Source: a virus
Lineage: Duplodnaviria; Heunggongvirae; Uroviricota; Caudoviricetes
Length of the DNA stretch: 64,000 nt
IMG/VR virus record: IMGVR_UViG_3300043438_000976
Span: 100,027-164,026 of that record
Strand: one strand, 5' to 3'
Shown here: piece by piece, positions 1 through 64,000 of the stretch
Layout of the letters: every line of letters starts with the position of its first letter
Numbering within the stretch: position 1 is the first letter of the stretch
The notes under the pieces: generated by a model
What the model was told of the DNA's origin: nothing
Database searches by the model: none
What the model saw: the letters and a program-made list of their open reading frames with translations, nothing else
Translations under genes and position numbers: made by a program

Positions 1-40
1 CTTTTTACGTGCTACCACTACACCAACGTGAAGACCAACT
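1..40 (-). tRNA. partial tRNA-like 5' half (D-arm-like GTGGTGTAGTGGTAGCAC) truncated by window start
   Basis: revcomp of 11-35 reads TGGTGTAGTGGTAGC, a typical D-arm; T-arm would lie before coordinate 1. Confidence 0.2.
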
Positions 41-110
41 CACGCCCGGGATTCGAACCCAGCCCCTCTTTTTTACAGAAAGATTATTTTTAATTGCTGA
101 AAAGAACCTA
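39..110 (-). pseudogene. degenerate tRNA-like element (T-arm plus anticodon arm with GUA loop, no recognisable D-arm)
   Basis: T-loop ATTCGAA at 51-57; perfect stem tcttt/aaaga with loop revcomp CUGUAAA at 67-83; no D-arm or 5' acceptor partner. Confidence 0.25.
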
Positions 111-274
111 AAGGTCAAAACTTAACGAGTAAAAAGTCTTACTAGCCGCAGCCAGTAATACTTAATTCCTCTAAATGTCGGTAAATCAAATTGTATAAAT
201 GATACCGGCTCTTTGGGAATATTGCCATATGCTTTATCAAGTGTATCTTTTGTACTCATATAACATTCCTTTGT

Positions 275-349
275 TGGTGGACCGAGGGAGGATCGAACTC
301 CCACCCGAGGCTTGCAAAGCCACTGTGCTCCCATTATCACTATCAGCCC
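275..349 (-). tRNA. tRNA-Ala: tRNA-Ala (UGC)
   Basis: T-arm GGGAG-TTCGATC-CTCCC; anticodon loop UUUGCAA; G3:U70 pair; acceptor fully paired; encoded CCA. Confidence 0.6.
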
Positions 350-354
350 AAATA

Positions 355-428
355 TGGATGCGGGTGAAGGATTCGAACCTCCGATGCACCTGGCTTATGA
401 GACCGGTGTGGTGACCACCCTACCCGCG
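355..428 (-). tRNA. tRNA-fMet: tRNA-Met (CAU), initiator-like (C1:A72 mismatch, CUCAUAA loop)
   Basis: 5' CGCGGG start as in bacterial initiator; loop CUCAUAA; C1-A72 unpaired; T-loop TTCGAAT; encoded CCA; D-region fold irregular. Confidence 0.45.
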
Positions 429-597
429 TAATTCTTGTTGATGATTATTGTTGTGTCGGGAAACCATCAAACCCCGTGAGAGCAGCCCATCCTGTTTTCG
501 CTTCAGCGGAACCGGAGTATGGATACAGGTCCGGTCTAAATTCGTTTACATACTACTTATCTCATTGTACTCCGTATGTAAGGGAGAGTTTATTGGT

Positions 598-670
598 CGG
601 TGTGACACGATTCGAACATGCGACCACTGCGTCCCAAACGCAGAGCTCTACCAAGCTGAGCTACACACCG
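598..670 (-). tRNA. tRNA-Pro: tRNA-Pro (UGG)
   Basis: full cloverleaf: CGGTGTG acceptor perfectly paired, D-arm GCTC-AGCTTGGTA-GAGC, loop UUUGGGA, T-loop TTCGAAT. Confidence 0.75.
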
Positions 671-677
671 ATTATCT

Positions 678-753
678 TGGTACGTCCTGACGGGCTCGAA
701 CCGCCGACAGCTGCCGTGTAAAGGCAGAACTCTACCAACTGAGTTAAGGACGC
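678..753 (-). tRNA. tRNA-Val: tRNA-Val (UAC)
   Basis: anticodon stem ctgcc/ggcag perfect, loop UUUACAC; T-loop GCTCGAA rc; acceptor 7/7 with one GU; encoded CCA. Confidence 0.7.
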
Positions 754-761
754 AAAAAACT

Positions 762-835
762 TGGAGCGGGGTGCGAGAATCGAACTCGCGACTTGAACTT
801 GGAAGGATCTCGTTTTACCACTAAACTAACCCCGC
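762..835 (-). tRNA. tRNA-Gly: tRNA-Gly (UCC), weak anticodon stem
   Basis: T-arm GCGAG-TTCGATT-CTCGC perfect; acceptor GCGGGGT paired; loop CUUCCAA; anticodon stem only 3/5 pairs; encoded CCA. Confidence 0.5.
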
Positions 836-1346
836 ATTAAATCTATTTATTGAAACACACTAACACCGCTGGCAAAGTAGTTACACTACTTGATACGATA
901 CCTAATGCATTTCAATAAAGTGTCTAGCCACTCACACCACATGAGCCCCAAACTGAGCGGTTACTCTGTCCACTAATTTTTCCATCTGGACGGGTTTTGT
1001 TCCCGCCCCTAGGCAGTTTTCAGTATCTCCGAACAGAAGACTGTAAGGTCAGGTCCTAGTGTACCCCCTGTTCTATCGTTTCAGGGACGCTGTTTTAATA
1101 ACGTAAAACAGTAAACCGGGTTTTCAACAGGTTAATACTAGTTTAAAGTCCTAGCAGACAGCCATTTTTTATTGCTGTAATTAACCTAAATAGGTTTTTG
1201 AGAGACCAACTATCTTTCTTAAGGACTCGCTGGGTTGTCTCGAATGAGAGAGTTTATGCAGACCTTGTACAATTCTACTGGTGTGTCATGCTCAAGAATA
1301 GGGCACTAGAATACAAGGGACTCATCTCATCGTCTATCTCAAAACT

Positions 1347-1438
1347 TGGTACCCCCGGCGGGAGTCGAACCCACACTAACCAATTATCTGTTGCATACGG
1401 GATATAAATCCGCTGTTCTACCATTAAACTACAGGGGC
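1347..1438 (-). tRNA. class II-like tRNA, anticodon loop UUUAUAU (UAU, AUA-decoding?) with 22-nt extra arm
   Basis: acceptor GCCCCUG/CGGGGGU pairs, D-arm GUUU-AAUGGUA-GAAC, T-loop TTCGACT, A73, encoded CCA; anticodon stem 4/5; identity uncertain. Confidence 0.4.
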
Positions 1439-1445
1439 ATAAAAT

Positions 1446-1515
1446 AACAGGATCAACTTTTTATGTTTCAGTATAAATGAAATTTTTATTATGTTTGCTG
1501 AACTGATCCTAAAAA
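1446..1515 (-). repeat. inter-tRNA hairpin element copy A (AACAGGATC...TTTGCTGAAC.GATCCT + A/T run)
   Basis: inverted repeat aggatca/tgatcct and inner ttcag/ctgaa; conserved motif TTTGCTGAAC shared with copies at 5937 and 6716. Confidence 0.6.
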
Positions 1516-1517
1516 AC

Positions 1518-1607
1518 TTGGCGGTGCGACTGAGACTCGAACTCAGAAACCGGCTTTCACCGATCGACGGATTAGCAATCCGCTCTAATACCATTATAGG
1601 ACCGCAC
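1518..1607 (-). tRNA. tRNA-Ser: tRNA-Ser (GCU), class II
   Basis: T-arm ctgag-actcgaa-ctcag perfect; anticodon loop UUGCUAA; 20-nt variable arm; acceptor 7/7 (one GU); encoded CCA. Confidence 0.6.
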
Positions 1608-1615
1608 CATTTAAC

Positions 1616-1691
1616 TTGGCTCCACAGCGTGGGCTCGAACCACGGACCAAAAGATTAACAGTCTTCTACTCTACCGACTGAGCTACTGCGG
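1616..1691 (-). tRNA. tRNA-Asn: tRNA-Asn (GUU)
   Basis: T-arm cgtgg-gctcgaa-ccacg perfect; loop CUGUUAA; acceptor fully paired; encoded CCA. Confidence 0.65.
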
Positions 1692-1703
1692 AATATTTTT
1701 TAC

Positions 1704-1937
1704 TCAAACGCTAGTACTTGCAGTACCAGTGTCATTGGTCACGTAACTAGTGCCTTGTGGGCGAGGTGCGTTACGATCACGCTTTTCTGATTTTGGAACA
1801 ATGCTTGCTGCCACTTGTGCATCAATCATTGCATTTTTAAAACCATGACGGTCTTGATTATTTTTAAACTTCATCAATGCTAACATTGTTTTTGTTCGCT
1901 TACTCAACTTAAAAGTTGCAGATGTTCTTGCTCTCAT
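1704..1937 (-). CDS. small basic hypothetical protein (about 78 aa) between tRNAs
   Basis: ATG at 1937 preceded by AAGGA SD; K/R-rich product MRARTSATFKLSKRTK...; longer listed ORF 1704..2072 overlaps a tRNA. Confidence 0.3.
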   Translation of the reverse strand: MRARTSATFKLSKRTKTMLALMKFKNNQDRHGFKNAMIDAQVAASIVPKSEKRDRNAPRPQGTSYVTNDTGTASTSV

Positions 1938-1958
1938 TTTGATCCTTAATAAAAAACT

Positions 1959-2033
1959 TGGTCCGGCGTAGAGGAATCGAACCTCTATTCGCACTTTAGA
2001 AGAATGCTGTCCTATCCATTGAACGAACGCCAG
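1959..2033 (-). tRNA. tRNA-Arg: tRNA-Arg (UCU)
   Basis: T-arm agagg-aatcgaa-cctct perfect; loop CUUCUAA; acceptor paired with GU; encoded CCA. Confidence 0.6.
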
Positions 2034-2041
2034 GTAATTGT

Positions 2042-2125
2042 TTGGTACGAGAGGCGGGACTCGAACCCGCATGCCTTTCGACGGGAGATTTTAAGTCTCC
2101 TGAGTATACCATTTCTCCACTCTCG
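2042..2125 (-). tRNA. tRNA-Leu: tRNA-Leu (UAA), class II
   Basis: anticodon stem ggaga/tctcc perfect, loop CUUAAAA; 13-nt variable arm; T-arm gcggg-actcgaa-cccgc; A73; encoded CCA. Confidence 0.7.
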
Positions 2126-2241
2126 CATTCACCATATAGAAACACACTATGTATCTTAGTCGCGTGTAGTTTTGGAGGGCTACACTACAGACCCAAATAG
2201 TTAGACCGCGAATCTAACCCAACCTATAGTATGTTTGTATA

Positions 2242-2325
2242 TGGTGCCCCAGGTCGGACTCGAACCGACACGGATTTCTCCACTGGCTTCTAAGACCAGC
2301 GTGGCTACCATTACACCACCGGGGC
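2242..2325 (-). tRNA. tRNA-Leu: tRNA-Leu (UAG), class II
   Basis: loop CUUAGAA, stem CUGGU/GCCAG; variable arm UGGAGAAAUCCGU hairpin; T-arm gtcgg-actcgaa-ccgac; encoded CCA. Confidence 0.7.
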
Positions 2326-2381
2326 AAATACCAACTTAACTTTTTAAAGAACAGTGCTAACAGTTGCTAGCGTATGTGTTT

Positions 2382-2410
2382 ATTATACAGTCTATTTAAG
2401 ACTCTGTCAA
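2382..2410 (-). promoter_or_regulatory. consensus sigma70-type promoter (TTGACA-17-TATAAT) reading leftwards into the tRNA array
   Basis: minus-strand sequence CTTGACA gagtcttaaatagactg TATAAT; exact -35 and -10 hexamers with 17-bp spacer. Confidence 0.6.
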
Positions 2411-2430
2411 GTCTTTTTTATTTTTTTTTT
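2398..2430 (+). terminator. plus-strand intrinsic-terminator-like hairpin (aagact-ctgtca-agtctt) followed by 15-nt T run
   Basis: 6-bp stem plus T-rich tail ttttatttttttttt; overlaps the -35 of the opposite-strand promoter. Confidence 0.4.
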
Positions 2431-2504
2431 GGTACCCTAGCGTGGGAACGATCCACGGACACCCGCCTTATCAAGACGGTGCTCTACCACTGAGCTACTA
2501 GGGC
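2430..2504 (-). tRNA. tRNA-Ile: tRNA-Ile (GAU), unusual T-loop AUCGUUC
   Basis: D-arm GCTC-AGTGGTA-GAGC, anticodon stem CCGUC/GGCGG, loop UUGAUAA; T-stem cgtgg/ccacg; encoded CCA. Confidence 0.6.
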
Positions 2505-2516
2505 AATAAATACGTA

Positions 2517-3092
2517 ATGCAAAACCATTACAAATTAAATATTCCTGTCAAAATATTAAAAGATAATATAGACATGCAACATTATATTGATTTGGTTTAT
2601 TCTAAATCAGAGCACAATTGGGCTATGAAGTTAGTTGACCATAAAGAATTTCTTACAGATGAGTCTATTGAATTTTTTAAAAATTTCGGAATAGATATTC
2701 TTTCAGAATGTATTTTTTTTAGAGGTAATGCTAACAGCAATCTAGACATTCATATTGATACTATTAACGGAGTTACTCATTGTGTATGGGGTATCAATAT
2801 AGTATGGGGGTCTGCTAATTCAGAAATGTTTTGGTATTCCCCGTTGCCCGGTAAACAAAATAATATTAAAATGTCAAGCGGCGGCACACCATATATTCAT
2901 TTTGATCGAGCCGATGTTGTCTGCATTGAATCTGCTAGAATTGAAGGGCCTTGTTTAGTTAGAACTAATATACCTCATAATGTTGCTAATCGGGACATTG
3001 CAAATATTCGCTGGTGTCTAAGCATTCGGGCAACTGCAAAATTTTCTACTTGGGAAGAAATAGTTGAGCTTTTCAAACCTTTAATTATATAA
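2517..3092 (+). CDS. 2OG-Fe(II) oxygenase superfamily protein, paralogue 1 of 5
   Basis: HxD...H motif (HIDT ... PHNV) and RxS-like tail; paralogous to ORFs at 3522, 4457, 5202, 6108. Confidence 0.45.
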   Translation: MQNHYKLNIPVKILKDNIDMQHYIDLVYSKSEHNWAMKLVDHKEFLTDESIEFFKNFGIDILSECIFFRGNANSNLDIHIDTINGVTHCVWGINIVWGSANSEMFWYSPLPGKQNNIKMSSGGTPYIHFDRADVVCIESARIEGPCLVRTNIPHNVANRDIANIRWCLSIRATAKFSTWEEIVELFKPLII

Positions 3093-3093
3093 T

Positions 3094-3168
3094 TGGTAGT
3101 TCCTACTGGGATCGAACCAGTGACCTTCACAATGTCAATGTGATATTCTACCTCTGAAATAAGGAACT
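3094..3168 (-). tRNA. tRNA-Val: tRNA-Val (GAC)
   Basis: T-arm actgg-gatcgaa-ccagt perfect; anticodon stem UCACA/UGUGA perfect, loop UUGACAU; encoded CCA. Confidence 0.6.
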
Positions 3169-3173
3169 GTAAT

Positions 3174-3250
3174 TGGTACCCCGTGTCTGATTCGAACAGA
3201 CAGCCAACTCCTTTTGAGAGAATCCGCACTACCAATTAGCGTAACGGGGC
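3174..3250 (-). tRNA. class I-length tRNA with anticodon CAA (Leu codon UUG), A73
   Basis: T-arm gtctg-attcgaa-cagac perfect; stem AUUCU/GGAGU, loop CUCAAAA; 73 nt so no long variable arm; atypical D-arm CGC...GCG. Confidence 0.4.
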
Positions 3251-3388
3251 ATAAACAGATTTGTTATATTGTGGATTTTATCAGTTTATTGTTCCACAAC
3301 CTCACGACGCAATGGCAACTATATCGCCGCACTGCTCGATACCCTACCCATTATGCGAACACTTTGGGATCAAACGGGATAACAAAAA

Positions 3389-3465
3389 TGGTACCTTCGG
3401 GCGGATTCGAACCCCCAACCACCTGCTTCTAAGGCAAGCCGCACTCCCAATTAGCGTACGAAGGC
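3389..3465 (-). tRNA. class I-length tRNA with anticodon UAG (Leu codons CUA/CUG), A73
   Basis: loop CUUAGAA, stem CUUGC/GCAGG; D-arm almost identical to the tRNA at 3174-3250; 73 nt; encoded CCA. Confidence 0.4.
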
Positions 3466-3470
3466 ATACA

Positions 3471-3556
3471 TGGTTCCCGAGGAGAGATTCGAACTCTCAC
3501 ATCCTAGTGTTTTTCCTTACCTCAGTAAAGTGTGTCTACCATTCCACCACCCGGGC
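3471..3556 (-). tRNA. class II tRNA (82 nt), possibly Leu (GAG); fold uncertain
   Basis: T-arm gagag-attcgaa-ctctc perfect; candidate loop CUGAGGU; G1:A72 mismatch; encoded CCA; anticodon stem poorly paired. Confidence 0.35.
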
Positions 3557-4091
3557 ATTCAAATATTTTTTTGACTTCTTCGAAAGATAAACTGTTAGTG
3601 TGTAAACAGAATGCTACTCTATCAACTGCGGATGCAGCAATAACAGAATGCGGCTTCGTTACATCCAGTAACCAAACGTCTCCCGGCAATGCTTTAAAAT
3701 TTGCAGCAGGAACTAGATCTTTTAATTTAAAGACACTTCCGTTAGTTTGATTTTTTATCTTTGTTAAAACCGAATCTTCAGTAAGCTGATTATAAAATAC
3801 TGTCACAGCATCAGCAGTCTGTACATAAAAATTTAATACTGCGGTTACTCCGCTATCAGTGTGTGGTCTTGCATACGGTACATTAATTTTCATAATGCCC
3901 GATGTAAAATGTTTTCTATAATTTTCCGGAACGACTTCTAACATAGTATCAGTACAATACTGCGGTATTCTATTATATTGTATACCTTTAAATTCATTGC
4001 CGATTACAGATCCAAAATTTGCAAATTCTTCTTTTGCAATATTTGCATCTAGTGTTAGAAAAAATTGTTCTTTTAATTTAACAAAATACAT
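3522..4091 (-). CDS. 2OG-Fe(II) oxygenase superfamily protein, paralogue 2
   Basis: HTD...H (ARPHTDSG ... KPHSV) motif; 3' end overlaps the 5' end of the tRNA at 3471-3556. Confidence 0.45.
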   Translation of the reverse strand: MYFVKLKEQFFLTLDANIAKEEFANFGSVIGNEFKGIQYNRIPQYCTDTMLEVVPENYRKHFTSGIMKINVPYARPHTDSGVTAVLNFYVQTADAVTVFYNQLTEDSVLTKIKNQTNGSVFKLKDLVPAANFKALPGDVWLLDVTKPHSVIAASAVDRVAFCLHTNSLSFEEVKKIFECPGGGMVDTLY

Positions 4092-4111
4092 AACAATATT
4101 TACAACTAACT

Positions 4112-4185
4112 TGGTGCGGGGTAGGAGAATCGAACTCCTGCTTAAACGTTGGCAACGTCTGGTTCTACCATTAAACTAACCACGC
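4112..4185 (-). tRNA. tRNA-Gly: tRNA-Gly (GCC)
   Basis: T-arm aggag-aatcgaa-ctcct perfect; stem AGACG/CGUUU, loop UUGCCAA; one acceptor mismatch; encoded CCA. Confidence 0.6.
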
Positions 4186-4190
4186 ATAAA

Positions 4191-4268
4191 TGGAGTAGGG
4201 AGTGGGATTTGAACCCACGAATCAACTGGTTTGCAATCAGTGCCATTAAGCCTCTCTGGAACCCCTAC
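4191..4268 (-). tRNA. tRNA-Cys: tRNA-Cys (GCA)
   Basis: T-arm gtggg-atttgaa-cccac perfect; loop UUGCAAA; acceptor 7/7 with GU; U73; encoded CCA. Confidence 0.55.
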
Positions 4269-4271
4269 ATA

Positions 4272-4337
4272 ATAAAACAGGATACAGTTTCGATGGGCAT
4301 GAAGCCCATTGCTCTACCATTGAGCGAATCATCCAAA
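4272..4337 (-). pseudogene. T-armless tRNA-like remnant (D-arm GCTCAATGGTAGAGC plus anticodon-type hairpin with UCA triplet), merged with a repeat-element variant
   Basis: acceptor-like ggataca/atcatcc 5 bp; only 8 nt where a T-arm should be; begins with AAAACAGGATA like the inter-tRNA repeat. Confidence 0.25.
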
Positions 4338-4339
4338 GC

Positions 4340-4391
4340 GGATAATGTTGGAATCGAACCAACGTGTCGTTAGACATTGCTGTATGTATCC
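4340..4391 (-). pseudogene. truncated tRNA-like fragment (acceptor plus T-arm gttgg-aatcgaa-ccaac, then mini-hairpin)
   Basis: perfect T-arm but only 28 nt remain before the acceptor partner tatcc; too short for anticodon and D arms. Confidence 0.2.
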
Positions 4392-4397
4392 TTAAAC

Positions 4398-4471
4398 TGG
4401 CACTCCCCTAGGGACTCGAACCCCAACGAACGGTTTTGGAGACCGCTATGCTGCCATTACATCAGAGAAGT
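4398..4471 (-). tRNA. tRNA-Trp: tRNA-Trp (CCA)
   Basis: stem GCGGU/ACCGU, loop CUCCAAA; acceptor ACUUCUC/GGGGAGU fully paired with GU; encoded CCA. Confidence 0.65.
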
Positions 4472-4969
4472 ATATGTATGCTGTACTAACCAAGATTTTA
4501 GATCTGTGTAGGAAAAAATTCCCGGTAGTACATATGAAAGTAGATATCTATCTTTTTCGTCTAGATTTATTACAGTATGCACCTGTTTTGAATTAAATGC
4601 ATACCATGTATTAGGATCGTACTCAAGTTCAATTACTTTTTGTAAGAAAGGAGTTCCGTGATTCCCAACTGAAAACAATGTATGACAATGATATCGATCT
4701 AATGCCATATTTAATGAACACCCTATTGAATTTTTATCCTGGTGCCATCCATAGACAGATTTACATGGAATTTTATAAAGATTTAACTCTCCTAAAAATT
4801 CCTTATGAATTTTACTCAGTAATTGATCATCACCGATGTGCGTACTAGATAAATTTGTAGCAATAAACATAGACGGAACCCATTTCCAAATTGCATTCGG
4901 AATAAATTCTTTTACTTTAGGTAAAAAATTAATGTCAGTGTTAACAGGGATAAAATAATCTTCGTTCAT
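4457..4969 (-). CDS. 2OG-Fe(II) oxygenase superfamily protein, paralogue 3
   Basis: HQD...H (GWHQDKN ... QVHTV); start moved to MNEDYF at 4969 because upstream listed residues translate the tRNA-Ser gene. Confidence 0.45.
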   Translation of the reverse strand: MNEDYFIPVNTDINFLPKVKEFIPNAIWKWVPSMFIATNLSSTHIGDDQLLSKIHKEFLGELNLYKIPCKSVYGWHQDKNSIGCSLNMALDRYHCHTLFSVGNHGTPFLQKVIELEYDPNTWYAFNSKQVHTVINLDEKDRYLLSYVLPGIFSYTDLKSWLVQHTYTSLM

Positions 4970-4974
4970 ATTAT

Positions 4975-5066
4975 TGGTGGAAAGCAGAGGAGTCGAACCC
5001 CATCCCATTTCTGAGAACCCAGTTTTCAAGGCTGGTCGGGGAACCAACTCCCCTGCATTACTTTCC
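4975..5066 (-). tRNA. tRNA-Ser: tRNA-Ser (UGA), class II
   Basis: loop CUUGAAA; variable-arm hairpin UCUCA-GAAA-UGGGA; T-loop TTCGACT; acceptor GGAAAGU/GCUUUCC paired; encoded CCA. Confidence 0.55.
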
Positions 5067-5106
5067 GTATTTATTGGTGCCACAATGTGGCAAAAACTTA
5101 TTAGGG

Positions 5107-5176
5107 GTGACTAACGGGACTCGAACCCGTACTACCAGAGTCACAGTCTAGGTTGCTACCATTACAACATAGCCAC
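5107..5176 (-). tRNA. tRNA-His: tRNA-His (GUG), C73 discriminator
   Basis: T-arm acggg-actcgaa-cccgt perfect; loop CUGUGAC; acceptor 7/7; discriminator C typical of His; no encoded CCA. Confidence 0.6.
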
Positions 5177-5201
5177 ACCTAATAAGTCTTTCGGTAAATA
5201 A

Positions 5202-5819
5202 ATGATGACAACGTATCATCATAACTTAAATTTTAATGTTGACTTGTTAAAAAACAAACATAGTTTAACAAGTCTTCCTAACATAGTTAATGGCAAAAAA
5301 TCCTATCATTCTTCAATTAGTATCAAGGAACATATTAACTCGGACATGCTAGACTTGCTAGCAGATTTAGATATTTTTCCAGATCATTGCGAAGTGTTCT
5401 ACTCTACTCCTAATTTTTTTAGCGGTATACATGTTGATGTTAAACATGGAGACTTTACTAAAATAAATTGGATATTTGGAGGTGCTAACAGCATTATGAA
5501 TTGGTACAAACCAAAAGATAATATTGTTCGCACTGAGCAAAGTTTATCTGCGGTTAACTCACATTACATAGGATATAATCGAACTGAAGTTGATTTGTTG
5601 TTTTCAGCCCCTATAGGATTTCCTTCAGTTGTGCAAGTCGGAGTACCTCATAATATCATTAATCCTATCGAAGATAGATATTGTATCAGTCTAGTATTAT
5701 CATCTTTAAAAGATGGATGTGTATATAGACCCTCTATGCAACGATCTATCAATATGCTAACCAAGTACTTGGCACCCACGGAAGGATTCGAACCTCCGAC
5801 TCCTACGTTCGTAGCGTAG
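5202..5819 (+). CDS. 2OG-Fe(II) oxygenase superfamily protein, paralogue 4
   Basis: HVD...H (GIHVDVKHG ... VPHNI); shares GGANS.M.WY and VPHN blocks with paralogue 1; 3' end overlaps tRNA-Arg. Confidence 0.45.
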   Translation: MMTTYHHNLNFNVDLLKNKHSLTSLPNIVNGKKSYHSSISIKEHINSDMLDLLADLDIFPDHCEVFYSTPNFFSGIHVDVKHGDFTKINWIFGGANSIMNWYKPKDNIVRTEQSLSAVNSHYIGYNRTEVDLLFSAPIGFPSVVQVGVPHNIINPIEDRYCISLVLSSLKDGCVYRPSMQRSINMLTKYLAPTEGFEPPTPTFVA

Positions 5820-5846
5820 TACTCTAGTCCACTGAGTTACGCGGGT
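5770..5846 (-). tRNA. tRNA-Arg: tRNA-Arg (ACG)
   Basis: stem ctacg/cgtag perfect, loop CUACGAA; T-loop TTCGAAT; acceptor paired; encoded CCA. Confidence 0.7.
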
Positions 5847-5855
5847 ATGAATTGT

Positions 5856-5929
5856 TGGCAGGCCTACCAGGGCTCGAACCTGGAACGACAGAGTCAAAGT
5901 CTGTTGTGTTACCATTACACCATAGACCA
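5856..5929 (-). tRNA. tRNA-Gln: tRNA-Gln (UUG)
   Basis: T-arm ccagg-gctcgaa-cctgg perfect; stem acaga/tctgt perfect, loop CUUUGAC; U1:U72 mismatch; encoded CCA. Confidence 0.6.
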
Positions 5930-5936
5930 ACAAAAT

Positions 5937-6009
5937 AAAACAGGATGCTTTTTTACGTTTTCAATTAAAAGTTGAATGTATAAAGTTTGCTGAACGCATC
6001 CTAAAATTG
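5937..6009 (-). repeat. inter-tRNA hairpin element copy B
   Basis: AAAACAGGATGC...TTTGCTGAACGCATCCTAAAA; same conserved ends as copies A and C, variable loop. Confidence 0.6.
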
Positions 6010-6010
6010 G

Positions 6011-6086
6011 CACCGCCGACGAGAATCGAACTCGCCTTGATCTCCTAGACAGGGAGGTGTAATACCCAGATTACTACGACGGTATA
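6011..6086 (-). tRNA. tRNA-Asp: tRNA-Asp (GUC)
   Basis: D-arm GUAA-UCUGGGUA-UUAC perfect; loop CUGUCUA; acceptor ACCGUCG/CGGCGGU paired; encoded CCA. Confidence 0.6.
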
Positions 6087-6089
6087 ATA

Positions 6090-6097
6090 CTTGCTAT
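6090..6097 (+). promoter_or_regulatory. T4 late-promoter-like box TATAAATA 10 nt upstream of the 6108 ORF
   Basis: exact TATAAATA octamer; spacing to ATG is short, so function uncertain. Confidence 0.25.
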
Positions 6098-6107
6098 AAA
6101 TATCGGA

Positions 6108-6647
6108 ATGGATCCGGCACTTTATAGATCAATCAAGTTTGAAAACATTGACACCATTAGAAATAAAATGGTTGATGTTGTTCTCAAACATACAAAACTT
6201 AATGAGCCTTTATTTCAATATGTTAAAGCTTCGGAGTTTACTGATATTCCAGAACTCAAAGAACAACTTCAAACATACGGACTATATCAATATCTTCATT
6301 ATGCAGTTATTAACGTAAGTCTTAAAGGAACATATCCTATTCACAAAGATACAGGAGGGTTTGTTTATAGTCTAAACATTCCTATCCTTGGATTTGATAA
6401 TACTTTTCTAAATTTTTATTCTTCAACTACAGAGCCGAGAATACAAGGTACAGGGCAAGGCAATGTTACCTACATGCTATACAACCACAGTGACTGTGAG
6501 TTTGTTGGAAAAGTGGAAACAAATGAGCCTGCAATTGTTAATACACAAGTTCCACATGCTTTTCAAAATTGTAATATCCTTCCGCGGGTTGTAATCTTGT
6601 TTAGGATTAATCAGCGTTGGGATATTAATGAATGGCTCCGTGTGTGA
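6108..6647 (+). CDS. 2OG-Fe(II) oxygenase superfamily protein, paralogue 5
   Basis: HKD...H (PIHKDTGG ... VPHAF). Confidence 0.4.
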   Translation: MDPALYRSIKFENIDTIRNKMVDVVLKHTKLNEPLFQYVKASEFTDIPELKEQLQTYGLYQYLHYAVINVSLKGTYPIHKDTGGFVYSLNIPILGFDNTFLNFYSSTTEPRIQGTGQGNVTYMLYNHSDCEFVGKVETNEPAIVNTQVPHAFQNCNILPRVVILFRINQRWDINEWLRV

Positions 6648-13950: not shown

Positions 13951-14888
13951 AAAAAGTTTTAATTACAGGCGGCACAGGATTTATAGGCCACAATTTAGTT
14001 AAAGAGTTTTTAAAAGATCACAAGGTGGTGTGTCTTGTTCGTCCGGGATCTAAAAATTTAGATCGTTTGTTAGACGTATACAGTATGGTTGAATTTGTTA
14101 ACCATAACATTAGAGAACCATTACCAAATATACACGACATTGATATTATACTACACGCAGGTGCTAATCCTAGTGCAGCCGACAGTATCAACGACCCGGT
14201 GGGTGCTGTAACAGATAATGTTATTGGTACTGTAAACTTATTAGAGTTTGCTCGAAAATCAAAAGTAGAAAAGTTTGTTTACTACAGTTCCGGCGAAGTG
14301 TTTGGTCCTATTCCAATCGGGCAAGATAGTTATGAAAACGATGCATACAATTCTAACAGTCCTTACGCCGCAAGTAAAGCAGCAGGCGAAGAATTATGTG
14401 TTTCTTATAGTAAATCATTTGGGCTTCCGGTAAGTATTATTCATATCAATAACACATTCGGTCCAATGTGCCAGTCTAATAGATTTCCAGTTATTGCTAT
14501 GTCTAAAATTTTAAAGGGAGAACCTTTATCTATTCATGTAGGTCCTAGCAAAGCAATAGGCGGACGTAGATGGTTTCATGCAGAAGATGTTGCATTACAT
14601 ACTAGATTCATTTTAGATAATCAAAAAGACATTTGTGAAAAATGGAATAGTGCAGGTAGGAAGTTTGTTAATAACGCAGACCTTGCTCAGATTATTGCCA
14701 AGCTAATGAACAAAGAAATTAGTTTAGAATATGTGCCAGTCGATCGGCCTGGACACGATTTATGCTTTTCAGTAGATCCCTGGAAGTTATATGATAGAGG
14801 TTGGGTAGAACCTTCGAGTTTAGAGGATAGACTAAAACAAACAATTGATTGGTACTTGGCCAATCCAGAATGGTTATCAAGGAATTAA
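13947..14888 (+). CDS. NAD-dependent epimerase/dehydratase (extended SDR)
   Basis: N-terminal ITGGTGFIGHNL Rossmann motif and YAASKAAGE (YxxxK) catalytic motif. Confidence 0.65.
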   Translation: MKKVLITGGTGFIGHNLVKEFLKDHKVVCLVRPGSKNLDRLLDVYSMVEFVNHNIREPLPNIHDIDIILHAGANPSAADSINDPVGAVTDNVIGTVNLLEFARKSKVEKFVYYSSGEVFGPIPIGQDSYENDAYNSNSPYAASKAAGEELCVSYSKSFGLPVSIIHINNTFGPMCQSNRFPVIAMSKILKGEPLSIHVGPSKAIGGRRWFHAEDVALHTRFILDNQKDICEKWNSAGRKFVNNADLAQIIAKLMNKEISLEYVPVDRPGHDLCFSVDPWKLYDRGWVEPSSLEDRLKQTIDWYLANPEWLSRN

Positions 14889-14889
14889 A

Positions 14890-15828
14890 ATGATTAAAAC
14901 AGTATATGTAACAGGGTGTTTAGGTTTTATAGGTTATCATGTAACACTGGCCTGTTTAGAACGAGGATGGCACGTTCGTGGCATTGACAAAGGCACCTAT
15001 GCAGCCAATTGGAATTTGCTAGACGACTTAAAAAAATATAAAAGATTTATATTTGAAAACAAAGATATAAATGAAATAGACAAATTGTATGAGTGTGATT
15101 ATTTCATTAATACCGCTGCCGAGACTCATGTAGATAACAGTATTACCAGTAGCAAAGTATTTTTAGAAAGTAACATTAACGGAGTTCATCATATTTTAGA
15201 AAAAATAAAGGCTGCTAGAAAACAGCCTATATTCTTACATTTTTCTACAGATGAAGTTTATGGAGATATTGAAAAAGGATTCCATACAGAAGAAGATCTA
15301 TTAAAGCCTAGCAACCCGTATTCTGCTACAAAGGCATCGGCTGACATGTTAATTACAGCTTGGGCACGTACCTACGGTATATCTTATGTAATTGTTCGTC
15401 CTACTAACAATTACGGTATTGGACAATATACTGAGAAGTTTATTCCTCACACTATAAAATATTTGAGTTTAGGTAAAAAGGCAACATTGCACGATAACGG
15501 CACACCAAGACGTACATGGTTACATGCCAGTGATACAGCAGCCGCAGTTATTAAAATTATAGAAGTAGGCGTTGTAAACGAAGTATATAACATTAGTGGA
15601 AACTACGAAGAACAAAATATTGTAGTTGCCAGGAAGATTATTAAAGCAATGGGCCTAAAGGGAGATCCAGATCAGTATCTAGACACTACAGAAAAACGCC
15701 CAGGTCAAGATGTACGATATGCAATTGACGATGCTAAATTACAACACCTTGGCTGGAAACCAGTTGCTAAGTTTGATTCAGAGTTGAAAAGTATCGTTAA
15801 GTATTATACTAAAAACTTTATTTGGTAA
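14890..15828 (+). CDS. NDP-hexose 4,6-dehydratase-like extended SDR
   Basis: VTGCLGFIGYHV, TDEVYG and YSATKASAD motifs; start set at MIKTVYVTG (AGGAA SD) rather than the upstream overlapping ATG. Confidence 0.6.
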   Translation: MIKTVYVTGCLGFIGYHVTLACLERGWHVRGIDKGTYAANWNLLDDLKKYKRFIFENKDINEIDKLYECDYFINTAAETHVDNSITSSKVFLESNINGVHHILEKIKAARKQPIFLHFSTDEVYGDIEKGFHTEEDLLKPSNPYSATKASADMLITAWARTYGISYVIVRPTNNYGIGQYTEKFIPHTIKYLSLGKKATLHDNGTPRRTWLHASDTAAAVIKIIEVGVVNEVYNISGNYEEQNIVVARKIIKAMGLKGDPDQYLDTTEKRPGQDVRYAIDDAKLQHLGWKPVAKFDSELKSIVKYYTKNFIW

Positions 15829-16327
15829 AGCCGTTATTGTAGTTAACATTATCAAACTCTATTAAACTTGCACGAGGATTCTTAATCCAAAAGTCAACAG
15901 CATTTATAATCTGTTGATACGGAATTGAATCATACTGTGTCCAGTTTTCAAGGAATCCCATTTTCAGCAACAACATTGGAAATTGAGATTCCTTTTTTAA
16001 TTTCTTATGTTCAATTTCAATAAGTTTTTTTGCAGTAGCATAACGAATAATGTCTGGATTAGGGTAGTCAGCAGCCATAGATCCGCAAGTTATAATAGAA
16101 GTCTTATTATATAAACGTTTTAAAAATTCATATTGTATAGTGTGAAGGTGTAAATTGTTAATGAACAGATCAGCAGTCTCTGCTAAGTTGACAACTTCTT
16201 CAAACTTTTCAGGCAGTGTATAACCATTTGATCTAGACACACCCACAACCTCGTGACCTGATTGTGTTAAGTAATTGAAAAAGGCGAGCCCGAGCCCGCC
16301 TGTGTGTCCTGTGATTACAACTCGCAT
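15818..16327 (-). CDS. short NAD(P)-binding Rossmann-fold protein (reductase-like)
   Basis: MRVVITGHTGGLGLAF N-terminal dinucleotide-binding motif; 169 aa. Confidence 0.35.
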   Translation of the reverse strand: MRVVITGHTGGLGLAFFNYLTQSGHEVVGVSRSNGYTLPEKFEEVVNLAETADLFINNLHLHTIQYEFLKRLYNKTSIITCGSMAADYPNPDIIRYATAKKLIEIEHKKLKKESQFPMLLLKMGFLENWTQYDSIPYQQIINAVDFWIKNPRASLIEFDNVNYNNGFTK

Positions 16328-16833
16328 CAGCTATTTAAAACTTTTGCTACTGAGTTCATAACAGAAGCGATTCGGCCAATGTCACGAAGTTGTTCCACTG
16401 TATAGCCTTCAGTCTTTAATGTTTCGTAATGTGCTTTTACACAGAAGTGGCATTTTCCAACAATACTGGCTGCAAGACTAAACGCTTCAAAGTTTGATTT
16501 GGTAGTTCCGCCGTGTGACGCAATGGCGTTCATGCGTAACTGTGCTGGCAGGCCTTTTAGGGCAGGATCATCTGCCATCTCAACATATGGATACCATACA
16601 TTGTTCTGTGCCATGATACTGGCCGCAGTCATTGCTGACTCTGCATGTACTGGGGCATCTGCTAACAGGATGCTAAGTACTTTACCGTTGCCAGTTGCAG
16701 CCAATGCAGCCACAGCACACCCTAAGGCTACATCTGCATCCAGTGTGCTACGCAGTAGAACAGCATCAAGATTTAACTTGGTGTCCTTTGCATAGTCTGG
16801 CAACGCACCTTTTACTGATTCAATAAAACTCAT
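16327..16833 (-). CDS. AhpD-like / carboxymuconolactone decarboxylase family protein
   Basis: CHFCVKAH (CxxC..H) AhpD core motif; adjacent to peroxiredoxin. Confidence 0.5.
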   Translation of the reverse strand: MSFIESVKGALPDYAKDTKLNLDAVLLRSTLDADVALGCAVAALAATGNGKVLSILLADAPVHAESAMTAASIMAQNNVWYPYVEMADDPALKGLPAQLRMNAIASHGGTTKSNFEAFSLAASIVGKCHFCVKAHYETLKTEGYTVEQLRDIGRIASVMNSVAKVLNS

Positions 16834-17225
16834 TTTGTCATCTCCGCTAATTGTTTATATCCATTATATGTAGGATGTACCTTATCTTTCGATAACTCTG
16901 GGATTGTCAAAATAGTATCACCAAAACTGTTAGCAATGATTCTAACAATATCCTGCACCGCTGGTTTAATAGGCGGCATTACCCACATGACTTTTTTTGC
17001 ATAGATTTGTTGCCTCAGTAACAACAATTCTTTAAAAGAGTTTATAGTATCAGGATCATTAGTTCCGAGACTGATAATCACAGTATTGGCAGATAAATCT
17101 TTGACAATATTTCTATTGTTCCAGTTGTAGCTGTTAATACCGCTCTTAACATAAGCAACACATTCTTTACGAACTGTGCTAATGCCTTGAGCAATACTAT
17201 CGCCTAAGATAAGGCATTCTAACAT
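16830..17225 (-). CDS. SGNH/GDSL hydrolase
   Basis: block I LGDSIAQG, block III SLGTND, block V DKVHPT. Confidence 0.55.
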   Translation of the reverse strand: MLECLILGDSIAQGISTVRKECVAYVKSGINSYNWNNRNIVKDLSANTVIISLGTNDPDTINSFKELLLLRQQIYAKKVMWVMPPIKPAVQDIVRIIANSFGDTILTIPELSKDKVHPTYNGYKQLAEMTK

Positions 17226-17764
17226 TATAGAGTCTCGCCACCAACTGTACGGTTACAAGCACATAGCTCGCCTGTTTGTAACGCATCAAGAACACGAAGT
17301 GTTTCTTCTGGGTTGCGACCAACGTTCAAGTTGTTCACAGTTACGTGTTGGATCTCGTTGTTGGGGTCAACAATGAATGTTGCACGAAGTGCGGCACCTG
17401 CAGGTGCATAGAATACGCCCAACTGCTCAATCAAACTCAACTCACCACGCTGTGTGTCTGCGAATTGATTATGACGAATGTTCTTTAGATCAGCGTGAGC
17501 ATTTTGCCAGCTGACTTTACAGAACTCATTGTCTGTTGACCCTGTGAGCAATACTGCGTCACGGTCATCAAAATCTGCGGCTAGTTTGTCGTAGGCTACA
17601 ATTTCTGTAGGACAAACAAATGTAAAGTCTTTTGGATAGTAAACGATTACTTTCCACTTGCCTGGAAATGACTTCTCTGTAATTTCGAAGAATGCATCTT
17701 CTGGTTGTCCAAACTTTACGCCTGTTACTGCGAATGGGGCTAATTTGTCACCGACTGTTTTCAT
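17225..17764 (-). CDS. ahpC: peroxiredoxin (AhpC/Prx1 family)
   Basis: FTFVCPTEI peroxidatic Cys motif; AGGAG SD before ATG 17764. Confidence 0.85.
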   Translation of the reverse strand: MKTVGDKLAPFAVTGVKFGQPEDAFFEITEKSFPGKWKVIVYYPKDFTFVCPTEIVAYDKLAADFDDRDAVLLTGSTDNEFCKVSWQNAHADLKNIRHNQFADTQRGELSLIEQLGVFYAPAGAALRATFIVDPNNEIQHVTVNNLNVGRNPEETLRVLDALQTGELCACNRTVGGETL

Positions 17765-17797
17765 AATATCTCCTGTGTGTTAAATGAAAAAATTTCT

Positions 17798-17830
17798 GTA
17801 CATCTTATGTACTGTACAGTTATTGTACAT
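17798..17830. promoter_or_regulatory. operator-like cluster of four TGTACA palindromes upstream of ahpC, in a divergent intergenic region
   Basis: TGTACAtcttaTGTACTGTACAgttatTGTACA plus flanking ATTGTA...TACAAT inverted repeat. Confidence 0.4.
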
Positions 17831-17972
17831 ATATTTACAATAGAAATCAACTAAAATCTCATGGTTTTCCATTGATTGTTCCTATAACGCTAATAGGTTA
17901 TTAAGTACCAGGTTTTAAAAATTATATACCTAGTAAATACGATTACACCACAACTTAGGACTAGGAGCAAAA

Positions 17973-18254
17973 ATGGGCGATATTTTTAAAATTATCGGCG
18001 ACCTCGGTATGCCAGTTGCGGCAGCACTTGCAGGCGGGTACTTTGTGTACTTAACTATCAAGCTGTTGTTGCAGGGCGTTCTTGGGTCAATAAAAGGAAT
18101 GGCTGGTATTATCACAGCACTGGACAATCGTGTAAAAACTATGAATCACGATGTTATACGTATCGATACAATTGTATCCAATGCTCTAGGTCTGCGTCCT
18201 GATGCAGATCGTATTGCTCGTGCAGACGGCAAAAACGATGCAAGGAGAGATTAA
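17973..18254 (+). CDS. hypothetical small membrane protein
   Basis: hydrophobic N-terminal segment; GGAGCAAAA SD-like before ATG. Confidence 0.3.
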   Translation: MGDIFKIIGDLGMPVAAALAGGYFVYLTIKLLLQGVLGSIKGMAGIITALDNRVKTMNHDVIRIDTIVSNALGLRPDADRIARADGKNDARRD

Positions 18255-18445
18255 TGTTGCACATTGATTATCGTTGGGATCTACATCCAGACAAGATTGT
18301 TTTAGATGAAGAACTTAATACAGATAGATTAGGATGGCGAGCAGGCGACATGTTTAAGTTTATCAATGTCGACGGTAAGCAAATGCTAGTCAAAATAGAT
18401 CCTCTTGAAAAATTCATAAGGAGTAAACAGTATGAGCAAGTATGA
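18254..18445 (+). CDS. hypothetical protein (63 aa)
   Basis: ATGA overlap with upstream gene; no recognisable motif. Confidence 0.25.
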   Translation: MLHIDYRWDLHPDKIVLDEELNTDRLGWRAGDMFKFINVDGKQMLVKIDPLEKFIRSKQYEQV

Positions 18446-18520
18446 AGCATGGTGGGACAGTTTACCCCAATCAACCAAAATTTATTTAAAAAGCCAACCA
18501 ATTTGGCACGATAGCGACAT

Positions 18521-18913
18521 GTGGAGAGCCGGCATGTTCGGATTAGTAGTAGGATTCATTCTAGGAGTAATATTATAATGGATGTCGTTGAATTAGTTAA
18601 CAAGTACGGATTCCCTATTGTTATGGCAGTAGGCATGGGATTCATTATCAAGTATGTGTGGGAATGGGCTACTAAGGAAGTGAAACCAGTTATTAGCGAT
18701 GCTAACACAGTTTTGATTGCACTAATTGATCGTATACGTATGTTGGATAATGACCTTATCAGACTTAACCAAAAAGTTAATACAGTGTTACATCTACGTG
18801 GTAAGACAATTGAGTTTGAACGTGTAGAAGCAGAGAAAGCAATTAATAAAATAGACCGCTCTAAAAGCGAGGGTAACGAAGATACTAAGTCAGCTACATC
18901 AGGTGAAAGTTGA
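18521..18913 (+). CDS. hypothetical membrane / coiled-coil protein
   Basis: TM segment FPIVMAVGMGFII followed by charged helical region. Confidence 0.3.
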   Translation: MESRHVRISSRIHSRSNIIMDVVELVNKYGFPIVMAVGMGFIIKYVWEWATKEVKPVISDANTVLIALIDRIRMLDNDLIRLNQKVNTVLHLRGKTIEFERVEAEKAINKIDRSKSEGNEDTKSATSGES

Positions 18914-18949
18914 TTTGAGAAAGTTTTGCTAGATTGTGAAGCCATACGA

Positions 18950-18985
18950 CACCCTCTACGGAGGGTGATCTTATGATGTTTGCTG
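18950..18985 (+). terminator. hairpin (caccctc-tacg-gagggtg) with U-rich tail after the 18521 gene
   Basis: 7-bp GC-rich stem, 4-nt loop, followed by atcttatgatgtttg. Confidence 0.4.
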
Positions 18986-19325
18986 AGTTGCTCTGCACAC
19001 ACTTGACAGTAGGTATTTGATCTTCACTCTTCTGGGCTCTGTACCTTACCCAACCTACTACGACTTTTAAAGAAACTGCGGTGTCACTGTTCCTATGAGA
19101 GTATAGAAAATCTTTTCAACTATTATGACAATCCAAACGTTTCGTGCCAGTGGGCAGACGTTTAAGCATCCTCTCGGGTAGTGGATTGAAATCGCCCTCG
19201 CAATGAGGCTAGGTCATTGGGTCACACGTCAGAACCTTGACCAACAGAAAATTACCGGTGCTGTTTCACCTTAAGTTGCGAATAATGGGAGTGTGAATGT
19301 AAGTGTGTAACTTACATTATACAGG

Positions 19326-19370
19326 CTATCCAAAATGATTGCGACCGAAATGGCGATCTATTTTGGATAG
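19326..19370 (-). terminator. long hairpin (11-bp stem ctatccaaaat/attttggatag) just downstream of the cyclase gene
   Basis: perfect inverted repeat directly after stop codon at 19385 on the minus strand; no clean U-run. Confidence 0.35.
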
Positions 19371-19384
19371 TAGGCCTGCAGATA

Positions 19385-21439
19385 TTACTTGCTTGTGGCT
19401 ATGAATACGCCATTCCAGTCGGCTGGAAGTATTTGAGTCTTTTGAAACTCACAGCGTTCTATCCACATGCTGTAGTATTTTTTCATTTGCCCGTCGAACT
19501 CATCTTTCAGTTCTTCACACAGTGTAATGGCATCGTCCCATTTCTGCTGTCTATAACATGAGTGCATTTCATTATGAGTTTCTTGTGCTAACAAATATTC
19601 TGCGGCAACAGTTACGTCAGGGTCAAGTACTGTATAGATAGCAACTCCTACACTCTTACCTTTAACTGCTAGGTCGTCAATCTTAAGGAAGAAGAACTCG
19701 TCAGCACATCGTTGAACGGTTGCTCCACCTACTAATAACAGGCAACCGTATTCTTTACACTTGCTTTCGATACGTGCGGCTGTGCTAACGGCATCGCCTA
19801 GTACATCGTAACTGTGTCGAGCTGTACTGCCCATCTCACCGATGTAGCCCAATCCTGTATTAATGCCTGCACCCATACCAACTGGTGGTCTGCCTTGCGG
19901 AACAATCACGTCTCGGTTAAAAGTATCTACAGCTCTAAGCATCTTTAATCCTGTGCGAACTGCTGTTGACGGGTGATTAAGATCTTCAATGGGTGCATTG
20001 TGTATGTGCATACTGGCATCACCGATGTACTTGATAATCATTCCGTCTGCATCTAATACAGGTTGCGTAATAGCGTCCATGTAGCCGTTCATTATACGTG
20101 TAAGCCCCGCAACATCATCACCAAAGCTTTCACCTAGGGGTGTAAAGCCACGTAAGTCTGAAAACAGTATGCTGACTTCTTTCTTAACACCCTTCTTAAT
20201 AAGGTCTGGATTTTCTTGCAGTAATCTAACCACTGTAGGACTAGCGTAACCTGCAAACTGTTTCTTGATTGCCTGCTTCTGTAAAAACTCGCTTACGAAT
20301 TTAACTCCGTATGCATGTAATGCCACAAGCAATATGCCACTGACAAAAGCAGTAGCATCAAACAGATAAAGATACTGGCTATAAGCATACATGCTGACAG
20401 CAACACCACCCATAGAAAGAGCAACCACTGTTCCAAGTCCAACATATACCCACCTTGTTAAAAATAATAATAGTACGCCTGCTGCTAACAGTACAATAAT
20501 TTCCACACCATCTGCGTAATCCGGACGCTGGATAGTTACATTGTTCATCATTGTGCCTATTACTGCGGCCTGTACTTCGTGTGGAAATACTGCACCCTTA
20601 CTAGTGGGTAATGGATTAGCAATACCTGCGGCTGTTGGGCCTACGATAACAATAGCACCTGCTAGATCTTTTGGCAGGTTTACTGCACTAACGCTGTGAC
20701 TTGCCTGACTCCAATCAATCCATATGCGACCTAAGTTATCTGTTGCTACAGGACCAAACTTAGGTATACGCATCTTCTCAACTCCACCTTCAAATAGCTT
20801 GACTTGGAATGTTGAATCGCCTGCCGCTACGCGGAGTGTTTCCATAGCTAGACTAGGATATAACTTACCGTCAACTGTGACAATTAACGGCAATCTGCGA
20901 TTAACACCATCTACTTCTGGCAGTGTGTTTACGATACCAACACCTGCTGCTGCGTTCTCTAACACAGGTACGTTGGCAATCAAACCCGGATACTGTATAA
21001 TTTGATCCAAGTACTCAGGACCTAATACTGCCGAACCGGGATTGCGTGGTTCGTTCTTTGTTTTCTGTGCAGGAATGCTGCCTAATACAACTGGGTATTC
21101 TTTTAGAGCTTTACCCAGTTGACTGTCACCACCTGTACGATCTGTTTCTGGCATGAGTACGTTAAGTACCACAAGGCCCGCTCCCCTCTGATATAAATCT
21201 CGTATAAGTCGGGAATACTCAACACGAGGTAACGGCCATTGTCCATATTTGTCTAAGCTCCCTTCATCAATGTTTACTGTAACAATGTTGTTAACAGTAG
21301 TTTCTTTAGATGTAATCAGCGTATCAAAATAGCGTAGTCTTATACTTTCTACAAAGACAGGATCAGCAATTCTTATACTTAAAATAAGTGCCAATGTCAG
21401 CAATGCTGTCCATGGACTTGTTAGGATTTTTTTCAACAT
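19385..21439 (-). CDS. CHASE2-sensor class III adenylate/guanylate cyclase
   Basis: N-terminal signal/TM, periplasmic CHASE2-like region, TM cluster, then cyclase block SILFSDLRGFTPLGE...GDAS; 684 aa. Confidence 0.7.
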   Translation of the reverse strand: MLKKILTSPWTALLTLALILSIRIADPVFVESIRLRYFDTLITSKETTVNNIVTVNIDEGSLDKYGQWPLPRVEYSRLIRDLYQRGAGLVVLNVLMPETDRTGGDSQLGKALKEYPVVLGSIPAQKTKNEPRNPGSAVLGPEYLDQIIQYPGLIANVPVLENAAAGVGIVNTLPEVDGVNRRLPLIVTVDGKLYPSLAMETLRVAAGDSTFQVKLFEGGVEKMRIPKFGPVATDNLGRIWIDWSQASHSVSAVNLPKDLAGAIVIVGPTAAGIANPLPTSKGAVFPHEVQAAVIGTMMNNVTIQRPDYADGVEIIVLLAAGVLLLFLTRWVYVGLGTVVALSMGGVAVSMYAYSQYLYLFDATAFVSGILLVALHAYGVKFVSEFLQKQAIKKQFAGYASPTVVRLLQENPDLIKKGVKKEVSILFSDLRGFTPLGESFGDDVAGLTRIMNGYMDAITQPVLDADGMIIKYIGDASMHIHNAPIEDLNHPSTAVRTGLKMLRAVDTFNRDVIVPQGRPPVGMGAGINTGLGYIGEMGSTARHSYDVLGDAVSTAARIESKCKEYGCLLLVGGATVQRCADEFFFLKIDDLAVKGKSVGVAIYTVLDPDVTVAAEYLLAQETHNEMHSCYRQQKWDDAITLCEELKDEFDGQMKKYYSMWIERCEFQKTQILPADWNGVFIATSK

Positions 21440-22080
21440 CCAGTATTTAGTTGGTTAGCAAAGTCTAAAAGCAGACGGTGATGTTGTCCATTGTGATACT
21501 TGCCCGCCATCCATGAGTAGCTATCGTACCAATAGTTTTCACTTTCTGGATGGCAACCTATTACACCGATATTGTTTTGTATAATAGCCATAGCGTCTCC
21601 GTTTGCATATGTGGCAATGGTGTTAAACTTAGCAGAGTTACCTACTAAAGCACAACCATCATACCAAAACATATTCATTGGCTGGTTTTTCCAAGTTATA
21701 CTGATATTTTTAGCGTGTGGTCTGCGTGTATCTGTATTGGGTTGCGTTGAGTATTGAACAGCATCAACGCTGTCCAGTATATCAAAATAGTGTTGGCCGG
21801 CCCAATACGCACCCATGCATATACCTAAATACTTACCACCACCGCTTACAAATGTTTTAACTCTATCTTTAGTATATTTAAATGCACGGTCAAATGTACT
21901 AGCATCACCAAAGCCGCCAGGAATAACTATCATGTCTACATCATCAAAGAAGTTATCTTCTAAGGGATTGATGCTGAATATTTTAAAGTTATAATGTGAC
22001 TGTAATGATCGTATAACTCCATTGCCTGACTGTACGCTACATTTAGGATCATACAAAAACAGGGCAACGGTAGGTTTCAT
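21433..22080 (-). CDS. class I glutamine amidotransferase-like (DJ-1/GATase1 fold) protein
   Basis: IVIPGGFG and nucleophile elbow GICMGAY (G-x-C-x-G). Confidence 0.4.
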   Translation of the reverse strand: MKPTVALFLYDPKCSVQSGNGVIRSLQSHYNFKIFSINPLEDNFFDDVDMIVIPGGFGDASTFDRAFKYTKDRVKTFVSGGGKYLGICMGAYWAGQHYFDILDSVDAVQYSTQPNTDTRRPHAKNISITWKNQPMNMFWYDGCALVGNSAKFNTIATYANGDAMAIIQNNIGVIGCHPESENYWYDSYSWMAGKYHNGQHHRLLLDFANQLNTGC

Positions 22081-22083
22081 AAA

Positions 22084-22368
22084 TTAGCAATTCCATCGGC
22101 GTAGTGCTAATGCTTTTGGTGTAGGTTTTCCGTTAGGCTTTTTCATAGGACCTTTATTGCCACTCATACGGGCACAGAAACTCTTACGGCGTTTAGCATC
22201 CTTGCTACCTGCTTTTAATTTGCTAGGCTTAGTAGTTACTGCTGTCTTTAACTTACTACCCGGATTCTCTCTTCGGTAAGCATTTACTGCCTTTTGGCTT
22301 AGACCATCAGTCTTATCTTTTCTGTTGACTTTATTCCAGTCTTCGTTAATAAATTCGTGTGCTCTCAT
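22084..22368 (-). CDS. small highly basic protein with T4 capsid-targeting-sequence-like N-terminus (MRAHEFINED)
   Basis: K/R-rich 94 aa; N-terminal MRAxEF(I/L) shared with ORF 28532..30220; compare T4 internal-protein CTS MKTYQEFIAE. Confidence 0.3.
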   Translation of the reverse strand: MRAHEFINEDWNKVNRKDKTDGLSQKAVNAYRRENPGSKLKTAVTTKPSKLKAGSKDAKRRKSFCARMSGNKGPMKKPNGKPTPKALALRRWNC

Positions 22369-22375
22369 GATGTAT

Positions 22376-23245
22376 TTATTTTAGTTTATCCGATATGTAT
22401 AGTGCAGCACCCATGCTTGACCCTGCATCGCCTGGATTTTTTGGAACATAGCTGTGTTTAAATGTAGATGAAAGAAGCCTTTTTGCAGGCACATTATAGG
22501 CACATCCGCCTGTAAAAACACAAGAATTACTGTGAAAAGAGGCAAGTTTAAAGCAATTTTTTATCTGTTCCATGAACACACGTTGTACGCTGGCAGCTAC
22601 GTCTGCACGATCTTTTTCTGCTACTTCCCAATCCCAGATTCCTTTATGCAGATTCTTTGTTAGGTAGCCGCAGACTGTTAAGTAGTTTGGTTCCCAATCA
22701 CCAGATGTTGCTAGCATAGTAAGTTTGCTCTCTTCTTGGACAGGTTTAAATCCCAGTAACTCTGTAAATGCTGAGTAGAACAAACCAAGGCTATAAGGAT
22801 AACCTTTTGAAAATACTTTTTTAAATTTTTGATCTTTATAATGCCAGATACTCACAGTATCCCACTCTCCAATTGCATCGGCTACTACGACCGCAGTCTC
22901 AGCTAATCTACTTTCATATACTGCATTGGCTGCATGACTTAAATGATGCGGCACATAATAAATTGGAACAGAAGGTATGTTAAATTTTTTTAGATAGTAA
23001 TGAGGTAGCTGATCAATGCTGACTGCATCTCTGTATTGCCCTGCGTATAGCTGCCGTGACTTTTTCAGCCAAGGCCTTTCGTACCAAGCAATTGCATCTA
23101 CTGCTCCGTATGATAATGCACGATCAACTAGTTCAGGACAAAGGTCAACTCCACACAGGGATCGTTCATGGTGCAATATTTGACCATTGTCCACAACCGC
23201 AATACTAGCATCGTGGTTAAGAGCGTTTATTCCTACTACAGTCAT
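22376..23245 (-). CDS. carbamoyltransferase, NodU/CmcH family (Kae1-like N-terminal domain only)
   Basis: motifs VPHHLSHAANA, ADAIGEWDT, TGGCAYN, NPGDAGSSMGAAL. Confidence 0.55.
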   Translation of the reverse strand: MTVVGINALNHDASIAVVDNGQILHHERSLCGVDLCPELVDRALSYGAVDAIAWYERPWLKKSRQLYAGQYRDAVSIDQLPHYYLKKFNIPSVPIYYVPHHLSHAANAVYESRLAETAVVVADAIGEWDTVSIWHYKDQKFKKVFSKGYPYSLGLFYSAFTELLGFKPVQEESKLTMLATSGDWEPNYLTVCGYLTKNLHKGIWDWEVAEKDRADVAASVQRVFMEQIKNCFKLASFHSNSCVFTGGCAYNVPAKRLLSSTFKHSYVPKNPGDAGSSMGAALYISDKLK

Positions 23246-23354
23246 TTGTAAATGAAAGGGTCTCTTTTACGAAACTCTTTTAATTTTTTACGTATGCGTC
23301 TACGCTCTTGGAACTCACGGAATAGAGATATGATAAAGTTCATATCTCTATTTA

Positions 23355-25100
23355 TTACTGTCTAACTGTGGTGTTACATCCTGATAAAATTGCACAACTC
23401 TGTATTAGAGTAAAACTCTTGCCGCCGCTTTGTTCTAGATCTACAGTTGCGGCCCCGCCGGCATTGGTCACATCAATTCTTGCATTATTAGCCATGGAAC
23501 CAAATTGATTAACATTTACATTGTGCCCGTTGCCCGTCATCTTAACATCGAGATAATGTTGTCCCGTGCCTGTTTGGCTAGTGACTAGCGTATTGTTATT
23601 ACCGCTAACTGTGCTGAATAACAACTGACTGTTGCCCTGTGTGTGATTTGCAGTGTTGTTATTGCCGTTTATCACAGTTTCAGTATAATTAGTACCAATG
23701 GTATTTGTCTGGCTGGATGTCAAGTTATTTTGATAACCATTAACATCTGCTGTTACGTAGTTTGAACCAACTTGTGTGATGCCGATAGTATTAGTTCCAG
23801 CTCCGTCTAAAGTCAACTCAACTCGGTTCTTTGTTCCTGTTACGTTGATAGTTATGTTATTGTTGTCCCCACCTATCTGATCAACATGCACCGAATTACT
23901 ATAAGGTGAAGTACTGTTAACCCAAGTATTGATTCTAGTCTGTTGTGCAGCTCTACTAGAATTATTAACATAAGTACCGCCACTTTGTATAGTTTGATTT
24001 GATGGTGCATTTGTCTGTGTGATTGTTCCGCCTACTACAGTTGGACCGCAGTCAGCACAGACGCTGCCAGCAGTACCCGGATTGTTTGGAGTACTGCCCG
24101 AACCTGTTGCAGTGCTAGTGACTCCGTCATTTAAGTCGTAGTAAAAAGTGATTTCAGCGATCTGCATACTGTCGCAGTTAAGGCCGCATCCGTCTCCTGA
24201 TTTAGTAGTAGGGAATAAAATAAAGTAATAGACATAGGCAGTAGTGTTGCCTGTTTGTATCTCCGGACTGGTCCAAAATCTTTGATCGCTTAAAGACACG
24301 GTATCCTGTTTAATTAATACCCAATTTACGCCGTCATTGCTTCCGTAGAGTTTGTAACTAGTAGGATCGCGTCCTTCAAAGTCGTTAGCAGTAGTTAAGG
24401 TAAATTTTTGTACTACACGACCTTGACTTAATTTAACTGTAACTCCTGCATTCTTTTTATCAAAATTTAAGTATTTTGTACCAGTATTACCGTCGAACGC
24501 ATTGCCTGCACCTTCGCCTGCTGGACTGTTATTACTAGTTGGGTAAATGTTACTAATCACAACAGGCGTGCTGTTAGTCTTGATTGTTTTCCAATCAGTT
24601 GTAGGCGGAGGAGGGGCTGCTGTTTGTCCTGCTGATAACGGAGTTGAACTCGCATAGGTATAATTGTTTAAGTCTGTGCTAGTAACACTAGTATCCATGT
24701 TAGTGAAACTGGCACTAGCACCGTAGTTATAACCCTGAGCAGTAGTAATAACATTGCCAAAGAATCCCGAACCGATATAAAAAATGGCACCATTGCCTAG
24801 TGCTGTAATGTCACCGTGGTCGTGAACAATGCTGTGTTGTGTTCCATTGCTGTTCATTAACTTCAATCCGTGCTTACCTGGATTGGTTGTGCTGTCAAAG
24901 AATTGGAAGTACTGTCCTGAGGTTACGGTTACTGTTTGAAAGTTTTTATTATAAGGTGCAATAAAGTTGCTGGCGTTTAGTGTGTTACCACTCCAGTAAT
25001 ATTGAACATCGAATATTTGATTGATACCAAACTTACCGTCAGTGATAGCACCAAAGGCATTTGAACATAATAACATTAATGCTAATAATATTTTCTTCAT
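23355..25100 (-). CDS. secreted multidomain protein: F5/8 type C (discoidin) domain plus C-terminal curlin-like repeats
   Basis: signal peptide; NAFDGNTGTKYLNF...YKLYGSNDGVNWVLI discoidin signature; C-terminal S/N/Q/G/T repeats resembling CsgA repeats. Confidence 0.45.
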   Translation of the reverse strand: MKKILLALMLLCSNAFGAITDGKFGINQIFDVQYYWSGNTLNASNFIAPYNKNFQTVTVTSGQYFQFFDSTTNPGKHGLKLMNSNGTQHSIVHDHGDITALGNGAIFYIGSGFFGNVITTAQGYNYGASASFTNMDTSVTSTDLNNYTYASSTPLSAGQTAAPPPPTTDWKTIKTNSTPVVISNIYPTSNNSPAGEGAGNAFDGNTGTKYLNFDKKNAGVTVKLSQGRVVQKFTLTTANDFEGRDPTSYKLYGSNDGVNWVLIKQDTVSLSDQRFWTSPEIQTGNTTAYVYYFILFPTTKSGDGCGLNCDSMQIAEITFYYDLNDGVTSTATGSGSTPNNPGTAGSVCADCGPTVVGGTITQTNAPSNQTIQSGGTYVNNSSRAAQQTRINTWVNSTSPYSNSVHVDQIGGDNNNITINVTGTKNRVELTLDGAGTNTIGITQVGSNYVTADVNGYQNNLTSSQTNTIGTNYTETVINGNNNTANHTQGNSQLLFSTVSGNNNTLVTSQTGTGQHYLDVKMTGNGHNVNVNQFGSMANNARIDVTNAGGAATVDLEQSGGKSFTLIQSCAILSGCNTTVRQ

Positions 25101-26212
25101 CTTTGTACTATGGTAATAATAGTATTACCGCCCGAATTTACTCTGTTACTAAATTCAATACTACCTTGTATCTGCGTTATCAAACTGTTCTGTGTCAACG
25201 GTGTTGTTACGCATTGTATATCGCTACCGTTATCTCTACATAACCCAATTTGACCCTCGTCCTTAGTCACAATAATACCGCTTGCTCTTTTCCAGTCTGG
25301 CAATATGCTGTCCGTTTCGTCTTTTAGATAATCTTCATCTAAGCCGCTACCTATTACATCAAATATGTTAGCTAAAAAATTATTATCTAAAAAGTTACGA
25401 GTAAGTCTATCTTCAAAAAATTGTGCATTTTGTTGATCTAATTTGTTTTCAAGTCCTTGCTCTCTCAAGAAGTCAGCATCTAATGCATTATGATTTAGAC
25501 TTGTTTCTCTTTTACCGCCCTGCTTTAGTTCTTGTGGAGGACTTATGATTAACAAATTACTAATAGCATCTTCACTGAGAGTAAGGATAACAGGTTTAGT
25601 AGGCAGTGCAGCCCTGCTAGCTACTTTGGTTGCTTGGAATGCTTGATTAAGAATAACCTGACCAACATCTGTTTCAACTATGATAGTCCCTACAACACAA
25701 TTGGCTTCAATATCTCTATTTGTACGAGTAGGACGATCATTTGGGCAACTTGGTAACAAAATTACAGTACTGCCACCCATTTCATCTACGGTGGCGGTAA
25801 AATCAGTTCCACGAACTGAGATAGTAGCAGTGGGTGTGTTAACTGCAACGTTCTGCGGTGAGTTCTTGGCAATTTGTCCACTGGCGTATCTAACAGTGCC
25901 CAATGCAACTTTAACACCCAGCTTACCGGATTTTGATTTTGAATCGTATACAAAGTCGTCAATGACCAATCTAGAGTTTTCATTAACCTGTACTCGAGTC
26001 TGATCCTCGAACGTTATGCCCACTTTGCCCGCTGCTGTTTTCACAGAGTCGTTCATTTCTACTCCCGTGCCCTTGTTGCCTGTTAGAGTTGAATTCTTTC
26101 TCTGTATGCTGGGAGGTGCGTTCAGCAACTCCGTCACTGTTCCGATGCTGGCTTGACTGTTCAGCGAGGTACTGATCAATAAGCCTAATAAGATTAAGCG
26201 ACATACAGACAT
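25097..26212 (-). CDS. secreted FecR-domain-like protein in the curli-like operon
   Basis: signal peptide; TISVRGTDFTATV block typical of FecR domains. Confidence 0.35.
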   Translation of the reverse strand: MSVCRLILLGLLISTSLNSQASIGTVTELLNAPPSIQRKNSTLTGNKGTGVEMNDSVKTAAGKVGITFEDQTRVQVNENSRLVIDDFVYDSKSKSGKLGVKVALGTVRYASGQIAKNSPQNVAVNTPTATISVRGTDFTATVDEMGGSTVILLPSCPNDRPTRTNRDIEANCVVGTIIVETDVGQVILNQAFQATKVASRAALPTKPVILTLSEDAISNLLIISPPQELKQGGKRETSLNHNALDADFLREQGLENKLDQQNAQFFEDRLTRNFLDNNFLANIFDVIGSGLDEDYLKDETDSILPDWKRASGIIVTKDEGQIGLCRDNGSDIQCVTTPLTQNSLITQIQGSIEFSNRVNSGGNTIITIVQR

Positions 26213-26220
26213 CTCACACC

Positions 26221-27000
26221 TTAATTACCAGTAGTAATGCTGACTGTGTTTCCGCTTCCTGCCACAGCAAGATTAACATTGGTATTGATAGTACCACTTT
26301 GTACAACTGTGGTATTGTTATTAGATCCATTGATATTCAATGTTGCAATGTGTCCGTCGGCACCACCACCACTTTGAGTAATATTCGTTGCGTTACTAGC
26401 ACCTAATATGGTTAAATCTACTGTGCCTTTTGCACCAGTTAAATTTAGTGTAGTGTTATTTGCAGTTCCGCTACTCTTATTGATGTTTACAGTAACTTGA
26501 TCCGCATCAATTGTAGCAACAATTTGATTCAAGTTACCGTCTGTAACAGCATTGAATATGTTATTAGATCCTAGTAAATTAAGGTTAGCAATAGTATAAT
26601 CGCCTGTTTGATCAATAGAAACAGTATTACTATTTGCAGTACCCTGCTCGCTATTGTTCATATTGATAGTACCGATACCGCTATTACCTGTTACTCGATA
26701 TATAACACTAGTATCAACGCCGCCACTAGCTGTGGCAGTTACAACACCCAAGTTTAAAATGTTAGCACTACCAATTTGTTCAACAATCAAAGTTAAATTA
26801 TCACCTTTGATTTTTGACGGAGTAGTGTTGCCTGTGCCCGTGCCTTGTATGCCGCGGACGCGGTTGGTTGCACCATCTTGTAGCATAGTGATAACAGAGT
26901 TGTCACCTGTTTGATCAATATAGATACTATTGTCTGCTGCGAAAACTTGTAAAGCGACTAACATCACAATCGCTGTCATTACTTGATTTAGCTTCTTCAT
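26221..27000 (-). CDS. curlin-repeat (CsgA/CsgB-like) secreted protein
   Basis: signal peptide; repeats of S-x-I-x-IDQTGD-N-S / Q.G..N pattern resembling curlin pseudorepeats. Confidence 0.5.
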   Translation of the reverse strand: MKKLNQVMTAIVMLVALQVFAADNSIYIDQTGDNSVITMLQDGATNRVRGIQGTGTGNTTPSKIKGDNLTLIVEQIGSANILNLGVVTATASGGVDTSVIYRVTGNSGIGTINMNNSEQGTANSNTVSIDQTGDYTIANLNLLGSNNIFNAVTDGNLNQIVATIDADQVTVNINKSSGTANNTTLNLTGAKGTVDLTILGASNATNITQSGGGADGHIATLNINGSNNNTTVVQSGTINTNVNLAVAGSGNTVSITTGN

Positions 27001-27056
27001 GTTTTTATCAGTTCTTTTGAAACTGCTCCTTGGGGTGTTATGTATTGCTCCCCGAC

Positions 27057-27971
27057 TTACTTGGCCCTGACTTCTTTGCTTCCTTCAGCATCTTTTCTGA
27101 CACTGGACTGCGGCGTTGCGGAAGGGCCTTCTGGGGCTCTTTCGCTTTCGGTGTTCTTTTGAACCAACTCATTTTTTGCTCCCTTATAATTCCAAAGCCC
27201 CTTACGAGCTCCTTCTTTGATAAGTTCAACCACTCCGGCTTCGATTGCTGATTTTACAGCATATGTTCCTGGCTCGTTTATTGTTAATCCTGCTTCGCCT
27301 TCAAATGCCCTAGTGCCTAGGTCAAAGAATTTAAGAGCAGTTATTGCATCAGCCGAACTAAGAATTGTTTTTTGCACAGTTACAGATGCTAATACTTTTC
27401 CAGTATTAACACTCACTGCTCTTAGGCTTATGGTTACAATATCCTGACTCCACTGAGTCTGTTTTCCAATACCAAAGACTCTTGCACCAATGCCGCCACT
27501 CTTTGTTGAACTGTCATAACCTACTATACCACCTTCAATAATCATGCCAGCAAACTGCATTGGCATTAATGGCTTTGCAGCCGCTCCTTCATATGCTTCA
27601 CGCATCTGACGAATAATTAATCTTTCTTTGGTCAAGTTATCGATACCTACCCGCTCAACAACATCAAACCATTGTCCTCGACCTACATCTTGCAGTGCTT
27701 TGATCAAGAAGCTTTCTGCACCTTGTGTAACTGCGGAACTTAAACTGGCAATATTGGCCTGCGGCTTTCTCTGACCAGTCATATCTTTAAAACTATACAC
27801 CGCAACACTAACAGGTTTTCCGTGTGCAGGCTCCTGTATAGTATCAAATTCTTTCTGCATCATCACTGCGGTAACTTCGGGCTTGTCCGCCTCTACTAAA
27901 GGATTATTTTGATGTATTGCACACCCTGTTAGAAAACTTGTAAAGACTAGTACTAATAATATTTTTTTCAT
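27057..27971 (-). CDS. csgG: curli production assembly/transport lipoprotein CsgG
   Basis: lipobox LTGCA; near-colinear similarity to E. coli CsgG (VYSFKDMTGQRKP, IIEGGIVGYDSSTKSGGIGARVFGIG, KTILSS). Confidence 0.9.
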   Translation of the reverse strand: MKKILLVLVFTSFLTGCAIHQNNPLVEADKPEVTAVMMQKEFDTIQEPAHGKPVSVAVYSFKDMTGQRKPQANIASLSSAVTQGAESFLIKALQDVGRGQWFDVVERVGIDNLTKERLIIRQMREAYEGAAAKPLMPMQFAGMIIEGGIVGYDSSTKSGGIGARVFGIGKQTQWSQDIVTISLRAVSVNTGKVLASVTVQKTILSSADAITALKFFDLGTRAFEGEAGLTINEPGTYAVKSAIEAGVVELIKEGARKGLWNYKGAKNELVQKNTESERAPEGPSATPQSSVRKDAEGSKEVRAK

Positions 27972-27972
27972 A

Positions 27973-28455
27973 TTATATCCCCGGAACTACAAATTGACTT
28001 AACGGAATATCAATAGTGGTATTGATATCTGGACCTACTACAGTTAGACGAATAAAGTTGCCGTCTACTAATATAACTTTTTGCCAGCTGATTTTGCTGC
28101 CTTGGAAATCAACCTCACCTTTACAATCTGCTGTAGGAGTAGTACTGGTGCATCCGCTATTAGAAAACATAGCAGTTGCTACGTTTTGGCTAACTTGTGC
28201 ATAGATTCTAGACTCTAAGTTGTTTAAAAACTTAGCCAAGTTAGTGTTCTTTTTGTCAGCAGCCTCTTTGTCTAATGCTGCTTGAAGTCTATCTTGTAGA
28301 GCTTTTCTACGAGTCGCTTCTTGATTTTCGATAGTTAAGACGTGACTACTGTAACCTGCTCCGTTGAAGGCCGGACTTTTAAAAGTAAAGTCATTTATTG
28401 GTGCAGCCTGTACCGTCATTGCAGACAAGGCCAGGCCGAGAATTAAAAATCGCAT
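27973..28455 (-). CDS. csgF: curli assembly protein CsgF-like
   Basis: signal peptide then FTFKSPAFNGAGYSSHVL matching the CsgF N-terminus FQFRNPNFGGNPNNGAFLL; translationally coupled to csgG. Confidence 0.65.
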   Translation of the reverse strand: MRFLILGLALSAMTVQAAPINDFTFKSPAFNGAGYSSHVLTIENQEATRRKALQDRLQAALDKEAADKKNTNLAKFLNNLESRIYAQVSQNVATAMFSNSGCTSTTPTADCKGEVDFQGSKISWQKVILVDGNFIRLTVVGPDINTTIDIPLSQFVVPGI

Positions 28456-28531
28456 CCTAAGTCCCCAGTATAGTGTATTAGTATTTACAGGGTCAGAATG
28501 CGATATTTACATAGCAGTTTATTAATCTAGA

Positions 28532-30220
28532 TTAAATTCCTGGTTTGATACCAGTTTGGGGTGCAGGAGTTGAGCCCAGTGTGCCTTTGGGCTGTACCGG
28601 TGCTCCTATTTTGGGCTTGCTTACCGCTAGTGCAGGCTGTTTTGGCGTAGCTACTGGCGGTTTTGCAACTGGGGCTTTTGCAACAGGCATTGAAACAGGT
28701 GCAGGCTGCTGCATAGTATCTTCTGGATTCTTTTCGAGATAATTTTCGATATCTGCTATTTTCTTTAACAAAGGACCCATATTGATTCTATTTCTAATTG
28801 CATTAGTTCTGCTATCATATTGAGATCTTAGATCAATTAATCTTGTGGGCTCACCTTGTTTTTTAGGAATAAATTTACTAGCCAATTGAGTTTTTGGTAA
28901 TCCGTAAACAGAAAGAGCATATCCTGTTGCCTGTCTAAAATCCACTACTAATTGAAGCTGACGTAATGCATCTTCAAAATCTTTACCAAATTCTAATTCA
29001 GAGAATGCTTTTTTACTATCAGGATCTAAAATAACCATTTCGACTCCTGCTTCGTTTCTAGTTAAATGATTAAGTAGCCCTCTATAAACATTTTCAACAA
29101 ATCCGTCGGGATCTCTTTTTGCCTGTATAGATAACTGTTTAGCTATAAATTCGTATGATACTGCAAAACTATTTTCAAAGTTTTCTTTTTTCTTAACATT
29201 CCATTCTGCAGGTGCTTGTTTAGGAATTTCATGAAATTTCTTTCTAAAAGTTTCTGGTAAACCTAATCCTACAATTGAAGTAAAAAACTCATTTAAGTTG
29301 TTAAAATTATGTCCACCGGCCTGACCAAACTGTTCAACGTTTCCGGCCTTTACACTTAATAATCGTTTAGCAGTTTCTTTACCATCTATTAAGATTTTTA
29401 AGTCAACTTTGGTTGTATTTTGATTTTCTTTTTCAGCACCGTCACTGATAACGTCGATCTTATTTTTACCCGGATCATCTACTGCTTCACTAACTGCACT
29501 TAATATTTTTTTTGATTTGTTGGCGTACTCTATTGCACTCTTAAGTCTTTGATCGAACATTTTTATACTATCATCGGGAACTTTATAGTCTTTGAGAGTT
29601 TTGCCTCTGCTATCCTCGTTGAGCCAGGCGTAAAACGCCTTTTTGTCCATAAAAGGAATAGTAACTTTAAATTCTAAAACATCTTTGCCTGCTTGTAAAT
29701 TTAGTTGCCCTCTATTTTTTGCTAACTGTTTTGCTAAATTAACAACCTGAGCTTCGGTTATCATGCCGCCTTGATTGCTAAATTTAGCAGCAACGGCACA
29801 TCCTAGAATTGCTTCGGAAACATTACCCATGTTAGGTTTTAATACCCCGGTGACCTTTTCATCTTTGAAAATATTACCCGGCCTAACATTTTCCCAAATC
29901 TCGCCATTAGGTTCCAAAGTTTCGTCGTCGACTTCCTCTACATCGAAATACACATCACTAAAATCTTTATTCTTAATTGCACGTTTCATCTGTGCAACCA
30001 CATCTTGCGGATTTTGTACTATACCCATGAAGTTTGTTGGACTACTAGGATTCTTTTTACTAGTACTACCACCTACTCCGAAAGAATAAACTTGATTGTT
30101 TAAAATACCTTCAAAAAATAGAATATAGTATTTGTCTTTTAGCCAGTCATTATCTGACCCGCCCTGGCTCATTAGTTTTTCAACTAGAAAAGATTCTTTT
30201 AAAAATTCACGTGCTCGCAT
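28532..30220 (-). CDS. large hypothetical protein with CTS-like N-terminus (MRAREFLKES) and Pro/Ala-rich C-terminal tail
   Basis: 562 aa; N-terminal motif shared with 22084 ORF; C-terminal PVAKAPVAKPPVATPKQP repeats. Confidence 0.3.
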   Translation of the reverse strand: MRAREFLKESFLVEKLMSQGGSDNDWLKDKYYILFFEGILNNQVYSFGVGGSTSKKNPSSPTNFMGIVQNPQDVVAQMKRAIKNKDFSDVYFDVEEVDDETLEPNGEIWENVRPGNIFKDEKVTGVLKPNMGNVSEAILGCAVAAKFSNQGGMITEAQVVNLAKQLAKNRGQLNLQAGKDVLEFKVTIPFMDKKAFYAWLNEDSRGKTLKDYKVPDDSIKMFDQRLKSAIEYANKSKKILSAVSEAVDDPGKNKIDVISDGAEKENQNTTKVDLKILIDGKETAKRLLSVKAGNVEQFGQAGGHNFNNLNEFFTSIVGLGLPETFRKKFHEIPKQAPAEWNVKKKENFENSFAVSYEFIAKQLSIQAKRDPDGFVENVYRGLLNHLTRNEAGVEMVILDPDSKKAFSELEFGKDFEDALRQLQLVVDFRQATGYALSVYGLPKTQLASKFIPKKQGEPTRLIDLRSQYDSRTNAIRNRINMGPLLKKIADIENYLEKNPEDTMQQPAPVSMPVAKAPVAKPPVATPKQPALAVSKPKIGAPVQPKGTLGSTPAPQTGIKPGI

Positions 30221-30226
30221 AATAAG

Positions 30227-30895
30227 TTATTTACCAATTTCAGGGAACAGCACTTGCTCAACAAACTGTCGGATAGTTGCTTCCGGCACTCCCATAGCAA
30301 TCATGCTGCGATACACATGGGGATTTTGTTTCTGATTTTGACAGTAGTAATTTTGTTGGTCAGTAACATCGACCCCGTTAATGCGATCTCCTACATTGTG
30401 TAGATAGTAATCTAGGGTTTTAATTCCTAGATCTATAATATTATCTAACTCGTGCTGCTCGCTAATATTACCCGCTGCTACCATAGCAGGGCTAAAAATA
30501 TTACGAGCCCACCCGGGTAATTCTCGTTTCTTGTTCCAAGTTACGTCTTTTACAGTATCTGCAAACCAGTCGTGCAACCAATGGCTTTTGCTTACTAGAC
30601 TAAAATCATGAAACGCACCTGTGATCTTGTTCTTGCCGCAGACAGCATCAAAACCCCAGATAGGACTAGGATCGTCTGGGTGTGGGAATACTGTTGCATG
30701 TAGGATGTATATTCCGTGTGTTGTAGTCTTGTCTACTACTTCCACGTGTCCTCTACGAAACAGATTACTATGGTATACATGATTTTCCCAGTCGTATTGA
30801 TCTAAACTAGGATCTTCTGCTCTGTACCCTGCATGTTCCATCATGGCCTGCATAGTTTCAGCACACTGCTGCATCTGTGTCCATACTGTGCTCAT
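30227..30895 (-). CDS. ferredoxin-dependent bilin reductase (PebA/PebB/PcyX-like), paralogue 1
   Basis: HVEVVD...VFPHPDDPSPIWGFDAVCGKNKITGAFHDFS matches the FDBR core. Confidence 0.55.
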   Translation of the reverse strand: MSTVWTQMQQCAETMQAMMEHAGYRAEDPSLDQYDWENHVYHSNLFRRGHVEVVDKTTTHGIYILHATVFPHPDDPSPIWGFDAVCGKNKITGAFHDFSLVSKSHWLHDWFADTVKDVTWNKKRELPGWARNIFSPAMVAAGNISEQHELDNIIDLGIKTLDYYLHNVGDRINGVDVTDQQNYYCQNQKQNPHVYRSMIAMGVPEATIRQFVEQVLFPEIGK

Positions 30896-31608
30896 TGATG
30901 TGTTCCTATCTTAGGAAACAGGCAGTCCTGTATAAACACACGAACGTCTTCTGGATTCAAACCCAATGCAGTCATTACTTTAGGAGTATGGGGATTCTGT
31001 CTTTGATTTTCACAATAGTAATCCTGTGCAGGACCAGTGTCTAATGCAGTTCCGTTTGTCTCGCCTACTGTGTTAATGAAATGCTTTAAGTTATTAATAG
31101 CAGTAAAATACAGTTGTTGAAGCTCAGTTGGATCGTTAACGTTTCCCGCACTGATCATGCTAGGAGTAAAGATACGCTCTGCCCAGTCGGGCAAACGTCT
31201 AACTTTGTTCCACTCTAATTTTTGTGCTTCGTCTGCAAAATAATCTAGCATCGGATGCTCTGGATCACCAGCAGGACTAAAGTCGTGAAACGCACCTGTT
31301 ACTTTGTTTTTGCCAGCTACTACATCAAATCCAAAGATAGGTGCAGGATTATGAGTATGCGGAAACACACAGCAATGCATCATCCATAGGCCCTTGGTTT
31401 CTCTAGCATCTACTACATCGATGTGTGCTCTGCGATATAAGCTACTGGTCCAGACTTTGTTGTACCAACTGAATCTTTCTAAGCCCGGCTCTTGTACTTC
31501 TGTACCACTGAGATTGAATTGTCTTTCAAACTCAGTTTGTATATCAATTAGACTGTTCCAGACCAAGCTCATTGTTATATGACTCCATAATTTTGATAGC
31601 CCATTCAA
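30892..31608 (-). CDS. ferredoxin-dependent bilin reductase, paralogue 2
   Basis: HIDVVD...VFPHTHNPAPIFGFDVVAGKNKVTGAFHDFSP; tandem with paralogue 1. Confidence 0.55.
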   Translation of the reverse strand: MNGLSKLWSHITMSLVWNSLIDIQTEFERQFNLSGTEVQEPGLERFSWYNKVWTSSLYRRAHIDVVDARETKGLWMMHCCVFPHTHNPAPIFGFDVVAGKNKVTGAFHDFSPAGDPEHPMLDYFADEAQKLEWNKVRRLPDWAERIFTPSMISAGNVNDPTELQQLYFTAINNLKHFINTVGETNGTALDTGPAQDYYCENQRQNPHTPKVMTALGLNPEDVRVFIQDCLFPKIGTHQ

Positions 31609-32095
31609 AAGCTACATTGGCTTCGTCGCCCATGCTGTCATCTAACTTAGCACGAATGTTAGTTTTTAATGTGTTAGCATCTTCAAATTCTAAATTGCGA
31701 TGCGGACCCGGAACAATCTTCTTAATCATTTGTCCGCCGAACATATCTCCCATATGCCACACATATAAATGTGCCATAACCTTATTAGGATCTTGACTGA
31801 TGCTTAATATATAGTTGTAATAATCAATAACCAATGGGCGATATGAGTGACGAGGATTTTGCCCGTTCATCTCATTGTAGTCCATGTTTAGATAAAATTC
31901 TCTACGCAGATCGGGCAAGTCGCCTAGTAATCTGTTAGCACCGGCTGCACCTTCGATTGCACCGTAAAATAAGGACTTTTGTAAAGTCCAGTCTGTCCAT
32001 ATTTCTCTGGGTAATGTCTTTGCAAACACTGCCTTCATAAAAGGTGTGTGTTCTGCACGATCGTGATTTTCTGCTGTTAATTCTTTAAGACTCAT
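31544..32095 (-). CDS. heme oxygenase
   Basis: N-terminal LKELTAENHDRAEHTPFMK... proximal-helix region resembles HO-1; 183 aa; immediately upstream of the bilin reductases. Confidence 0.5.
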   Translation of the reverse strand: MSLKELTAENHDRAEHTPFMKAVFAKTLPREIWTDWTLQKSLFYGAIEGAAGANRLLGDLPDLRREFYLNMDYNEMNGQNPRHSYRPLVIDYYNYILSISQDPNKVMAHLYVWHMGDMFGGQMIKKIVPGPHRNLEFEDANTLKTNIRAKLDDSMGDEANVAFEWAIKIMESYNNELGLEQSN

Positions 32096-33322
32096 TTAAT
32101 CCTCGTAACGTTCTAATACTGCACAAGCAGCCCTGCCGCCGAATGCAAAATTGTTCTTTATTGCATACTTAGTTGCAATCACCGTGGCCTTGGTAGGAAT
32201 ATTGATTCCTACATCAATTGGGTTAGTTAAATTTACAGTAGGGGGTGATATTTGATCTCGTAGTGCTAACACAGTGTAGATAGTTTCAACAATTCCGCTT
32301 GCAGCCAACGTGTGTCCAATTTGTCCTTTATTTGCCGTCATTGTTGTGCCTGGCAACAACTCACGCATGGCATAAAATTCAATGTCATCTCCGACTTTAG
32401 TTCCGGTAGCGTGTGCATTAATATATCCGACATCGGCTAACTGTATGCCTGCTTGTTTTATTGCTCTGGTTACTGCTAACTTTGCAGCGTCACCGTTTTT
32501 ATCTGGGGCAGTATCATTATTACCAGCTGTGGCAATTCCCACAGACTTGATTATTCCGTAAATCTTTGCACCCCGTGCTTTGGCTTTATCTAACGGTTCG
32601 ATAATTAGTGTGCCAGCAGCTTCTCCTGCTACAAATCCTGATCTATCTTTGTCAAAAGGTCTACTGGCAATTTCTGCTGGTTGTAAACTTAATGCACCGA
32701 GATTTTGAAAGTAGTATACTTGGAAGCCTTCAATGGGTACGTCGGCACCTCCCACAATGACAGCATCGAGATCGTCATTAAATTCTAGTTGCTTAATAGC
32801 ATAATCAATACCAGTTAGTCCAGTTGAACATGCAGAGTGCATCGAAGTTGAACCACCGTTGCATTCGTATATCCTAGCAATCAATCCGCTAATGTAATCC
32901 GCAGTTGCTTGTATTACCTGCCTTGGTGAAACTCTTTCGCGGCCATCTTCTAGTTGTCGCATCATGTATGCTCTACTATGTAAACTTCCACCAGTGGTAC
33001 TAAACACTACTGAAACATTTTTGCTAGTAAGATTGCTGTCTCTGATAGCATCTCTAGCAGTGTGCATTGATATTTTAACACACGGATCCCAATACTGGTG
33101 ATGCCCTCCAAATTCTGCTTCTTCAAACGCAGGTAACGGACACGGTGCTCCAGAAGAGACAATTAAAGATTTATGTGTTCTTGGAAATTTTGTCGGATTA
33201 TCTTCAGGCCATTTGATCTGTTTAATTGCAGTTTCTCCTGCTAACAGATTTTTCCAGTTTTCTTGAACACTTGCACCTAGCCCATTAATGATTCCTATTC
33301 CAGTAACGGCGTATTGTTTCAT
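32096..33322 (-). CDS. fabF: beta-ketoacyl-ACP synthase II (FabF-like)
   Basis: active-site Cys region HSACSTG, His motifs NAHATGT and GHTLAASG; 408 aa. Confidence 0.85.
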   Translation of the reverse strand: MKQYAVTGIGIINGLGASVQENWKNLLAGETAIKQIKWPEDNPTKFPRTHKSLIVSSGAPCPLPAFEEAEFGGHHQYWDPCVKISMHTARDAIRDSNLTSKNVSVVFSTTGGSLHSRAYMMRQLEDGRERVSPRQVIQATADYISGLIARIYECNGGSTSMHSACSTGLTGIDYAIKQLEFNDDLDAVIVGGADVPIEGFQVYYFQNLGALSLQPAEIASRPFDKDRSGFVAGEAAGTLIIEPLDKAKARGAKIYGIIKSVGIATAGNNDTAPDKNGDAAKLAVTRAIKQAGIQLADVGYINAHATGTKVGDDIEFYAMRELLPGTTMTANKGQIGHTLAASGIVETIYTVLALRDQISPPTVNLTNPIDVGINIPTKATVIATKYAIKNNFAFGGRAACAVLERYED

Positions 33323-33627
33323 TCTTCTTCGATTCTAACAGCTAGTGGCCAACCATTTTGTCTAGCAAGCATTGTGCTTTCTACACCTTTTTGTTCTGCA
33401 ACTTCGTAAGTATAAACACCGGCAACACCTGCACCCTGTTCATGTACTCGCATTGTTATTTCTTTTGCACTAGATTCGTTGTGCTTAAACACATGCATCA
33501 ATAATGCAATGACAAAATCCATTGGGGTGTGATCATCATTTAGTACAATCACTTTGTACATGCCGGGTGTTACAATGTCAAAATCTTCTTCAATATCAAC
33601 AATATCTTTAGTTTTGGTATTTGCCAT
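33319..33627 (-). CDS. clpS: ATP-dependent Clp protease adaptor ClpS
   Basis: MYKVIVLNDDHTPMDFVIALLMHVF matches the ClpS core [20 protein letters not shown]. Confidence 0.85.
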   Translation of the reverse strand: MANTKTKDIVDIEEDFDIVTPGMYKVIVLNDDHTPMDFVIALLMHVFKHNESSAKEITMRVHEQGAGVAGVYTYEVAEQKGVESTMLARQNGWPLAVRIEEE

Positions 33628-33662
33628 ATAGACTTTCTAAAAAGGGGCCGGAGCCCCTGAAC

Positions 33663-34094
33663 TTACTTGATGGCAATCAAACGAGGCTTGAGTGCTTCAG
33701 GTACTACTCGTGTAAGTTTAACACGAAGAATGCCGTTTGTCAACTCAGCATCGCCCACTTCTACGTGATCTACAAGCGTAAACGCCCGTTCAAAATCACG
33801 AGCAGCCAGTCCGCGGTGAATGTACTTTTCCGAATCTTCATCTTTAGTACGGTTACCTTTGATGATTAATTGATCCTGGTCAACTGCAACTGTAATATCT
33901 TCTTTGTCAAAACCTGCTACTGCGATTTCGATTTCAAAGTTATTTTCGTCACGTTGAATGACATTATAAGGCGGATAGTTTGTTGTGGAATTTACGTGTC
34001 GGTTTTCGAAATCGTTTGAAATACGATTGAATCCGATAAGTGCTCTATTCAGATGTTGTAGAGCTGTTGTGTCAAAGCGTGAAAGTGCGTTCAT
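33663..34094 (-). CDS. Hsp20/alpha-crystallin small heat-shock protein
   Basis: YPPYNVIQRDENNFEIEIAVAGF...IKG similar to IbpA; start set at MNALSRF. Confidence 0.8.
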   Translation of the reverse strand: MNALSRFDTTALQHLNRALIGFNRISNDFENRHVNSTTNYPPYNVIQRDENNFEIEIAVAGFDKEDITVAVDQDQLIIKGNRTKDEDSEKYIHRGLAARDFERAFTLVDHVEVGDAELTNGILRVKLTRVVPEALKPRLIAIK

Positions 34095-34175
34095 TGTTTT
34101 TCTCCTTAATAAGCAAGAACATTGTGGGGAACTATTCCCCATTTGTAGAACCCTAACGGCGTCCTACAAATTTAT

Positions 34176-34958
34176 TTATCCCGAGATTTTCGAGATTTCT
34201 TCACAAGTGGGTGAATAATTTCCGCGATGTTGCACAGTAATACTAGCCGCCTTGTTTGCATATATTATAGCTTTTTCTATATCTTTTGTGTATAGATATT
34301 CAGCAGTTAGTGCGGCTAAAAATGTATCCCCACAACCGCACACATCCATGACTTCAACTGACTGAGTTGGATACAATTGATCTTTATATTGTGCTCCGCG
34401 ATCCCCTAATGTAACAATTAAATTTTTTGGAACACTGAATCTATTTTTGTATTCAGTTTCGTTAATTTTAACATAGCAATGATCTGCCCTAAATCTTGAC
34501 AAGTCTTGTTTCTTTGTATCTATAAACACTGGACATTTTACCGACCCTATAATTCTTTCAATGTGCTCATAGGTTAAGAATCCTTTATTGTAATCTGAGA
34601 TCACAATAGCATCATATGACTCTAGTGGCTCAGTAGTTCTGCCAGACCATTGAACAACATCATCTTCATCGTCAACTCTAAGCAGATGTTGACCTGACCT
34701 TTTATCTATGAATCTAGTTTTGGTAATAGAAGTTTCGTTGTGTATAAAATCTGGTTCAATATTTAGATGTACTAAATTACTATGGACATTTGCACTCATA
34801 CCAGGCAGTGAAAATGTTTCTACAATTTTAACAACAGGTACAGGAGCCTCCGGGCTCAATCTATCTACTGTACCTATATTATAGATATCAGTACAACTAT
34901 CACCGATCAGCAATACGTTGTATGATATTGGTTGTTGAGTATTCGCCGACTCTGTCAT
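34176..34958 (-). CDS. PfkB-family sugar kinase, HldE domain I-like (heptose-7-phosphate kinase)
   Basis: LIGDSCTDIY...SPEAPVPVVK like the HldE N-terminus; DTKKQDL, GCGDTF motifs. Confidence 0.5.
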   Translation of the reverse strand: MTESANTQQPISYNVLLIGDSCTDIYNIGTVDRLSPEAPVPVVKIVETFSLPGMSANVHSNLVHLNIEPDFIHNETSITKTRFIDKRSGQHLLRVDDEDDVVQWSGRTTEPLESYDAIVISDYNKGFLTYEHIERIIGSVKCPVFIDTKKQDLSRFRADHCYVKINETEYKNRFSVPKNLIVTLGDRGAQYKDQLYPTQSVEVMDVCGCGDTFLAALTAEYLYTKDIEKAIIYANKAASITVQHRGNYSPTCEEISKISG

Positions 34959-35298
34959 AATAAATTACTTCTTTTGAATATTGGTGTGCAGTTCCAGAGT
35001 TAGATTTCCAGTCACTGCCCTTTACATAAATGTCAGGCTCCCAACCCTTCATAATCTCAATTAGTTCTTCTTTGCTGTCAAATAACATTACCCCATCAAC
35101 AGCCTTTAGATTTTCTAAATGAAATTTACGATCTTCTTGATTGTTAATGGGACGAGCATCGCCTTTTAATTCTTTCACTCTTCGATCAGTATCAATAGCA
35201 ACTAGTAGAGTGTCTCCTTTGCTTCTGGCAAAGTTTAATAATTCGAGGTGGCCGCGATGCAGAATATCAAACGTACCATTTACCATGACTCGAGTCAT
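34900..35298 (-). CDS. cytidylyltransferase-fold nucleotidyltransferase, HldE domain II-like (heptose-1-P adenylyltransferase)
   Basis: VNGTFDILHRGHLELL (T/HxGH motif); start set at MTRVMVNG, abutting the cupin stop. Confidence 0.55.
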   Translation of the reverse strand: MTRVMVNGTFDILHRGHLELLNFARSKGDTLLVAIDTDRRVKELKGDARPINNQEDRKFHLENLKAVDGVMLFDSKEELIEIMKGWEPDIYVKGSDWKSNSGTAHQYSKEVIYYDRVGEYSTTNIIQRIADR

Positions 35299-35654
35299 TT
35301 TTGACTGTCGCCTTTGCCTACACGGTAGTTGTCTTCCACGCTGTCTGGTGTGGATACTTCGATAACAGTTCCGGCTTCGATACACTCTAGTTGATGTGGC
35401 ATACAGGGTGTATTGTGCCATACTGCACCATCACGCAATTCTTTTTCGTATAATTCAGCAGTCTTAGTATCAATCCATCGAACAAGAAACTTGCCACTTT
35501 GTATATACCAAGTTTCTTCTTTGTCTTTATGGAAGTGCATACTGAACTTTGCACCCGCGTTAAAGTTCATAAACTTGCCGCAATACTTGTCGTTTGTGGC
35601 CCAGATAAATTCCGAGCCCCAACCTTTTGGAACCAGTCCTTTAAGTTGTGTCAT
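35295..35654 (-). CDS. cupin-domain protein (possibly sugar ketoisomerase/epimerase-like)
   Basis: 119 aa; His-containing cupin motifs FSMHFHKDKEETWY and PCMPHQLE. Confidence 0.35.
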   Translation of the reverse strand: MTQLKGLVPKGWGSEFIWATNDKYCGKFMNFNAGAKFSMHFHKDKEETWYIQSGKFLVRWIDTKTAELYEKELRDGAVWHNTPCMPHQLECIEAGTVIEVSTPDSVEDNYRVGKGDSQK

Positions 35655-35655
35655 T

Positions 35656-36351
35656 TCATTTTCCTATTAACTTGATATTTAATCTTACACCGTCTCCGGG
35701 ATAGTTTTTTATTATACCTGCTAACTTATCACCGAACTCTGAATTTTGTAAGGGTGGAAAGTGATTCCTAGTATCGTTCTTTTTCCACAATGCTGAATAT
35801 TGTTGCAGATCGATTAACGGAGTTTCTATAGTAACTCCTCTGGCAAAAGTATGATTATTATAGTCTCCCCGAAAACAAAAGAAGTGTATAACTTTTTCTA
35901 TGTTATTGTCGACGGCAATTTTATCTATTTCATTAAACCATTGTTGGTATGCCCAAAGATGATATTTTTCGGATATAATATATTCGTAATACCCAAGGGC
36001 TGCTTTGATAAAATTTTCAGAAGGTTTCTCAACACCGGGAGGAGTTGTTATATTCTTAGTTTCGACACTTAATGTATTAATACCCAGTCCTCGATCGTTT
36101 GGAATTCTGTAAGGTTCTGTATGACAAACAACCAAAACTTTTACAGGTCTGTGTTTTAGTTCTACTAATAGTTTTTTCCTAGCCGACCACCAGCTTGCAC
36201 CCTTGAATCCTTCACCCCTAACTTGTAGAGTAGGATGAAATAGCTGACCTGTAAGGGAAGATGTAAATATATTTGGCCAGTCACTTTTCTCAGTGCGGTC
36301 TGCACAAAAACTATCCCCTACAATTAATATATCATTCCATTCATATGTCAT
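35656..36351 (-). CDS. hypothetical protein with GDS(F) hydrolase-like N-terminal motif
   Basis: ILIVGDSFCADR at the N-terminus; other SGNH blocks not evident. Confidence 0.3.
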   Translation of the reverse strand: MTYEWNDILIVGDSFCADRTEKSDWPNIFTSSLTGQLFHPTLQVRGEGFKGASWWSARKKLLVELKHRPVKVLVVCHTEPYRIPNDRGLGINTLSVETKNITTPPGVEKPSENFIKAALGYYEYIISEKYHLWAYQQWFNEIDKIAVDNNIEKVIHFFCFRGDYNNHTFARGVTIETPLIDLQQYSALWKKNDTRNHFPPLQNSEFGDKLAGIIKNYPGDGVRLNIKLIGK

Positions 36352-36617
36352 AGCTCTTTAAGCCGCCTAATATCTTTATGCTTTACAATGATAAAATTAT
36401 AAATTTTGTCTTGATATTTAAAGGGTAGATCTAAGTGTATAGTTACTTCTGGACCAGTAATATGATTAATCAAGCGGTCGTTACCCACAGTTCCTACAAA
36501 TGGAATCTTATGCCATTTACCTATGACACGATCACCGATGTCATAAGTGTGTTTATATCCAATTTTATTAAAGTAATCAGTTTGATTGCCCATTTGACTC
36601 TCCGGATATTTCGTCAT
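36348..36617 (-). CDS. hypothetical protein (89 aa)
   Basis: start overlaps upstream stop; no motif. Confidence 0.25.
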   Translation of the reverse strand: MTKYPESQMGNQTDYFNKIGYKHTYDIGDRVIGKWHKIPFVGTVGNDRLINHITGPEVTIHLDLPFKYQDKIYNFIIVKHKDIRRLKEL

Positions 36618-36881
36618 ACATTACCCAACATCCTGTTTCTGTATTCCAGTGGCGATTGTCATATAACTGAAAATGTACATTATATCCAAACAGGCCGACT
36701 TCTAAATCTAAGCCTGCGTGACTTTGCCTAATGGTCCAATTAAACATAAAAGACACTAGGGTGGAATCTCTAGTAACTTCTAGTTCAATAAATTTGTTCT
36801 TAAAGAGAGTGACAAAACTTGTACACCACAAATTCTTAAATGTGTTACTCCAGGGATTTCGAATGTTAAAATTTAAACTGA

Positions 36882-37184
36882 TCATTCGTCTTCCTCTTGC
36901 AGTTGGTCGCGGAATACTTCCAATTGTTTAATTAGATTATCAATGCCGCCTGCGTTCAAGGTAATTTCACTATAGCCCATTGCAAAACTAACTCTGTTGT
37001 TATTGGTCATTCCCAGCCGGTAATATGTAACAGCAGGCTTTTCTTCCTCAGGAGGTGCAAGCGGTACTGATTTTAGTTCCGGAAATGGAATAACCTTGCT
37101 CATGTCGTTGCCAATCTTTTCCATGTCAGTTCGACTATCAGTAGGATATTCACGACGACCAATATTTTTAAACCAATCAAACAT
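36882..37184 (-). CDS. hypothetical protein (100 aa)
   Basis: ORF only. Confidence 0.25.
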   Translation of the reverse strand: MFDWFKNIGRREYPTDSRTDMEKIGNDMSKVIPFPELKSVPLAPPEEEKPAVTYYRLGMTNNNRVSFAMGYSEITLNAGGIDNLIKQLEVFRDQLQEEDE

Positions 37185-37271
37185 TTTATAAATCTTTCAA
37201 GCAGTGTATGAAAATATATTGTAGCACAAAAGAAAAGGGCCGTCAAGGCCCTTATTCTTCTTTTTATCTAA

Positions 37272-38075
37272 TCAGCGACCGCTAATGTTACCTAGAGCAG
37301 TCATATTGCTTGGAACAACAATAGTCTGTACCTTGCCGTTTTTAATACCTTCGGAGATATTAAGTTCAGCCTGTGCCCGCATAAACGCAATGGAACTAGT
37401 TGAGTTATTAGCCAATGCTGCCATACGACGCGATTCAGCTTCGGCGGTCTTAACTTCAATTTCCTTCTGCTTCAATTCGTTCTTGGATTTGACTAATTCA
37501 TTAGCACTGGCAACAACACTGTCAGCAGGTACTACGTTACGAATCAGCACTTGACTAATGGTGATAGAACCATCCAACTTTTCTTCTGTCAAATTACGAA
37601 TAACTTCTTCTTTGATAAAGTTTTCCATTTCACCACGATTGTCTGCCATGTCCAATGCTTCGTACTTACGTGCTGCCTTGTAGATAGCATTACGAGCATT
37701 TTGAACAATATAGTTATACATCACATAAGTGTCGCCTTTGAAATCAGCATGGAAACTCTTGTTCTTCGTTGAGTACAACTCTGCTACCTGAGCAGGGTTG
37801 ATGTTATACACAACCACAGCATCAAAGTCTTTCATTGTTGAGTTGTCTTTGGCCACAGGGGTCATGTCATTGAGTGTGACATTGACGTCCTTGATAGGGA
37901 ACGTCAAGATAGTACCAATTAGACTTTGGTTAAAGCTACCTGGCAACAGTTCGCCTGCCTGTACCTGCTTGTCGAAACCAACTCGAACACCGACCTCACC
38001 AGTCTCAATTCGAGTACATGCAGAAGTCAATGCAACTGCGGCGATAACAAAACCCAATTTAATCAAACGATTCAT
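37272..38075 (-). CDS. SPFH/band-7 (prohibitin-like) domain membrane protein
   Basis: lipoprotein/TM N-terminus then GEVGVRVGF... band-7-like region and C-terminal coiled coil; start set at MNRLIKLG. Confidence 0.4.
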   Translation of the reverse strand: MNRLIKLGFVIAAVALTSACTRIETGEVGVRVGFDKQVQAGELLPGSFNQSLIGTILTFPIKDVNVTLNDMTPVAKDNSTMKDFDAVVVYNINPAQVAELYSTKNKSFHADFKGDTYVMYNYIVQNARNAIYKAARKYEALDMADNRGEMENFIKEEVIRNLTEEKLDGSITISQVLIRNVVPADSVVASANELVKSKNELKQKEIEVKTAEAESRRMAALANNSTSSIAFMRAQAELNISEGIKNGKVQTIVVPSNMTALGNISGR

Positions 38076-38350
38076 TTTAAATAACTCCAGTAGTAAAAAG
38101 AAAGAAACAAACACTAAACCCAAGAACAAAATAAAGTGGCCGAAGCAACACATCATTAATCATATAAGTCCTTAAAAAATAATTACAATTCCAAACATTA
38201 GCAACATTGCTATTGTTGCACTAATTATAGCATACATTCCTGCTTTCGTCAAGAACAATGCCTGACTCCCTGTCATCTTTTGGACTCCTCGAATGCCAAA
38301 AAATATCAGCACTGCGAGGACCAAAAAGAGTAAAATTACTCCAATCATTT

Positions 38351-39439
38351 TTAGTCCTTAGTTGGGAAGGGCCACTGTGCGGATTGAGCAGTGAAGGTAG
38401 TTCCTGGAGGAGGACTTACCTTACCGTCGGCAAACATCCAACCTGTCGGAGCAGTTGGTGCCTTGGCCTGATAACGCCAACGTTCTGGAGCACCGTCATC
38501 ACGATCTTCACAGCCCAAATTGTAGCCGTTGTCGTAGTTGTTGTAGTCCTTGCCAACACGACGATTGTGATAGTCCAAATTCATAAAACCATCGCTGTAA
38601 CCTTTCTTGAAGGCACTGTCGCCTACTCGCACGTCCGGAGCAGCCATTGCAGGAACACTTTCCGGAGTCAATGCTGAGATAGGTTGGCGTGTACCAGCAG
38701 TACCATTAGCACCGCTTTGAACTGATCGATCAAAAGCCTTGTCTGGATCAACGTTCAACTCGCCAATAACTTCATAGCGGCAAGCACGACCTTTGGCATC
38801 GTTGTAGTCACTTGGAATGCTGACAACATCGCGTGGGTTGATCTTAACAATCACAGTACGCTCGCCACCAAAGTGACTCAGGTAACTCATACCGCAGAAG
38901 TGCAGGCCAGTGGAACAGGTTTGATCCTTGTTGTCGTCAACTGCATTACGTTCCATTTCCACAACACAACCAGGTGCGTTCAACATGGTGTTGCTGTGTA
39001 CGTCCATGAATGTGTCGCGAACTTTCTTGTAAGCAAGGAAGTGGCCATCCGGAGTGATTGGCAAGTTGTTCTTTTCCAAGAAGCCATACAGTTCGGTCAC
39101 GGCTCGTTTGCTAGGGTTAGCATACAAGTTCTCCATAAAGTTAACCATTGGCTCAATTGGAAAGCCTTCCTGCAACATTTCAATCATGCGTCGAGCAAGA
39201 CCAGTGTTAAGCACTTCGCCCTTCCAGTACAGAGTCTCACCCTGGATAGTAACATTGCCAGCACCGTAGTTCAACACAACCTTTTTAGGTTCGATGATGT
39301 CTTTAACTGTGTCCCAGTCACTGGCCTTAATGGCATCTAGTACCTTTTGATAGGTAATATGGGTTTTGGAAACAGTATGTGACTTATTTCCAATTACAAC
39401 AACAATGTTTGATCCTTGGATCAGGAATGGATAACTCAT
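38351..39439 (-). CDS. rIIB: rIIB-like protein
   Basis: immediately downstream of rIIA, translationally coupled; 362 aa; order as in T4. Confidence 0.45.
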   Translation of the reverse strand: MSYPFLIQGSNIVVVIGNKSHTVSKTHITYQKVLDAIKASDWDTVKDIIEPKKVVLNYGAGNVTIQGETLYWKGEVLNTGLARRMIEMLQEGFPIEPMVNFMENLYANPSKRAVTELYGFLEKNNLPITPDGHFLAYKKVRDTFMDVHSNTMLNAPGCVVEMERNAVDDNKDQTCSTGLHFCGMSYLSHFGGERTVIVKINPRDVVSIPSDYNDAKGRACRYEVIGELNVDPDKAFDRSVQSGANGTAGTRQPISALTPESVPAMAAPDVRVGDSAFKKGYSDGFMNLDYHNRRVGKDYNNYDNGYNLGCEDRDDGAPERWRYQAKAPTAPTGWMFADGKVSPPPGTTFTAQSAQWPFPTKD

Positions 39440-39440
39440 T

Positions 39441-41618
39441 TTAAATGCCTTTCTTTTGGTCGATTAAATTAACATATTCGGCAATATCGCTTGCCTCTAC
39501 GCGGTAAGTGCTCAACTTACTTAACAACGGATAACGACTGTTCACTTCGTCAACTTCTTTCTGATACTTGATCACAAGTGATTCTGGGCTAAGGGTGGCA
39601 CTAGGAGCAAACTTACGGAACAGTCTATCTATATTGTAGCGGTTTCCTTGAAACTTGTCAACCTTTTCAAACACTGTGACCAGTTTTGCGTAAGGACTAT
39701 TGGCATCAATTTTTGCCAAAACATCCTTATTGTGGATACCGTTGATAACATCAGCCTTTTCCAACCCGCTCTTAACCAAACTCATCAACAGTTTGGAATT
39801 GTCATTGGCGTTCAGCTGGTCCACAACATAGTCTTCAAAGTTCTTCCAGTTTGCTTTCTTCTTGATCTCTTCGATGTCGCTCTTACGAACACCATAGATC
39901 TCACCGTGGTACAAACCGGACAGGCTCTTAACATCGTCGTGCAATTCCTTACCACTAGTGTAGCCTTTGGCACTCAGCATTGTGAAGCCGCTCAATGGCA
40001 CATAGTAGTAGGTCTCTGTACTAACAAACTTGCTAGTATCACCAGCGGCACGCCAAACCATATCCTGCTCATCACGACGATGGCCACCGCCTCCTCGACG
40101 TTCTAACTTGAGGATGGTAACGTTCCGTCCCATGTTCTCACGCTCACGTTGCTTCAAGGTACTTGCGGCAAAGCGGCGAGCAGTAGGAGGTTCTTGGATT
40201 GCGGCAAAGAATGCTTGAGTATTCATTGCCTTGGTCTTGTCTACCTTTTCCAAGATCCAGATAGCACGGCTGTACACATCGCAACCAGTTTCTTTGTAGT
40301 GGTAACGAGCACGTTCGCCTGCACCGGTCTTCAAGTCGTTGACAACAAAGTGGCAAGTGTCATCTACAGGGATCTGCCATTCTTGCCAAGTGATGTAATG
40401 CCCGTTGGCATTTTTAGCACGATTGTCTGCATACTCAGTAACACTCTTACCATTGCTCACAGTCTTGTTATGACGAACTTGTTGCAGTTGACGGATCTGA
40501 ATGTTCCAGTTTGTAGCAAGGTCTTCAACTTTAAAATTGAACTTCTTCAAACGGTTGTATTGCAGTTCATCGTAAGTAGGCAGTTTGGTATCCTGTGCAT
40601 ACTTGCTCACAGCCGCAGTCCACAAACGGTGCTCTTTCTTCTTGTACAGAAACACAGCACGGTCCCACAGGTTCTCAATAGCATCTGCTTCTTTGGCAAT
40701 CACAACTGCTAATGCCGCATTGACCTGTTCCAGTTTGGCCTTGATAGCCGCAACAGTTGATGGAATGTAACTCAATCCTTCACGGCTGGCTTGGAAGTCC
40801 AGTTCGCCAATACCAAAGTGCATTTCCAAACCGCAACCCAACAACTGCTTCAACTCGGGCGGAATAGAACTGTCAGCGTTAGGCACTTCGATAGGGTAAG
40901 CAATATTGCCCATAATGGCTGCACTGTGATTGCCGTTCTTGAAACTATGCACACCCGGAACAATGTCGCGGCTTTCGTATTCAGCATCAACAAACTGGAA
41001 ATCAGCACTGCCCGAAACAACCGGACGCAGAGCAAAGTGTTTGTAGACAACTCGAGCCTCTTGACGGAACTTGTCAAAGTCATAACGTTCATTAACAGAG
41101 AACTTAACTTCAACACCTGCTGGCTCGTCAGTAACTTCCATCATCATCAGGGCAATACTCGGAACCCCTTGTGCGTTGATAAAGGCCGAGTAAATGCCTT
41201 TGCGTCCGGCTTGGATAGCGGTGACTGTAAAATTGTCAGTGTAGCTAAACGGGCTTTTAGATCCCAATCCAAGAGCTCCGATAAACTCGTTGGAGTTTGT
41301 TTTGGTACTTTCGAAGTAAGTGGTGTAGATTTGTGTAACTTGTTCATGTGATAGTCCTGTTCCGTAGTCGCGAATAGCAAAGTGCGGTTCCAAGGCATTT
41401 GGAAGATGCACATCAAAGGGAGTATCTTTGCAACCTGCGGCTGCATGGCTGTCCACCGCATTACAACTCAATTCACGGATAATAGCACGGACCTTGTTAG
41501 CATACAAGCCCGAACTCAAAATAGAGAATGCTTTGGCACTGTTTCGAATACGGAACTCGCCAATTTCTGACACGTTAGAAACAATGGCTTCGTGTTGTGG
41601 AGCATTGTTAAGAATCAT
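39441..41618 (-). CDS. rIIA: rIIA-like protein with GHKL/HATPase_c N-terminal domain
   Basis: exactly 725 aa as T4 RIIA; N-terminus IGEFRIRNS...LYANKVRAIIRELSCNAVDSHA matches the rIIA N-terminal pattern. Confidence 0.65.
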   Translation of the reverse strand: MILNNAPQHEAIVSNVSEIGEFRIRNSAKAFSILSSGLYANKVRAIIRELSCNAVDSHAAAGCKDTPFDVHLPNALEPHFAIRDYGTGLSHEQVTQIYTTYFESTKTNSNEFIGALGLGSKSPFSYTDNFTVTAIQAGRKGIYSAFINAQGVPSIALMMMEVTDEPAGVEVKFSVNERYDFDKFRQEARVVYKHFALRPVVSGSADFQFVDAEYESRDIVPGVHSFKNGNHSAAIMGNIAYPIEVPNADSSIPPELKQLLGCGLEMHFGIGELDFQASREGLSYIPSTVAAIKAKLEQVNAALAVVIAKEADAIENLWDRAVFLYKKKEHRLWTAAVSKYAQDTKLPTYDELQYNRLKKFNFKVEDLATNWNIQIRQLQQVRHNKTVSNGKSVTEYADNRAKNANGHYITWQEWQIPVDDTCHFVVNDLKTGAGERARYHYKETGCDVYSRAIWILEKVDKTKAMNTQAFFAAIQEPPTARRFAASTLKQRERENMGRNVTILKLERRGGGGHRRDEQDMVWRAAGDTSKFVSTETYYYVPLSGFTMLSAKGYTSGKELHDDVKSLSGLYHGEIYGVRKSDIEEIKKKANWKNFEDYVVDQLNANDNSKLLMSLVKSGLEKADVINGIHNKDVLAKIDANSPYAKLVTVFEKVDKFQGNRYNIDRLFRKFAPSATLSPESLVIKYQKEVDEVNSRYPLLSKLSTYRVEASDIAEYVNLIDQKKGI

Positions 41619-41717
41619 TTGGAACCTTTCAGTAGTGTGTTGCTGTCTATGTATATATTATACAAGGAAAAACCAGTCCTGTCAAGAACTGGTTTGTCCA
41701 ATTTAGTCCAAAACTAT

Positions 41718-42809
41718 TTAGAATGCGTCCATATAGTTATAGCTACGGTCTTTGATCCTGCTCAAAACCAACTGTACGCCTTCCGAATTGGCAAAAACAA
41801 ACTTACCAGATTGGCTGTCAATTTTTGTAATATGGCTAGGATCAAATTTAATGCTTTTCCAATTCCAATCAAAGTCGCCGTCTTCGTCCTTTTCTTCCTC
41901 GTACTCTTTGACATGAATACTGACCTGTCCTTGAAGTGGATTACCTTTCCATTCAAAAGTTTCCATGTCCGATGTTTTGACTTCTTCTCCGTCCTTGATA
42001 ACTTTCATAGTGAAAGCGTTGCCCGAGTCAAATTCTGGCTTAACGTTCAACATACGCAGAGCATCTTGCGGTTCTTCGTCGTATCGATTCATTTCTTCAA
42101 CAGCCGCTTTTAACATGTCAAAGTTGAACTGATTAAACAAGCTGGCAATTTGACATAGCTTTTCAGCGTGATGCTGAAGCTCTGATTTCAAGTTGTCTGC
42201 ACAATACTCCATAATGAAGTTAGCATCAAGGCCTTTGTAGTCCAACATGTAGTACAGGCGGCCTGGGCGGTTTCGCATGTTTTGATCAATACGCCACTTG
42301 TCGTTACAAGTCAGAATGAACAGCTTCTTGCTTGGGAATACACCATCAAGCAAAGTCAGTGCCTTCTCTTGGTCATCTGAATCATAAACTTTTTCAAACT
42401 CGTCAAACAAGACTACGCAAGGCTGTTCAATCATCTGCATGAATGCATTAAACTTGTCCCCGACCCATGGTGCATTGATAACAATAGTAGGAATGCTCAA
42501 ACGCTTGGCTGCTTCGATGGCCAAATTCTTAGCCAACAGTGATTTGCCGGAACCTTTTTCGCCTGCCAGCATAACACCAGTAGATGCAGAGCGATCCATG
42601 AATGTATTTAGAATACGATTAGTGTTCTTGTCCAAGTCGCCATAACGCTTTCCTTTGATTTCAAATGATTCAATATGTTCAAGGTAAAGGGGACCATCCA
42701 TGGGCATCTCTTTAACCACGTAGTTACCTGCTGGTAATGTATCGTGAAGATCCATAGCTTCTTTTGAAGAAACCCGGAATGTATTACCTGACTTTAGAAA
42801 ATATGACAT
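41718..42809 (-). CDS. AAA-type ATPase (Walker A GEKGSGKS, Walker B VVLFDEFEK)
   Basis: P-loop, hhhhDE Walker B, sensor ILTCND. Confidence 0.5.
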   Translation of the reverse strand: MSYFLKSGNTFRVSSKEAMDLHDTLPAGNYVVKEMPMDGPLYLEHIESFEIKGKRYGDLDKNTNRILNTFMDRSASTGVMLAGEKGSGKSLLAKNLAIEAAKRLSIPTIVINAPWVGDKFNAFMQMIEQPCVVLFDEFEKVYDSDDQEKALTLLDGVFPSKKLFILTCNDKWRIDQNMRNRPGRLYYMLDYKGLDANFIMEYCADNLKSELQHHAEKLCQIASLFNQFNFDMLKAAVEEMNRYDEEPQDALRMLNVKPEFDSGNAFTMKVIKDGEEVKTSDMETFEWKGNPLQGQVSIHVKEYEEEKDEDGDFDWNWKSIKFDPSHITKIDSQSGKFVFANSEGVQLVLSRIKDRSYNYMDAF

Positions 42810-42887
42810 CGCATTCTTTCAGTGTGTTTGTTGCTATGTGTAAATTATACAATAAAAACAAGGGGTTGTAAAGCCCCTTGTTAATTT

Positions 42888-44327
42888 TTATTTGCGAGCG
42901 TTAGCTCGAACTTCCTCAAAGGTGTAATCTTTGTGCAGGTTGCCGTTCCAGTAAACTGGAACCAGTGCGTTGGTCCACCCGCCGATTCCCCGATCAGTCC
43001 AACCAGTAGGTTCAGTTACCCCTGATGCAAACTCGCCACCACTGTTAGTCCACAGTGTAACACGGCCTGCCTTAGACTTCTTGCCAGGATCAGTGACTGG
43101 GTCTTTGATCACATCAAACCATTCAGTTTTAAAACCAGATCCGAGATCACCATCTTCAACTCTAACAGTACGGCTCATTGCAGAGCACTTCATTGCAAAT
43201 TGTTGAGTATCACGATCTACAATCTGTAACAGAGCACCGCCCATACCAAAAGCAATGTTATCGGCACTCCAGCCCATGGCCATGAACGCACCGAGGATAC
43301 TGCGAACAGTAAGTTCGTTAATACCGTCACCTTGGATCAGTCTGACGTTGTTCAGGACTTTGAAGCCTTTGCTGTTAGTAGTGTATCCGAACTTGGATCC
43401 AAGGATCTCAACTAGCTTACGGTTGACTTCAACAGGATCGCCGCTATCAGGGCGAATGACAACAGTAGCACCACTATCGATAACTTGTTGGCGAAGTTCT
43501 TCGCCCCAGAGCTTAGAGGCTGCGTTGTAGATATCGTAACTATCACTAACAACAGCGAGGATAGTACCGGGACGAGCGAACTGAGTAAGCATATTTCTGT
43601 AAGCATCTACTTCACCGTCGCGACCCCAAGAAGTGATTGTGCTATGTTCGGCAGCAGGAATAGAAAACCCAGCAATGCCAGCTCCATAATACTCACGAGC
43701 GTAAAGAATACCAGTAATGGTATCCGTTCCCATAAAGTTAACGAGGTGAGCCGCAGAACCGATCCCAGCACTTTCGAGGCTAGATACACCGCGAGCACCA
43801 AAGTCGTGCAGTTTAAAATCAATAGTAGTAGGGTCACCTGTACGCTCCAAGTAGTCAAGAATGACTTGTTTAATTTTCCAGCTTTGTGTTGCCACAGTAG
43901 TACCGTACCACACTGCACGAAGCAGAGCAGTTTCCAACCAAGTGGTCAACCAATAACATTTTGGATCGGTATTCTCAATGGTAGCGAGTACGTTTTTGAC
44001 AGGGACAATAGTTCCTTCAGGGACTGCTCGGATAACAACGGGCAAGAATCCTTGGTGCTGGTCAAGAATATACTGCCATCCTTCTCTGTTAAAGGGTTCA
44101 CCGTGTAGGGTAAGAATTTCTTCAGCAATGTCAATATCTGCTTGTGTGATGGGTGCAAGTAGGTATTCCTTGATAAAAGCCTGTAGTCCGAAGAATACAG
44201 TTCTATCGTAACGCCCACCGCGTGATTCAATATATGAATATACACCTGTGGTTCCTGCTGGGTATTGTTTGAACATCGAGACTTTGTACGAGTCTGTGTT
44301 CAGGATAAGATTTTTTGCGAGTTTCAT
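42888..44327 (-). CDS. nadV: nicotinamide phosphoribosyltransferase NadV
   Basis: N-terminal ILNTDSYKVSMFKQYP hallmark of NAMPT; 479 aa. Confidence 0.85.
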   Translation of the reverse strand: MKLAKNLILNTDSYKVSMFKQYPAGTTGVYSYIESRGGRYDRTVFFGLQAFIKEYLLAPITQADIDIAEEILTLHGEPFNREGWQYILDQHQGFLPVVIRAVPEGTIVPVKNVLATIENTDPKCYWLTTWLETALLRAVWYGTTVATQSWKIKQVILDYLERTGDPTTIDFKLHDFGARGVSSLESAGIGSAAHLVNFMGTDTITGILYAREYYGAGIAGFSIPAAEHSTITSWGRDGEVDAYRNMLTQFARPGTILAVVSDSYDIYNAASKLWGEELRQQVIDSGATVVIRPDSGDPVEVNRKLVEILGSKFGYTTNSKGFKVLNNVRLIQGDGINELTVRSILGAFMAMGWSADNIAFGMGGALLQIVDRDTQQFAMKCSAMSRTVRVEDGDLGSGFKTEWFDVIKDPVTDPGKKSKAGRVTLWTNSGGEFASGVTEPTGWTDRGIGGWTNALVPVYWNGNLHKDYTFEEVRANARK

Positions 44328-44405
44328 TGTAAAGTTCCTTTACTTGTTATGCCAGGCGTCTATCGCTTGGACTTGTTTATAGTATAACACAGACCTATTT
44401 CTGCG

Positions 44406-44879
44406 TCAACTAATTCTTTGGCTAAATTCAACGAGTGTAACCTGACCACTTCGTTTAGCAATCTGGGCGGCAAACCGTTCGATCATATCCAAAATAGTTT
44501 CCTGGTCGCCACCGGCAAGTCCGCATCCAATGTAAGGCAATCCAATACGTTTGTTACCGTACATAAATGTTAATTTCTCAAGTATCAATTGAAATGCAGT
44601 GTACTCAAACACATCAGTACCTTGACTCATATTGTACTGAGTGTAGGCATTGATGATAATAAAAGTACCTTGGTCAAATTCTGTCCAGTTACCTAGTTTC
44701 ATATGATCGCCTTTGGCAGTTAGATTATCGATCTCTGCACACATTGGAAATCGTTCACGGATCTCTCGGGCAATGCCGCCGCCCATTGTGTTAAAGCAAT
44801 TACAGCCTTGTACCACAACATCGAACTCACCTGCTTCTGCTAGGTCGAGTAGATTACCTTTAGTATGTTTTAATGTCAT
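44406..44879 (-). CDS. macro-domain (ADP-ribose binding/processing) protein
   Basis: VVVQGCNCFNTMGGGIAREI resembles the macro-domain NAAN..GGGGV motif. Confidence 0.45.
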   Translation of the reverse strand: MTLKHTKGNLLDLAEAGEFDVVVQGCNCFNTMGGGIAREIRERFPMCAEIDNLTAKGDHMKLGNWTEFDQGTFIIINAYTQYNMSQGTDVFEYTAFQLILEKLTFMYGNKRIGLPYIGCGLAGGDQETILDMIERFAAQIAKRSGQVTLVEFSQRIS

Positions 44880-45133
44880 TCTTCAACTCCGAAATGTGAT
44901 TCTAATCTGCTGACAATGTCCGGAGCCACAACATCAGCATCCCATTCATTCTTAAAAATTATGGATGGATGGTCCTTACATTTTTTAATACATTCTCTCA
45001 CAATCAGTTCAGCGAACTTTTCCATCTTAAAAGCTAATACAACTGCATCAGGATCAAACATAAAGCCCACTCCAGCCTGTTCAGCAAGTTCTCTAATTCG
45101 TTCGTTCATAGTTTCTCTCCACAATGCGGACAC
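44876..45133 (-). CDS. small hypothetical protein, paralogue of 45339..45617 (both end HFGVEE)
   Basis: shared MNERIRELAEQ...VRECIKKC/VRECANVA...HFGVEE. Confidence 0.3.
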   Translation of the reverse strand: MSALWRETMNERIRELAEQAGVGFMFDPDAVVLAFKMEKFAELIVRECIKKCKDHPSIIFKNEWDADVVAPDIVSRLESHFGVEE

Positions 45134-45342
45134 TTCTTTGCTGAAGCATTACGCATTTCTTTCAGTGTCTTGTTGAGTTTACGAGCATCGGCCAGCTGAT
45201 GTTTAATCCACTTACGGTCTCTATCGTGTTTGGCCTTGCTCAATTCTTCTTTAAGGTGTAGCTTCATTTTGTTAAGCCTGCCCTCAAAGATTTCAATAAA
45301 GCCCGTTATGCCCGGGCTTTTGTCTGCCGGTGTACCATTCAT
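45106..45342 (-). CDS. hypothetical protein (78 aa) with C-terminal CPHCGEKL
   Basis: ORF, charged helical; overlapping start/stop with neighbours. Confidence 0.25.
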   Translation of the reverse strand: MNGTPADKSPGITGFIEIFEGRLNKMKLHLKEELSKAKHDRDRKWIKHQLADARKLNKTLKEMRNASAKKCPHCGEKL

Positions 45343-45617
45343 TCTTCAACTCCAAAATGTTCTCTAATCTCTTCGTAAATGTCCAAGGCATCATGATCAG
45401 CGGCAACATTAGCACATTCCCGAACAATCAACTCGGCGAACTTTTCCAAATCAATGTTATGTTCACTATACCGATGGTGGCACTGTTCGGCAAGTTCTTT
45501 AATTCGTTCGTTCATATTATGCTCCCAAGAAGTGTTGTATGATTTCGTAGTGGTCTTCGAAACATTCTTCACTGCGAACTTCGGCAATAGGAACCCAACG
45601 TGCTTTTTCAGCATCAT
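45339..45617 (-). CDS. small hypothetical protein, paralogue of 44876..45133
   Basis: see paralogue. Confidence 0.3.
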   Translation of the reverse strand: MMLKKHVGFLLPKFAVKNVSKTTTKSYNTSWEHNMNERIKELAEQCHHRYSEHNIDLEKFAELIVRECANVAADHDALDIYEEIREHFGVEE

Positions 45618-46539
45618 CGCCGCCTTTTACCTTTGGCAGCTCGCCGTCAGGCAGTTCAATGTGGAATGCGTGAGTGATAATACGACCTCGCGGACTACGG
45701 TCAACTGCATCAAAGACCTTACTACGTTTAATACTACCACGCAACACCGGAGCAGGAACTTTAATTAGTGTTTCTTCACGCAGTTCACGAATGGCTGCAT
45801 CCTCTACGCTTTTATCCGTATTGGCGTTAACATAGCCGCCTGGCAATGCCCACAATCCTTTACCGGGTTCAGCACGACGACGAATCATTAATACATGTCC
45901 TGAGCAGATAACCACAGCATCAGCAGTTGAGAAGATCGGAGGATACTTCAATCCAGCATATTGTTTATTGTGTTCTATGATGAACTCACGTTCGCGGATG
46001 ATCTGTTCGTATTGATCTGTGGTGCGGAACTGCTCCAAAAAGTCTAAAGTAGACTCTGGCACTACACCTTTAATGAACTTCATATTGACATCACGCTTGA
46101 AGTAGAGATCGCGAATGTTTACAGCACTGAGGAATTCTACTAATTCAACATCTTCATAGCCCCACTGTGGGAACATATCCAAGTAGAATGAGCTGTCATC
46201 TTTTTTATGACCGATAATGCCCACTCCGGCACCACCTAGTACACGGTATTTAGAAACAATACCTTGGACACGAACAGCCCATGCCTGATCGTTATAGATA
46301 GTGTCAATATTTGGCTCAACATAGATCTGCATAGCAAGTCCAGCAGTTGCTGACTTGATCATTCGAGCACGTTCATCGAATGTAAATGGGTTTTTATAAG
46401 TTCGGGGTTGTTTAGCACTACCGCAGATGATCACAAGTTGATCAGTTAGTGCTGTGGCTCGCTTGATAATCTCTAAGTGAGCTGAGTGAAGCGGTTGAAA
46501 ACGTCCGATGAGGACAAGGGTATCATATTTTTTTGACAT
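45517..46539 (-). CDS. natV: bifunctional NMN adenylyltransferase / Nudix hydrolase NatV (NadM-like)
   Basis: N-terminal LIGRFQPLHSAHLEII (H/TxGH NMNAT motif); C-terminal Nudix box ...RELREETL; 340 aa. Confidence 0.8.
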   Translation of the reverse strand: MSKKYDTLVLIGRFQPLHSAHLEIIKRATALTDQLVIICGSAKQPRTYKNPFTFDERARMIKSATAGLAMQIYVEPNIDTIYNDQAWAVRVQGIVSKYRVLGGAGVGIIGHKKDDSSFYLDMFPQWGYEDVELVEFLSAVNIRDLYFKRDVNMKFIKGVVPESTLDFLEQFRTTDQYEQIIREREFIIEHNKQYAGLKYPPIFSTADAVVICSGHVLMIRRRAEPGKGLWALPGGYVNANTDKSVEDAAIRELREETLIKVPAPVLRGSIKRSKVFDAVDRSPRGRIITHAFHIELPDGELPKVKGGDDAEKARWVPIAEVRSEECFEDHYEIIQHFLGA

Positions 46540-46641
46540 TCAAAAATCCTTTGAATAATGTACGCAACGAGTCTATCTCTTTGCTGTATGTATTTATTAT
46601 ACAGGTTTTCTTTCCTGTTGTAAAGTGATTATTTTACCAAT

Positions 46642-46857
46642 TTAGAAATCAAATAGACGTTTTTTTGGAACAATGAACTCTTTGGCTATTCTTGATCCTT
46701 CTAGTCTTACTGCTGGATCCGGACTATTAAGCATTTCGTTGATCAATGCAGTTTTTGCCATATCGCCCATTGTTCGATCTCTGCTGATGCTTTTTTCTAA
46801 ATCTAGATTTGAAGCACATCCTGTTAGCATCAATGCAAGAATTACTGCAAATTTCAT
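46642..46857 (-). CDS. small lipoprotein
   Basis: lipobox LMLTGCAS. Confidence 0.3.
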   Translation of the reverse strand: MKFAVILALMLTGCASNLDLEKSISRDRTMGDMAKTALINEMLNSPDPAVRLEGSRIAKEFIVPKKRLFDF

Positions 46858-47105
46858 ACTGGCTCCTCTGCAGGCTGATCACTAGGTTTTGTAGTTTGTG
46901 ACACCACTGGCTTTTTAATATTCTTGCTGGCAATCTGCTTTTTTGCAATGTTGCAGCCATTGTTAAAGCTGGCGTTTTTTGAATCGCAATTTTTGTTAGC
47001 GTGTTTCATGGACCATGCATATCCAGCACTGTGCCCACTACAATCTTTAGTGCAGGGGCTACCCTGAAAGTCTAGTTCAAAAAGCAATTCGGAAATCTGC
47101 ATCAA
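46854..47105 (-). CDS. hypothetical Cys-rich small protein
   Basis: 83 aa with 6 Cys; overlapping stop/start. Confidence 0.25.
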   Translation of the reverse strand: MMQISELLFELDFQGSPCTKDCSGHSAGYAWSMKHANKNCDSKNASFNNGCNIAKKQIASKNIKKPVVSQTTKPSDQPAEEPV

Positions 47106-47112
47106 GTATTTA

Positions 47113-47331
47113 TCATTTATTCTGTTGGTCTATTACTGGTGCAATCTTTGTAGTTTCTTCTTCCGTCATAAAACGAGTAGAAGGATGTTCTGCCCATTTA
47201 AAGAATTGCACTGGTTTCCAATACTTATGCAGTAGATTGTTGATTACCAATACTGCACCAATTACTACAATAAAACCTAACATTGTTAAAATACTGCCTG
47301 CTAACCAGGTCGCTGCTTGATCCATAGTCAT
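47113..47331 (-). CDS. hypothetical single-pass membrane protein
   Basis: TM segment ILTMLGFIVVIGAVLVINNLL. Confidence 0.25.
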   Translation of the reverse strand: MTMDQAATWLAGSILTMLGFIVVIGAVLVINNLLHKYWKPVQFFKWAEHPSTRFMTEEETTKIAPVIDQQNK

Positions 47332-47395
47332 GATAAAATTCTTTCTGTATGTTTATCTAATACTTTAACAAATTTTTTTAATTTTGTCAACTCCA

Positions 47396-47635
47396 TTATA
47401 ACCACCTTAATAAAAACATTGTTAAATGTTTAGCATCCTTGAAGGCAAATGTAGTATTACCAAACATACTATGCATGACCCAAATCTTACCATTCATGCC
47501 TTCCCAAGTTTCAGGAGTCTGATAGGACCAACCACCGGTTCCTACATGTTCGTGGCACCATTGTTCCATGTCTGGATGTTGCCAATACCGTTCTTTACCA
47601 AATGTAATCCAGCTTGCTGTATCACTCACGACCAC
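47396..47635 (-). CDS. MF(I/L)LRW-tail small protein, tandem paralogue 5 of 5 (79 aa)
   Basis: C-terminal FAFKDAKHLTMFLLRWL; W-rich; overlaps neighbour by about 10 nt. Confidence 0.35.
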   Translation of the reverse strand: MVVSDTASWITFGKERYWQHPDMEQWCHEHVGTGGWSYQTPETWEGMNGKIWVMHSMFGNTTFAFKDAKHLTMFLLRWL

Positions 47636-47907
47636 CTCAGAATAAACATAGTCATGTCCTTCTCACTTTTGAAATAGAATTTACGTTCTTTTTCAAACCA
47701 ACGAGCACCACTCTTACCAAACTGATCTCGACACCATTCAGTGGCTAACTCAGTTGTGTTTTCGTATTTGTTTTGATCAGTAACAGGAAGACTAACCCAA
47801 TGATACTCACCAATCCAACCTTTGGCCTTGCCAGTTTGCATTGGCTGGATTTCGGGCTCTGTTTCAGCACTGCCAATAATAGTATTAATACTGGCCATTA
47901 TGCCCAC
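47626..47907 (-). CDS. MF(I/L)LRW-tail small protein, tandem paralogue 4 (93 aa)
   Basis: C-terminal FYFKSEKDMTMFILRWS. Confidence 0.35.
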   Translation of the reverse strand: MGIMASINTIIGSAETEPEIQPMQTGKAKGWIGEYHWVSLPVTDQNKYENTTELATEWCRDQFGKSGARWFEKERKFYFKSEKDMTMFILRWS

Positions 47908-48221
47908 CTCAGAATAAACATTGTACGATCCTTTTCATTTCGGAACCAAAATTTAGCATTGTTAGCATACCAACGCATGTTAGGTGTCCAGACTCCGTCG
48001 TGTGCTGTGGGTCCAAATGTCTTTACTGTCCAATCCATCATTTCATTCCAGTGCCAGCCGTTGTTAGGATGTACAGTTAGATATCGAGAACCGTAAACAG
48101 TACCTTCGCTTAGTTCTAGTTTGTGCCACCCCATTGTGGTCATTAGTAACTCATCGTCAATAGCTTTAGCCATTTGGCGAGCTGCTTCGTTAATTACACT
48201 TTGTTCAATATTCATGACCAC
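47898..48221 (-). CDS. MF(I/L)LRW-tail small protein, tandem paralogue 3 (107 aa)
   Basis: C-terminal FWFRNEKDRTMFILRWA. Confidence 0.35.
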   Translation of the reverse strand: MVMNIEQSVINEAARQMAKAIDDELLMTTMGWHKLELSEGTVYGSRYLTVHPNNGWHWNEMMDWTVKTFGPTAHDGVWTPNMRWYANNAKFWFRNEKDRTMFILRWA

Positions 48222-48439
48222 CTCAACATAAACATCAGCTTGTCTTGCTCATGGGCAAAACAAAATCTATACTTGCCCGGGCTATCTCTTCCGCCCCAAA
48301 ACATTGACCAACGCCCGGATTGAAAACCTATTACTTCCCAACGCTGTCCGAACTGTTGGGCACACCATCGTCCTGCCTTATTGTGTAGTCCGGAGTCTAG
48401 AAATACTTCATAATCCAAGTGAGTACGATTCATGACCAC
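48212..48439 (-). CDS. MF(I/L)LRW-tail small protein, tandem paralogue 2 (75 aa)
   Basis: C-terminal FCFAHEQDKLMFMLRWS. Confidence 0.35.
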   Translation of the reverse strand: MVMNRTHLDYEVFLDSGLHNKAGRWCAQQFGQRWEVIGFQSGRWSMFWGGRDSPGKYRFCFAHEQDKLMFMLRWS

Positions 48440-48618
48440 CTCAACAAAAACATCATGTGATCTTTTGGATCTGCAAAATAAATTTTAGGATGCTTGTACA
48501 TCCAACGGTAACCGTCACCCGGACCGAATTTAAGTTGTAGCCACTCAAACATTTCTGCAGGTGGTATCTTAAATGTGTGTAACTCAACAACATGATACTC
48601 GTGATCAACTAATATCAT
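48430..48618 (-). CDS. MF(I/L)LRW-tail small protein, tandem paralogue 1 (62 aa)
   Basis: C-terminal YFADPKDHMMFLLRWS; start overlaps peptidase stop. Confidence 0.35.
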   Translation of the reverse strand: MILVDHEYHVVELHTFKIPPAEMFEWLQLKFGPGDGYRWMYKHPKIYFADPKDHMMFLLRWS

Positions 48619-49391
48619 CGCAAATCCGTATCTGTTATGTTATTGTACATGATTTCTTTGGCAATTTTAAGTCGCTCTAATTTATTTCTAGCACCTAAAA
48701 TTACTATGACATATTTTTGTCCACCCTGTTCTACAACCATACCTAAACACCAACCTGCAGGATTAGTTAGTCCTGTTTTAGTCACAACAATATTGTCAAA
48801 CTCAAATAATAATTCTTTGTTGGTATTTGGTAATTCGATCTTACGTATTTTCTTTTTAAATCGATGATCAAACAATGCCTGTTTCTTTACACTAATTTCT
48901 CGGATAATAGGATACTCTGAACTTGCCAACAGTAAGCGTTTAACTCCGAGCAATGTTGTAACATTCTTAGAATCGAGTCCACTCGGATCTCCAAAATTAG
49001 CGTTAGGCATATTGAGTAATATAGCCTTAGCGTTCATAGCTGCCAAAAAGGCACTGCGACCTCCGGGGTAATCTGCTGCTAATGTTTCGGCAGCATCGTT
49101 GTCACTGCGAATCAACATGGCGTGCATCACCTCTCCTCGTGTCCACGTACCTCGAGGCAGTATTCCTCCGACTTTGCCTGCAGATTTTAATGTGCGGGTA
49201 AGGTCTTTGTCATAATCTAACGTAACCATAGCAGTCATTAGTTTAGTAATACTGGCAATAGGACGAACAGTGTCTGCATTAGATTGAATTAGGTGGTGTC
49301 CGGTAGTATCGTTGTACAGCAACACACTTTGAGGTAACGGTTTAGCCCAAACAGATCCGCAAACTAGCATCAATAATAAAAAGCGAGTCAT
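48615..49391 (-). CDS. D-alanyl-D-alanine carboxypeptidase/endopeptidase (peptidase S11, PBP-like)
   Basis: signal peptide; SxxK motif IASITKLMTA; SDN-like RSDNDAAE; KTG motif VVTKTGLT. Confidence 0.55.
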   Translation of the reverse strand: MTRFLLLMLVCGSVWAKPLPQSVLLYNDTTGHHLIQSNADTVRPIASITKLMTAMVTLDYDKDLTRTLKSAGKVGGILPRGTWTRGEVMHAMLIRSDNDAAETLAADYPGGRSAFLAAMNAKAILLNMPNANFGDPSGLDSKNVTTLLGVKRLLLASSEYPIIREISVKKQALFDHRFKKKIRKIELPNTNKELLFEFDNIVVTKTGLTNPAGWCLGMVVEQGGQKYVIVILGARNKLERLKIAKEIMYNNITDTDLR

Positions 49392-49897
49392 TCACGTTCG
49401 TTTTCTTTAACCAATTTACACATTAGTTGGAAATGATCGTAGGCTTTGCGTACACTTTCGTGCTCCATTAGTTTGTCGGCTTCATCAATCATTGCTTTAA
49501 CTCCCGCTTCGGCAATTTCTCTTGCACTAGGGATTTCAATGTAGTAGCGATCATTGTCAAATGCTTTGGCCAGAGATTCCCAAGCCTTACGTTGCTTCTC
49601 AGTAATGGGTGTACGGTGGGGACGCATCTCGCTGGCTTTGACCACTGCTTTACTGATAGCATCTTCAGCAACACGGCCAGCCGCAATCATAGGTGCATAG
49701 TGTGGATCGATGTTGAATCTGCGGCTAGATCCACCAGGGTAACACATAACTAGGTGGTCACCTTTCGGGAAACTGTCTAGCAACATGTTATCATATTCGG
49801 CTACTGGAATATACCGGCGGCCAACTTTCTCATAGTATATCTTCTTTGTCATCTGGAGGCAATCCGTTACTGTGTCGATCGGAAGTCTTTTCCACAT
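49388..49897 (-). CDS. hypothetical protein (169 aa)
   Basis: ORF only. Confidence 0.25.
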   Translation of the reverse strand: MWKRLPIDTVTDCLQMTKKIYYEKVGRRYIPVAEYDNMLLDSFPKGDHLVMCYPGGSSRRFNIDPHYAPMIAAGRVAEDAISKAVVKASEMRPHRTPITEKQRKAWESLAKAFDNDRYYIEIPSAREIAEAGVKAMIDEADKLMEHESVRKAYDHFQLMCKLVKENERE

Positions 49898-50204
49898 CTT
49901 GGAATAGACGCTTTTCTTGTGTAGTTAATTTGTCTTTGTGCGTTTTGCGTGGATTACCGCACATAAAGCATTCTGGGTTACCACAGTCCATTGCATGCCG
50001 TTTATTGAAACGATGTGGTTGCTTAACTTCACCAGGATTGTATTCGCTTACTCTGTGCTGTTTAGCAATCTTGGTCTGTTTTTTAATAGCAGACTCGTCC
50101 TTATGTCGTCGGCGACTGTTTAGATATTTTGCCAGTTCATTTGCCACGTACAAAATCCTTTGCCCGTTGCTTCGTACCCTCCGGGTCACGATTGTAATCT
50201 TCAA
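49830..50204 (-). CDS. hypothetical basic protein (124 aa), overlaps neighbour
   Basis: ORF; overlaps 49388 gene by about 70 nt, start uncertain. Confidence 0.2.
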   Translation of the reverse strand: MKITIVTRRVRSNGQRILYVANELAKYLNSRRRHKDESAIKKQTKIAKQHRVSEYNPGEVKQPHRFNKRHAMDCGNPECFMCGNPRKTHKDKLTTQEKRLFQDVEKTSDRHSNGLPPDDKEDIL

Positions 50205-50697
50205 TGGCAGCTCGCAGAGCTTCTTCTACAAACTGGTTGAAAGTCATATCACGTTCGTGTGCCAGCTTCATATACTTTAACAACTCTTCGTCACTAAAGT
50301 CAACTGGCATCTGGACTCGTTGATCATACGGCTCTCCGTTATATATAGCAGTGGCTTTTTCAAACCAGTCGTCAACTACTTCGAGATCTACATATTGAAC
50401 ATCTTCCCAAGCCTCATCAGTTATGCCGCGATTTGAAACTTCTTGCGTAAACTGAGATTGATGAGTAGGATCAATCCAACGATAGGCACGATCATTTGAG
50501 AAGTCGTGAGCTTCTATCATAAAAACTGTTTGATCCTTTGTGTCAAAGGTAATATTAAAACTAGTGCCAGCTTGATCGCCATCCCATGATGATAGTGTAT
50601 AGGCATTATAACCAAAACACTGCCAACCGTAATCACTGCCTTCAGTGATTCGAAACTGAACCATTTCCATCCAACGTTGCATAATTTCACTGTTCAC
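50137..50697 (-). CDS. hypothetical acidic protein (186 aa)
   Basis: ORF only. Confidence 0.25.
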   Translation of the reverse strand: MNSEIMQRWMEMVQFRITEGSDYGWQCFGYNAYTLSSWDGDQAGTSFNITFDTKDQTVFMIEAHDFSNDRAYRWIDPTHQSQFTQEVSNRGITDEAWEDVQYVDLEVVDDWFEKATAIYNGEPYDQRVQMPVDFSDEELLKYMKLAHERDMTFNQFVEEALRAAIEDYNRDPEGTKQRAKDFVRGK

Positions 50698-50739
50698 GGA
50701 ATTCTCCTATGTTGATAAACAAGTATAGCATTAAGAATG

Positions 50740-51768
50740 CTATTTGTCAATAGGGTTTTGTATCCAAATGATCTCTTTTGGCTCGTATGGAAATAATTTA
50801 CCTTGTGTGTCATGGACAGGTTTGATAGCGATTAGGCAACGACCATTAAACTTTTCTAATAGTATTTCGTGTACTTCTTTAGCATATTCCAAATTACCCG
50901 GGTCTACCATTAAGCGGATTCGAATAAAATTCTCAGCCTTATTTCGAATAGCAGCATCTATACTTTTTACAAACTTTTCAATCCCTAAAGTTTTTAAGTA
51001 ATTCAAATGTAAACTAAAGCATAGATCGCTAACCTGTGCCAGCTCTGCATAATAGGCAGCATCTCTACTACCGTTTGTTGTAGTGATAGATCCATGACCG
51101 TCTTTTCTTAAGGTTTTAACAAATGGCAGATAGTCTTTATATACAGTCAGTTCTCCGCCTAGCATACTGAACTTAGTAGGTTCACCTTTGATCCATTGAG
51201 TTGATAATATATTGTAAGCAGACATCAAAGTGTCGTAATCTTTGTGTGCTTCAAAGTTATTGTGATCGCTTTCTGGACAATACCAGCAGTCAAAGTTACA
51301 TCTACGGCCTATGGCCCATGTTATGGTTTTATAATTGTAGTTGGTTGAATATACAACTTCTGCGTCTACTTTGGGCAATTTGTAGTTAAGATCGAATTCT
51401 CTAATTTTATTAGAATCAAAAAATCTCAGTATGCTTTCTTGATGCTTTACCTTAGGCACAGCCATATCTGCACCGCAAGAACATATCTGCTTTCCGCAAA
51501 CTGTCCATTTATTACCTATTGCAATGTCTAACGGAATGGATTTCTTGTATACGTTAGCAACTACCCCACCTTCCCTGCAGGTTCCTCGTACTACATTTCC
51601 TTCATAATCAATATAGAGCGATCGAAGGCCAATTGCACAATGCCAGCCCTTCCAAAATGACAGATCTTTACTTAATACAGATTCTACTGTATGCGTAGTG
51701 TAGTTTAAATCGTCGTCTAACAGCACTATGTCTTTACCGTCAAATTCAATTTCAGTTGTTTTAGCCAT
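50740..51768 (-). CDS. radical SAM domain protein
   Basis: CNFDCWYC (Cx3Cx2C) cluster motif; 342 aa. Confidence 0.45.
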   Translation of the reverse strand: MAKTTEIEFDGKDIVLLDDDLNYTTHTVESVLSKDLSFWKGWHCAIGLRSLYIDYEGNVVRGTCREGGVVANVYKKSIPLDIAIGNKWTVCGKQICSCGADMAVPKVKHQESILRFFDSNKIREFDLNYKLPKVDAEVVYSTNYNYKTITWAIGRRCNFDCWYCPESDHNNFEAHKDYDTLMSAYNILSTQWIKGEPTKFSMLGGELTVYKDYLPFVKTLRKDGHGSITTTNGSRDAAYYAELAQVSDLCFSLHLNYLKTLGIEKFVKSIDAAIRNKAENFIRIRLMVDPGNLEYAKEVHEILLEKFNGRCLIAIKPVHDTQGKLFPYEPKEIIWIQNPIDK

Positions 51769-51809
51769 TGCTTACCTTTTGAATATTTATATGGTTAAAT
51801 ACTAACATT

Positions 51810-53003
51810 ATGATAAAGCCAAAAACACAAGACGCTATAGGACAGAGTTTGGAAAAACTCAAGACTGAAGGAAATTATCGAGTATTCACTGATATCCTTC
51901 GTGAACGAGGAGAATTTCCGAAAGCGGTTTACTATGGCAAATACAATATCAAACACATAACCAACTGGTGCTCAAATGACTACTTGGGCATGGGCCAGCA
52001 CAAAGTAGTATTGGACGCAATGCACACAGCATTAGATACAGCAGGTGCAGGTTCGGGAGGCACACGAAACATTTCAGGAACTACACATTATCATGTAGCA
52101 CTTGAATGGGAGTTAGCCAAGCTGCATGACAAGACCAGTGCGTTATTGTTCACTAGCGGATATGTGGCCAATCAAGCTGCATTGAGTGTTATGGGTCGCA
52201 TGATACCCGGAGCACATTACATTAGTGATAGTAATAATCATAACAGTATGATTGTAGGAATGAAAAGCAGTCAAGCACCTGTTACAGTTTGGCGACACAA
52301 TGATCTTGCACACTTAAAAGAAATACTACAGACTATGTCTATTGACGCACAACCTATCATTACAATGGAAGGTGTATATTCTATGGACGGAGATAAAGGA
52401 CTGATTAGTGATGTTTGTGATATTGCTCGATTATACGGTGCAATGGTTTATGTTGACGAAGTACATGCTGTAGGACTATATGGCAGTCGCGGTGCCGGAG
52501 TTGCCGAAGAGCAGAGATGCGTAGAAGGTGTTGACGTGTTTCAAGGAACACTGGCCAAAGCCTACGGAGTTCAAGGAGGCTATATTGCCGCCGGGCGTGA
52601 CTTAATTGATATGGTACGCAGTTATGCACAAGGCTTTATCTTTAGCACATCCATGAGCCCGGTACTATGTGCCGGGGCATTGGCCAGTGTTAAGTACGTT
52701 GCAGATCATCCTGAACTTAGAACACGAATTTTTAATGTAGCACAACAAACTAAAGAACATTTATTGTCAAACGATATCGACGTGATGCCAGGTGATACGC
52801 ACATTGTTCCTATTATGATTCGCGATGCTAGAAAATGCAAACATATCAGTGACTGGCTATTAGAAGAACGTGCTATATATCTTCAGCCCATCAACTATCC
52901 AACGGTACCTTGGGGTGCAGAACGACTTCGTGCAACTCCAACTCCTAATCACACAGAAGCAGACATTGATTATCTAACACGAAGTTTAAAGGAAATATTA
53001 TGA
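51810..53003 (+). CDS. hemA: 5-aminolevulinate synthase (ALAS, alpha-oxoamine synthase family)
   Basis: WCSNDYLGM, GAGSGGTRNISG, YVDEVHAVGLYGSRGAGV and FQGTLAKAYGVQGGYIAA (PLP Lys) closely match ALAS signatures. Confidence 0.8.
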   Translation: MIKPKTQDAIGQSLEKLKTEGNYRVFTDILRERGEFPKAVYYGKYNIKHITNWCSNDYLGMGQHKVVLDAMHTALDTAGAGSGGTRNISGTTHYHVALEWELAKLHDKTSALLFTSGYVANQAALSVMGRMIPGAHYISDSNNHNSMIVGMKSSQAPVTVWRHNDLAHLKEILQTMSIDAQPIITMEGVYSMDGDKGLISDVCDIARLYGAMVYVDEVHAVGLYGSRGAGVAEEQRCVEGVDVFQGTLAKAYGVQGGYIAAGRDLIDMVRSYAQGFIFSTSMSPVLCAGALASVKYVADHPELRTRIFNVAQQTKEHLLSNDIDVMPGDTHIVPIMIRDARKCKHISDWLLEERAIYLQPINYPTVPWGAERLRATPTPNHTEADIDYLTRSLKEIL

Positions 53004-53419
53004 ATAAAATTAAAAAAGCATTTTGGGTAACACTGGGATTTATATTCCTAGGCATTGCCTACATCGGAATCGTAACTCCGGGTATCCCGTGGTCGACTCC
53101 CACAGTGATTGCCGCATTCTGTTTTGCTAGAGGAAGCGAACGTATGCACAACTGGATTATGAATCACAAGTTATTTGGACCGTTCTTGAGCAACTGGGGC
53201 GAGAAGCGTGTGTTCCCCACTAAGGCCAAATGGGCCATGTTCATTACTATGGATTGTAGCTTACTAATTATTTGGTTTACTACCTATAATTGGAAAGCGG
53301 TAGCAGGCACAGGATTGTTTATGATGCTGTGTGCTGTGTGGGCTTGGCGTTATCCAGGCAGCGTTGAAGAATGGCAACACCGTATATCAAACGGTCTCAA
53401 AGTCGGCTGGTTCAAGTAA
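53000..53419 (+). CDS. DUF454 (YbaN-like) inner-membrane protein
   Basis: LGFIFLGIAYIGIVTPGIPWSTP...FCFARGSERMHNW pattern of YbaN family; ATGA-coupled to ALAS. Confidence 0.4.
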   Translation: MNKIKKAFWVTLGFIFLGIAYIGIVTPGIPWSTPTVIAAFCFARGSERMHNWIMNHKLFGPFLSNWGEKRVFPTKAKWAMFITMDCSLLIIWFTTYNWKAVAGTGLFMMLCAVWAWRYPGSVEEWQHRISNGLKVGWFK

Positions 53420-53617
53420 CTCTGCGTTCCACCTAAGAGACATAAGGAGTGCATCTTTACGGCTCTTAAAAATGAATTCCATGTAATTGACGTTTGCCCG
53501 GGTTTCAAATCGATCTCCGGGCAAACCAAAGTACTCAATTGCCCATATACATACTTCGTTCCACATCTTCTCGTTTTCAAATTCACGAGACCAATGAATT
53601 TTAACAATTACTGACAC
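53387..53617 (-). CDS. sixth member of the W-rich ...LRW small-protein family (76 aa)
   Basis: YFGLPGDRF...FIFKSRKDALLMSLRWNAELLEP resembles the tandem array at 47396-48618. Confidence 0.3.
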   Translation of the reverse strand: MSVIVKIHWSREFENEKMWNEVCIWAIEYFGLPGDRFETRANVNYMEFIFKSRKDALLMSLRWNAELLEPADFETV

Positions 53618-54374
53618 TGTTTAATTCTTTAAGAATTTCTGCCTCGTTAAAAGACCACGGAGTTGGCAATGGAACTTTGATGTGAATACTGTTAGGCAGC
53701 TTGGTTAAATTTTTGTATTCTTTATAACAAGTAGCTTCGCGTTTGGCATTGCCGTTAATACGCTCACAGACCACCATGCTTTGATCACCTACTTTTGCAT
53801 AGCCAGTTACTCCGTAACCTTCTTTAGTCCACTTGATAGTAGCTGGATCAATAGGAGCATATTCGTGCCAGTAAAGGCTGACAATGTAATCGCCTTCAAT
53901 TGAATACCCGTGTACACCTACAATCTCATAACTCTTATCAGTATCAAACTTTTCAAAACTTTCTTTAATGTTAGTTTGAAAAGCTTCGAGAGTTGCAGTT
54001 CCAATTTTAACTGCTGCCGCTGTAGCATCTTTAAACGGCAATGCTTGTCGACGCTGTACAATTTCCAATCCTGCCCAAAACTTTTTATGTTTTTTGTTTT
54101 GTTTAGGACCAAGAAACATAGCAGGGTCTGTTTGAAAGTCTCGTCCTTGTTTACGCTTTAACAAGTGAGGATTCATCATGCGAGTTTTGATACTAGCCTG
54201 CATCTTGTCTTTAACGCCGTCAGCATAAAAGTTACCGTCGCCTACGTGTTCTAATCCAAAGCTCTCACAAATTGCTACTTCAAGGAATCGAGGAGGCAAT
54301 GTGTCACCGTCACTGAGCAGACTTTTTAAGCCATGGAAGATACGTGCCCGCAGGCGATCAATATTGCAGTTCAT
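53601..54374 (-). CDS. hypothetical protein (257 aa)
   Basis: ORF only. Confidence 0.25.
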   Translation of the reverse strand: MNCNIDRLRARIFHGLKSLLSDGDTLPPRFLEVAICESFGLEHVGDGNFYADGVKDKMQASIKTRMMNPHLLKRKQGRDFQTDPAMFLGPKQNKKHKKFWAGLEIVQRRQALPFKDATAAAVKIGTATLEAFQTNIKESFEKFDTDKSYEIVGVHGYSIEGDYIVSLYWHEYAPIDPATIKWTKEGYGVTGYAKVGDQSMVVCERINGNAKREATCYKEYKNLTKLPNSIHIKVPLPTPWSFNEAEILKELNSVSNC

Positions 54375-54901
54375 TTTGGACGAATTTTTAGTTTAGCATA
54401 GCAGTTTTGCACACCCACTGATTGACGAATAGCATCTTGCAATGCATCGTGCTTGCTGCCTTTAGGCATGTCCGGGTCTACACCTAGATCAAACAGTGTA
54501 CGAGTATCACGTAATTGCCAAAAGTTCCAAGGCAACGGTTTGTTCAATGAACGATACAAGTTTTCAATAATAACCAAGTCAAAGGTTGCACCGTGTGACC
54601 AAAATGCATCGCAGCCCCAAGCAAATTTATGAAACTGGTCCATTGCATCTACTAGACTAATTCGATTATCTGGACTAAACGCTTCTTCCATAATAACTGG
54701 ATCTTGTTTAGACCACCAATCTAAGGTGTTAGGATCAATTTCTCTGCCCAATGCATCTTGATCATCTAAGTTAATCTTAAAGTAAAGTTTATCACCGTAA
54801 CCATTGCCGTGTGGATTAAAGTGTACAGCACCTAGACTTAAGACAACTGCATTAGGTGAGACCGCCATGGTCTCCATATCGACCATTAGGTGTTTTGGCA
54901 T
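54371..54901 (-). CDS. dexA: DEDDh 3'-5' exonuclease, T4 DexA-like
   Basis: Exo I LMVDMETMA (D.E), C-terminal KHDALQDA (H-x4-D) Exo III; N-terminus resembles T4 DexA. Confidence 0.55.
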   Translation of the reverse strand: MPKHLMVDMETMAVSPNAVVLSLGAVHFNPHGNGYGDKLYFKINLDDQDALGREIDPNTLDWWSKQDPVIMEEAFSPDNRISLVDAMDQFHKFAWGCDAFWSHGATFDLVIIENLYRSLNKPLPWNFWQLRDTRTLFDLGVDPDMPKGSKHDALQDAIRQSVGVQNCYAKLKIRPK

Positions 54902-55270
54902 TTATTGTAACTTTCTTGGTTCTGACGGAACATCGTTGATCTGACGCAGAAGTGCTTCTGCAAATTCTGGATCCTCGTCAATCAGTTCATCAATATCTAA
55001 AGGTTTCGATTGTTCGAAAAGCTCTCCGGTTTCTGCCATTTTTTGGATTTCGGCCATCAGCTCGTCGAGCTCATCTTGGGATCCTGAGAAGTTATCAAAA
55101 CATCCAGGGGCAAATTTGATTTCAAGTTTTTTGCTCATGTATATATTGTAGCAGATAATAACGAAGGTGTCAATACATTTTTTTAGGAAGACTTTCATCT
55201 CTGAGCTTTTTAAGCCAGCGAGCTCGAGCGGCTCCTTTTTTACGTTTCTTCTCAGTGGTGGGTTTTTCAA
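54902..55270 (-). CDS. hypothetical acidic protein (122 aa)
   Basis: ORF only. Confidence 0.25.
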   Translation of the reverse strand: MKNPPLRRNVKKEPLELAGLKSSEMKVFLKKCIDTFVIICYNIYMSKKLEIKFAPGCFDNFSGSQDELDELMAEIQKMAETGELFEQSKPLDIDELIDEDPEFAEALLRQINDVPSEPRKLQ

Positions 55271-55415
55271 AGTGTTGACGTTTAACTACATCAATTAGTT
55301 TTCCAGAGTCTTCTACTTTCTTTTTGAATTTTCTAAGGGCAACGTTAACATTGTCATCCTTAACTTCAACACTAAGACCTTTATTATTGTTTCTTTTCAT
55401 TTTCTTTTTTGTCAA
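55170..55415 (-). CDS. hypothetical basic protein (81 aa), overlaps neighbour
   Basis: K/R-rich; overlaps 54902 ORF in another frame. Confidence 0.2.
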   Translation of the reverse strand: MTKKKMKRNNNKGLSVEVKDDNVNVALRKFKKKVEDSGKLIDVVKRQHFEKPTTEKKRKKGAARARWLKKLRDESLPKKMY

Positions 55416-56622
55416 AAATTAGCACAGCCGGCTTTCCTTCGACTGTTTCTTTACTTATCACAATTTTGGTTAAACCACGGGCTACAAGATCCATGGCTTC
55501 GAATTGATAACGTAAAAGTATTTTTTCCAAAATATTCTTGAGACCACGTGCGTTAGTCTCCATTAACTTTGCCTGTTCGGCGATTGCACCTAATGCACTA
55601 TCTTCAATTTGAAGTTCAACTCCGTCTAGTTCAAAGATATACTGATATTGTTGTAATAGACTGTTTTTTGGCTCTTTAAGGATTTGCACTAATTGTTCAG
55701 TTGTTAGCTCATCAACTGATGTAGCTGTACCAAAACGACCTACAAATTCTGGGATTAATCCAAAGCTGATTAGGTCTTTAGTAGTAACTTCTTTGAAAAG
55801 ATCTTTCTTTTCATCTTTGCCTTTTAGTTTGCTGCCAAAACCTACTGAGCTAGTAGTGGTTCTACGTGCTACAATTTTATCCAGTCCCACAAATGCACCG
55901 CCGCAAATGAACAGAATATTTTGAGTATCAATTTCGTTCATCTCACCGCGTGGATGTTTGCGTTTTTCACCTGCTGGCAGTCTAACCACACTGCCTTCAA
56001 TCATTTTCAACAGCCCTTGTTGGACGCCTTCGCCTGATACGTCACGAGTGATACTGGCACTTTCACCTTTGCGGCTAATCTTGTCAATTTCATCAATATA
56101 TATAATGCCGTGCTCTGCTTTCTTGATATCACCATCAGCATTGCCAACTAGACGTACAAGAACACTTTCGACATCGTCTCCAACGTATCCTGCTTCAGTA
56201 AGTCCAGTAGCATCACAGATTGCAAATGGTACATCTAAGTACTCGGCTAGTTTTTTAACCAGCATGGTTTTGCCGCAGCCAGTTGGACCCATCATCAGCA
56301 CATTAGTCTTGTCAATTTCAATGTTACGATTATTTTTAGCAATACGTTTGAAGTGCTGACATACTGCTACCGCCAGTGCCATTTTAGCATCAGCTTGTCC
56401 GATCACGTATTCATCGAGATATTCTTTAACTCGAACTGGATTAAGCAACTGAGCAGAATCTGTAGGGAATTTTTTAACCTTGTCGTCTTTGAGAATGTCA
56501 AGACACAGGTCAACGCATTCATTACAAATTGCAATGTTGTCACCGCCAACAATTAGTTTTTCAACTTCTTCTTTACTCTTACCGCAGAAACTGCAACTGG
56601 GAGTGTGATCTTTATTTGCCAA
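55384..56622 (-). CDS. clpX: ATP-dependent Clp protease ATP-binding subunit ClpX
   Basis: N-terminal C4 zinc finger CSFCGKS...CNECVDLC, Walker [11 protein letters not shown], Walker [10 protein letters not shown], sensor/arginine fingers; 412 aa. Confidence 0.9.
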
Positions 56623-56992
56623 AATTAACCTCTAGAAATTTAGTAATATTGTTAACGAGTTGTTGGTTAATATAACTCATCAACGCTTTGAAATTCTCAT
56701 CAGCAGCCGAATAAAAAACATGCGGCTTGCCGAGTACGTAACTAGTTATCCATTTAGTAACATCGCTGTCATTGTTACAGTTGATGTACACTGCTTTGGA
56801 TTTTGAAATTGCATGAAACAACCAACCTATATCAGTCTCGCCTTGATAGTAATATAGGTTGATAGGTTTCTCTAACAAGTGATCCGAGAACCATTTGCTT
56901 GCATCTTCTTGCTCTTGGTCTGATATATTCATAAAGAGAATACTGTCGTTCTCGTTTTCAAATATATCAGGCGGCGTTATCAGTGTTATCAT
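56612..56992 (-). CDS. hypothetical protein (126 aa)
   Basis: ORF only. Confidence 0.25.
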   Translation of the reverse strand: MITLITPPDIFENENDSILFMNISDQEQEDASKWFSDHLLEKPINLYYYQGETDIGWLFHAISKSKAVYINCNNDSDVTKWITSYVLGKPHVFYSAADENFKALMSYINQQLVNNITKFLEVNFGK

Positions 56993-58355
56993 TCTGCTTA
57001 CGTATTTTGTCTATGTATTCTTCTTCACTGATCTTCGAATTAATAGCTCTCCACAATCCACTTTTAGATTGTTCTTCGTTCTGCACATATTCACTAGATC
57101 CTGTTAGCTTAGTTTCTAATTGATGTATTTTGCTATACAAACTTTGTATTTCAGTTTTCTGTGCATTAGATAGTTTAGCTTCAAAGTCTGCCTTTTGCAA
57201 GTCTTCTAACTGATTTTTTAAGTCGTCGTTTTCTTGTTGCAGTCGATTAACTGTGCCTTCTAGTGCATCAATTAATGCAGCCTCTACAACATATTCTTTT
57301 GGCTTTTCAACCACTGGCTCGGGTGTATACACCATAGGCTCTAAGCCTTCAAAATGTGTAAAGCCATTATTAAGATAAGGATGTTGTTCTAGTATAGATG
57401 TTGTGACAGTGGATTCTGGGGAGACTATGTCAACAACCGGTCCTGGTGGGCTGTCACCCTCCGTAATTTCTTCAAATGTCGGAAACAGGTCGTCCTTGAT
57501 TTTTTCTTTAGTAGGCGGTTCACTGACATCTGCAACAAACGCAGGAACTGTATTGTGTAATAAGAAATCACCTTCTTCATATTCACGGAATTTTTGAAAG
57601 CTAATTTGGCTGGATAATAATAAAATAACAGCCAGCGGATCAAACACTATGATTAAAATAACAATTACCCAGGTAACTGCTTTTTCTAAAATTGTTTCAT
57701 CTGTTTCGCCATAGACAAATGCCGCAATGTATTTGATTGGCCCTACTTCGGCTTCAACCTTTCGTACCTCTGCCGCGATTGGAGCACGTTCTTGGCTAAT
57801 AGCGGCAACAGTTTTCTGTTCGGCTTGGATCTCAGACTGAAGGCGGGCACGTTCTTTTTGTTGTGAGCGTCTAATCCCAACAGCTTTGTCGGCACCCGTT
57901 TCTGAACTGCTTCTTGCCATGACTTGGTCCACAGCCTCATCCATCTGTTTAAGAGCCTTACGGTTCGCATCTATATTGTCCTTGGCTGTTTTAATCTTTT
58001 CGTCATAGATAGCAATCTTGCTTTGTACATCACCCGATACTAGGCTTTGATCTGAGTGTGCTTTAGATAAGAATCCAAAAATACCCATTGATGTGATCAG
58101 CATCAATACTGCGATTGCAGCCAGCAAGTAAGTTCGAATACTCCAGGGTGCAATGTTCCAATTTTGTTTTAGCCATAATGTAGCAGTGACTTTTCCTATG
58201 CCTAAAGCAATACCCATTATAACAACAGGGATAACTGCGGCTGAGAAAATTGCAGTCAGGCCGAGAATACTGTAGTACTCTGCTACAATCGAAAGAGTTA
58301 TACCGCTTAGTAATGCTAGGTAGGCGAGAAATTTTTCATTTAATGTTGGTTTCAT
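56967..58355 (-). CDS. multi-pass membrane protein with extended coiled-coil regions
   Basis: several N-terminal TM helices, long heptad-like charged region, second TM block. Confidence 0.3.
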   Translation of the reverse strand: MKPTLNEKFLAYLALLSGITLSIVAEYYSILGLTAIFSAAVIPVVIMGIALGIGKVTATLWLKQNWNIAPWSIRTYLLAAIAVLMLITSMGIFGFLSKAHSDQSLVSGDVQSKIAIYDEKIKTAKDNIDANRKALKQMDEAVDQVMARSSSETGADKAVGIRRSQQKERARLQSEIQAEQKTVAAISQERAPIAAEVRKVEAEVGPIKYIAAFVYGETDETILEKAVTWVIVILIIVFDPLAVILLLSSQISFQKFREYEEGDFLLHNTVPAFVADVSEPPTKEKIKDDLFPTFEEITEGDSPPGPVVDIVSPESTVTTSILEQHPYLNNGFTHFEGLEPMVYTPEPVVEKPKEYVVEAALIDALEGTVNRLQQENDDLKNQLEDLQKADFEAKLSNAQKTEIQSLYSKIHQLETKLTGSSEYVQNEEQSKSGLWRAINSKISEEEYIDKIRKQNDNTDNAA

Positions 58356-58367
58356 AAGAGATATTTA

Positions 58368-58961
58368 TTAACAGCGTCCTGCATTACAATCAGGATACTT
58401 ACCTATATTAGCTTTAAAATAGTCTAACAAAGCCTTTTCTAATTCTTTGTGAATTTGAGATTTGATAATTTTTTCTTCATTACAGATCTTAATAGGAAAA
58501 TCAATCTCAGGACATTTCATAGCATATATTTCAATAGCATGAATGTGAAATTTATTTTGTGTTTCTATCCTTAGGATATCTCGAATATCCTCATCGGTGC
58601 CGCCGCCTTTCCTATATCGACCGAGACGGCACTGTGTGCCTAGCTTAGGTTGTCCATCTGACATTTTTATTCCTAACGGATTACCTGTTTCTCCTATCTT
58701 GACAATACGACCATGTTGAGTAATAACGTATACCCAACTTCTATGTGAGTCATACATTACTGATTCATCAATATGAGTATATTCCCAGTAATTGCCCACT
58801 CGAGTACTTCTAACTGAGCATACTTTTTTAAAACCTAGATCTGAGTAATGATCAACGTTTTCTGCCGCGGGATTAATCCTTGCTTGTTCTTTCTGTAGTA
58901 GATATTCTTCACGTAATTCTTCGCTAGATCTAGGCATGCCGTATTTTTCAAAAAATGTCAT
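58368..58961 (-). CDS. hypothetical protein (197 aa), possible GIY-YIG-like nuclease fold
   Basis: SWVYVITQHGRIVKIGETG loosely resembles GIY-x-YIG blocks; low support. Confidence 0.2.
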   Translation of the reverse strand: MTFFEKYGMPRSSEELREEYLLQKEQARINPAAENVDHYSDLGFKKVCSVRSTRVGNYWEYTHIDESVMYDSHRSWVYVITQHGRIVKIGETGNPLGIKMSDGQPKLGTQCRLGRYRKGGGTDEDIRDILRIETQNKFHIHAIEIYAMKCPEIDFPIKICNEEKIIKSQIHKELEKALLDYFKANIGKYPDCNAGRC

Positions 58962-58962
58962 A

Positions 58963-59355
58963 TTATCTCCTCATGTTAGAAATTGCAACTGCTTCCTCAT
59001 CTGAGAAAACCGGAACAGCATTAGACTTGTGCATTGTTGCAATGCCCTTGACTTTTGTGCCTGTATATACTTTAGGAGGTGCAAGAGTTGCACTGCCCAT
59101 TCCGTCACCCCGACTAGGGGCTCGTGATGTGTTTTCTCTGCCCGGTGGTGCAGATAATTTGTAGGACAACGGTTCAGCTGACAGTGCCCGCTTACGTTTT
59201 TTGTCCTCGGCTTCTACTGCCCATTTCTTTTGAAGTTCTTTCCAAGACTCGTCGAGGTCACGTGCTTTACGAGCCTCGTCTGCATTACGAAATTTAACTT
59301 TGCCCTTCTTCTTGCCATTGAGACTAAGGCTAGGGTGATGTAGATGCATTGACAT
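58963..59355 (-). CDS. hypothetical basic protein (130 aa)
   Basis: ORF only. Confidence 0.25.
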   Translation of the reverse strand: MSMHLHHPSLSLNGKKKGKVKFRNADEARKARDLDESWKELQKKWAVEAEDKKRKRALSAEPLSYKLSAPPGRENTSRAPSRGDGMGSATLAPPKVYTGTKVKGIATMHKSNAVPVFSDEEAVAISNMRR

Positions 59356-59750
59356 TATGCTAACTCAGTTTGGGGAAAGTCAATAGGATTAGCAGTGTTC
59401 GATGCGTGTGGTTCAAATGACTTTTGGACCTTGCTAGGAATGCCAGTAAATCTCAGTACTTGACCGTTAGGTGCAATTTTGAGAGATCCTGCTACTACCC
59501 AAATTTGTTTGCCAGCAGGATCAATGCCTGCTAACTTTCGTACTACACCATTAATCAATCCAGTAGCAGTGTCTTTGCCCCTAGTCCATTGATATGTAGT
59601 ATCTTTATTAAACCAAATCTGTTCATCTTTAGATTGGTTAATGCACCATAGTTTCAATTGTGTAAGTGTGTATTCAGCGTTCATTATGAACCTCCTATAG
59701 ACATAGTATACACTCGGTATAACCAATAGTGCAACCATTGATTTTACCAA
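59355..59750 (-). CDS. hypothetical membrane-anchored protein (131 aa)
   Basis: N-terminal hydrophobic segment. Confidence 0.25.
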   Translation of the reverse strand: MVKSMVALLVIPSVYYVYRRFIMNAEYTLTQLKLWCINQSKDEQIWFNKDTTYQWTRGKDTATGLINGVVRKLAGIDPAGKQIWVVAGSLKIAPNGQVLRFTGIPSKVQKSFEPHASNTANPIDFPQTELA

Positions 59751-59765
59751 ACAGTAAATATTATT

Positions 59766-60488
59766 ATGGAACTAGTATATGGTAACTTTCGAGCTTTTCA
59801 ATGTTCTCTTTTGGACTGCGAAAGTATTTTATCTATCTATCGATCCAAATCACATATACAAGGTTCTCTTAAAAATATCAAATCTGACGAGGATTTCGAA
59901 AGGATACTTATAGACATGTTGTTAGATAAAAATTCAGAATACCGTGTCTTGGCTGTTGAAGATTTATCTACTAATGTTTTAATTTCATTTTCTATCTATT
60001 CGTTTCCGAACTCTAGTCAGTTTGGATTTCTAATGCTAGCCGGAACGCTGCCAACTGATAATTCTATACCCGAAAGTAGGAACACTGGTGCAGTTGCATT
60101 ATTAACATTGGGTGTGATGATTGGAGAAAGTTTAAATGTATTTGATATTTTTATGAGTGTTAAGATAACTGCTTATCTTCCTTTATGCCGCCTCATTAAT
60201 TCACACGAAACTAACTCCGGTGAAGAAAACAGAACTTATTGGCTACTACATAAAATAGTACATCCCACTGACTGTCTAGTAGCATCTATAGAAAAATATC
60301 TATTAGGACATCCACTGGTTGACAGATTATATCCGGTTGCAATAGTGCATCTCAGCGTTAAACAAAAATTTAGGATAGCACATTACAAACATAATTTTAG
60401 TGTTTCCGAAGAAACACTAACAAAATATACTGTACCTAATTATGCTTGTTCTACTTCAACAACAACATCGCCGGGCACTAGCTCTTGA
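59766..60488 (+). CDS. hypothetical protein (240 aa), sole plus-strand ORF amid minus-strand genes
   Basis: only long ORF in 59751-60440; no SD; possible -35/-10 upstream; start uncertain. Confidence 0.25.
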   Translation: MELVYGNFRAFQCSLLDCESILSIYRSKSHIQGSLKNIKSDEDFERILIDMLLDKNSEYRVLAVEDLSTNVLISFSIYSFPNSSQFGFLMLAGTLPTDNSIPESRNTGAVALLTLGVMIGESLNVFDIFMSVKITAYLPLCRLINSHETNSGEENRTYWLLHKIVHPTDCLVASIEKYLLGHPLVDRLYPVAIVHLSVKQKFRIAHYKHNFSVSEETLTKYTVPNYACSTSTTTSPGTSS

Positions 60489-60593
60489 ATGACCTGTTCT
60501 ATTGTTGCAGGCAAGTCAGCAAATGTATTGCCGTCGCCACCTCGATCTCTAACCAATTGACTTAGTTTAATAACAAAAATAGTTTCTTGAATT

Positions 60594-60839
60594 TTAGCCA
60601 TTTGTTTTTCCTTCGGCTGCATATTTTTCTTGTGCAGCTTTTAATTGTTCTTCATTCAGTCCATGCCACCCAATGCACTTACCTGTTGGACTACGACCAC
60701 AACCGCATTGCCCAATTTTACTTTCATCTTCTTTAACTCTTACCTGCATATCTTTCTTCCTAAAAATTGCATCATAGTTTGTGCTAAATGCTTTTAAATC
60801 TGTAGGGCGTTGTCTATCGCCCTTACCACCGTGACCCAT
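60594..60839 (-). CDS. small Cys-cluster protein (CGCGRSPTGKCIGWHG)
   Basis: 81 aa, four Cys in a short cluster. Confidence 0.25.
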   Translation of the reverse strand: MGHGGKGDRQRPTDLKAFSTNYDAIFRKKDMQVRVKEDESKIGQCGCGRSPTGKCIGWHGLNEEQLKAAQEKYAAEGKTNG

Positions 60840-60840
60840 A

Positions 60841-61146
60841 TTATTCCTTTGTTCCGAATGCTACTGCTACCACTAGATCGTCTTCATGGCTAAGTGTCAT
60901 TGTGTAGTTATACTTTAAGGTGTTATCAACATCCACAATCTTGGGTGCAGAATTTTTTGGAAACAGCACTCTGATTTGCTCACTGTTAACATTGCCGCCT
61001 TCTGCTTTGTAAACTGCTTCAAGACAAGCCCAGGTCTTTGCGGCCGCTAGAGCAGTAGTACCGTCCACATTGAATCGTTTGATAAACTGTTCTAAGTTTG
61101 ACATTTTTTCAAACCTAGATATTCTTGTAATATCTATACCAATCAT
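60841..61146 (-). CDS. acpS: holo-ACP synthase (4'-phosphopantetheinyl transferase AcpS-like)
   Basis: MIGIDITRI (GxD Mg-binding), LEAVYKAEGG (KEA..KA), LSHEDDLVVAVAF blocks align with AcpS. Confidence 0.55.
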   Translation of the reverse strand: MIGIDITRISRFEKMSNLEQFIKRFNVDGTTALAAAKTWACLEAVYKAEGGNVNSEQIRVLFPKNSAPKIVDVDNTLKYNYTMTLSHEDDLVVAVAFGTKE

Positions 61147-61205
61147 AAAATATTATAACATAAAAAAAGGCTACCAGAGTAGCCTTTTGGTTACTAAAGT
61201 TAAGA

Positions 61206-61655
61206 TCAGAACTTAACTTTTAGTCCGGCGGTAACTGTGTTACCGTCAAATGCGTTAACACGGTCTTGACCGTATTGGCGACGAGCATCAACTGTGAGGT
61301 CAACAGTTTTGTTTAACGGAACACTTGCACCAACACCGAGTGTTAGAGCATAGCCGTCAACTGCGGCAGAGTTTCTGAGATGAGCAACCCCGACTTTTGG
61401 AGTAACTGTTACAGGACCAAATTTTGCAACATCGTAACCAGCTGTTAGGCTCAATCGATCTTGGTCGTTGACTTCCTTAGTGAAACGCTCAAATCCAGCA
61501 GTGACACCAACTTTGCCAAACTTCTGACCTAGTGTAATACCCATACCGTCTGTGTTTGTACCTGTGTACTCACGTGCGGCTGTTACACCAACTTCTAATG
61601 CGGATGCAGACATTGCTGCCATTGCGATTAGAGATGCGATTGCGATTTTCTTCAT
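61206..61655 (-). CDS. small outer-membrane beta-barrel protein (OmpX/OmpW/OmpA-N-like)
   Basis: signal peptide, alternating amphipathic strands, C-terminal ...AGLKVKF aromatic terminus typical of OMPs. Confidence 0.45.
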   Translation of the reverse strand: MKKIAIASLIAMAAMSASALEVGVTAAREYTGTNTDGMGITLGQKFGKVGVTAGFERFTKEVNDQDRLSLTAGYDVAKFGPVTVTPKVGVAHLRNSAAVDGYALTLGVGASVPLNKTVDLTVDARRQYGQDRVNAFDGNTVTAGLKVKF

Positions 61656-61825
61656 TTTTAATTTCCTTTAAAATAGATGATTAATTCATCATCTACTATT
61701 ATATATCAGTATTAGCACCGATGTCAACTAAATCTGAGTCTAATGTTGCCAAAAGAAAACCCGCCAAAGCGGGTTTACTGCTGACTACTTATCACATTGT
61801 ACGCCGTCAGCAGGCGAGTATCTTA

Positions 61826-62548
61826 TTAGTTCCAGTACTTTGACGAATCTAACCGGTCCCAATATTCTTGATTATTACGATTGATAAAGTTTTTAATGAG
61901 ATACCATCCCATTCCAAAATATCCCATCTTCTTAAACCTTCGACTATCTTGTCCAAAATAATGATTTAATATTTTGAATTTTTTAGGGCTATACTGCCTA
62001 GATAAAAAATAGTCCTCAGATGTTACTGTTTTTTCAGGAAACCCACCTAGTTCTTCAAAACGATCTCTACGAGTTAGCATAAATGCACCAATAGCAAACG
62101 GTGAGAAATATTTTAGAATATTGTTTATAACGTTAAAAAGTGTAAATCCGATCTTTGCTCGAATGTCTTGATCATAGCATTTGAGGTTTAGTCCGATAAG
62201 ATCTAAGTTCTTTGACTCTATTTCAGCAACAGCATCCCGGATAACCGTATCCTTAAAGAAACGTACATCAGCATCAATGAATAAAATATATGGAGTAGTA
62301 ACTAGCCGTGCTCCGTTGTTCTTGGCAGTAGAAACAGGGCCGCCTTCAATAACTTCAACATTGAGATTTCCCTTGGATACTTGAATAACTTCACGAGTGT
62401 TGTCCGTTGAACAATCTGCAATAATGATTCTGGTACTACCTATCATTTGATTACGTAAGTGCGTTAATAGATACGGAATGTAATTTTCCTCATTCTTACA
62501 AGGAATTACAATAGTAATTTTATCACTGAATTTCATTGTTTCTTGCAT
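61826..62548 (-). CDS. glycosyltransferase family 2
   Basis: ITIVIPCKNEE...DADV (DxD) GT-A motifs. Confidence 0.6.
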   Translation of the reverse strand: MQETMKFSDKITIVIPCKNEENYIPYLLTHLRNQMIGSTRIIIADCSTDNTREVIQVSKGNLNVEVIEGGPVSTAKNNGARLVTTPYILFIDADVRFFKDTVIRDAVAEIESKNLDLIGLNLKCYDQDIRAKIGFTLFNVINNILKYFSPFAIGAFMLTRRDRFEELGGFPEKTVTSEDYFLSRQYSPKKFKILNHYFGQDSRRFKKMGYFGMGWYLIKNFINRNNQEYWDRLDSSKYWN

Positions 62549-62569
62549 TCGCCTACTACCTTAAAATTT

Positions 62570-63454
62570 TCAAACTTTAGTTGATACGACATTGTCTTCA
62601 GGATCGATTCGCACGATGTCTGATCCGGAAACATTAATGTTATTCTTCCCGGGATGTCGTTTGGATTTTTTGAATGTATCGCTAACAATAACATTATCCA
62701 CATCATCTTTCTCCTTGGTCCAAGTAACTATTTCCCAACGTCCGTCCCAATGTTCTACAAGTGCTGTGCATGACTCGACCCAATCACCGTCATTCATGTA
62801 TGTGACACCGTTGATTTCTTTTATCTCTGCGTGATGTATGTGTCCGCAGATAACTCCGTCGAAGCCACGCTTCTTGCAATAGTTGGCCAAGTTCTCTTCA
62901 AATTTGAACACGAAGTCTACTGCTTTTTTAACCTTGTACTTAAGATACTGGCTAAGGCTAAAGTACCCAAAACCCATACGGCGACGAATCCAATTAAACT
63001 TATTGTTGAGTGTAAGAACAACGTCATAGGCTTTGTCTCCCAGGAATGCTATCCATGGTGCAAGACGGGTAATGCCGTCAAACAGATCTCCATGAGTGAC
63101 TAGATAGTGTTTGCCGTCTGCACCTATATGTTCTATTTGATTGTGTATTTCTACTAGACCAAAGTTGAAACCATAGGGTATCATTGGTCTTAAGAATTCA
63201 TCGTGATTGCCTGCTATGAATACAACACGGGTGCCACGCTTGGCGTGTCCTAGTACTCTGCGTACCACATTAGTGTGGCTCTGTTTCCAACGCCATTTGT
63301 TTTGTTGTATTTTCCAAGCGTCGATGATATCGCCTACAAGATATAGTGTATCACAACTATTATGCTTGAGAAAATTATTGAGCTGTTCCGCCTTACAGTC
63401 TTTTGTACCTAAATGGACATCACTCACAAAAATACTACGATAAGTTTTTTGCAT
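62570..63454 (-). CDS. LpxH-family calcineurin-like metallophosphoesterase (UDP-2,3-diacylglucosamine hydrolase-like)
   Basis: SDVHLG, LVGDIIDAW, GNHDEF, THGD, GHIHH metallophosphatase motifs colinear with LpxH. Confidence 0.6.
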   Translation of the reverse strand: MQKTYRSIFVSDVHLGTKDCKAEQLNNFLKHNSCDTLYLVGDIIDAWKIQQNKWRWKQSHTNVVRRVLGHAKRGTRVVFIAGNHDEFLRPMIPYGFNFGLVEIHNQIEHIGADGKHYLVTHGDLFDGITRLAPWIAFLGDKAYDVVLTLNNKFNWIRRRMGFGYFSLSQYLKYKVKKAVDFVFKFEENLANYCKKRGFDGVICGHIHHAEIKEINGVTYMNDGDWVESCTALVEHWDGRWEIVTWTKEKDDVDNVIVSDTFKKSKRHPGKNNINVSGSDIVRIDPEDNVVSTKV

Positions 63455-63518
63455 AGCAATATTTATCGTAGTATTATGTTTAAAAGATTACAGTTGTATT
63501 ACAATCTTAAATCCTTAC

Positions 63519-63665
63519 CAAAGTCCATTTGTGTGTAAACGGTTTGCCTTCGGCCTTGTGTTTCAAGATTTTGGCGAACTCTTTTAAACGAAGTTCGTAT
63601 TGTTTCTCGGCATCGTGGTCGACGCAAGCCCTGTACAGTTTAGCTACTAGCTTTCTCTGTTTCAT
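63519..63665 (-). CDS. small hypothetical protein (48 aa)
   Basis: strong AGGAGG SD before ATG at 63665; MKQRKLVAKLYRACVDHDAEKQYELRLKEF... Confidence 0.3.
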
Positions 63666-63702
63666 GGTTGTGTCCTCCTGACAAATATTTAGTCAAAAGA
63701 AA

Positions 63703-63735
63703 AGCACCCGAAGGTGCTTTCTGTTATTTTCTGTT
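63703..63735 (-). terminator. intrinsic terminator hairpin (aagcacc-cgaa-ggtgctt) with flanking U/A-rich runs
   Basis: 7-bp GC-rich stem, tetraloop; minus strand gives hairpin followed by UUUUCUUUUG, directly upstream of the SD of the 63665 gene. Confidence 0.5.
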
Positions 63736-63927
63736 ACGAGGTATAACTACCCTAAGCTGAGTTTAGGCAGCTAATGCGAACTGTGAGTCGTTTGCGGTTA
63801 CTTTGTTTTGCTTCTGCGACCGGGTCACCCCAATCCTAACGGCTTCTACATTGCCGGACTGTCCATTTCAATACTTGTGACCCAATCGATCCTGTGTCAG
63901 GCCCATTATAAAACACACTACTGAAAT

Positions 63928-64000
63928 TGAGTATGAAGGAATCGAACCTTCTTCCACGTTCCACGTACTCGATGCCCGTTTCAGTCAGGCTAATGTGTTT
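63928..64000 (-). tRNA. tRNA-like element (T-arm gaagg-aatcgaa-ccttc) truncated or degenerate at window end
   Basis: perfect T-arm; anticodon region is a direct repeat ccacgtt/ccacgta, not a hairpin. Confidence 0.2.

Follow-up and report, generated by a model that had tools for sequence, protein, structure and literature searches.

A phage-encoded AhpC/AhpD operon with a probable early-type promoter and stem-loop cassette in a large freshwater phage

Stem-loops at the 5′ terminus can shield the mRNAs of bacteria and phages against decay that depends on RNase E, the ompA 5′ UTR being an example. The best solved relatives of the two redox proteins considered here are the AhpC (2bmx) and AhpD (1gu9/1knc) of Mycobacterium tuberculosis. 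In T4-type phages, promoter-early stem-loop (PeSL) cassettes have been described (Arbiol et al. 2010, PMC2839356; Comeau et al. 2014, PMC4122927), and a position just after the −10 is among those listed for the stem-loop (PMC2839356). Here we analysed a 64,000-nucleotide stretch of viral DNA, referred to below as the window, with a minus-strand ahpC/ahpD operon preceded by a cluster of TGTACA palindromes. The locus probably serves a large freshwater phage with rIIA/rIIB as an auxiliary operon for peroxide detoxification and stands behind an ordinary early-type promoter cassette.

The AhpC/AhpD operon and its phage context

The operon consists of four translationally coupled genes encoding AhpC, a mini-SGNH protein, AhpD and a mini-SDR, with stop and start codons overlapping at TAATG, ATGA and TGATG junctions. 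A first-pass annotation of the sequence had described a peroxiredoxin, an AhpD-type CxxC protein and a GDSL hydrolase in a single minus-strand operon. All three open reading frames and their arrangement in one minus-strand unit with overlapping stop and start codons were borne out, with the order AhpC-SGNH-AhpD in place of the AhpC-AhpD-SGNH originally given. In this phage the peroxiredoxin is encoded in one operon with its AhpD-type CxxC partner and a protein of SGNH fold.

AhpC (17225-17764, minus strand; 179 aa) is assigned to the mycobacterial, AhpD-dependent type of peroxiredoxin from Pfam, its solved relatives and its cysteine motifs. It scores 71.3 bits against Pfam AhpC-TSA (PF00578, cut-off 26), and its FTFVCPTEI motif contains the peroxidatic cysteine, C51, within FTFVCPTE. 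The alignment with its best solved relative, M. tuberculosis AhpC 2bmx (E 1e-44), covers ELCA(C/S)N, so that the C-terminal ELC168AC170N of the phage protein is aligned to ELCA(S)N of 2bmx, itself a C176S mutant, and the resolving pair C168/C170 corresponds to C174/C176 (ELCACN) of the M. tuberculosis protein. The gene is linked to ahpD in the same operon, not to ahpF. A VCPTE cysteine in an AhpC-TSA fold, a C-terminal cysteine pair and ahpD linkage, the marks of the mycobacterial type, are all found here; against the equivalog model for the E. coli-type, AhpF-dependent AhpC (TIGR03137), the score of 108.5 bits lies under the curated cut-off of 272. The nearest cellular AhpC sequences, at 66-71% identity, come from Burkholderiales.

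AhpD (16327-16833, minus strand; 168 aa) carries the motif C128-x-x-C131-x-x-x-H135, with the active site reading C128-H-F-C131-V-K-A-H135. It passes Pfam CMD (37.9 bits, cut-off 23) and the AhpD core domain model TIGR00778 (29.6, cut-off 27.8), and falls under the cut-off of the TIGR00777 subfamily (120.8 against 191.95). Residues 4-166 align with residues 3-168 of M. tuberculosis AhpD (1gu9/1knc; E 6e-25). By analogy with the M. tuberculosis system, AhpC would reduce H2O2 and organic hydroperoxides through C51 and C168/C170, AhpD would act as its disulfide reductase partner and re-reduce it through C128/C131, and host lipoyl proteins with Lpd/NADH would presumably reduce AhpD in turn.

The gene between them (16830-17225, minus strand) encodes a putative mini-SGNH hydrolase/acyl-esterase of 131 aa. 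Its catalytic blocks, I (G8-D9-S10), III (G54-x-N56-D57) and V (D114-x-x-H117), supply a Ser-Asp-His triad that is invariant in 42 homologues. Matches of the protein itself to Pfam GDSL families are sub-threshold (PF13472, 21.9 against 32.9), and many of its 1341 homologues of about 131 aa do match PF13472. The AF2 model has a pLDDT of 97.1, and nearly all of its top nine Foldseek matches are SGNH proteins (E 3e-5 to 6e-4, TMq 0.68-0.72); matches include the C-terminal domain of OatA and GDSL acylhydrolases. By these blocks and its modelled fold the protein belongs to the SGNH/GDSL hydrolase superfamily.

A fourth coupled gene had been left out of the first-pass annotation. It encodes a mini-SDR (short-chain dehydrogenase/reductase; 15818-16327, minus strand; 169 aa) with N-terminal matches to Pfam adh_short/Epimerase and the motifs TGHTGGLG (residue 6) and YATAK (residue 96). 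Its start codon and the stop codon of ahpD overlap (TGATG), and among the related loci it is kept in L033 only (33%).

PHROG matches to rIIA, rIIB and NAMPT, with rIIA and rIIB adjacent, point to a phage origin of the window. A CHASE2 cyclase shares 51% identity with its counterpart in the Methylophilales phage Melnitz, and its nearest relatives are in the T4-like phages Melnitz and HTVC008M. The 64-kb window contains no core T4 genes, so the label 'T4-type' rests on rIIA/rIIB and on these relatives. Positions 15000-20000 had no megablast match among 50,697 phage records; this is a phage without a close cultured relative. Within IMG/VR, this AhpC recurs at 88-96% identity on more than 599 viral contigs, and of 80 related loci nearly all have ahpD next to ahpC or close by. 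Among large freshwater phages, the AhpC/AhpD pair of mycobacterial type is an auxiliary gene set of very wide distribution and strong conservation. A direct description of phage AhpC/AhpD was not found in the literature searched; the spread of the pair fits reports of lake viruses with peroxide-defence genes such as katG. The flanks of ahpC are highly variable, with 42 upstream contexts among 79 loci and varying gene content.

Predicted promoter, TGTACA cluster and stem-loop

Upstream of ahpC on the minus strand we predict a promoter TTGATT-N17-TACAAT that is conserved in relatives, with the −35 at 17845-17850 and the −10 region TGTACAAT at 17822-17829 (hexamer TACAAT at 17822-17827). A sigma70-like promoter of the form TTGAYT-N17-TAYAAT occurs in about 45 of 58 distinct upstream regions of relatives, at 45-90 nt (mostly 53-57) from the ATG. 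The same TGTACAAT is found at the window promoter 9275-9247 and in about 15 relatives. The window has at least 14 promoters of this type on the same strand, eight of them with TGTAYAAT, a common −10 form among the sigma70-like promoters of this phage, and a TAAATA spacer motif is common to the ahpC promoter and others in the window. The conserved leader TTTTTTCATTTAACACACAGGAGATATT (17765-17792, minus strand) reads TTTTCA..CACACA(A)AGGAGA in relatives and holds a Shine-Dalgarno AGGAG at 17770-17774, 5 nt before the ahpC ATG. Host sigma70 RNA polymerase would start at this predicted promoter, with transcription expected to begin near 17815 and a transcript that would span ahpC, mini-SGNH, ahpD and mini-SDR.

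Upstream of the −35 lies a symmetric element (17861-17897) that nearly all relatives share; its arms differ in sequence but stay symmetric. Tetrads in this region (CTAT-N7-ATAG-N7-CAAT) resemble the Alcaligenaceae ahpC upstream sequence TTAGGAATTATCAAT. We considered an OxyR box retained from a bacterial donor and rejected it: the tetrads change in relatives with only the symmetry kept, and the four-tetrad consensus has five mismatches. The cassette as a whole is mosaic, 17902-17820 resembling locus L076 and 17838-17774 resembling L020. Rfam, searched over 17600-18100 at E up to 1, gave no matches.

The first-pass annotation had reported four TGTACA palindromes within 33 bp. The cluster is there, with three exact copies (17797, 17813 and 17824) and a fourth unit that reads TGTACT (17808-17813). 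It had also asked whether the hexamer is equally dense everywhere. TGTACA is not enriched across the window (23 observed, 24.9 expected), and three copies within 33 bp appeared in none of 200 Markov simulations (Poisson expectation about 0.001), so the cluster is locally non-random and not a matter of general density. It is genuine and is explained by other means than an operator: most likely one TGTACA, copy 3 at 17824-17829, is the −10 region and the other copies are arms of a stem-loop. The reported ATTGTA...TACAAT inverted repeat also exists (17822-17827 and 17836-17841). It can also be read as TGTA-N8-TACA at 17824-17839, extends over the promoter spacer and the −10, and has a left arm that is replaced by AGCGTA, AGAGTA, CATGTA or ATATTA in relatives, without compensation.

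The stem-loop lies directly after the −10 (17796-17819, minus strand) and holds TGTACA copies 1 and 2 together with the TGTACT unit. An outer stem pairs CTGTACA (17819-17813) with TGTACAG (17802-17796) and an inner stem pairs GTACAT (17812-17807) with ATGTAC (17803-17798); the RNA folds at −7.8 kcal/mol for the outer stem and at −4.5 for the inner stem when transcription begins near 17815. On its own this hairpin is unexceptional (z = −1.4). Of 40 distinct relatives, 36 contain a perfect stem of at least 5 bp in the 34 nt that follow the −10, compared with 17.8% of random 34-mers (binomial p = 5e-23; stems average 5.6 bp and 3.7 bp, respectively). This alignment-free test was used in place of RNAalifold on the plain MAFFT alignment, which returned no consensus pairs because the hairpin registers differ between sequences. 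At least seven unrelated stem sequences occupy the position, among them TCAGT/ACTGA, AGAAC/GTTCT and GCAGAA/TTCTGC.

An alignment fitted to the structural model, which by its construction leans towards structure, had 67% of cells paired against 56% in shuffles and 34 double changes against 19; neither value was reached by any of 500 shuffles, and slid controls were lower. The same paired changes as in an RNA stem would be expected of symmetric DNA bound by a dimeric protein. The strand comparisons do not favour the sense RNA, with fold energies of −5.47 (sense) and −5.77 (antisense; p = 0.13) and 28 antisense against 13 sense G.U-type extensions, many of them shared by descent. The constraint on the stem-loop would be on symmetry or pairing and not on the hexamer sequence. 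Candidate roles are an mRNA-stabilising 5′-terminal hairpin, a read-in attenuator and a recombination point for cassette shuffling.

The layout of promoter plus stem-loop recurs at about ten other sites in the window. Unrelated hairpins follow the −10 of the promoters at 61727, 9185, 2410 and 38252, and others lie around the −35 of those at 42872, 41685 and 37246. Judged from sequence, the ahpC cassette has the sigma70-like promoter, AT-rich upstream region, SD-ATG and adjacent stem-loop of a PeSL, and it has the repetition, as many of the same-type promoters in the window have stem-loops and flanks are variable. Together, the AT-rich upstream region, promoter, stem-loop and SD-ATG would form a PeSL-type cassette. 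Most likely, the 'TGTACA operator' is the form that a standard early-promoter-plus-hairpin cassette takes in this phage lineage.

Alternative readings of the palindromes

The first-pass annotation had taken the TGTACA array as a binding site for a dimeric, possibly redox-responsive regulator. Formulated fully, the units would make two TGTACA-N5-TGTAC(A) sites overlying the transcription start, with ahpC repressed until a signal arrives. The local non-randomness of the cluster is in keeping with this, as are a 16-nt direct repeat, CTGTACAnnTTATTGTA, that occurs twice and gives two similar units, a position of about −6 to +20 that is typical of repressor operators, and the retention of TGTAC cores in six sub-lineage contigs while loop bases vary. 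However, the array is limited to a small sub-lineage (the window, L020/L161, L083 and L162/L173), although AhpC and its promoter are conserved well past it. The remaining AhpC relatives bear a different palindrome at the same position after the same promoter, and one of the boxes is the −10 itself. The operator reading is not supported. Even close to the window the array is unsteady: L044 has a degraded form (TGTATAAT and TGTACG) with two boxes lost, and in L162 and L173 the gap from the −10 to the first arm is one base longer, which shifts the phase by 1 bp. A motif search of the window and of 850 kb of related loci found no TGTACA array before any gene other than ahpC; the array pattern had 20 matches in 2.9 million viral contigs, and in this phage group it lies only upstream of ahpC. 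TGTACA was absent from the bacterial ahpC upstream regions examined. Comparison with OxyR, PerR/Fur, LexA, OhrR, CRP and FNR consensus sequences gave fits no better than random windows, the best matches having 1-8 mismatches and being equalled in 4-82% of random 208-bp windows, and none of them meaningfully overlaps the TGTACA boxes. We therefore regard a dimeric-regulator operator at this site as very unlikely. Much the same low probability attaches to a variant in which the sub-lineage palindrome was recruited as a true operator for a dimeric host or phage regulator, adding signal-dependent control. In a wider form of this idea, the palindromes that follow the −10, which differ by lineage, could be binding sites for regulators that co-evolve fast, and not RNA or DNA hairpins.

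Transcription attenuation or termination, the view of the PeSL authors, is an unlikely role for the palindrome. In its favour, a PeSL stem-loop placed between a promoter and lacZ cut expression as much as the rrnB T1 terminator did (PMC2839356). The element would stop minus-strand read-in, or would end ahpC transcripts prematurely at the hairpin and then AAAUUUUUU. A six-U run (17792-17787) does follow the stem-loop, and a T-rich TTTTCA comes soon after the stem in many relatives, yet in relatives the T-run lies anywhere between 1 and 9 nt beyond the stem, stems of −4 to −9 kcal/mol are weak, and little read-in is expected since the upstream neighbours in the window are divergent. The terminator scan made no call here. 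An intrinsic terminator was rejected, the stem having only two G-C pairs, the loop 10 nt and three A preceding the T-run. A divergent plus-strand promoter, TGTACA (17813-17818)-N17-TACAAT (17836-17841), is quite unlikely too. It would drive the small membrane-protein genes from 17973 and turn the repeated hexamers into two overlapping promoters, an arrangement compatible with the cassette reading. The promoter scan lists this site with 9 of 12 matches, and the plus-strand genes at 17973-18913 need a promoter in the 208-bp intergenic region; the scan, however, found no excess of sites over shuffles (12 against 10.9), relatives do not conserve the ATTGTA arm, and up93 homologues are not adjacent to ahpC in relatives whose cassette is the same. 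Least probable is an NtcA/CRP-family site at TGTA-N8-TACA (17824-17839), perhaps tied to the CHASE2 cyclase encoded 1.6 kb away. NtcA-activated promoters carry the activator site at −41.5, whereas this one covers the spacer and the −10. The match has zero mismatches and is equalled in 1% of random 208-bp windows, but with 13 consensus sequences tested one match at that level is unremarkable; moreover, most relatives have TTA or ATA in place of GTA, and the nearest cellular AhpC sequences are from Burkholderiales, not cyanobacteria. We rejected the NtcA-type match (GTA-N8-TAC) as a by-product of the promoter spacer and −10.

Comparison with known systems

With the regulatory claim failing, a 'TGTACA regulon' is not worth chasing. 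For the preferred reading of a PeSL-like cassette, expression from a host-type early promoter would suggest that the infected cell is protected from peroxide from the start of infection. PeSL-like cassettes, known from coliphage and vibriophage relatives of T4, seem to organise accessory regions in this freshwater group as well, and they may explain the movement of ahpC between very different gene neighbourhoods.

Bacterial ahpC promoters controlled by OxyR, PerR or OhrR have the same class of gene downstream. A faint likeness extends to the AT-rich region with CTAT/ATAG/CAAT tetrads spaced by 11 bp, as in the Alcaligenaceae sequence; in contrast, the TGTACA region does not fit their consensus sequences, the tetrads vary, and the bacterial homologues are without TGTACA. 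The hairpin resembles 5′ stem-loops of the ompA type in being short, in lying a few nucleotides from the predicted 5′ end, and in a sequence that is free to vary while pairing is kept, but here the start site is a predicted one and the strand tests do not favour sense RNA.

The enzymes themselves are closest in kind to the M. tuberculosis AhpC/AhpD pair. The FVCPTE peroxidatic cysteine, the C-terminal ELCACN and the CxxCxxxH of AhpD are all present in the phage, and in both systems ahpC and ahpD share one operon. Here, by contrast, the pair is phage-encoded, a mini-SGNH gene separates ahpC from ahpD in this window, Burkholderiales and not actinobacteria supply the closest cellular AhpC sequences, and lipoamide/Lpd as the reductant would be carried over by analogy.

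The cassette differs from the described PeSLs in belonging to a different phage group, from freshwater, whose nearest cultured relatives are Melnitz and HTVC008M, and in its stems, which at this locus are A/T-rich and not of the Gn-loop-Cn form. The likeness is nonetheless broad. Both comprise an AT-rich upstream region, a near-consensus sigma70-like promoter, a short stem-loop, an SD and an ATG; in both the position of the stem-loop is variable, many copies occur in accessory regions and the stems differ between lineages, and both are tied to variable accessory genes and mosaic junctions.

The ahpC operon and its products

Four ORFs lie head to tail on the minus strand, encoding AhpC (17225-17764, 179 aa), an SGNH-like protein (16830-17225, 131 aa), AhpD (16327-16833, 168 aa) and an SDR-like protein (15818-16327, 169 aa). 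Since stop and start codons overlap at the three junctions (TAATG, ATGA and TGATG), the four form one translationally coupled operon. The first-pass annotation had described ahpC, ahpD and SGNH genes in a single minus-strand operon; the genes and the operon stand, but the real order is AhpC-SGNH-AhpD.

AhpC matches Pfam AhpC-TSA, and M. tuberculosis AhpC (2bmx, E 1e-44) is the closest relative of solved structure. FTFVCPTE holds the peroxidatic cysteine, C51, and the mycobacterial C174/C176 pair has its match in the C-terminal ELC168AC170N; against the E. coli-type AhpC equivalog model the protein falls far under the cut-off. AhpD can be aligned over its whole length with its M. tuberculosis counterpart (1gu9/1knc, E 6e-25), retains C128-x-x-C131-x-x-x-H, and scores over the cut-off of the core-domain model and under that of the full subfamily model. 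The enzyme activities of AhpC and AhpD are inferred.

The 131-aa protein scores under the Pfam GDSL cut-offs. More than 1300 metagenome proteins of about 131 aa make up its family, many with PF13472; GDS, GxND and DxxH are invariant across the 42 sequences compared. Of solved structures, the OatA C-terminal domain and GDSL acylhydrolases, which are SGNH proteins, come nearest in fold to its AlphaFold model (pLDDT 97). 'SGNH hydrolase' is a fair name.

The fourth protein is a compact SDR with the motifs TGHTGGLG and YATAK (TGxxxGxG, YxxxK), and has a counterpart in one related locus only (L033, 33%). A strong terminator-like hairpin, AGGCGGGCTCGGGCTCGCCT with TTTTC after it (16282-16301, minus strand), lies 26 nt past the ahpD stop; it falls within the 5' part of the mini-SDR reading frame and there codes for the glycine-rich motif. 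The fourth gene may be attenuated by it. The mini-SDR ORF ends in an 11-nt overlap with a convergent sugar dehydratase gene, and a nucleotide-sugar cluster on the plus strand (9447-15828; an aminotransferase, two NAD-dependent epimerase/dehydratases and others) is convergent with the operon.

The phage and the spread of its genes

Neighbouring rIIA and rIIB genes occur in the window along with NAMPT and an NMNAT/NUDIX protein; its 34 tRNA genes form an array at 275-8351 (minus strand), one of them with an odd anticodon call. A CHASE2-sensor adenylate/guanylate cyclase (19385-21439, minus strand, 684 aa) shares 51% identity with its counterpart in Methylophilales phage Melnitz and 36% with the one in Pelagibacter phage HTVC008M; as it is common to both, it is a phage-encoded nucleotide-signalling protein. 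DNA-level comparison with cultured phages found no close relative.

IMG/VR holds more than 599 contigs with this AhpC at 88-96% identity, some above 300 kb. Among 80 related viral loci (L001-L080) AhpC is 88-96% identical throughout and AhpD falls into two classes (about 89-97% and 67-74%). Nearly all 80 encode AhpD, with ahpD directly after ahpC in about half and other genes intervening in the rest; an SGNH gene is a frequent, loosely placed neighbour (42-56% identity). The closest cellular AhpC proteins, from Burkholderiales, are 66-71% identical. Phage-type ahpC (77-91%) also occurs on four short MAG contigs (L081-L084, 2.5-23 kb) labelled Alphaproteobacteria, Haliscomenobacter, Rhizobium and Fischerella, two of which (L082, L083) carry the phage promoter-hairpin cassette. 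These contigs are probably mis-binned phage fragments and hence are not host evidence. By sequence, AhpC and AhpD form a widespread pair of the mycobacterial type that seems to be expressed early, from a predicted promoter and a putative start site.

The TGTACA cluster and the predicted ahpC promoter

Upstream of ahpC the exact hexamer TGTACA is present three times (17797, 17813 and 17824); a fourth unit, at 17808, reads TGTACT. The whole window contains 23 TGTACA (24.9 expected); three within 33 bp were seen in none of 200 Markov simulations (Poisson expectation about 0.001). The cluster is real and unique within the window; the four palindromes in 33 bp claimed at first are a non-random cluster of three exact copies and one variant. 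A search for further TGTACA arrays, a check that the first-pass annotation had proposed, gave none in the window. Across 850 kb of related loci just one further array was seen, a single repeated site: the three-TGTACA cluster CTGTACATATATAATTGTACAATGTACAAGG in L022 (~1453) and L027 (~726), which lies over 4 kb upstream of ahpC. When 2.9 million viral contigs were scanned for the array, 20 matched; only four of these came from this phage group, all upstream of ahpC.

The predicted ahpC promoter reads TTGATT(17850-17845)-N17-TACAAT(17827-17822) on the minus strand. The same element, TTGAYT-N17-TAYAAT, recurs 45-90 nt (mostly 53-57) upstream of the ATG in some 45 of the 58 distinct relatives, and TGTACAAT is one common form of their -10 region; a second window promoter (9275-9247) has this identical -10 region. 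In three loci (L016, L030 and L038) a tRNA gene directly upstream of ahpC replaces the cassette. The TGTACA at 17824 is explained as part of the -10 region, and those at 17813 and 17797, with TGTACT, are arms of a palindrome that follows it.

Nearly every relative has a short palindrome in this place, of varying sequence (TCAGT-N6-ACTGA, AGAAC-N5-GTTCT, GCAGAA-N3-TTCTGC, ACAAC-N5-GTTGT and ATGTCA-N4-TGACAT among them). CTGTACA-N9/10-TGTACAG is limited to the window and a handful of closely related contigs; L162 and L173 have one base inserted between the -10 and the first arm, and in L044 the array has decayed to TGTATAAT plus TGTACG. Of 40 distinct sequences, 36 can form a perfect stem of 5 bp or more within 34 nt after the -10, compared with a rate of 17.8% among random 34-mers drawn from these phages (p = 5e-23). 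In a covariance-model alignment, itself fitted to the structure, 67% of cells pair (56% in shuffles) with 34 double changes (19 in shuffles); neither value was attained in 500 shuffles, and slid controls were lower. The outer stem has -7.8 kcal/mol and, given a transcription start near 17815, the inner stem GTACAT-AAG-ATGTAC has -4.5 kcal/mol. A leader, TTTTCA..CACACA..AGGAGA, is conserved after the stem-loop across relatives. A terminator scan did not call the palindrome after the ahpC -10, and an Rfam search of 17600-18100 gave no match. The palindrome may form a hairpin at the 5' end of the mRNA, act in attenuation or provide a point for recombination.

Paired changes fit an RNA stem and a symmetric protein-binding site alike. 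Two strand tests gave no advantage to the sense RNA: folding energies were -5.47 on the sense and -5.77 on the antisense strand (p = 0.13), and G.U-type extensions numbered 13 and 28, many of them shared by descent. It is improbable, though conceivable, that a protein binds the palindrome in the TGTACA sub-lineage. The ATTGTA...TACAAT repeat, previously read as a regulator site, consists of promoter spacer plus -10, and its left arm changes freely in relatives. Among the regulator consensuses compared, only the NtcA-type TGTA-N8-TACA fits perfectly (17824-17839; 1% of random windows), but it spans the same spacer and -10, is not conserved and was rejected. Consensus sites for OxyR, PerR/Fur, OhrR, four LexA types, CRP and FNR, including the OxyR, PerR and LexA boxes suggested for comparison, fit no better than random windows, and the ahpC upstream regions of bacterial homologues are without TGTACA. 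The best account of the 'TGTACA operator' is an ordinary promoter-stem-loop cassette in the form that this lineage carries.

Upstream of the -35, two small inverted repeats with A-rich centres (17861-17897; ATGG-N4-CCAT and CCTAT-N7-ATAGG) have arms that vary among L003-L079 with symmetry retained; their tetrads are spaced by 11 bp and faintly resemble Alcaligenaceae ahpC upstream sequence, TTAGGAATTATCAAT. Divergent from ahpC are two paralogous small PHROG 18771 proteins with hydrophobic N-termini (17973-18254 and 18521-18913, plus strand), whose genes directly adjoin the cassette in the window and in none of the related loci.

Promoter-hairpin cassettes across the window

At least 14 sigma70-like promoters of the ahpC type stand on the minus strand ahead of minus-strand genes. 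Unrelated hairpins follow the -10 at 61727, 9185, 2410 and 38252, and spacer hairpins occur at 46624 and 39661. At 42872-42844, 41685-41657 and 37246-37218 a G/C-rich hairpin holds the -35 hexamer in its loop, with T-runs after the hairpin (AAGGGCC-TTGACG-GCCCTTTTC is one example). Upstream of the tRNA array, three near-consensus sigma70-like promoters stand in tandem (9359-9331, 9275-9247 and 9185-9157; minus strand).

The ahpC cassette itself is a mosaic. When window 17774-17902 was compared with L076/L080 and L020/L044, 17902-17820 resembled L076 and 17838-17774 resembled L020; the -35/upstream half is about 89% identical to L076 and the -10/hairpin/leader half 86-90% to L020 and L044, indicating a crossover close to the -10. 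The sequences on either side of ahpC vary widely from contig to contig.

This promoter and hairpin anatomy matches the published promoter-early stem-loop cassettes (PeSLs) of T4-type phages, and by sequence the sites at 42872, 41685 and 37246 would be combined terminator-promoter elements like them. PeSLs cluster in hyperplastic regions and bring about the shuffling of modules (PMC2839356; PMC4122927), behaviour which the mosaic cassette and variable flanks of ahpC fit.

Follow-up and report, generated by a model that had tools for sequence, protein, structure and literature searches.

The window, which is the entire 64,000-nucleotide stretch of DNA that we analyzed, contains an open reading frame of 684 codons plus a stop on the minus strand, with bounds at exactly 19385..21439, an ATG start and a TAA stop. 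On the basis of the reading frame, Pfam, AlphaFold2 (AF2) and PHROG, it encodes a CHASE2-sensor class III nucleotidyl cyclase, and the PHROG family phrog_35576 matches the product over its full length (E 9e-193). Pfam placed CHASE2 (PF05226) at residues 16-322 (E 1.8e-39; 136.3 bits against a cutoff of 26.3; profile positions 3-256 of 257), N-terminal to the cyclase output domain, and Guanylate_cyc (PF00211) at residues 419-596 (E 8.2e-15; 55.3 bits against a cutoff of 21.9), so that both domains for which the initial annotation had proposed a search score above their cutoffs. Hydropathy analysis gave a single transmembrane (TM) segment at approximately residues 11-31 and a hydrophobic block at residues 307-383. 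The AF2 model (mean pLDDT 91.4, pTM 0.72) consists of a helix at residues 9-25, an alpha/beta domain at 28-300, helices at 309-329, 331-356 and 362-396, a cyclase fold at 418-605 and a three-helix tail at 609-667.

The topology shown by these predictions, with a membrane orientation that we infer, begins with TM helix 1 (residues ~9-31; 21347..21415), which is based on hydropathy and the model helix at 9-25. This is followed by a putative periplasmic CHASE2 sensor domain (residues 32-306; 20522..21346), delimited by PF05226, the modelled alpha/beta fold and the identity comparison given below, and by three predicted TM helices (residues 307-383; 20291..20521; hydropathy and model helices). A cytoplasmic linker or cyclase-transducer helix (residues 384-418; 20186..20290), continuous with TM4 in the model, would then lead into the class III catalytic domain (residues 419-604; 19628..20185), defined by Pfam, PDB alignments, signature counts and Foldseek. 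The last element is a conserved C-terminal helical tail (residues 605-684; 19388..19627), which is seen in the alignments and as model helices 609-630, 634-644 and 653-667; all of these features lie on the minus strand. In the alignments, R662 of the tail is invariant and W675, G677 and K684 are nearly so. The tail is common to the window cyclase, its homologue in the cultured phage Melnitz and bacterial CHASE2 cyclases, and it is absent in that of phage HTVC008M. In a Foldseek search against the PDB, the catalytic part resembled Pseudomonas aeruginosa CyaB (3r5g; target TM-score 0.88-0.89, rmsd 1.9 A). Given that the top 50 matches comprised cyclase catalytic cores only, this search is uninformative on the CHASE2 fold. 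The initial annotation had described a 684-residue protein with a sensor region flanked by TM helices, on which Pfam, hydropathy and the model agree; the class III catalytic domain that it had recognized is likewise borne out by the Guanylate_cyc match and the CyaB-like fold, with an Asn-to-Ser change that it had overlooked.

The cyclase is the last gene of a minus-strand cassette spanning 28455 to 19385, with the order csgF, csgG, curlin-like gene, FecR gene, curlin-like gene, variable insert and cyclase. The first product is a CsgF-like protein with a signal peptide (27973..28455; Pfam CsgF, E 1.3e-06), followed by a CsgG-like outer-membrane lipoprotein, the curli secretion channel (27057..27971; Pfam CsgG, E 4.8e-49; lipobox LTGC; also matched by NCBIfam). 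The first fibre-like gene (26221..27000) encodes a secreted curlin-repeat-like protein with a signal peptide and repeats, which matches Melnitz gp100 and shows weak NCBIfam similarity to CsgA/CsgB (E 2e-5 and 1e-4, below the cutoffs). Next come a periplasmic FecR-domain protein with a signal peptide (25097..26212; Pfam FecR, E 2.2e-11; phrog_37870) and a second fibre-like gene (23355..25100), whose product is a secreted F5/8 type C protein (Pfam F5_F8_type_C; signal peptide) with C-terminal curlin-like repeats; it matches the ‘curlin associated repeat protein’ gp102 of Melnitz (phmmer E 1e-14). In the window, three extra genes precede the cyclase. They encode a protein with a Nol-like carbamoyltransferase N-terminal domain (22376..23245; Pfam E 3e-24; phrog_1601), a DUF6321 protein (22084..22368; Pfam E 2.1e-18) and a class-I glutamine-amidotransferase-like/BPL_N protein (21433..22080; Pfam), the last of which occurs only in close relatives and has a gene stop that overlaps the cyclase start by 7 nt. 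All of these genes lie on the minus strand. Directly downstream of the cyclase, and convergent with it, are two paralogous genes for small membrane proteins (phrog_18771).

We also examined 61 informative viral loci from IMG/VR, in each of which the sequence extends at least 7 kb upstream of the cyclase. Curli/FecR genes lie at most 10 kb from the cyclase in 59 of them, and in 56 the cassette is upstream, on the same strand and in the order seen in the window; three of the five exceptions have the cassette convergent downstream. The cassette also occurs in the cultured phages Melnitz and HTVC008M, and Wittmers et al. (2022; PMC9599517) described FecR and the cyclase as non-canonical genes that phages have added to the region of the type VIII (curli-like) secretion system (T8SS). 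In other words, the window gene belongs to an already reported phage curli/FecR/cyclase cassette, and both the gene family and its link to curli are known from the literature and from phage databases. The initial annotation had noticed neighbouring csg genes, which the CsgG and CsgF matches show to be real, and had suggested from them that the cyclase could direct host signalling toward biofilm or curli. The linkage itself is conserved, as the 59 loci show; however, the csg genes are phage cassette genes and not regulated host genes. The published hosts of related phages are without curli (PMC9599517, PMC9004378). A histidine kinase has been reported before csgF in podophage cassettes (Wittmers et al. 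2022). No such kinase was found preceding csgF in the window, where the upstream 562-codon reading frame (28532-30220) gave no Pfam or PADLOC match and belongs to a PHROG of unknown function. Since the kinase was reported for podophages, its absence is compatible with a myophage version of the cassette.

The active-site residues were located by alignment with solved cyclases from the PDB. The metal-binding residues D428 (codon 20156-20158, within FSDLRGFT; SILFSDLRGFT corresponds to residues 423-433) and D474 (20018-20020, within KYIGDA), the substrate-specifying residues K470 (20030-20032) and D545 (19805-19807), and the transition-state residue R556 (19772-19774) are all present on the minus strand, so that five of the six canonical class III residues are intact. 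The sixth, the transition-state Asn, is replaced by S552 (codon AGC, 19784-19786, minus strand), and the Asn-Arg pair is thereby incomplete throughout the clade. In class III cyclases, Lys with Asp or Thr goes with ATP as the substrate, and Glu with Cys goes with GTP. The initial annotation had pointed to these residues (K/D versus E/C) as the guide to cAMP or cGMP, and had named absence of the metal-binding Asp residues as the mark of a pseudo-cyclase; we found the ATP-type pair K470/D545 and both D428 and D474. Given that the pair of Lys and Asp specifies ATP in class III cyclases (PMC4215837), ATP is the predicted substrate, and no Glu/Cys or other guanylate-cyclase signature was seen in the cyclase alignments. 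The sequence thus points to a class III nucleotidyl cyclase that is most likely of the adenylate type.

The combination of Asp545 and Ser552 (D/S) is a signature of the clade, whereas relatives have Ser or Thr with Asn at these positions (Thr with Asn in, e.g., loci L114 and L011). It was found in all 120 close homologues, in 74 of 80 IMG/VR loci, and also in seven representatives of clusters built at 50% identity, which reach down to 40% identity. Ser552 is encoded by TCN codons (45) as well as AGY codons (34), and this use of both Ser codon families shows that Ser is under selection. Mycobacterium avium Ma1120 has Ala at the transition-state Asn position and is active, with restoration of Asn costing activity, and Rv1900c has His there, where the absence of Asn has been tied to a relaxed ATP/GTP preference. 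Because active natural cyclases without this Asn exist, we retain the window protein in the family as a member with a variant active site. A selected Asp/Ser variant of this kind appears to be new.

One may ask whether such an enzyme is active but makes a product other than cAMP (cGMP, a promiscuous set of purine products or a pyrimidine cNMP), with D545/S552 acting as a specificity switch and the product possibly interfering with host cyclic-nucleotide defence or signalling. The coupled double substitution would fit this idea, as it involves one substrate-contacting and one ribose-positioning residue and is clade-specific and under selection; the relaxed preference of Rv1900c and the fold-level matches to Pycsar PycC (best E 6.2e-14) point the same way. 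However, Lys470 with Asp545 is the classical ATP pair and is accompanied by no guanylate-cyclase signature, the PycC models score no better than the general cyclase model of Pfam, and there is no Pycsar effector next door. In addition, the corresponding position in sister phage cassettes is occupied by standard class IIIb-like domains of the (Ser or Thr)/Asn type, suggesting that the cassette needs the same output throughout. We consider a different product unlikely.

Loss of activity seems quite unlikely as well. The protein would then be a catalytically impaired pseudo-cyclase, that is, a CHASE2 membrane scaffold or nucleotide-binding sensor and not a second-messenger synthase. The replacement of the transition-state Asn by S552 speaks for this, given that both Asn and Arg are reportedly essential in mammalian adenylyl cyclase (Yan et al. 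1997), in which an Asn-to-Ser change is said to be strongly deleterious; moreover, no effector was found in the window. Against it stand the five intact canonical residues, the natural enzymes that are active with Ala or His in this place, and the catalytic half being the best-conserved part of the protein between the window and Melnitz. Ser has also been kept in both codon families, although Asn is only one transition away. Moreover, the loss of Asn goes together with a second substitution in the active site, from Ser/Thr to Asp, a pattern that resembles re-tuning and not decay.

Next to these active-site features, the two halves of the protein differ in their relationships. The catalytic half is 77-85% identical to that of Melnitz, whereas the CHASE2 domain is only 36% identical to that of Melnitz and 80% identical to that of locus L114. 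The linker region (residues 384-418), with 85% identity to Melnitz against 36% for CHASE2, may therefore mark roughly where the sensor and output halves recombined. The halves have separate evolutionary histories, which appears to be a new observation. A neighbor-joining tree did not recover the D/S signature as one clean clade but placed seven non-D/S sequences inside it. We attribute this to domain mosaicism and do not claim a single origin of the signature.

The FecR protein of the phage has a cleavable-looking signal peptide and a FecR domain at residues 57-151, and lacks both a TM helix and an anti-sigma domain; no sigma factor or TonB-dependent receptor was found among the scanned cassette neighbours. 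These features do not fit anti-sigma cell-surface signalling of the FecR/FecI type, in which a TM-anchored FecR with a cytoplasmic anti-sigma domain is encoded beside an ECF sigma factor and a TonB-dependent transducer. In ~28-29 of ~50 bacterial loci that have neither CsgG nor CsgF, the CHASE2 gene has a FecR homologue no more than ~1.7 kb away, and Pfam confirmed FecR in all 10 bacterial neighbours sampled. The CHASE2 genes that adjoin FecR in bacteria have a cyclase, a hybrid histidine kinase or a SpoIIE phosphatase as their output. Given that FecR adjoins bacterial CHASE2 genes whatever the output and in the absence of curli genes, it is probably the periplasmic partner of the sensor and not an iron regulator. 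This assignment, which derives from gene neighbourhoods, appears to be new together with the identification of CHASE2. In a mirror-tree comparison, FecR and CHASE2 gave only a weak correlation (Spearman r 0.44), with some pairs sharing 80% CHASE2 identity and 43% FecR identity; in view of such counter-examples, we do not take the correlation to argue for an interaction. Searching PDB sequences with FecR returned nothing meaningful. Two further points speak against the partnership: in Sinorhizobium meliloti, the FecR-domain protein smc02177 is dispensable for plant signal perception, and in the window three unrelated genes part the cyclase from the remaining cassette.

Several known systems resemble the one in the window. 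The closest are the pelagiphage T8SS cassette cyclases of HTVC008M (AGE60353) and Melnitz (gp103, QZI94387), which share the gene family and the cassette order. The window differs from them in its carrier phage and in the three inserted genes before the cyclase; the active site is D/S in the window and Melnitz, but S/N in the tail-less HTVC008M protein. In the report on these cassettes, CHASE2 was not named and FecR was treated as an iron regulator (Wittmers et al. 2022, PMC9599517), whereas we identify a CHASE2 sensor. S. meliloti CyaD1 and CyaD2 (CyaD1 was compared by description) likewise combine CHASE2 with a class III cyclase and have the FecR-domain gene smc02177 next door; the CHASE2 domain there is considered inhibitory because CyaD1 without it is constitutively active. 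Unlike the phage cassette, however, the CyaD system is bacterial and chromosomal, responds to a plant signal, works with the CRP-like Clr and has no curli genes. The ‘BiofilmReg’ operon of Burkholderia (response regulator, LysM/FecR, CHASE2 histidine kinase and DUF4136; PMC5192318) also joins a periplasmic FecR protein to a CHASE2 sensor and is tied to biofilm formation; in contrast to the window, its output is a histidine kinase, its FecR protein carries LysM, and it is not phage-borne. A FecR-CHASE2 pairing of this kind is also present in Desulfobulbales-type loci (L058, L063 and L067).

For the catalytic domain (residues 419-605), the best structural and sequence matches are the class IIIb enzymes CyaB (3r5g) and Spirulina CyaC (1wc0), with phmmer E-values of 1.6e-17 and 4.2e-16 and rmsd values of 1.9-2.2 A. 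Their metal-binding Asp, Lys and Arg residues align with those of the window cyclase, but they have Thr/Asn where the window has Asp/Ser, and their N-terminal sensors differ from CHASE2. Ma1120, an active K/D-type adenylate cyclase with the same fold, was likened by description for its small residue at the Asn position; unlike the window protein, this mycobacterial enzyme is soluble, and it has Ala in that position where the window protein has Ser. Identity with PycC was rejected, since PADLOC gave fold-level similarity only (best E 6.2e-14, residues 416-562) and no cNMP-binding effector is adjacent; PycC also lacks the CHASE2 sensor of the window cyclase.

Taken together, we think it fairly probable that the window protein is a receptor-type adenylate cyclase of the inner membrane, encoded by the last gene of a mobile T8SS cassette, partnered with FecR and making cAMP during infection. 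In such a system, the soluble periplasmic FecR protein would be the cognate partner of CHASE2, as in the bacterial FecR-CHASE2 gene pairs, and the two would report a periplasmic or envelope cue. Plausible cues are the state of the CsgG/CsgF channel that the phage builds, together with its secreted curlin-like substrates, or else an agent entering by way of this channel. If CHASE2 works as it does in S. meliloti CyaD1, it would silence the cyclase as long as the cue is absent. Once the cue is present, cAMP would be formed by the catalytic homodimer inside the infected cell and would thereby affect physiology, or the expression of host or phage genes, in the course of infection. A bolder version, to which we give little weight, takes the D545/S552 module as a phage-specific, horizontally exchanged active-site type that changes product or control (e.g., toward a non-cAMP or promiscuous cNMP output) and that, together with FecR, would form a trans-envelope relay informing the cytoplasm of the state of the CsgG/CsgF channel and the curlin-like fibres.

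On this bolder version, the phage would install a virus-encoded outside-in signalling pathway in hosts without their own curli system. Among the accessory modules of abundant aquatic phages, curli-like cassettes rank with the most widespread and the least understood, and their function has been called a mystery in published work. The CHASE2 identity of the receptor and its habitual FecR neighbours turn a loose association into a testable two-component hypothesis. The pairing also bears on CHASE2 itself, for which, to our knowledge, no ligand or partner has been established. The Asp/Ser variant and the swapping of halves between phage lineages may in turn supply natural enzyme pairs for structure-function work.

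The cue could also be related to lysis, with CHASE2 and FecR detecting envelope perturbation as a superinfection or lysis-timing sensor and cAMP tuning lysis or lysis inhibition. A part in the timing of lysis has been proposed for the CsgGF pore of Melnitz (Buchholz et al.), the window phage carries rIIA and rIIB, and the two phrog_18771 proteins adjoin the cyclase downstream. However, these points are purely circumstantial: the phrog_18771 proteins have no known function, the rII genes lie at a distance of ~17 kb, and the genes identified beside the cassette include no holin, endolysin or spanin. We regard this role as very unlikely; it has the same sensor and output and is thus a sub-case of the receptor cyclase reading with a specific cue, not a true alternative.

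As for the carrier, the window contains rIIA and rIIB (PHROG E 2.7e-129 and 9.3e-78), 34 tRNA genes, a permuted tmRNA like that of Melnitz, and the NAMPT and NMNAT phage families. Melnitz and HTVC008M, both cultured phages, have cyclase homologues with 51% and 36% identity, respectively, and relatives occur on at least 578 IMG/VR viral contigs; these features agree with the view in the initial annotation that the cyclase is phage-encoded. The rIIA protein is closest to those of PA5oct-type jumbo phages (29% identity), and relatives lie on contigs of 190-381 kb, with the protein identical to the window cyclase on contigs of up to 381 kb. The carrier appears to be a large T4-like phage, possibly a jumbo phage, that is distinct from Melnitz, which also appears to be a new point. 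A megablast search with the cyclase gene against 50,697 phage records gave no match, and its relatives were found through protein-level searches only. That the window is instead a bacterial contig or a mis-binned MAG fragment is extremely improbable, since, although many homologues are filed under bacterial MAG names and the identical protein occurs on contigs reaching 381 kb, the phage genes, tRNA array and permuted tmRNA, the cultured-phage cassettes and the viral contigs all argue against it, and the genuine bacterial homologues, which lie on long chromosomal contigs, do not exceed ~30% identity and have no csg genes nearby.

We also scanned the window for further components and for regulatory signals. 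Among the ~45 window reading frames scanned, none was recognized as coding for a cNMP-binding, CRP-like or phosphodiesterase protein, so that the window offers no candidate receiver for the proposed cAMP signal, and a metallophosphoesterase at 62570-63454 was rejected as a cNMP phosphodiesterase, being weakly LpxH-like and not CpdA-like. Between 17500 and 30500, predicted sigma-70 promoters (43 versus 34.8 +/- 4.7 in shuffled sequence) and intrinsic terminators (13 versus 8.7 +/- 2.8) did no better than the shuffled control and gave no operon boundaries, and the late-promoter motif TATAAATA was absent between 17000 and 31000. The 470-nt non-coding gap at 18914-19384, downstream of the cyclase, was rejected as a non-coding RNA candidate (best Rfam E 0.57, fold z-score -1.6); it is conserved only in locus L075 and, in part, in locus L101.

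The cyclase gene lies where the initial annotation had placed it, at positions 19385..21439, and runs on the minus strand from ATG to TAA, encoding 684 aa with the motif SILFSDLRGFT at residues 423-433. In Pfam searches, residues 16-322 matched CHASE2 (E 1.8e-39) and residues 419-596 the adenylate/guanylate cyclase catalytic domain (E 8.2e-15), each well beyond its curated cutoff; with transmembrane (TM) segments on either side of the sensor, the earlier identification of a sensor joined to a class III cyclase holds. The hydropathy profile showed a single N-terminal TM segment and a hydrophobic block at residues 307-383. The AlphaFold2 model, calculated from an alignment of 76 sequences, was confident (mean pLDDT 91.4, pTM 0.72) and comprised a TM helix (9-25), an alpha/beta extracytoplasmic domain (28-300), three long helices over residues 309-396, the last extending into the cytoplasm, a cyclase fold (418-605) and a C-terminal unit of three helices (609-667). 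In Foldseek comparisons, the catalytic part matched Pseudomonas aeruginosa CyaB with an rmsd of 1.9 A and a target TM-score of 0.88-0.89, and the best 50 matches for the model were all class III cyclases. The window protein therefore has a receptor-cyclase architecture. Its full-length PHROGs family, phrog_35576 (E 9e-193), is labelled 'unknown function'. The C-terminal tail (605-684) is also kept in bacterial CHASE2 cyclases, with R662 invariant and W675, G677 and K684 nearly so; the lineage of Pelagibacter phage HTVC008M has lost this tail.

The window is phage DNA, and the cyclase is phage-encoded as previously proposed. It carries rIIA (PHROG E 2.7e-129), rIIB (E 9.3e-78), NAMPT and NMNAT/NUDIX genes (38351-41618 and 42888-46539, minus strand), a single array of 34 tRNA genes covering most amino acids (275-8351, minus strand), and a permuted, two-piece tmRNA (63763-63986, minus strand) whose Rfam RF04321 score of 47.4 bits just exceeds the gathering score of 47. 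Among cultured phages, Methylophilales phage Melnitz has the closest homologue (51% identity across 96% of its length) and HTVC008M the next (36%); both are annotated as adenylate/guanylate cyclase. At least 578 relatives were found in IMG/VR. A two-piece ssrA/tmRNA under a glutamine riboswitch has been reported for Melnitz; no riboswitch reached the Rfam gathering score in the window. The carrier is apparently not closely related to Melnitz. Its genome is likely to be large or jumbo: contigs with the identical cyclase reach 381 kb, relatives of the cyclase lie on contigs of 190-360 kb, and the window rIIA has its nearest match, with just 29% identity, among Pseudomonas jumbo phages of the PA5oct group (~287 kb).

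The cyclase is the final gene of a co-directional cassette on the minus strand, so that the csg genes noted earlier do belong to its surroundings. The cassette begins with csgF (27973-28455) and csgG (27057-27971, with a lipobox), followed by genes for a secreted curlin-repeat-like protein (26221-27000), a secreted FecR-domain protein (25097-26212) and a secreted F5/8-type-C protein with curlin-like repeats (23355-25100). An insert of three unrelated genes (carbamoyltransferase N-domain, DUF6321 and GATase1-like; 21433-23245) precedes the cyclase; the last of them shares 7 nt at its stop with the cyclase start. Melnitz and HTVC008M share the identical cassette order without these inserts. In related phages (loci L075-L154), the distance from the last curlin-like gene to the cyclase varies from 0 to ~3.6 kb of variable genes; therefore, the junction directly upstream of the cyclase is an insertion hotspot. 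Upstream sequence of at least 7 kb was available at 61 IMG/VR loci. CsgG and FecR lay upstream on the same strand in 56 of these; in three others the cassette was convergent and downstream, and two contigs end too soon to tell. The cyclase thus has a near-obligate link with the curli-type secretion set that the phage encodes and with the secreted FecR-domain protein.

We also scanned 185,579 species genomes, which yielded 66 loci. The full csgF/csgG/FecR/cyclase cassette occurred only on short contigs resembling phage DNA binned into MAGs, and neither CsgG nor CsgF was found at the loci on long bacterial contigs or complete chromosomes. At ~28-29 of the ~50 bacterial loci without CsgG/CsgF, a FecR homologue lay within 1.7 kb of the CHASE2 gene, often abutting it. 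Pfam confirmed the FecR domain in all 10 sampled neighbours, the one at locus L039 falling just under the gathering cutoff (23.8 versus 24 bits). The CHASE2 proteins adjoining FecR differ in output, being cyclases, hybrid histidine kinases or SpoIIE-type phosphatases; therefore, the pairing tracks the sensor and not the output. A Burkholderia biofilm operon (RR-LysM/FecR-CHASE2-kinase; PMC5192318) matches this pattern, as does Sinorhizobium meliloti cyaD1, which adjoins the FecR-domain gene smc02177; the latter is dispensable for signal perception. One of the 10, the protein at 6626-7732 of L072 (a Sulfurovum MAG) beside a CHASE2 cyclase, combines its FecR domain with an OmpA-like outer-membrane beta-barrel, a hint that CHASE2 signalling can be anchored at the outer membrane through FecR partners. 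The phage FecR protein carries a signal peptide and lacks both TM helix and anti-sigma domain, so it is not a FecR/FecI-type anti-sigma factor. From gene neighbourhood only, we infer that it is a periplasmic partner of the CHASE2 domain. Mirror-tree analysis of 69 cassettes gave r = 0.44 for FecR versus CHASE2, a weak signal with clear counter-examples, and r = 0.17 for FecR versus the catalytic half.

The initial annotation had allowed for a pseudo-cyclase lacking the metal-binding Asp residues, and had proposed K/D versus E/C as the guide to substrate. Alignment to solved cyclases indicates that the metal-binding (D428 and D474), substrate-specifying (K470 and D545, ATP type) and transition-state Arg (R556) residues are intact, with Ser552 in place of the transition-state Asn. 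This D-K-D-D-S-R signature was present in 120/120 close homologues and in 7 of 150 representatives of clusters at 50% identity, the most distant being 40% identical to the query; 134 of the 150 showed D-K-D-(S/T)-N-R. The HTVC008M cyclase is of the (S/T)/N type, as are all bacterial CHASE2 cyclases examined except the divergent L047 (R/N) and one further sequence that was unaligned. Judging from this distribution, the changes at Asp545 and Ser552 always occur together. Ser552 is under selection, because Ser is kept in both TCN (45) and AGY (34) codons across the D/S lineages, though a single transition would turn the window codon, AGC, into one for Asn. Some active natural cyclases lack this Asn: Ma1120 has Ala, and loses activity on introduction of Asn, and Rv1900c has His. 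Given these precedents and the selection on Ser552, we regard the active site of the phage cyclase as re-tuned and the enzyme as probably functional; its activity may be lower, or its specificity altered.

The two halves of the gene have different histories. Identity between the window and L114, another locus with a cyclase relative, was 80% in CHASE2, 60% in the linker and 48% in the catalytic domain; the corresponding values were 36%, 85% and 77% for the window and Melnitz, and 44%, 94% and 82% for L114 and a further such locus, L011. These identities show an exchange of catalytic types, at least two (D/S and T/N), between phage cassettes, with the breakpoint near the membrane/linker boundary. 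Such separate histories explain why the D/S sequences were not strictly monophyletic in a neighbour-joining tree.

Phage curli genes were discussed by Zaragoza-Solas et al. (2020) and Buchholz et al. (2022), who never mention the cyclase, FecR or CHASE2. Wittmers et al. (2022; PMC9599517) reported FecR after csgF-csgG-csgA/B in pelagiphage podoviruses and myoviruses, frequently followed by a second curlin gene and an adenylate cyclase, and argued that selection acts on the whole cassette region; they read FecR as an iron-related regulator and do not mention CHASE2. The initial annotation thus correctly rediscovered a cassette member that was already published, here in a phage lineage that is new. 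Apparently unreported are the CHASE2 identity with its generic FecR pairing, the Asp/Ser active-site variant under selection, the exchange of the sensor half and the catalytic half, and the occurrence of the cassette in a phage with rIIA/rIIB that is probably jumbo.

We propose that FecR and CHASE2 may sense a periplasmic or envelope cue tied to the phage-built CsgG/CsgF channel or its curlin-like cargo. Inhibition of the cyclase would then be relieved via CHASE2, on analogy with S. meliloti CyaD1, of which a construct without CHASE2 is constitutive, and cAMP would rise in the infected cell. No cNMP-binding, CRP-like or phosphodiesterase domain was found among the ~45 window ORFs scanned.

Directly upstream of the cassette, on the minus strand, are genes for heme oxygenase, two tandem ferredoxin-dependent bilin reductases and a FabF-like beta-ketoacyl synthase (30227-33322); pigment and lipid auxiliary genes of this kind are more typical of cyanophages. 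Also on this strand are genes for a ClpS adaptor, Hsp20, SPFH/Band 7, an S11 D-Ala-D-Ala carboxypeptidase and a small porin-like outer-membrane barrel (33319-34142, 37272-38156, 48615-49391 and 61206-61655); several of these host-like accessory genes act on the envelope. A redox cluster beside the cassette (15818-17764, minus strand) comprises AhpC/TSA peroxiredoxin, GDSL-like and carboxymuconolactone-decarboxylase-family (AhpD-like) genes and a short-chain-dehydrogenase fragment. The 470-nt non-coding gap after the cyclase stop codon (18914-19384) opens with two strong hairpins, had no Rfam match, and is conserved in the closest relative only (fold z-score -1.6). Directly downstream of and convergent with the cyclase, two paralogous small membrane proteins of phrog_18771 (unknown function; 17973-18254 and 18521-18913, plus strand) are possible lysis or envelope factors. 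Sugar-modification genes cluster at 9447-15828 (plus strand) and point to remodelling of LPS or the cell surface; they encode a GT34 glycosyltransferase, a DegT aminotransferase, a split transketolase, a methyltransferase and two epimerase/dehydratase proteins. Within the tRNA array, tRNA-Ile(tat) at 1347-1438 is 92 nt long, and the tRNA call at 3471-3556 has an abnormal 2-nt anticodon and an Rfam tRNA score of only 34.7 bits.

What the first reader, a model, noticed from the sequence alone, without database searches (positions are those of the whole stretch)
23355..28455. A complete curli-type amyloid secretion module on a phage backbone
Five consecutive minus-strand genes encode CsgF, CsgG, a curlin-repeat protein, a FecR-like secreted protein and a large discoidin-plus-curlin-repeat secreted protein. 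The CsgG match to E. coli CsgG is essentially colinear, including the lipobox. The genes sit between phage-like genes (carbamoyltransferase and CTS-like proteins, with rIIA/rIIB further downstream) and are tightly packed or translationally coupled. A phage-encoded curli export and nucleation system plus cargo could remodel host biofilm or surface during infection or lysogeny. Alternatively the CsgG pore may be co-opted for another role. I am not aware of this being a standard phage function.
Basis: partly seen in the sequence, partly recalled or inferred. Interest (0 to 1): 0.9.

Follow-up and report, generated by a model that had tools for sequence, protein, structure and literature searches.

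The report
Phage-borne curli-like secretion module
A large uncultured phage carries a gene set for a curli-type outer-membrane pore, curli-like fibre proteins and a linked cAMP-producing sensor, but the same set is already published for marine SAR11 and OM43 phages, so this is a new example and not a new kind of system.

Summary

The segment is not a chimera. The identical gene order was assembled independently in many samples, and about 40 viral contigs share it. The conserved unit is really six genes, because a CHASE2 adenylate cyclase (19385-21439) always follows.

The system is not new. The same order (CsgF, CsgG, CsgA/B, FecR, second CsgA/B, adenylate cyclase) is annotated in Pelagibacter phage HTVC008M and Methylophilales phage Melnitz, and is described in three papers (2020-2022). 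Those papers report that it is expressed and widespread in the ocean.

What is new here is modest. The carrier is a different, probably jumbo, rIIA/rIIB-encoding phage. The second curlin carries lectin-like domains, and bilin-synthesis genes are a recurrent neighbour. Function remains untested.

The parts
27973..28455 (-). CsgF-like protein, 160 aa, with a Sec signal peptide (…MTVQA|AP). In E. coli, CsgF is the partner of the CsgG pore and couples fibre nucleation to it.
   Evidence: Pfam PF10614 E 1.3e-6, above the curated cutoff. All 16 viral orthologues tested match PF10614, best E 4.7e-16. dN/dS is 0.064 against L003.
27057..27971 (-). CsgG outer-membrane lipoprotein pore subunit, 304 aa, lipobox LTG|C.
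   Evidence: Pfam PF03783 E 4.8e-49. Colinear with E. coli CsgG structures at E 5.9e-49. 44-46% identical to CsgG of HTVC008M and Melnitz. At the constriction positions, E. coli Y-N-F is replaced by Q-S-L; the surrounding loop …ASLS(T/S)AVTQGA is shared by most of the 43 viral copies, with F instead of L in several.
26221..27000 (-). Curlin-like repeat protein (CsgA/B-like), 259 aa, with a Sec signal peptide (…LQVFA|AD). The mature part is 15.6% N, 15.2% T and 13.1% G, and carries five N-x-h-x-h-x-Q-x-G motifs.
25097..26212 (-). Secreted FecR-domain protein, 371 aa, signal peptide …LNSQA|S, with a C-terminal half of unknown fold. It is the proposed periplasmic partner of the CHASE2 cyclase.
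   Evidence: Pfam PF04773 E 2.2e-11. 41-45% identical by BLASTP to the gene in the same position in HTVC008M and Melnitz (42-49% by tblastn). It is very abundant in metagenomes: 7745 clusters at E<=1e-5. FecR-domain genes sit directly upstream of CHASE2 genes in bacteria (PMC5192318).
23355..25100 (-). Second curlin-type protein, 581 aa, signal peptide …SNAFG|A. It has an N-terminal region of unknown fold, a discoidin / F5-8 type C (CBM32-like) domain at about residues 188-317, curlin-like repeats at about 400-560, and a C-terminal C-x5-C tail.
   Evidence: Pfam F5_F8_type_C E 2.4e-10. It matches the CBM-like domains of GH92 mannosidase 7nsn at E 1.6e-18. The family profile also hits curlin 8c50 at E 7.8e-5. 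hhalign against the 259-aa family gives probability 96%, E 3.4e-9. The C-terminal part is 33-34% identical to the HTVC008M and Melnitz proteins that pass the Pfam Curlin_rpt cutoff. In this gene slot, 18 of 39 viral proteins hit Curlin_rpt, 4 hit F5_F8_type_C and 2 hit PA14.
21433..23245 (-). Three genes inserted between the second curlin and the cyclase in this lineage: a carbamoyltransferase N-domain protein (22376-23245), a DUF6321 protein (22084-22368) and a GATase/BPL_N-like protein (21433-22080). They are not part of the conserved core.
   Evidence: Pfam. They are present in the closest relatives only. Other loci hold different genes, or none, in this slot.
19385..21439 (-). CHASE2-domain class III adenylate cyclase, 684 aa. 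It is the sixth conserved member of the module: a membrane sensor with a periplasmic CHASE2 domain and a cytoplasmic cyclase domain.
   Evidence: Pfam CHASE2 E 1.8e-39 and Guanylate_cyc E 8.2e-15. 51% identical to the Melnitz cyclase and 36% to the HTVC008M cyclase. A homologue lies on the same strand downstream of FecR in every related locus that extends far enough. Both metal-binding Asp, the Lys and the Arg are conserved; the transition-state Asn is Ser in 21 of 28 distinct viral sequences.

Best explanation
This is a phage-borne type VIII (curli-like) secretion module of the kind already described in marine pelagiphages. Here it sits in a different, large, uncultured phage that encodes rIIA and rIIB.

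Proposed mechanism:
1. During infection the five exported proteins cross the inner membrane through the host Sec system.
2. CsgG is lipidated and forms an outer-membrane pore, and CsgF docks on it.
3. The 259-aa curlin-like protein and the 581-aa lectin-plus-curlin protein are exported through the pore and assemble into beta-solenoid fibres on the infected cell. The discoidin domain gives those fibres glycan-binding ability.
4. The secreted FecR-domain protein and the CHASE2 adenylate cyclase form a periplasm-to-cytoplasm signalling pair. This pair couples an envelope, export or external cue to cAMP.

Shown here: the identities of the parts, their export signals, their conserved order, purifying selection on them, and that the locus is genuine.

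Inferred: export through CsgG, fibre formation, the FecR-CHASE2 interaction, and the benefit to the phage. Proposed benefits are aggregation of neighbouring host cells, adhesion to glycans or particles, or a shield against superinfection.

The confidence of 0.55 is for this mechanism as a whole; the identity of the parts alone is about 0.9.
For: Part identities:
- CsgG and CsgF.
- The curlin nature of both repeat proteins at family level. The conserved columns are mostly the Q, G and N ladder residues.
- All five proteins carry signal sequences, read directly.

Conservation:
- The order CsgF, CsgG, curlin, FecR, second curlin, then the cyclase after a variable gap, recurs in HTVC008M, Melnitz, 40 IMG/VR loci and 5 metagenome-assembled genome (MAG) contigs.
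- All six genes are under purifying selection, with dN/dS 0.06-0.14 against L003, similar to neighbouring metabolic genes.

Surface exposure:
- Different glycan-binding N-terminal domains (F5/8 type C, PA14) are fused to the second curlin in different lineages. This fits an extracellular, surface-exposed product better than a pore-only role.

Signalling pair:
- FecR next to CHASE2 is an independent bacterial sensor pairing.

Literature:
- All module genes are expressed in ocean metatranscriptomes, and the module has been interpreted as a complete T8SS (PMC9599517).
Against: - No experiment shows fibres. Melnitz-infected cultures showed no clumping in cytograms or electron microscopy (PMC9004378).
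- No CsgE, CsgC or CsgD is present. The mature 259-aa protein starts directly with a repeat and has no E. coli-type N22 targeting segment.
- The CsgG constriction residues differ from E. coli.
- The window's own repeat proteins fall below Pfam's Curlin_rpt cutoff.
- A 581-aa protein with a folded lectin domain would have to cross a roughly 1-nm pore unfolded.
- The FecR model failed (pLDDT 38), so nothing structural supports the FecR-CHASE2 link.
- The cyclase lacks the canonical transition-state Asn.
Confidence: 0.55

Rival explanations
1. Pore only. The phage uses the CsgG-CsgF channel for something other than fibre export. One version is a gated hole that depolarises or permeabilises the envelope to time lysis. 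Another is an open channel that lets nutrients or cofactors in. The repeat proteins would then be accessory or vestigial.
For: These roles are proposed in the literature: the lysis-timing pore for Melnitz (PMC9004378) and the import channel (PMC7029224; PMC9599517). No CsgE gate is present. The constriction residues are altered. No aggregation was seen in Melnitz cultures.
Against: It does not explain why two curlin-type genes with signal peptides, CsgF and the lectin fusions are kept in order and under purifying selection across about 45 loci. CsgF is not needed for CsgG assembly (as noted in PMC7029224). An outer-membrane pore cannot by itself depolarise the inner membrane (general knowledge).
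Confidence: 0.2
2. Signalling device. The main output is cAMP. The CsgG-CsgF pore and the secreted repeat and lectin proteins serve as the outer-membrane and surface antenna of a FecR-CHASE2 sensor that reprogrammes the infected cell. Fibres are not the point.
For: FecR and the cyclase are among the best-conserved members. The FecR gene is interleaved between the two curlin genes in every lineage. FecR-CHASE2 pairs exist on their own in bacteria with various outputs.
Against: No precedent was found here for a CsgG pore feeding a CHASE2 sensor. PMC9599517 reports that FecR and the cyclase are not always present in viral curli regions, so the T8SS part can stand alone. The cyclase has a Ser in place of the catalytic Asn in most copies.
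Confidence: 0.15
3. Artefact. The curli genes are host DNA joined to phage DNA by misassembly, or the whole window is bacterial and not viral.
For: The window holds no structural phage genes and is rich in metabolic genes. Five related loci sit in bacterial MAG bins.
Against: - Identical gene order occurs in the six independently assembled contigs shown, from one ENA and five JGI samples.
- The exact CsgG, FecR and rIIA proteins occur on 26-33 contigs each and share the same longest-contig length, 380,947 bp.
- G+C content is even, 0.37-0.44, across the region.
- rIIA, rIIB and the NAD-salvage enzyme NAMPT match phage families.
- There is a 34-tRNA array and a tmRNA.
- Forty IMG/VR contigs and two cultured phages share the module.
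- The MAG hits are short contigs from taxonomically unrelated bins, each carrying module genes in the same order, as expected for mis-binned phage.
Confidence: 0.02

Closest known systems
Viral T8SS (curli) module of Pelagibacter and OM43 phages: HTVC008M, Melnitz, uncultured pelagimyophages and HTVC023P-type podophages (PMC7029224, PMC9004378, PMC9599517)
   Same: It has the same gene content and order: CsgF, CsgG, curlin-repeat protein, FecR, second curlin-repeat protein, adenylate cyclase. It also lacks CsgE, CsgC and CsgD. Protein identities to the cultured phages are CsgG 44-46%, FecR 41-45% and cyclase 36-51%.
   Different: - The carrier is not a close relative of those phages. It encodes rIIA and rIIB whose best matches in sequenced phages are only 29% identical, to PA5oct-like jumbo phages. 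It has 34 tRNAs. Its contigs reach 193 kb in IMG/VR and 381 kb in the protein index.
- No DNA-level match exists in 50,697 phage records.
- The second curlin carries a discoidin domain.
- Three extra genes separate it from the cyclase.
- No histidine kinase precedes CsgF. The upstream 562-aa protein has no recognisable domain.
- Heme oxygenase and two bilin reductase genes lie just upstream.
E. coli / Salmonella curli system (csgBAC and csgDEFG)
   Same: CsgG is colinear with E. coli CsgG, including the lipobox. CsgF belongs to the same family and keeps the N-terminal motif. The subunits have curlin-type Q/N/G repeats.
   Different: There is no CsgE adaptor, no CsgC chaperone and no CsgD regulator. 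The repeat proteins are longer and have no N22-like leader. The constriction residues Y-N-F are replaced by Q-S-L. FecR and a CHASE2 cyclase are embedded in the operon. One subunit is fused to a lectin domain.
Alphaproteobacterial-type curli operons lacking CsgC, CsgD and CsgE (Dueholm et al. 2012, as cited in PMC7029224 and PMC9599517)
   Same: It has the same reduced component set. The literature places the viral CsgG, CsgF, FecR and cyclase closest to alphaproteobacterial sequences.
   Different: This relationship was not tested here. In the one genome scan made, close relatives of this FecR protein turned up only on short, probably viral, MAG contigs, and that scan was of low sensitivity.
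Bacterial FecR-domain protein plus CHASE2 sensor pairs (Burkholderia BiofilmReg operon, PMC5192318; the Acidobacteriota locus L054 examined here)
   Same: A secreted FecR-domain protein is encoded immediately upstream of a membrane protein with a periplasmic CHASE2 domain.
   Different: The output domains differ: histidine kinase or HD domain in bacteria, adenylate cyclase here. The bacterial FecR proteins carry LysM or OmpA peptidoglycan-binding domains, which this one lacks. No CsgG or CsgF hit lies within the roughly 8 kb flanks of either bacterial locus. In the phage module, other genes lie between FecR and the cyclase.

Membership tests
Type VIII secretion (curli) system | CsgG: an outer-membrane lipoprotein with a lipobox and the CsgG fold or sequence family | tested here: met
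   PF03783 E 4.8e-49. Colinear with E. coli CsgG structures at E 5.9e-49, lipobox LTGC.
Type VIII secretion (curli) system | CsgF: a secreted partner of CsgG encoded next to it | tested here: met
   PF10614 E 1.3e-6, above cutoff. 16 of 16 viral orthologues match. It lies 1 nt upstream of csgG. Neither a single-sequence search nor a profile search of the PDB recovered E. coli CsgF.
Type VIII secretion (curli) system | Secreted subunit(s) built of curlin repeats (CsgA/CsgB type) | tested here: met
Type VIII secretion (curli) system | The subunits are exported through CsgG and form amyloid fibres | not testable with these tools
   This needs expression with Congo red or thioflavin assays, electron microscopy and fractionation.
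Type VIII secretion (curli) system, enterobacterial type | CsgE periplasmic adaptor, CsgC chaperone and CsgD regulator are present | tested here: not met
   No such Pfam family appears on any module protein, nor on any called gene within 10 kb on the identical contig L043. The literature reports the same for viral and alphaproteobacterial modules.
Viral T8SS module of pelagiphages (PMC9599517) | Conserved order CsgF, CsgG, CsgA/B, FecR, second CsgA/B, adenylate cyclase on one strand | tested here: met
   Three lineage-specific genes are inserted before the cyclase.
Viral T8SS module of pelagiphages (PMC9599517) | It is carried on a phage genome | tested here: met
   rIIA, rIIB and NAMPT match phage protein families. 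There is a 34-tRNA array and a tmRNA. Relatives are present in IMG/VR. The exact rIIA and CsgG proteins share the same longest-contig length. No structural gene lies inside the window.
Viral T8SS module of pelagiphages (PMC9599517) | The host is SAR11 or OM43 and itself lacks a T8SS | not testable with these tools
   The host of this phage is unknown. Its backbone is not close to the cultured pelagimyophages.
Viral T8SS module, podophage form (PMC9599517) | A histidine kinase gene lies immediately upstream of csgF | tested here: not met
   The upstream 562-aa protein has no Pfam match even at E<=5 and no PDB sequence match.
FecR-CHASE2 sensor pair | A secreted FecR-domain protein and a membrane protein with a periplasmic CHASE2 domain are encoded together | tested here: met
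   Both domains are present and co-conserved in about 26 loci. Direct adjacency is seen in bacteria. A physical interaction was not tested.

The most novel reading that the evidence does not exclude
The module is a self-contained, horizontally mobile surface-fibre and second-messenger circuit that has spread across unrelated phage families, now including a jumbo-size phage. In this reading, lectin-bearing curli-like fibres are exported through CsgG-CsgF and bind glycans on neighbouring cells or particles. The interleaved FecR-like protein reports export or binding status to the CHASE2 cyclase, so that cAMP tunes the infected cell. The recurrent heme oxygenase and bilin reductase neighbours may belong to the same programme.
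Probability: 0.2. Interest if true: 0.6.

Novelty: new member of a known kind. Interest (0 to 1): 0.3.

Why it matters
If the module works as its parts suggest, infection gives the host cell a surface structure and a cAMP signal that it does not otherwise have. That would affect aggregation, particle attachment and superinfection in abundant aquatic bacteria. None of this is new as an idea, and three papers discuss it.

This window adds three points:
- The module is not confined to the roughly 140-150-kb pelagimyophages and the podophages. It also occurs in a large rIIA/rIIB phage lineage.
- Family-level sequence and structure evidence supports the fibre subunits being curlin-like. One cultured-phage paper had described the csgA and csgB genes as missing.
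- The second subunit repeatedly acquires glycan-binding domains, which points to a testable ligand class.

The cultured phages HTVC008M and Melnitz carry the same module, so it can be tested experimentally.

Tried and rejected
- Megablast of the 5.1-kb region against 50,697 phage records found no match. Relatives appeared only at protein level.
- A 1.5-kb 'Salmonella phage' record hit by CsgG is a short unannotated fragment and was ignored.
- The AlphaFold model of the FecR protein failed (pLDDT 38, pTM 0.18), probably because the alignment was shallow (66-88% identity). No fold search was run on it, and the C-terminal half of the protein remains uncharacterised.
- CsgF against PDB sequences, as a single sequence and as a profile, gave only spurious hits to a designed repeat protein and did not recover E. 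coli CsgF. The assignment rests on Pfam and on a memory-typed hhalign.
- Promoter and terminator scans over 18.8-30.6 kb were not above shuffled expectation: 37 against 30.2±5.1, and 12 against 8.0±2.8. No transcription-unit claim is made from them.
- The 562-aa protein upstream of csgF has no Pfam or PDB match and only an unknown-function PHROG. It was not counted as part of the module.
- The genome scan with the FecR profile used only two peptide patterns. The near-absence of hits in bacterial genomes therefore does not show that the family is phage-restricted.
- The chimera and host-DNA reading was considered and rejected.

Full report
**Observation**

The five minus-strand ORFs are at the stated coordinates. 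Pfam identifies four of them:
- 27057-27971 is CsgG (PF03783, E 4.8e-49).
- 27973-28455 is CsgF (PF10614, E 1.3e-6, above the curated cutoff).
- 25097-26212 has a FecR domain (E 2.2e-11).
- 23355-25100 has a discoidin / F5-8 type C domain (E 2.4e-10).

CsgG aligns end to end with E. coli CsgG structures (E 5.9e-49), including the lipobox. All 16 viral CsgF orthologues tested match the CsgF family.

Read directly, all five proteins start with a signal sequence. CsgG has a lipobox (LTG|C). The other four have a signal-peptidase I type A-x-A-like site. The genes are separated by 1, 56 and 8 nt, and the last pair overlaps by 4 nt.

**The curlin claim**

This was the weakest part of the observation. 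The window's 259-aa protein scores only E 0.47 against Pfam Curlin_rpt, and the 581-aa protein gives no hit. Family-level evidence is consistent, however:
- The genes in the same positions in HTVC008M and Melnitz pass the Pfam cutoff and are homologous to the window proteins by BLASTP.
- About a third of the 46-79% identical full-length homologues of the 259-aa protein carry PF07012.
- A profile of that family hits only two PDB sequences at E<=1, both curlins: Pontibacter CsgA 8c50 at E 5.2e-10 and E. coli CsgA 8enq at E 0.0088.
- Most of the invariant columns are Q, G and N, and the N-x-h-x-h-x-Q-x-G motif recurs five times.

The C-terminal third of the 581-aa protein is homologous to the 259-aa family (hhalign probability 96%). 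Its family profile also hits 8c50 (E 7.8e-5), besides a CBM-like domain of a GH92 mannosidase.

**Is it real and is it phage?**

- The exact FecR protein occurs in 46 blocks of the assembly collection. The contigs read from several independent samples show the identical gene order, from the bilin genes through to the cyclase.
- The exact CsgG, FecR and rIIA proteins each occur on 26-33 contigs and share the same longest-contig length, 380,947 bp.
- Composition is even across the region.
- The window holds rIIA, rIIB, NAMPT and an NMN adenylyltransferase/NUDIX gene matching phage families, a 34-tRNA array and a permuted tmRNA.
- Forty IMG/VR contigs carry CsgG at 47-88% identity in the same context.

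A chimera or a host fragment is therefore excluded for practical purposes. The window itself contains no structural gene.

**True extent of the module**

Mapping the window proteins onto HTVC008M, Melnitz, the 40 viral loci and 5 MAG contigs shows a constant order: CsgF, CsgG, curlin-like protein, FecR, a variable second curlin-type protein, a variable number of unrelated genes, then a CHASE2 adenylate cyclase. A cyclase homologue is seen in every locus that extends far enough downstream. The cyclase at 19385-21439 (CHASE2 E 1.8e-39, cyclase domain E 8.2e-15) therefore belongs to the unit. The three genes between it and the 581-aa gene are lineage-specific inserts. All six core genes have dN/dS of 0.06-0.14 against the closest viral relative, like the neighbouring metabolic genes.

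**What is already known**

- CsgF, CsgG and curlin-associated proteins are annotated in HTVC008M and Melnitz.
- Zaragoza-Solas et al. 2020 described the curli cluster in pelagimyophages and proposed 'sibling capture' or an uptake pore.
- Buchholz et al. 2022 proposed a repurposed lysis-timing pore, reported no clumping, and regarded csgA and csgB as missing.
- Wittmers et al. 2022 described the full module (CsgF, CsgG, CsgA/B, FecR, second CsgA/B, adenylate cyclase) in both myo- and podo-type pelagiphages. They called it complete but lacking CsgE, CsgC and CsgD. They showed expression in metatranscriptomes, found it at all 65 GOV2.0 stations, and inferred transfer between viral families.

**What this instance adds**

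- **Backbone.** It is not close to the cultured carriers. There is no DNA-level match in the phage collection. The best rIIA match is 29%, to PA5oct-like jumbo phages. The tRNA array is large, and contigs reach 193-381 kb.
- **Lectin fusions.** The second curlin-type slot is a platform for added domains. Of 39 proteins in that slot, 18 hit Curlin_rpt, 4 hit F5/8 type C, 2 hit PA14 and 2 hit an autotransporter beta-domain. The papers read do not mention lectin-type fusions. Glycan-binding domains on a curlin scaffold fit a surface-exposed product.
- **Bilin genes.** Heme oxygenase plus bilin reductase genes lie just upstream of csgF in 22 of 40 viral loci. The curli and PcyX papers read do not mention this adjacency.
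- **CsgG constriction.** E. coli residues Y51, N55 and F56 are replaced by Q, S and L, within a loop shared by most viral copies.
- **Cyclase.** It keeps its metal, Lys and Arg residues but has Ser for the transition-state Asn in 21 of 28 distinct viral sequences.

**Mechanism**

The best-supported reading is a working T8SS that exports curlin-like subunits, one of them lectin-bearing, onto the infected cell surface.

FecR and the CHASE2 cyclase would act as a periplasm-to-cytoplasm signalling pair. The pairing has bacterial precedent. A FecR-OmpA gene overlaps the start of a CHASE2-HD gene in an Acidobacteriota genome. A LysM-FecR gene precedes a CHASE2 histidine kinase in the Burkholderia BiofilmReg operon.

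Export, fibre formation, the FecR-CHASE2 interaction and the selective benefit are all inferences. The pore-only and signalling-first readings remain open. The failed FecR structure prediction left that protein's C-terminal half uncharacterised.

**Verdict**

The system is a new member of a published kind, so interest is modest.

Noticed in passing
window 275-8351 (minus strand): An array of 34 tRNA genes covers nearly all amino acids. It includes a long tRNA-Ile(tat) of 92 nt and one call with an odd anticodon (3471-3556). An array this size is typical of very large phages.
   Followed up: no
window 63763-63986 (minus strand): A permuted (two-piece) tmRNA, Rfam RF04321, scores 47.4 bits, just above the gathering score of 47. 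Phage Melnitz, which also carries the module, encodes a two-piece tmRNA too.
   Followed up: no
window 30227-32095 (minus strand); L003-L040: Heme oxygenase (31544-32095) and two paralogous ferredoxin-dependent bilin reductase genes (30892-31608, 30227-30895) sit just upstream of the module. Heme oxygenase plus a bilin reductase lies upstream of csgF in 22 of 40 related viral loci. The closest bilin reductase in an isolated phage is 48% identical, in Pelagibacter phage Mosig. CsgG did not match Mosig in the phage search. The papers read do not mention this adjacency.
   Followed up: partly
window 23355-25100; alignment A6: Second-curlin proteins from most lineages end in a conserved C-x4-5-G-C-x5-Q tail, which the 259-aa family lacks. 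All six mature-protein cysteines of the 581-aa protein form closely spaced pairs (305/309, 348/351, 569/575). This would be compatible with passage through a narrow pore in a largely unfolded state. The meaning is unknown.
   Followed up: no
window 19385-28455 compared with L003: Synonymous divergence is mosaic within the module. dS is about 0.34-0.39 for the 259-aa gene and the cyclase, but 0.95-1.28 for csgF, csgG, FecR and the 581-aa gene. This suggests recombination between lineages inside the module.
   Followed up: no
window 19385-21439, residue about 551: The cyclase has Ser in place of the canonical transition-state Asn (…GDAVSTAARIES) in 21 of 28 distinct viral sequences. The metal-binding Asp pair, the Lys and the Arg are conserved. 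Catalytic competence is uncertain.
   Followed up: partly
window 28532-30220 and 22084-22368: A 562-aa protein with no Pfam or PDB match has a Pro/Ala/Lys-rich tail. The 94-aa DUF6321 protein and this protein both begin MRA(R/H)EF…. The 562-aa gene recurs between the bilin genes and csgF in several relatives.
   Followed up: partly
window 9447-15828 (plus strand): A sugar / cell-surface polysaccharide cluster holds a GT34-like glycosyltransferase, a DegT aminotransferase, split transketolase-like halves, an FkbM methyltransferase and two epimerase/dehydratases. A GT2 glycosyltransferase lies at 61826-62548. Together with the T8SS module, this points to extensive remodelling of the host surface.
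   Followed up: no
window 32096-49391: A run of host-like auxiliary genes: FabF-type ketoacyl synthase (32096-33322), ClpS, HSP20 (33663-34142), PfkB kinase, an SPFH/Band 7 protein (37272-38156), NAMPT (42888-44327), NMN adenylyltransferase/NUDIX (45517-46539) and an S11 D-Ala-D-Ala carboxypeptidase (48615-49391).
   Followed up: no
alignment A6 (proteins downstream of FecR in related viral loci): In two related viral loci, a protein in the slot between FecR and the cyclase matches the Pfam autotransporter beta-domain, and one matches a non-specific endonuclease. I did not identify which loci. The slot seems to collect secreted or surface proteins.
   Followed up: no
L054 7653-10927 (Acidobacteriota MAG, 656-kb contig): A FecR-OmpA protein gene overlaps by 4 nt the start of a CHASE2-HD(HD_5) protein gene. 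This is a bacterial example of the FecR-CHASE2 pairing with a third kind of output domain.
   Followed up: partly

Follow-up and report, generated by a model that had tools for sequence, protein, structure and literature searches.

Tandem Asp-type and Glu-type bilin reductases downstream of heme oxygenase in a large freshwater phage that also encodes 5-aminolevulinate synthase

The window, by which the whole 64-kb stretch of DNA analyzed here is meant, encodes a heme oxygenase (hemO), two bilin reductases (FDBR-1 and FDBR-2) immediately downstream of it, and a 5-aminolevulinate synthase (ALAS; valaS) at a distance (Table 1). All four genes located by a preliminary description of this DNA are present, and only the FDBR-1 start needed correction. 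The longest ORF of this gene (30892–31608) starts with TTG at 31608, while the ATG at 31572 gives 226 residues, a length that agrees with the calls made in relatives. The identities proposed for the four genes proved right, as their family scores exceed the cut-offs and the catalytic residues are present. ALA synthesis, heme cleavage and bilin reduction, the three pathway steps that had been proposed, are all encoded.

Table 1. Genes of the hemO–FDBR and valaS loci in the window
Feature	Position	Strand	Product and family evidence
FDBR-2	30227–30895	−	Glu-type bilin reductase; 222 aa; PF05996 50.4 bits (cut-off 31)
FDBR-1	30892–31572	−	Asp-type (PcyX-type) bilin reductase; 226 aa; PF05996 56.4 bits (cut-off 31)
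hemO	31544–32095	−	Heme oxygenase; 183 aa; Pfam PF01126 61.3 bits (cut-off 23)
FabF-like	32096–33322	−	Beta-ketoacyl-ACP synthase; Pfam ketoacyl-synt and its C-terminal domain; between clpS and hemO
clpS	33319–33627	−	Pfam ClpS 94.8 bits
hsp20	33663–34142	−	Pfam HSP20 69.6 bits
valaS	51810–53003	+	5-Aminolevulinate synthase (glycine + succinyl-CoA -> 5-ALA); 397 aa; TIGR01821 532.9 bits (cut-off 338.55)
DUF454	53000–53419	+	DUF454/YbaN-like small membrane protein; PF04304 99.5 bits; overlaps the valaS stop codon

His11 of hemO is aligned with the proximal His20 of HmuO, and the Gly-rich motif of the distal helix (GDMFGGQ) is present. The PF01126 match spans only the first 129 of the 183 residues, the C-terminal part being divergent. 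This protein is predicted to convert heme into biliverdin IX-alpha, iron and CO. The hemO and FDBR-1 reading frames overlap by 29 nt, and among about 100 related loci nearly every one has an FDBR directly downstream of hemO. A dN/dS value of 0.05–0.08 was obtained for hemO from unsaturated close pairs. On the upstream side, clpS and hsp20 adjoin hemO in 64 of 80 IMG/VR loci (loci are designated below by L numbers). The FabF-like protein scored 281 bits on the fabF models, under their cut-offs, and its insertion is limited to a part of the tandem lineage described below (L002, L003, L087, L195, L197 and L199); this gene is context only, outside the bilin pathway. The 562-aa gene following FDBR-2 was considered as a conserved bilin partner and rejected: its identity with the corresponding gene of L087 is only 56%, at a locus whose hemO and two FDBRs are 98–99% identical to those of the window, and its position holds unrelated genes in other relatives. 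Promoter and terminator scans around the hemO–FDBR and ALAS loci yielded nothing that stood clearly above chance.

FDBR-1 and FDBR-2 share 42% identity from end to end, with a 4-nt overlap between their reading frames. FDBR-1 was aligned over its full length with the PcyX structure 5owg (E = 3.6e-65, 223 bits), in which its residues D52/M64/H66/D83 correspond to D55/M67/H69/D86 (native 5OWG numbering). FDBR-2 matched both PcyX (5owg, E = 1.9e-44) and PcyA (2d1e, E = 2.7e-12), the latter with E/I/H/D aligned, so that its E52/I64/H66/D83 represent Glu76/Ile86/His88/Asp105, the catalytic triad of PcyA together with Ile86. The Asp/Met/His/Asp signature of PcyX is hence found in FDBR-1 and not in FDBR-2, and the Glu/His/Asp triad of PcyA is found in FDBR-2, with Asp at the Glu76 position of FDBR-1. 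Alignment with the catalytic Asp and His residues of the family, which the preliminary description had set as the point that could refute the FDBR assignment, holds in both proteins. An AlphaFold model of FDBR-2 (pLDDT 94.3) exhibited the alpha/beta/alpha sandwich fold of FDBRs, for which PcyA (TM 0.82) and PcyX (TM 0.72/0.88) were the best PDB matches, followed by PebB, PebA, HY2 and PebS. Both proteins fell under the 206-bit cut-off of the NCBIfam PcyA equivalog model NF002760 (74.7 bits for FDBR-2 and 87.1 bits for FDBR-1). Both also have Pro at the position of PcyA Asp220, as does PcyX, whereas proven PcyAs are acidic there (Asp in cyanobacteria; Glu in Bradyrhizobium and phage CB_2). At the Glu76 and Ile86 positions, all bona fide PcyAs of the reference set, including those of phage CB_2 and Bradyrhizobium, possess Glu and Ile or Val. 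According to the literature, Glu76 is needed for 18-vinyl reduction in PcyA, and Asp occupies this position in PcyX, which makes phycoerythrobilin (PEB).

Neighbour-joining trees were constructed from 149–222 columns, with weak backbone support inside the phage clade. The preliminary description had proposed a phylogeny against the Peb, PcyA and PcyX families, which placed both reductases in the PcyA/PcyX branch; they are not partners of the PebA/PebB kind. The phage clade, a branch of the AX clade, holds both FDBRs and excludes the PcyAs of CB_2, Bradyrhizobium and cyanobacteria (86–100 of 100 replicates with respect to CB_2 and Bradyrhizobium). FDBR-1 was located within a freshwater Asp-type clade (bootstrap 72/100), and the Glu-type clade was monophyletic in 88 of 100 replicates, a figure that became 63 after removal of ten discriminating columns. 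The trees place this Glu-type clade inside the phage PcyX radiation, apart from proven PcyAs, and no grouping of FDBR-2 with the latter was obtained. The ten columns are fixed differently between the Asp-type and Glu-type clades (at least 85% within each); three of them lie on active-site strands, where the Glu-type matches PcyA (Asp to Glu, Met to Ile and Met to Leu). The preliminary description had also noted a likeness to the PcyX-type phage genes, which is borne out by the PcyX residues of FDBR-1 and by the position of both FDBRs in a phage clade following hemO. Several observations run against a PcyA-like FDBR-2, namely the conservative nature of the Asp-to-Glu change, which could be neutral, the Pro at the Asp220 position, the score under the NCBIfam PcyA cut-off, and the placement outside the proven-PcyA clade. 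The regiospecificity of FDBRs is hard to predict from few residues, and a 2026 paper on pre-PcyA reports that subtle FDBR changes give surprising products.

The same residues recur across relatives. The 83 other FDBRs of the IMG/VR loci that stand first or alone have D-M-H-D without exception. E-I-H-D was found in four of four FDBR-2 orthologues from these loci, that of the window included, and metagenomes gave it in 117 of the 120 closest homologues of FDBR-2. The order hemO/Asp-type/Glu-type was observed in the window and in L002/L003, L004, L087/L088, L195, L196, L197 and L199, so that the tandem occurs in at least seven diverged lineages. Across these loci, FDBR-1 orthologues are 57–99% and FDBR-2 orthologues 64–98% identical. 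Each type also stands as the only FDBR beside hemO, the Asp-type in L005–L081 and the Glu-type in L082–L086, L092–L095, L111, L200 and L201; the IMG/VR scans were pattern-seeded, and these counts of tandem and single loci are not frequency estimates. An ORF of about 190 residues between hemO and the FDBR in the Glu-type singleton loci was examined as a decayed FDBR-1. It showed no FDBR similarity on comparison and is an alpha/beta hydrolase with a CHSLGG motif. The dN/dS values were approximately 0.05 for FDBR-1 and 0.06–0.07 for FDBR-2, the same as for hemO. Both reductases are under strong purifying selection.

The valaS product was distinguished from its sister families, and the grouping with KBL or AONS that the preliminary description had set as the point to refute ALAS was not observed. 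In contrast to its TIGR01821 score, it stayed under the cut-offs of bioF (304.6 versus 426 bits), kbl (297.6 versus 460 bits) and SPT. Its best PDB matches are ALAS structures (7x98, E = 1.2e-124; 2bwn, E = 2.8e-123), and Lys250 is aligned with the PLP lysine K248 of Rhodobacter capsulatus ALAS. Lys stands at the position of His342 in the R. capsulatus enzyme and the C-terminus falls short of Cys400, so that valaS lacks both heme-feedback ligands; many viral AlaS sequences are likewise reported to be without them (Wegner et al. 2024, PMC11480375). We retrieved 26 related viral ALAS loci. When cultured phages were searched with valaS, only KBL/BioF-like matches of at most 35% identity were obtained, and no true ALAS was found in that collection. 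Many of these matches lie in entries that carry no annotation or bear the name of a bacterium instead of a phage. The DUF454 gene adjoins ALAS in 19 of the 26 viral loci versus none of 80 bacterial ALAS loci. The DUF454 protein is thus a conserved, phage-specific partner of valaS, and the pair offers a lead on how ALA supply is handled. A radical SAM gene on the other side (50740–51768) was tried as HemN/BchE and rejected, since it gave generic radical SAM matches only, far under every cut-off; it stays beside ALAS only in the closest relatives. The distance between valaS and hemO is 19.7 kb in the window and 2–8 kb in L004, L085, L092–L095, L108, L111 and L113. Given this separation, and given that ALAS is absent from the 10 kb around most retrieved hemO–FDBR loci, only co-occurrence links ALAS with the bilin branch.

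The window is part of a large freshwater phage of about 190 kb or more, a related contig being 192.8 kb long. Its phage identity is supported by rIIA, rIIB and NAMPT (NAD salvage), together with 34 tRNA genes. The PcyX-type genes with which the preliminary description compared this locus are from marine metagenomes; the closest relatives come from freshwater lake metagenomes and not from the sea, a 98% relative was found in a lake metagenome assembly, and the GC content of 40.5% is close to that of German-lake phage contigs (40.7–41.7%) but not of marine ones (30–38%). This lake relative and the GC match identify the lineage as freshwater rather than marine. For single genes, the nearest cultured relatives are phages of SAR11 and OM43 Methylophilales, and no photosynthesis gene was found among approximately 70 window ORFs scanned against family libraries. 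The non-cyanobacterial host favored earlier is hence plausible, and the host is probably a heterotroph. ALAS fails as a pointer to an alphaproteobacterium, because a valaS phage cited in Wegner et al. 2024 (PMC11480375) is predicted to infect a gammaproteobacterium and the best bacterial relatives of valaS are only 50–56% identical. A DNA-level search of cultured phages with the hemO–FDBR–KAS stretch gave a single match of 159 bp (Pelagibacter phage Mosig), so that no cultured relative is close enough for annotation transfer.

We consider it probable that this phage, which carries a broken valaS cassette in the sense given below, encodes two non-redundant reductases, with PEB expected from FDBR-1 and phycocyanobilin (PCB) likely from FDBR-2. 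In such a pathway, phage valaS would raise the supply of heme precursor, free of the heme-feedback ligands, and host enzymes would convert ALA into heme; the window encodes none of the seven ALA-to-heme steps, which the host must therefore supply. The phage heme oxygenase would then open heme to biliverdin and free its iron, and the two tandem, translationally coupled reductases would reduce biliverdin with host ferredoxin as the putative donor, no ferredoxin gene having been found in the 64-kb window with Pfam and Cys motifs. The PcyX-type FDBR-1 is expected to yield PEB. For FDBR-2, PcyA-like regiospecificity is predicted, with PCB as the likely product, because it carries the residue that PcyA uses for 18-vinyl reduction. 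The Glu-type clade would have arisen inside the phage PcyX radiation. On this evidence the enzymes would be non-redundant, the likeliest assignment being one synthase of PEB and one of the PCB type.

The placement of both reductases in the phage PcyX radiation, away from proven PcyAs, their shared PcyX-like Pro at the Asp220 position, and the mildness of an Asp-to-Glu change would also suit two enzymes that both make PEB. The residue differences would then be neutral or kinetic tuning, and the tandem would supply dosage or isoenzymes for different conditions or ferredoxins. This appears rather unlikely, since the two share only 42% identity and differ at ten clade-fixed positions, three of them PcyA-matching and on active-site strands, and since the literature separates PcyA from PcyX chemistry by Glu76. 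Moreover, a dN/dS of approximately 0.05–0.07 on both genes across lineages diverged to 57–65% identity is not expected for redundant phage copies. Adjacency and translational coupling through a 4-nt overlap, as in pebA–pebB pairs, recall a different arrangement in which FDBR-1 and FDBR-2 act in sequence like PebA and PebB, as a subfunctionalized pair derived from a four-electron enzyme; FDBRs have switched repeatedly between two- and four-electron chemistry (2026 pre-PcyA paper). Nevertheless, each type is widespread as the only FDBR beside hemO, so neither depends on the other, and both keep the full His/Asp pair and a third acidic residue. A sequential pair is accordingly very improbable.

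A further explanation concerns purpose, and is therefore compatible with the enzymology of two distinct reductases. Here hemO would free iron in an iron-poor lake, the reductases would merely clear biliverdin, whichever bilin results, and ALAS would separately serve respiration or cofactors, so that iron and heme economy, not pigment, would be the benefit. Wegner et al. weigh iron and respiratory heme supply as benefits. The distance of ALAS from hemO, the many loci without it nearby, and the failure to find a bilin-binding protein in the 64-kb window agree with such an economy, which nonetheless does not account for the strong constraint on each of two diverged reductases that differ in active-site residues; we regard it as possible without being probable. 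The boldest extension of the two-product reading is that PcyA chemistry was invented anew in phages, by the Glu-type enzymes and starting from a PcyX ancestor, with PEB and PCB both made during infection of non-photosynthetic freshwater bacteria. This is put forward tentatively. If true, a bilin-dependent process, whether photoreceptor, regulator or carrier, would exist in the infected heterotroph, and the natural Asp/Glu, Met/Ile and Met/Leu switch would set FDBR regiospecificity.

The role of heme oxygenase and bilin reductases in phages of heterotrophs was called “enigmatic” by Wegner et al. (2024, PMC11480375). Two diverged reductases kept side by side over long evolutionary distances argue that it matters to the phage which bilin is made, beyond any benefit from freed iron or cleared biliverdin. 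The Glu-type group is large, accounting for 117 clusters in the best 120 matches alone, and differs from PcyX at the residue to which the literature ascribes PCB versus PEB chemistry. Enzymologists thereby gain a natural experiment on what sets FDBR regiospecificity, and two current views come into question: the restriction of Glu76 to PcyA, and the assignment of phage enzymes of the AX clade as PEB synthases.

The cargo of hemO, a pcyX-like gene and valaS is of an already published kind, and the addition of ALAS to a PcyX-type locus is not new as the preliminary description had supposed. Large freshwater phages with ho1, a pcyX-like gene and ALAS were reported in a preprint by Chen et al. (2020), and the valaS cassette, including a “broken cassette” of phage hemO, pcyX-like and valaS genes, was described functionally by Wegner et al. 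(2024, Nat Commun, PMC11480375). The window matches the broken cassette in having the three functions in one phage genome, with valaS non-contiguous to an adjacent hemO–FDBR pair. Its ALAS likewise resembles the viral AlaS of that study, with the PLP lysine at 250 and without heme-feedback ligands, and freshwater members there have a GC content of approximately 41%. In contrast, one bilin reductase per contig is given in their table, versus two here, and their text mentions neither FDBR duplication or tandem nor the valaS–DUF454 pairing. The proteins of the window are absent from their sequence files, which contain a single Glu-type sequence (GROS21-1_SAMEA9560623) that was not singled out. 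A tandem of Asp-type and Glu-type FDBRs, with PcyA residues in the second, was not described in the literature searched.

PcyX (PDB 5OWG), the phage phycoerythrobilin synthase (Ledermann et al. 2016, 2018), takes biliverdin to PEB in a four-electron reduction that passes through 15,16-DHBV. It shares Asp55/Met67/His69/Asp86 with FDBR-1, and both follow a phage hemO, although FDBR-1 belongs to a freshwater lineage. FDBR-2 departs from PcyX at the residues that separate it from PcyA (Asp to Glu, Met to Ile and Met to Leu). With PcyA of phage CB_2, which was shown to make PCB, and with those of Bradyrhizobium ORS278 and cyanobacteria, FDBR-2 has in common the Glu/His/Asp triad, the Ile86 equivalent and the same modeled fold (TM approximately 0.8 to 2D1E), but it lies outside their clade, under the NCBIfam cut-off, and with Pro at the Asp220 position. 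An overlapping FDBR pair with a PEB-synthase type upstream and a PcyA type downstream also occurs in cyanophage P-RSM6 as pebS–pcyA (CPXG_00107/CPXG_00106). That pair combines PebS and a cyanobacterial-type PcyA, which belong to different FDBR families, in a phage of a cyanobacterium that possesses phycobiliproteins, whereas both reductases of the window originate within the phage PcyX radiation, and a heterotroph is the probable host.

The genes for the heme oxygenase (hemO) and the two ferredoxin-dependent bilin reductases (FDBR-1 and FDBR-2) complete a tightly packed run, likely to be a single, translationally coupled transcription unit from hsp20 to FDBR-2. Within this run, clpS and the ketoacyl synthase gene overlap by 4 nt, the latter abuts hemO, and overlaps of 29 and 4 nt join hemO to FDBR-1 and FDBR-1 to FDBR-2. 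Consensus promoter and terminator scans of the run remained at chance level and added no signal. The heme oxygenase carries both the proximal histidine and the distal glycine motif. The preliminary description had recognized a heme oxygenase, two bilin reductases and an ALAS here, and these assignments held: the scores in the table agree with them, the window ALAS passed TIGR01821 with sister families below cut-off, which separates it from KBL/AONS, its PLP lysine is located at position 250, and the catalytic His and Asp are aligned in both reductases. The four gene identities are regarded as close to certain.

Features of the window and their positions.
Feature	Position	Strand	Remark
tRNA island	275–8351	minus	nearly every amino acid covered
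AhpC/TSA peroxiredoxin near CMD/AhpD-like protein	16327–17764	minus	
CsgF, CsgG lipoprotein, FecR-domain, F5/8-type-C, carbamoyltransferase-like, GATase-like, CHASE2-adenylate/guanylate cyclase	19385–28455	minus	
562-aa protein	28532–30220	minus	after FDBR-2; without Pfam family; C-terminus Pro/Ala-rich
FDBR-2	30227–30895	minus	Pfam threshold passed
FDBR-1	30892–31572	minus	Pfam threshold passed
hemO, heme oxygenase	31544–32095	minus	Pfam threshold passed
FabF-like beta-ketoacyl-ACP synthase	32096–33322	minus	between clpS and hemO; fabF models 281 bits, below cut-offs
clpS	33319–33627	minus	packed run 30227–34142
hsp20	33663–34142	minus	packed run 30227–34142
Nicotinamide phosphoribosyltransferase and NMNAT-Nudix fusion	42888–46539	minus	NAD salvage pair
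valaS (ALAS)	51810–53003		TIGR01821 532.9 bits, cut-off 338.55; sister families all below own cut-offs
DUF454/YbaN-like membrane protein	53000–53419	plus	follows valaS, 4-nt overlap, translationally coupled

Of the 80 viral loci retrieved (L002–L081), 64 have hsp20 and clpS immediately upstream of hemO, giving a conserved hsp20-clpS-hemO-FDBR block that hsp70 precedes in some lineages; the ketoacyl synthase occurs in only part of the tandem lineage. The 562-aa protein shares only 56% identity with its counterpart in locus L087, whose hemO and both FDBRs are 98–99% identical to those of the window; its gene is thus hypervariable or recombining.

FDBR-1 and FDBR-2 are 42% identical, and PcyX is the best structure match of both. 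Alignment to the PcyX structure 5OWG, whose chain is offset from native numbering by 8 residues as derived from the aligned D55, M67, H69 and D86, gave Asp/Met/His/Asp for FDBR-1 (hereafter Asp-type) and Glu/Ile/His/Asp for FDBR-2 (Glu-type), the latter corresponding to Glu76, Ile86, His88 and Asp105 in PcyA of Synechocystis. The Asp-type set was present in 83/83 other first or single FDBRs of the IMG/VR loci, and the Glu-type set in 4/4 FDBR-2 orthologues there, including that of the window, and in 117 of the best 120 metagenome homologues of FDBR-2 (51–98% identical). Every proven PcyA of the reference set (supplementary FASTA of Wegner et al. 2024), including those of phage CB_2 and Bradyrhizobium, carries Glu and Ile/Val at the corresponding sites. 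The two types have different fixed residues at ten alignment positions, and at 55, 67 and 68 the Glu-type agrees with the PcyAs. According to the literature, PcyA is defined by an 18-vinyl reduction for which Glu76 is required, and PcyX, which has Asp at this position, produces phycoerythrobilin. A plain identification of FDBR-2 as PcyA is weakened, since it has Pro at the Asp220 position as in PcyX, against Asp or Glu in proven PcyAs, scores far below the NCBIfam PcyA cut-off, and was placed outside the proven PcyAs by neighbor-joining.

Both FDBR trees were constructed by neighbor-joining. The first (149 columns; PebA, PebB and PebS outgroups) gave 81/100 for the PcyA/PcyX branch, 89/100 for CB_2 with Bradyrhizobium, and 86/100 for a phage clade containing all Asp-type and Glu-type sequences. 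In the second (222 full-length columns, rooted on cyanobacterial PcyA), the phage clade obtained 100/100 and the Glu-type clade 88/100, the latter becoming 63/100 once the ten discriminating columns were removed; monophyly of the Asp-type group was not recovered (17/100). Because of the support for these two clades and the non-monophyly of the Asp-type, the Glu-type enzymes look like a derived lineage within the PcyX radiation, whose PcyA-type glutamate would have been either regained or retained. Other active-site sets, Ser/Leu/His/Asp, Cys/Leu/His/Asp, Val/Met/His/Asp and Gln/Ile/His/Asp, were seen in freshwater phage FDBRs near valaS (L108, L113, and GROS21-1_SAMEA9560540, _9560823 and _9560542 of the Wegner supplement); the Val/Met variant lies in the Asp-type clade, and the other three nest within the Glu-type clade.

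The order hemO, Asp-type, Glu-type recurs in the window, L002/L003, L004, L087/L088, L195, L196, L197 and L199, in surroundings that differ in the ketoacyl synthase and in an upstream hsp70, with orthologue identities of 57–99% for FDBR-1 and 64–98% for FDBR-2. For pairs with unsaturated synonymous sites, dN/dS was 0.05–0.07 for both reductases, the same as for hemO. Two reductases side by side might simply be redundant, which is at odds with the long-term retention of both genes; we consider it probable that they are non-redundant. They might also form an obligate two-step relay like PebA/PebB, against which each type works as a singleton elsewhere, Asp-type alone and Glu-type alone being found beside hemO in many phages. 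In some Glu-type singleton loci (L082–L086), the place of FDBR-1 is taken by an unrelated alpha/beta hydrolase of ~190 aa with a CHSLGG motif (about 9430–10004 in L082), and thus insertions are tolerated at the hemO/FDBR junction. Probably, an ancestral pair of hemO and a Glu-type gene either gained the Asp-type gene or lost it repeatedly.

The window ALAS has Lys at the His342 position and stops at residue 397, short of Cys400, so that both heme-feedback ligands are missing, as in many viral AlaS sequences reported by Wegner et al. 2024 (PMC11480375). A valaS-DUF454 pair was found in 19/26 viral ALAS loci (L089–L114), including 58%-identical loci of inverted order, and in none of 80 retrieved bacterial ALAS loci (4-kb flanks included); it has no mention in the valaS paper. 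Among relatives, about 2–19.7 kb separate valaS from hemO, which fits the "broken cassette" of that paper. The AhpC/TSA and CMD/AhpD-like proteins are possibly an antioxidant pair, which could matter if extra ALA led to porphyrin photosensitization, as reported for valaS over-expression (Wegner et al. 2024).

These features suggest a pathway in which valaS, free of heme feedback, would raise the supply of ALA, host enzymes would make heme, and hemO would release biliverdin and iron. FDBR-1 would then yield phycoerythrobilin, and FDBR-2 a second bilin by PcyA-like 18-vinyl chemistry, for which phycocyanobilin is the foremost candidate, though this specific product is proposed only tentatively. 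Electrons would be supplied by host ferredoxin, because no ferredoxin gene was found in the 64-kb window. Nor did the window show a phytochrome, a globin-type bilin binder or a lyase.

The window is 86% coding with short, co-oriented genes, and encodes rIIA, rIIB, nicotinamide phosphoribosyltransferase, an NMNAT-Nudix protein and, in its first 8.4 kb, 34 tRNA genes, among which one tRNA-Ile(UAU) call is unusually long (92 nt) and another call has an undetermined anticodon. The hemO-FDBR-FDBR block also occurs in a relative, on a viral contig of 192.8 kb. A 98–99% identical copy of the block is present in the ENA lake metagenome assembly KRAE22-1, and more relatives in GROS21-1, MEHR18-2, MUNK22-1, BUCK21-1 and ASPL16-1; the GROS21-1 series represents lakes of north-east Germany (Wegner et al. 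2024), and the naming suggests the same kind of sample for the others. Since its GC content (40.5%) matches freshwater (40.7–41.7%) and not marine (30–38%) phage contigs of Wegner et al. 2024, and relatives come from lake assemblies, the element is a large phage of freshwater rather than marine origin. For single genes, the closest cultured relatives are Pelagibacter phage Mosig for the FDBR (48%), and Methylophilales phage Melnitz (51%) and Pelagibacter phage HTVC008M (36%) for the CHASE2-cyclase. The encoded CsgG lipoprotein and CsgF point to a diderm host; their block is syntenic in relatives, one of which has a weak curlin-repeat protein nearby. ALAS itself, taken in the preliminary description as a sign of a non-cyanobacterial host, is a weak argument, as Wegner et al. 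2024 cite a valaS phage with a predicted gammaproteobacterial host and bacterial ALAS sequences are only 50–56% identical to that of the window.

The earlier observation was hence right and its interpretation partly so: both FDBRs match PcyX best, but PcyX-type genes with an added ALAS are not new. The preprint of Chen et al. 2020 listed ho1, pcyX-like and ALAS genes in large freshwater phages, and Wegner et al. 2024 reported valaS from phages of both marine and freshwater origin, either within a three-gene cassette, in a broken cassette or on its own, complemented an ALA auxotroph with a freshwater viral AlaS, and identified the CB_2 FDBR as a true PcyA producing phycocyanobilin. Absent from the published work found are the tandem of a PcyX-type and a PcyA-residue-bearing reductase and the size of the uncharacterized Glu-type clade, of interest mainly to workers on bilin reductases and phage auxiliary metabolism. 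A precedent for the tandem is cyanophage P-RSM6 (NC_020855.1, 73504–74836), in which the overlapping pebS-type CPXG_00107 and pcyA-type CPXG_00106, both annotated only as "ferredoxin oxidoreductase", follow the same order as the window pair.
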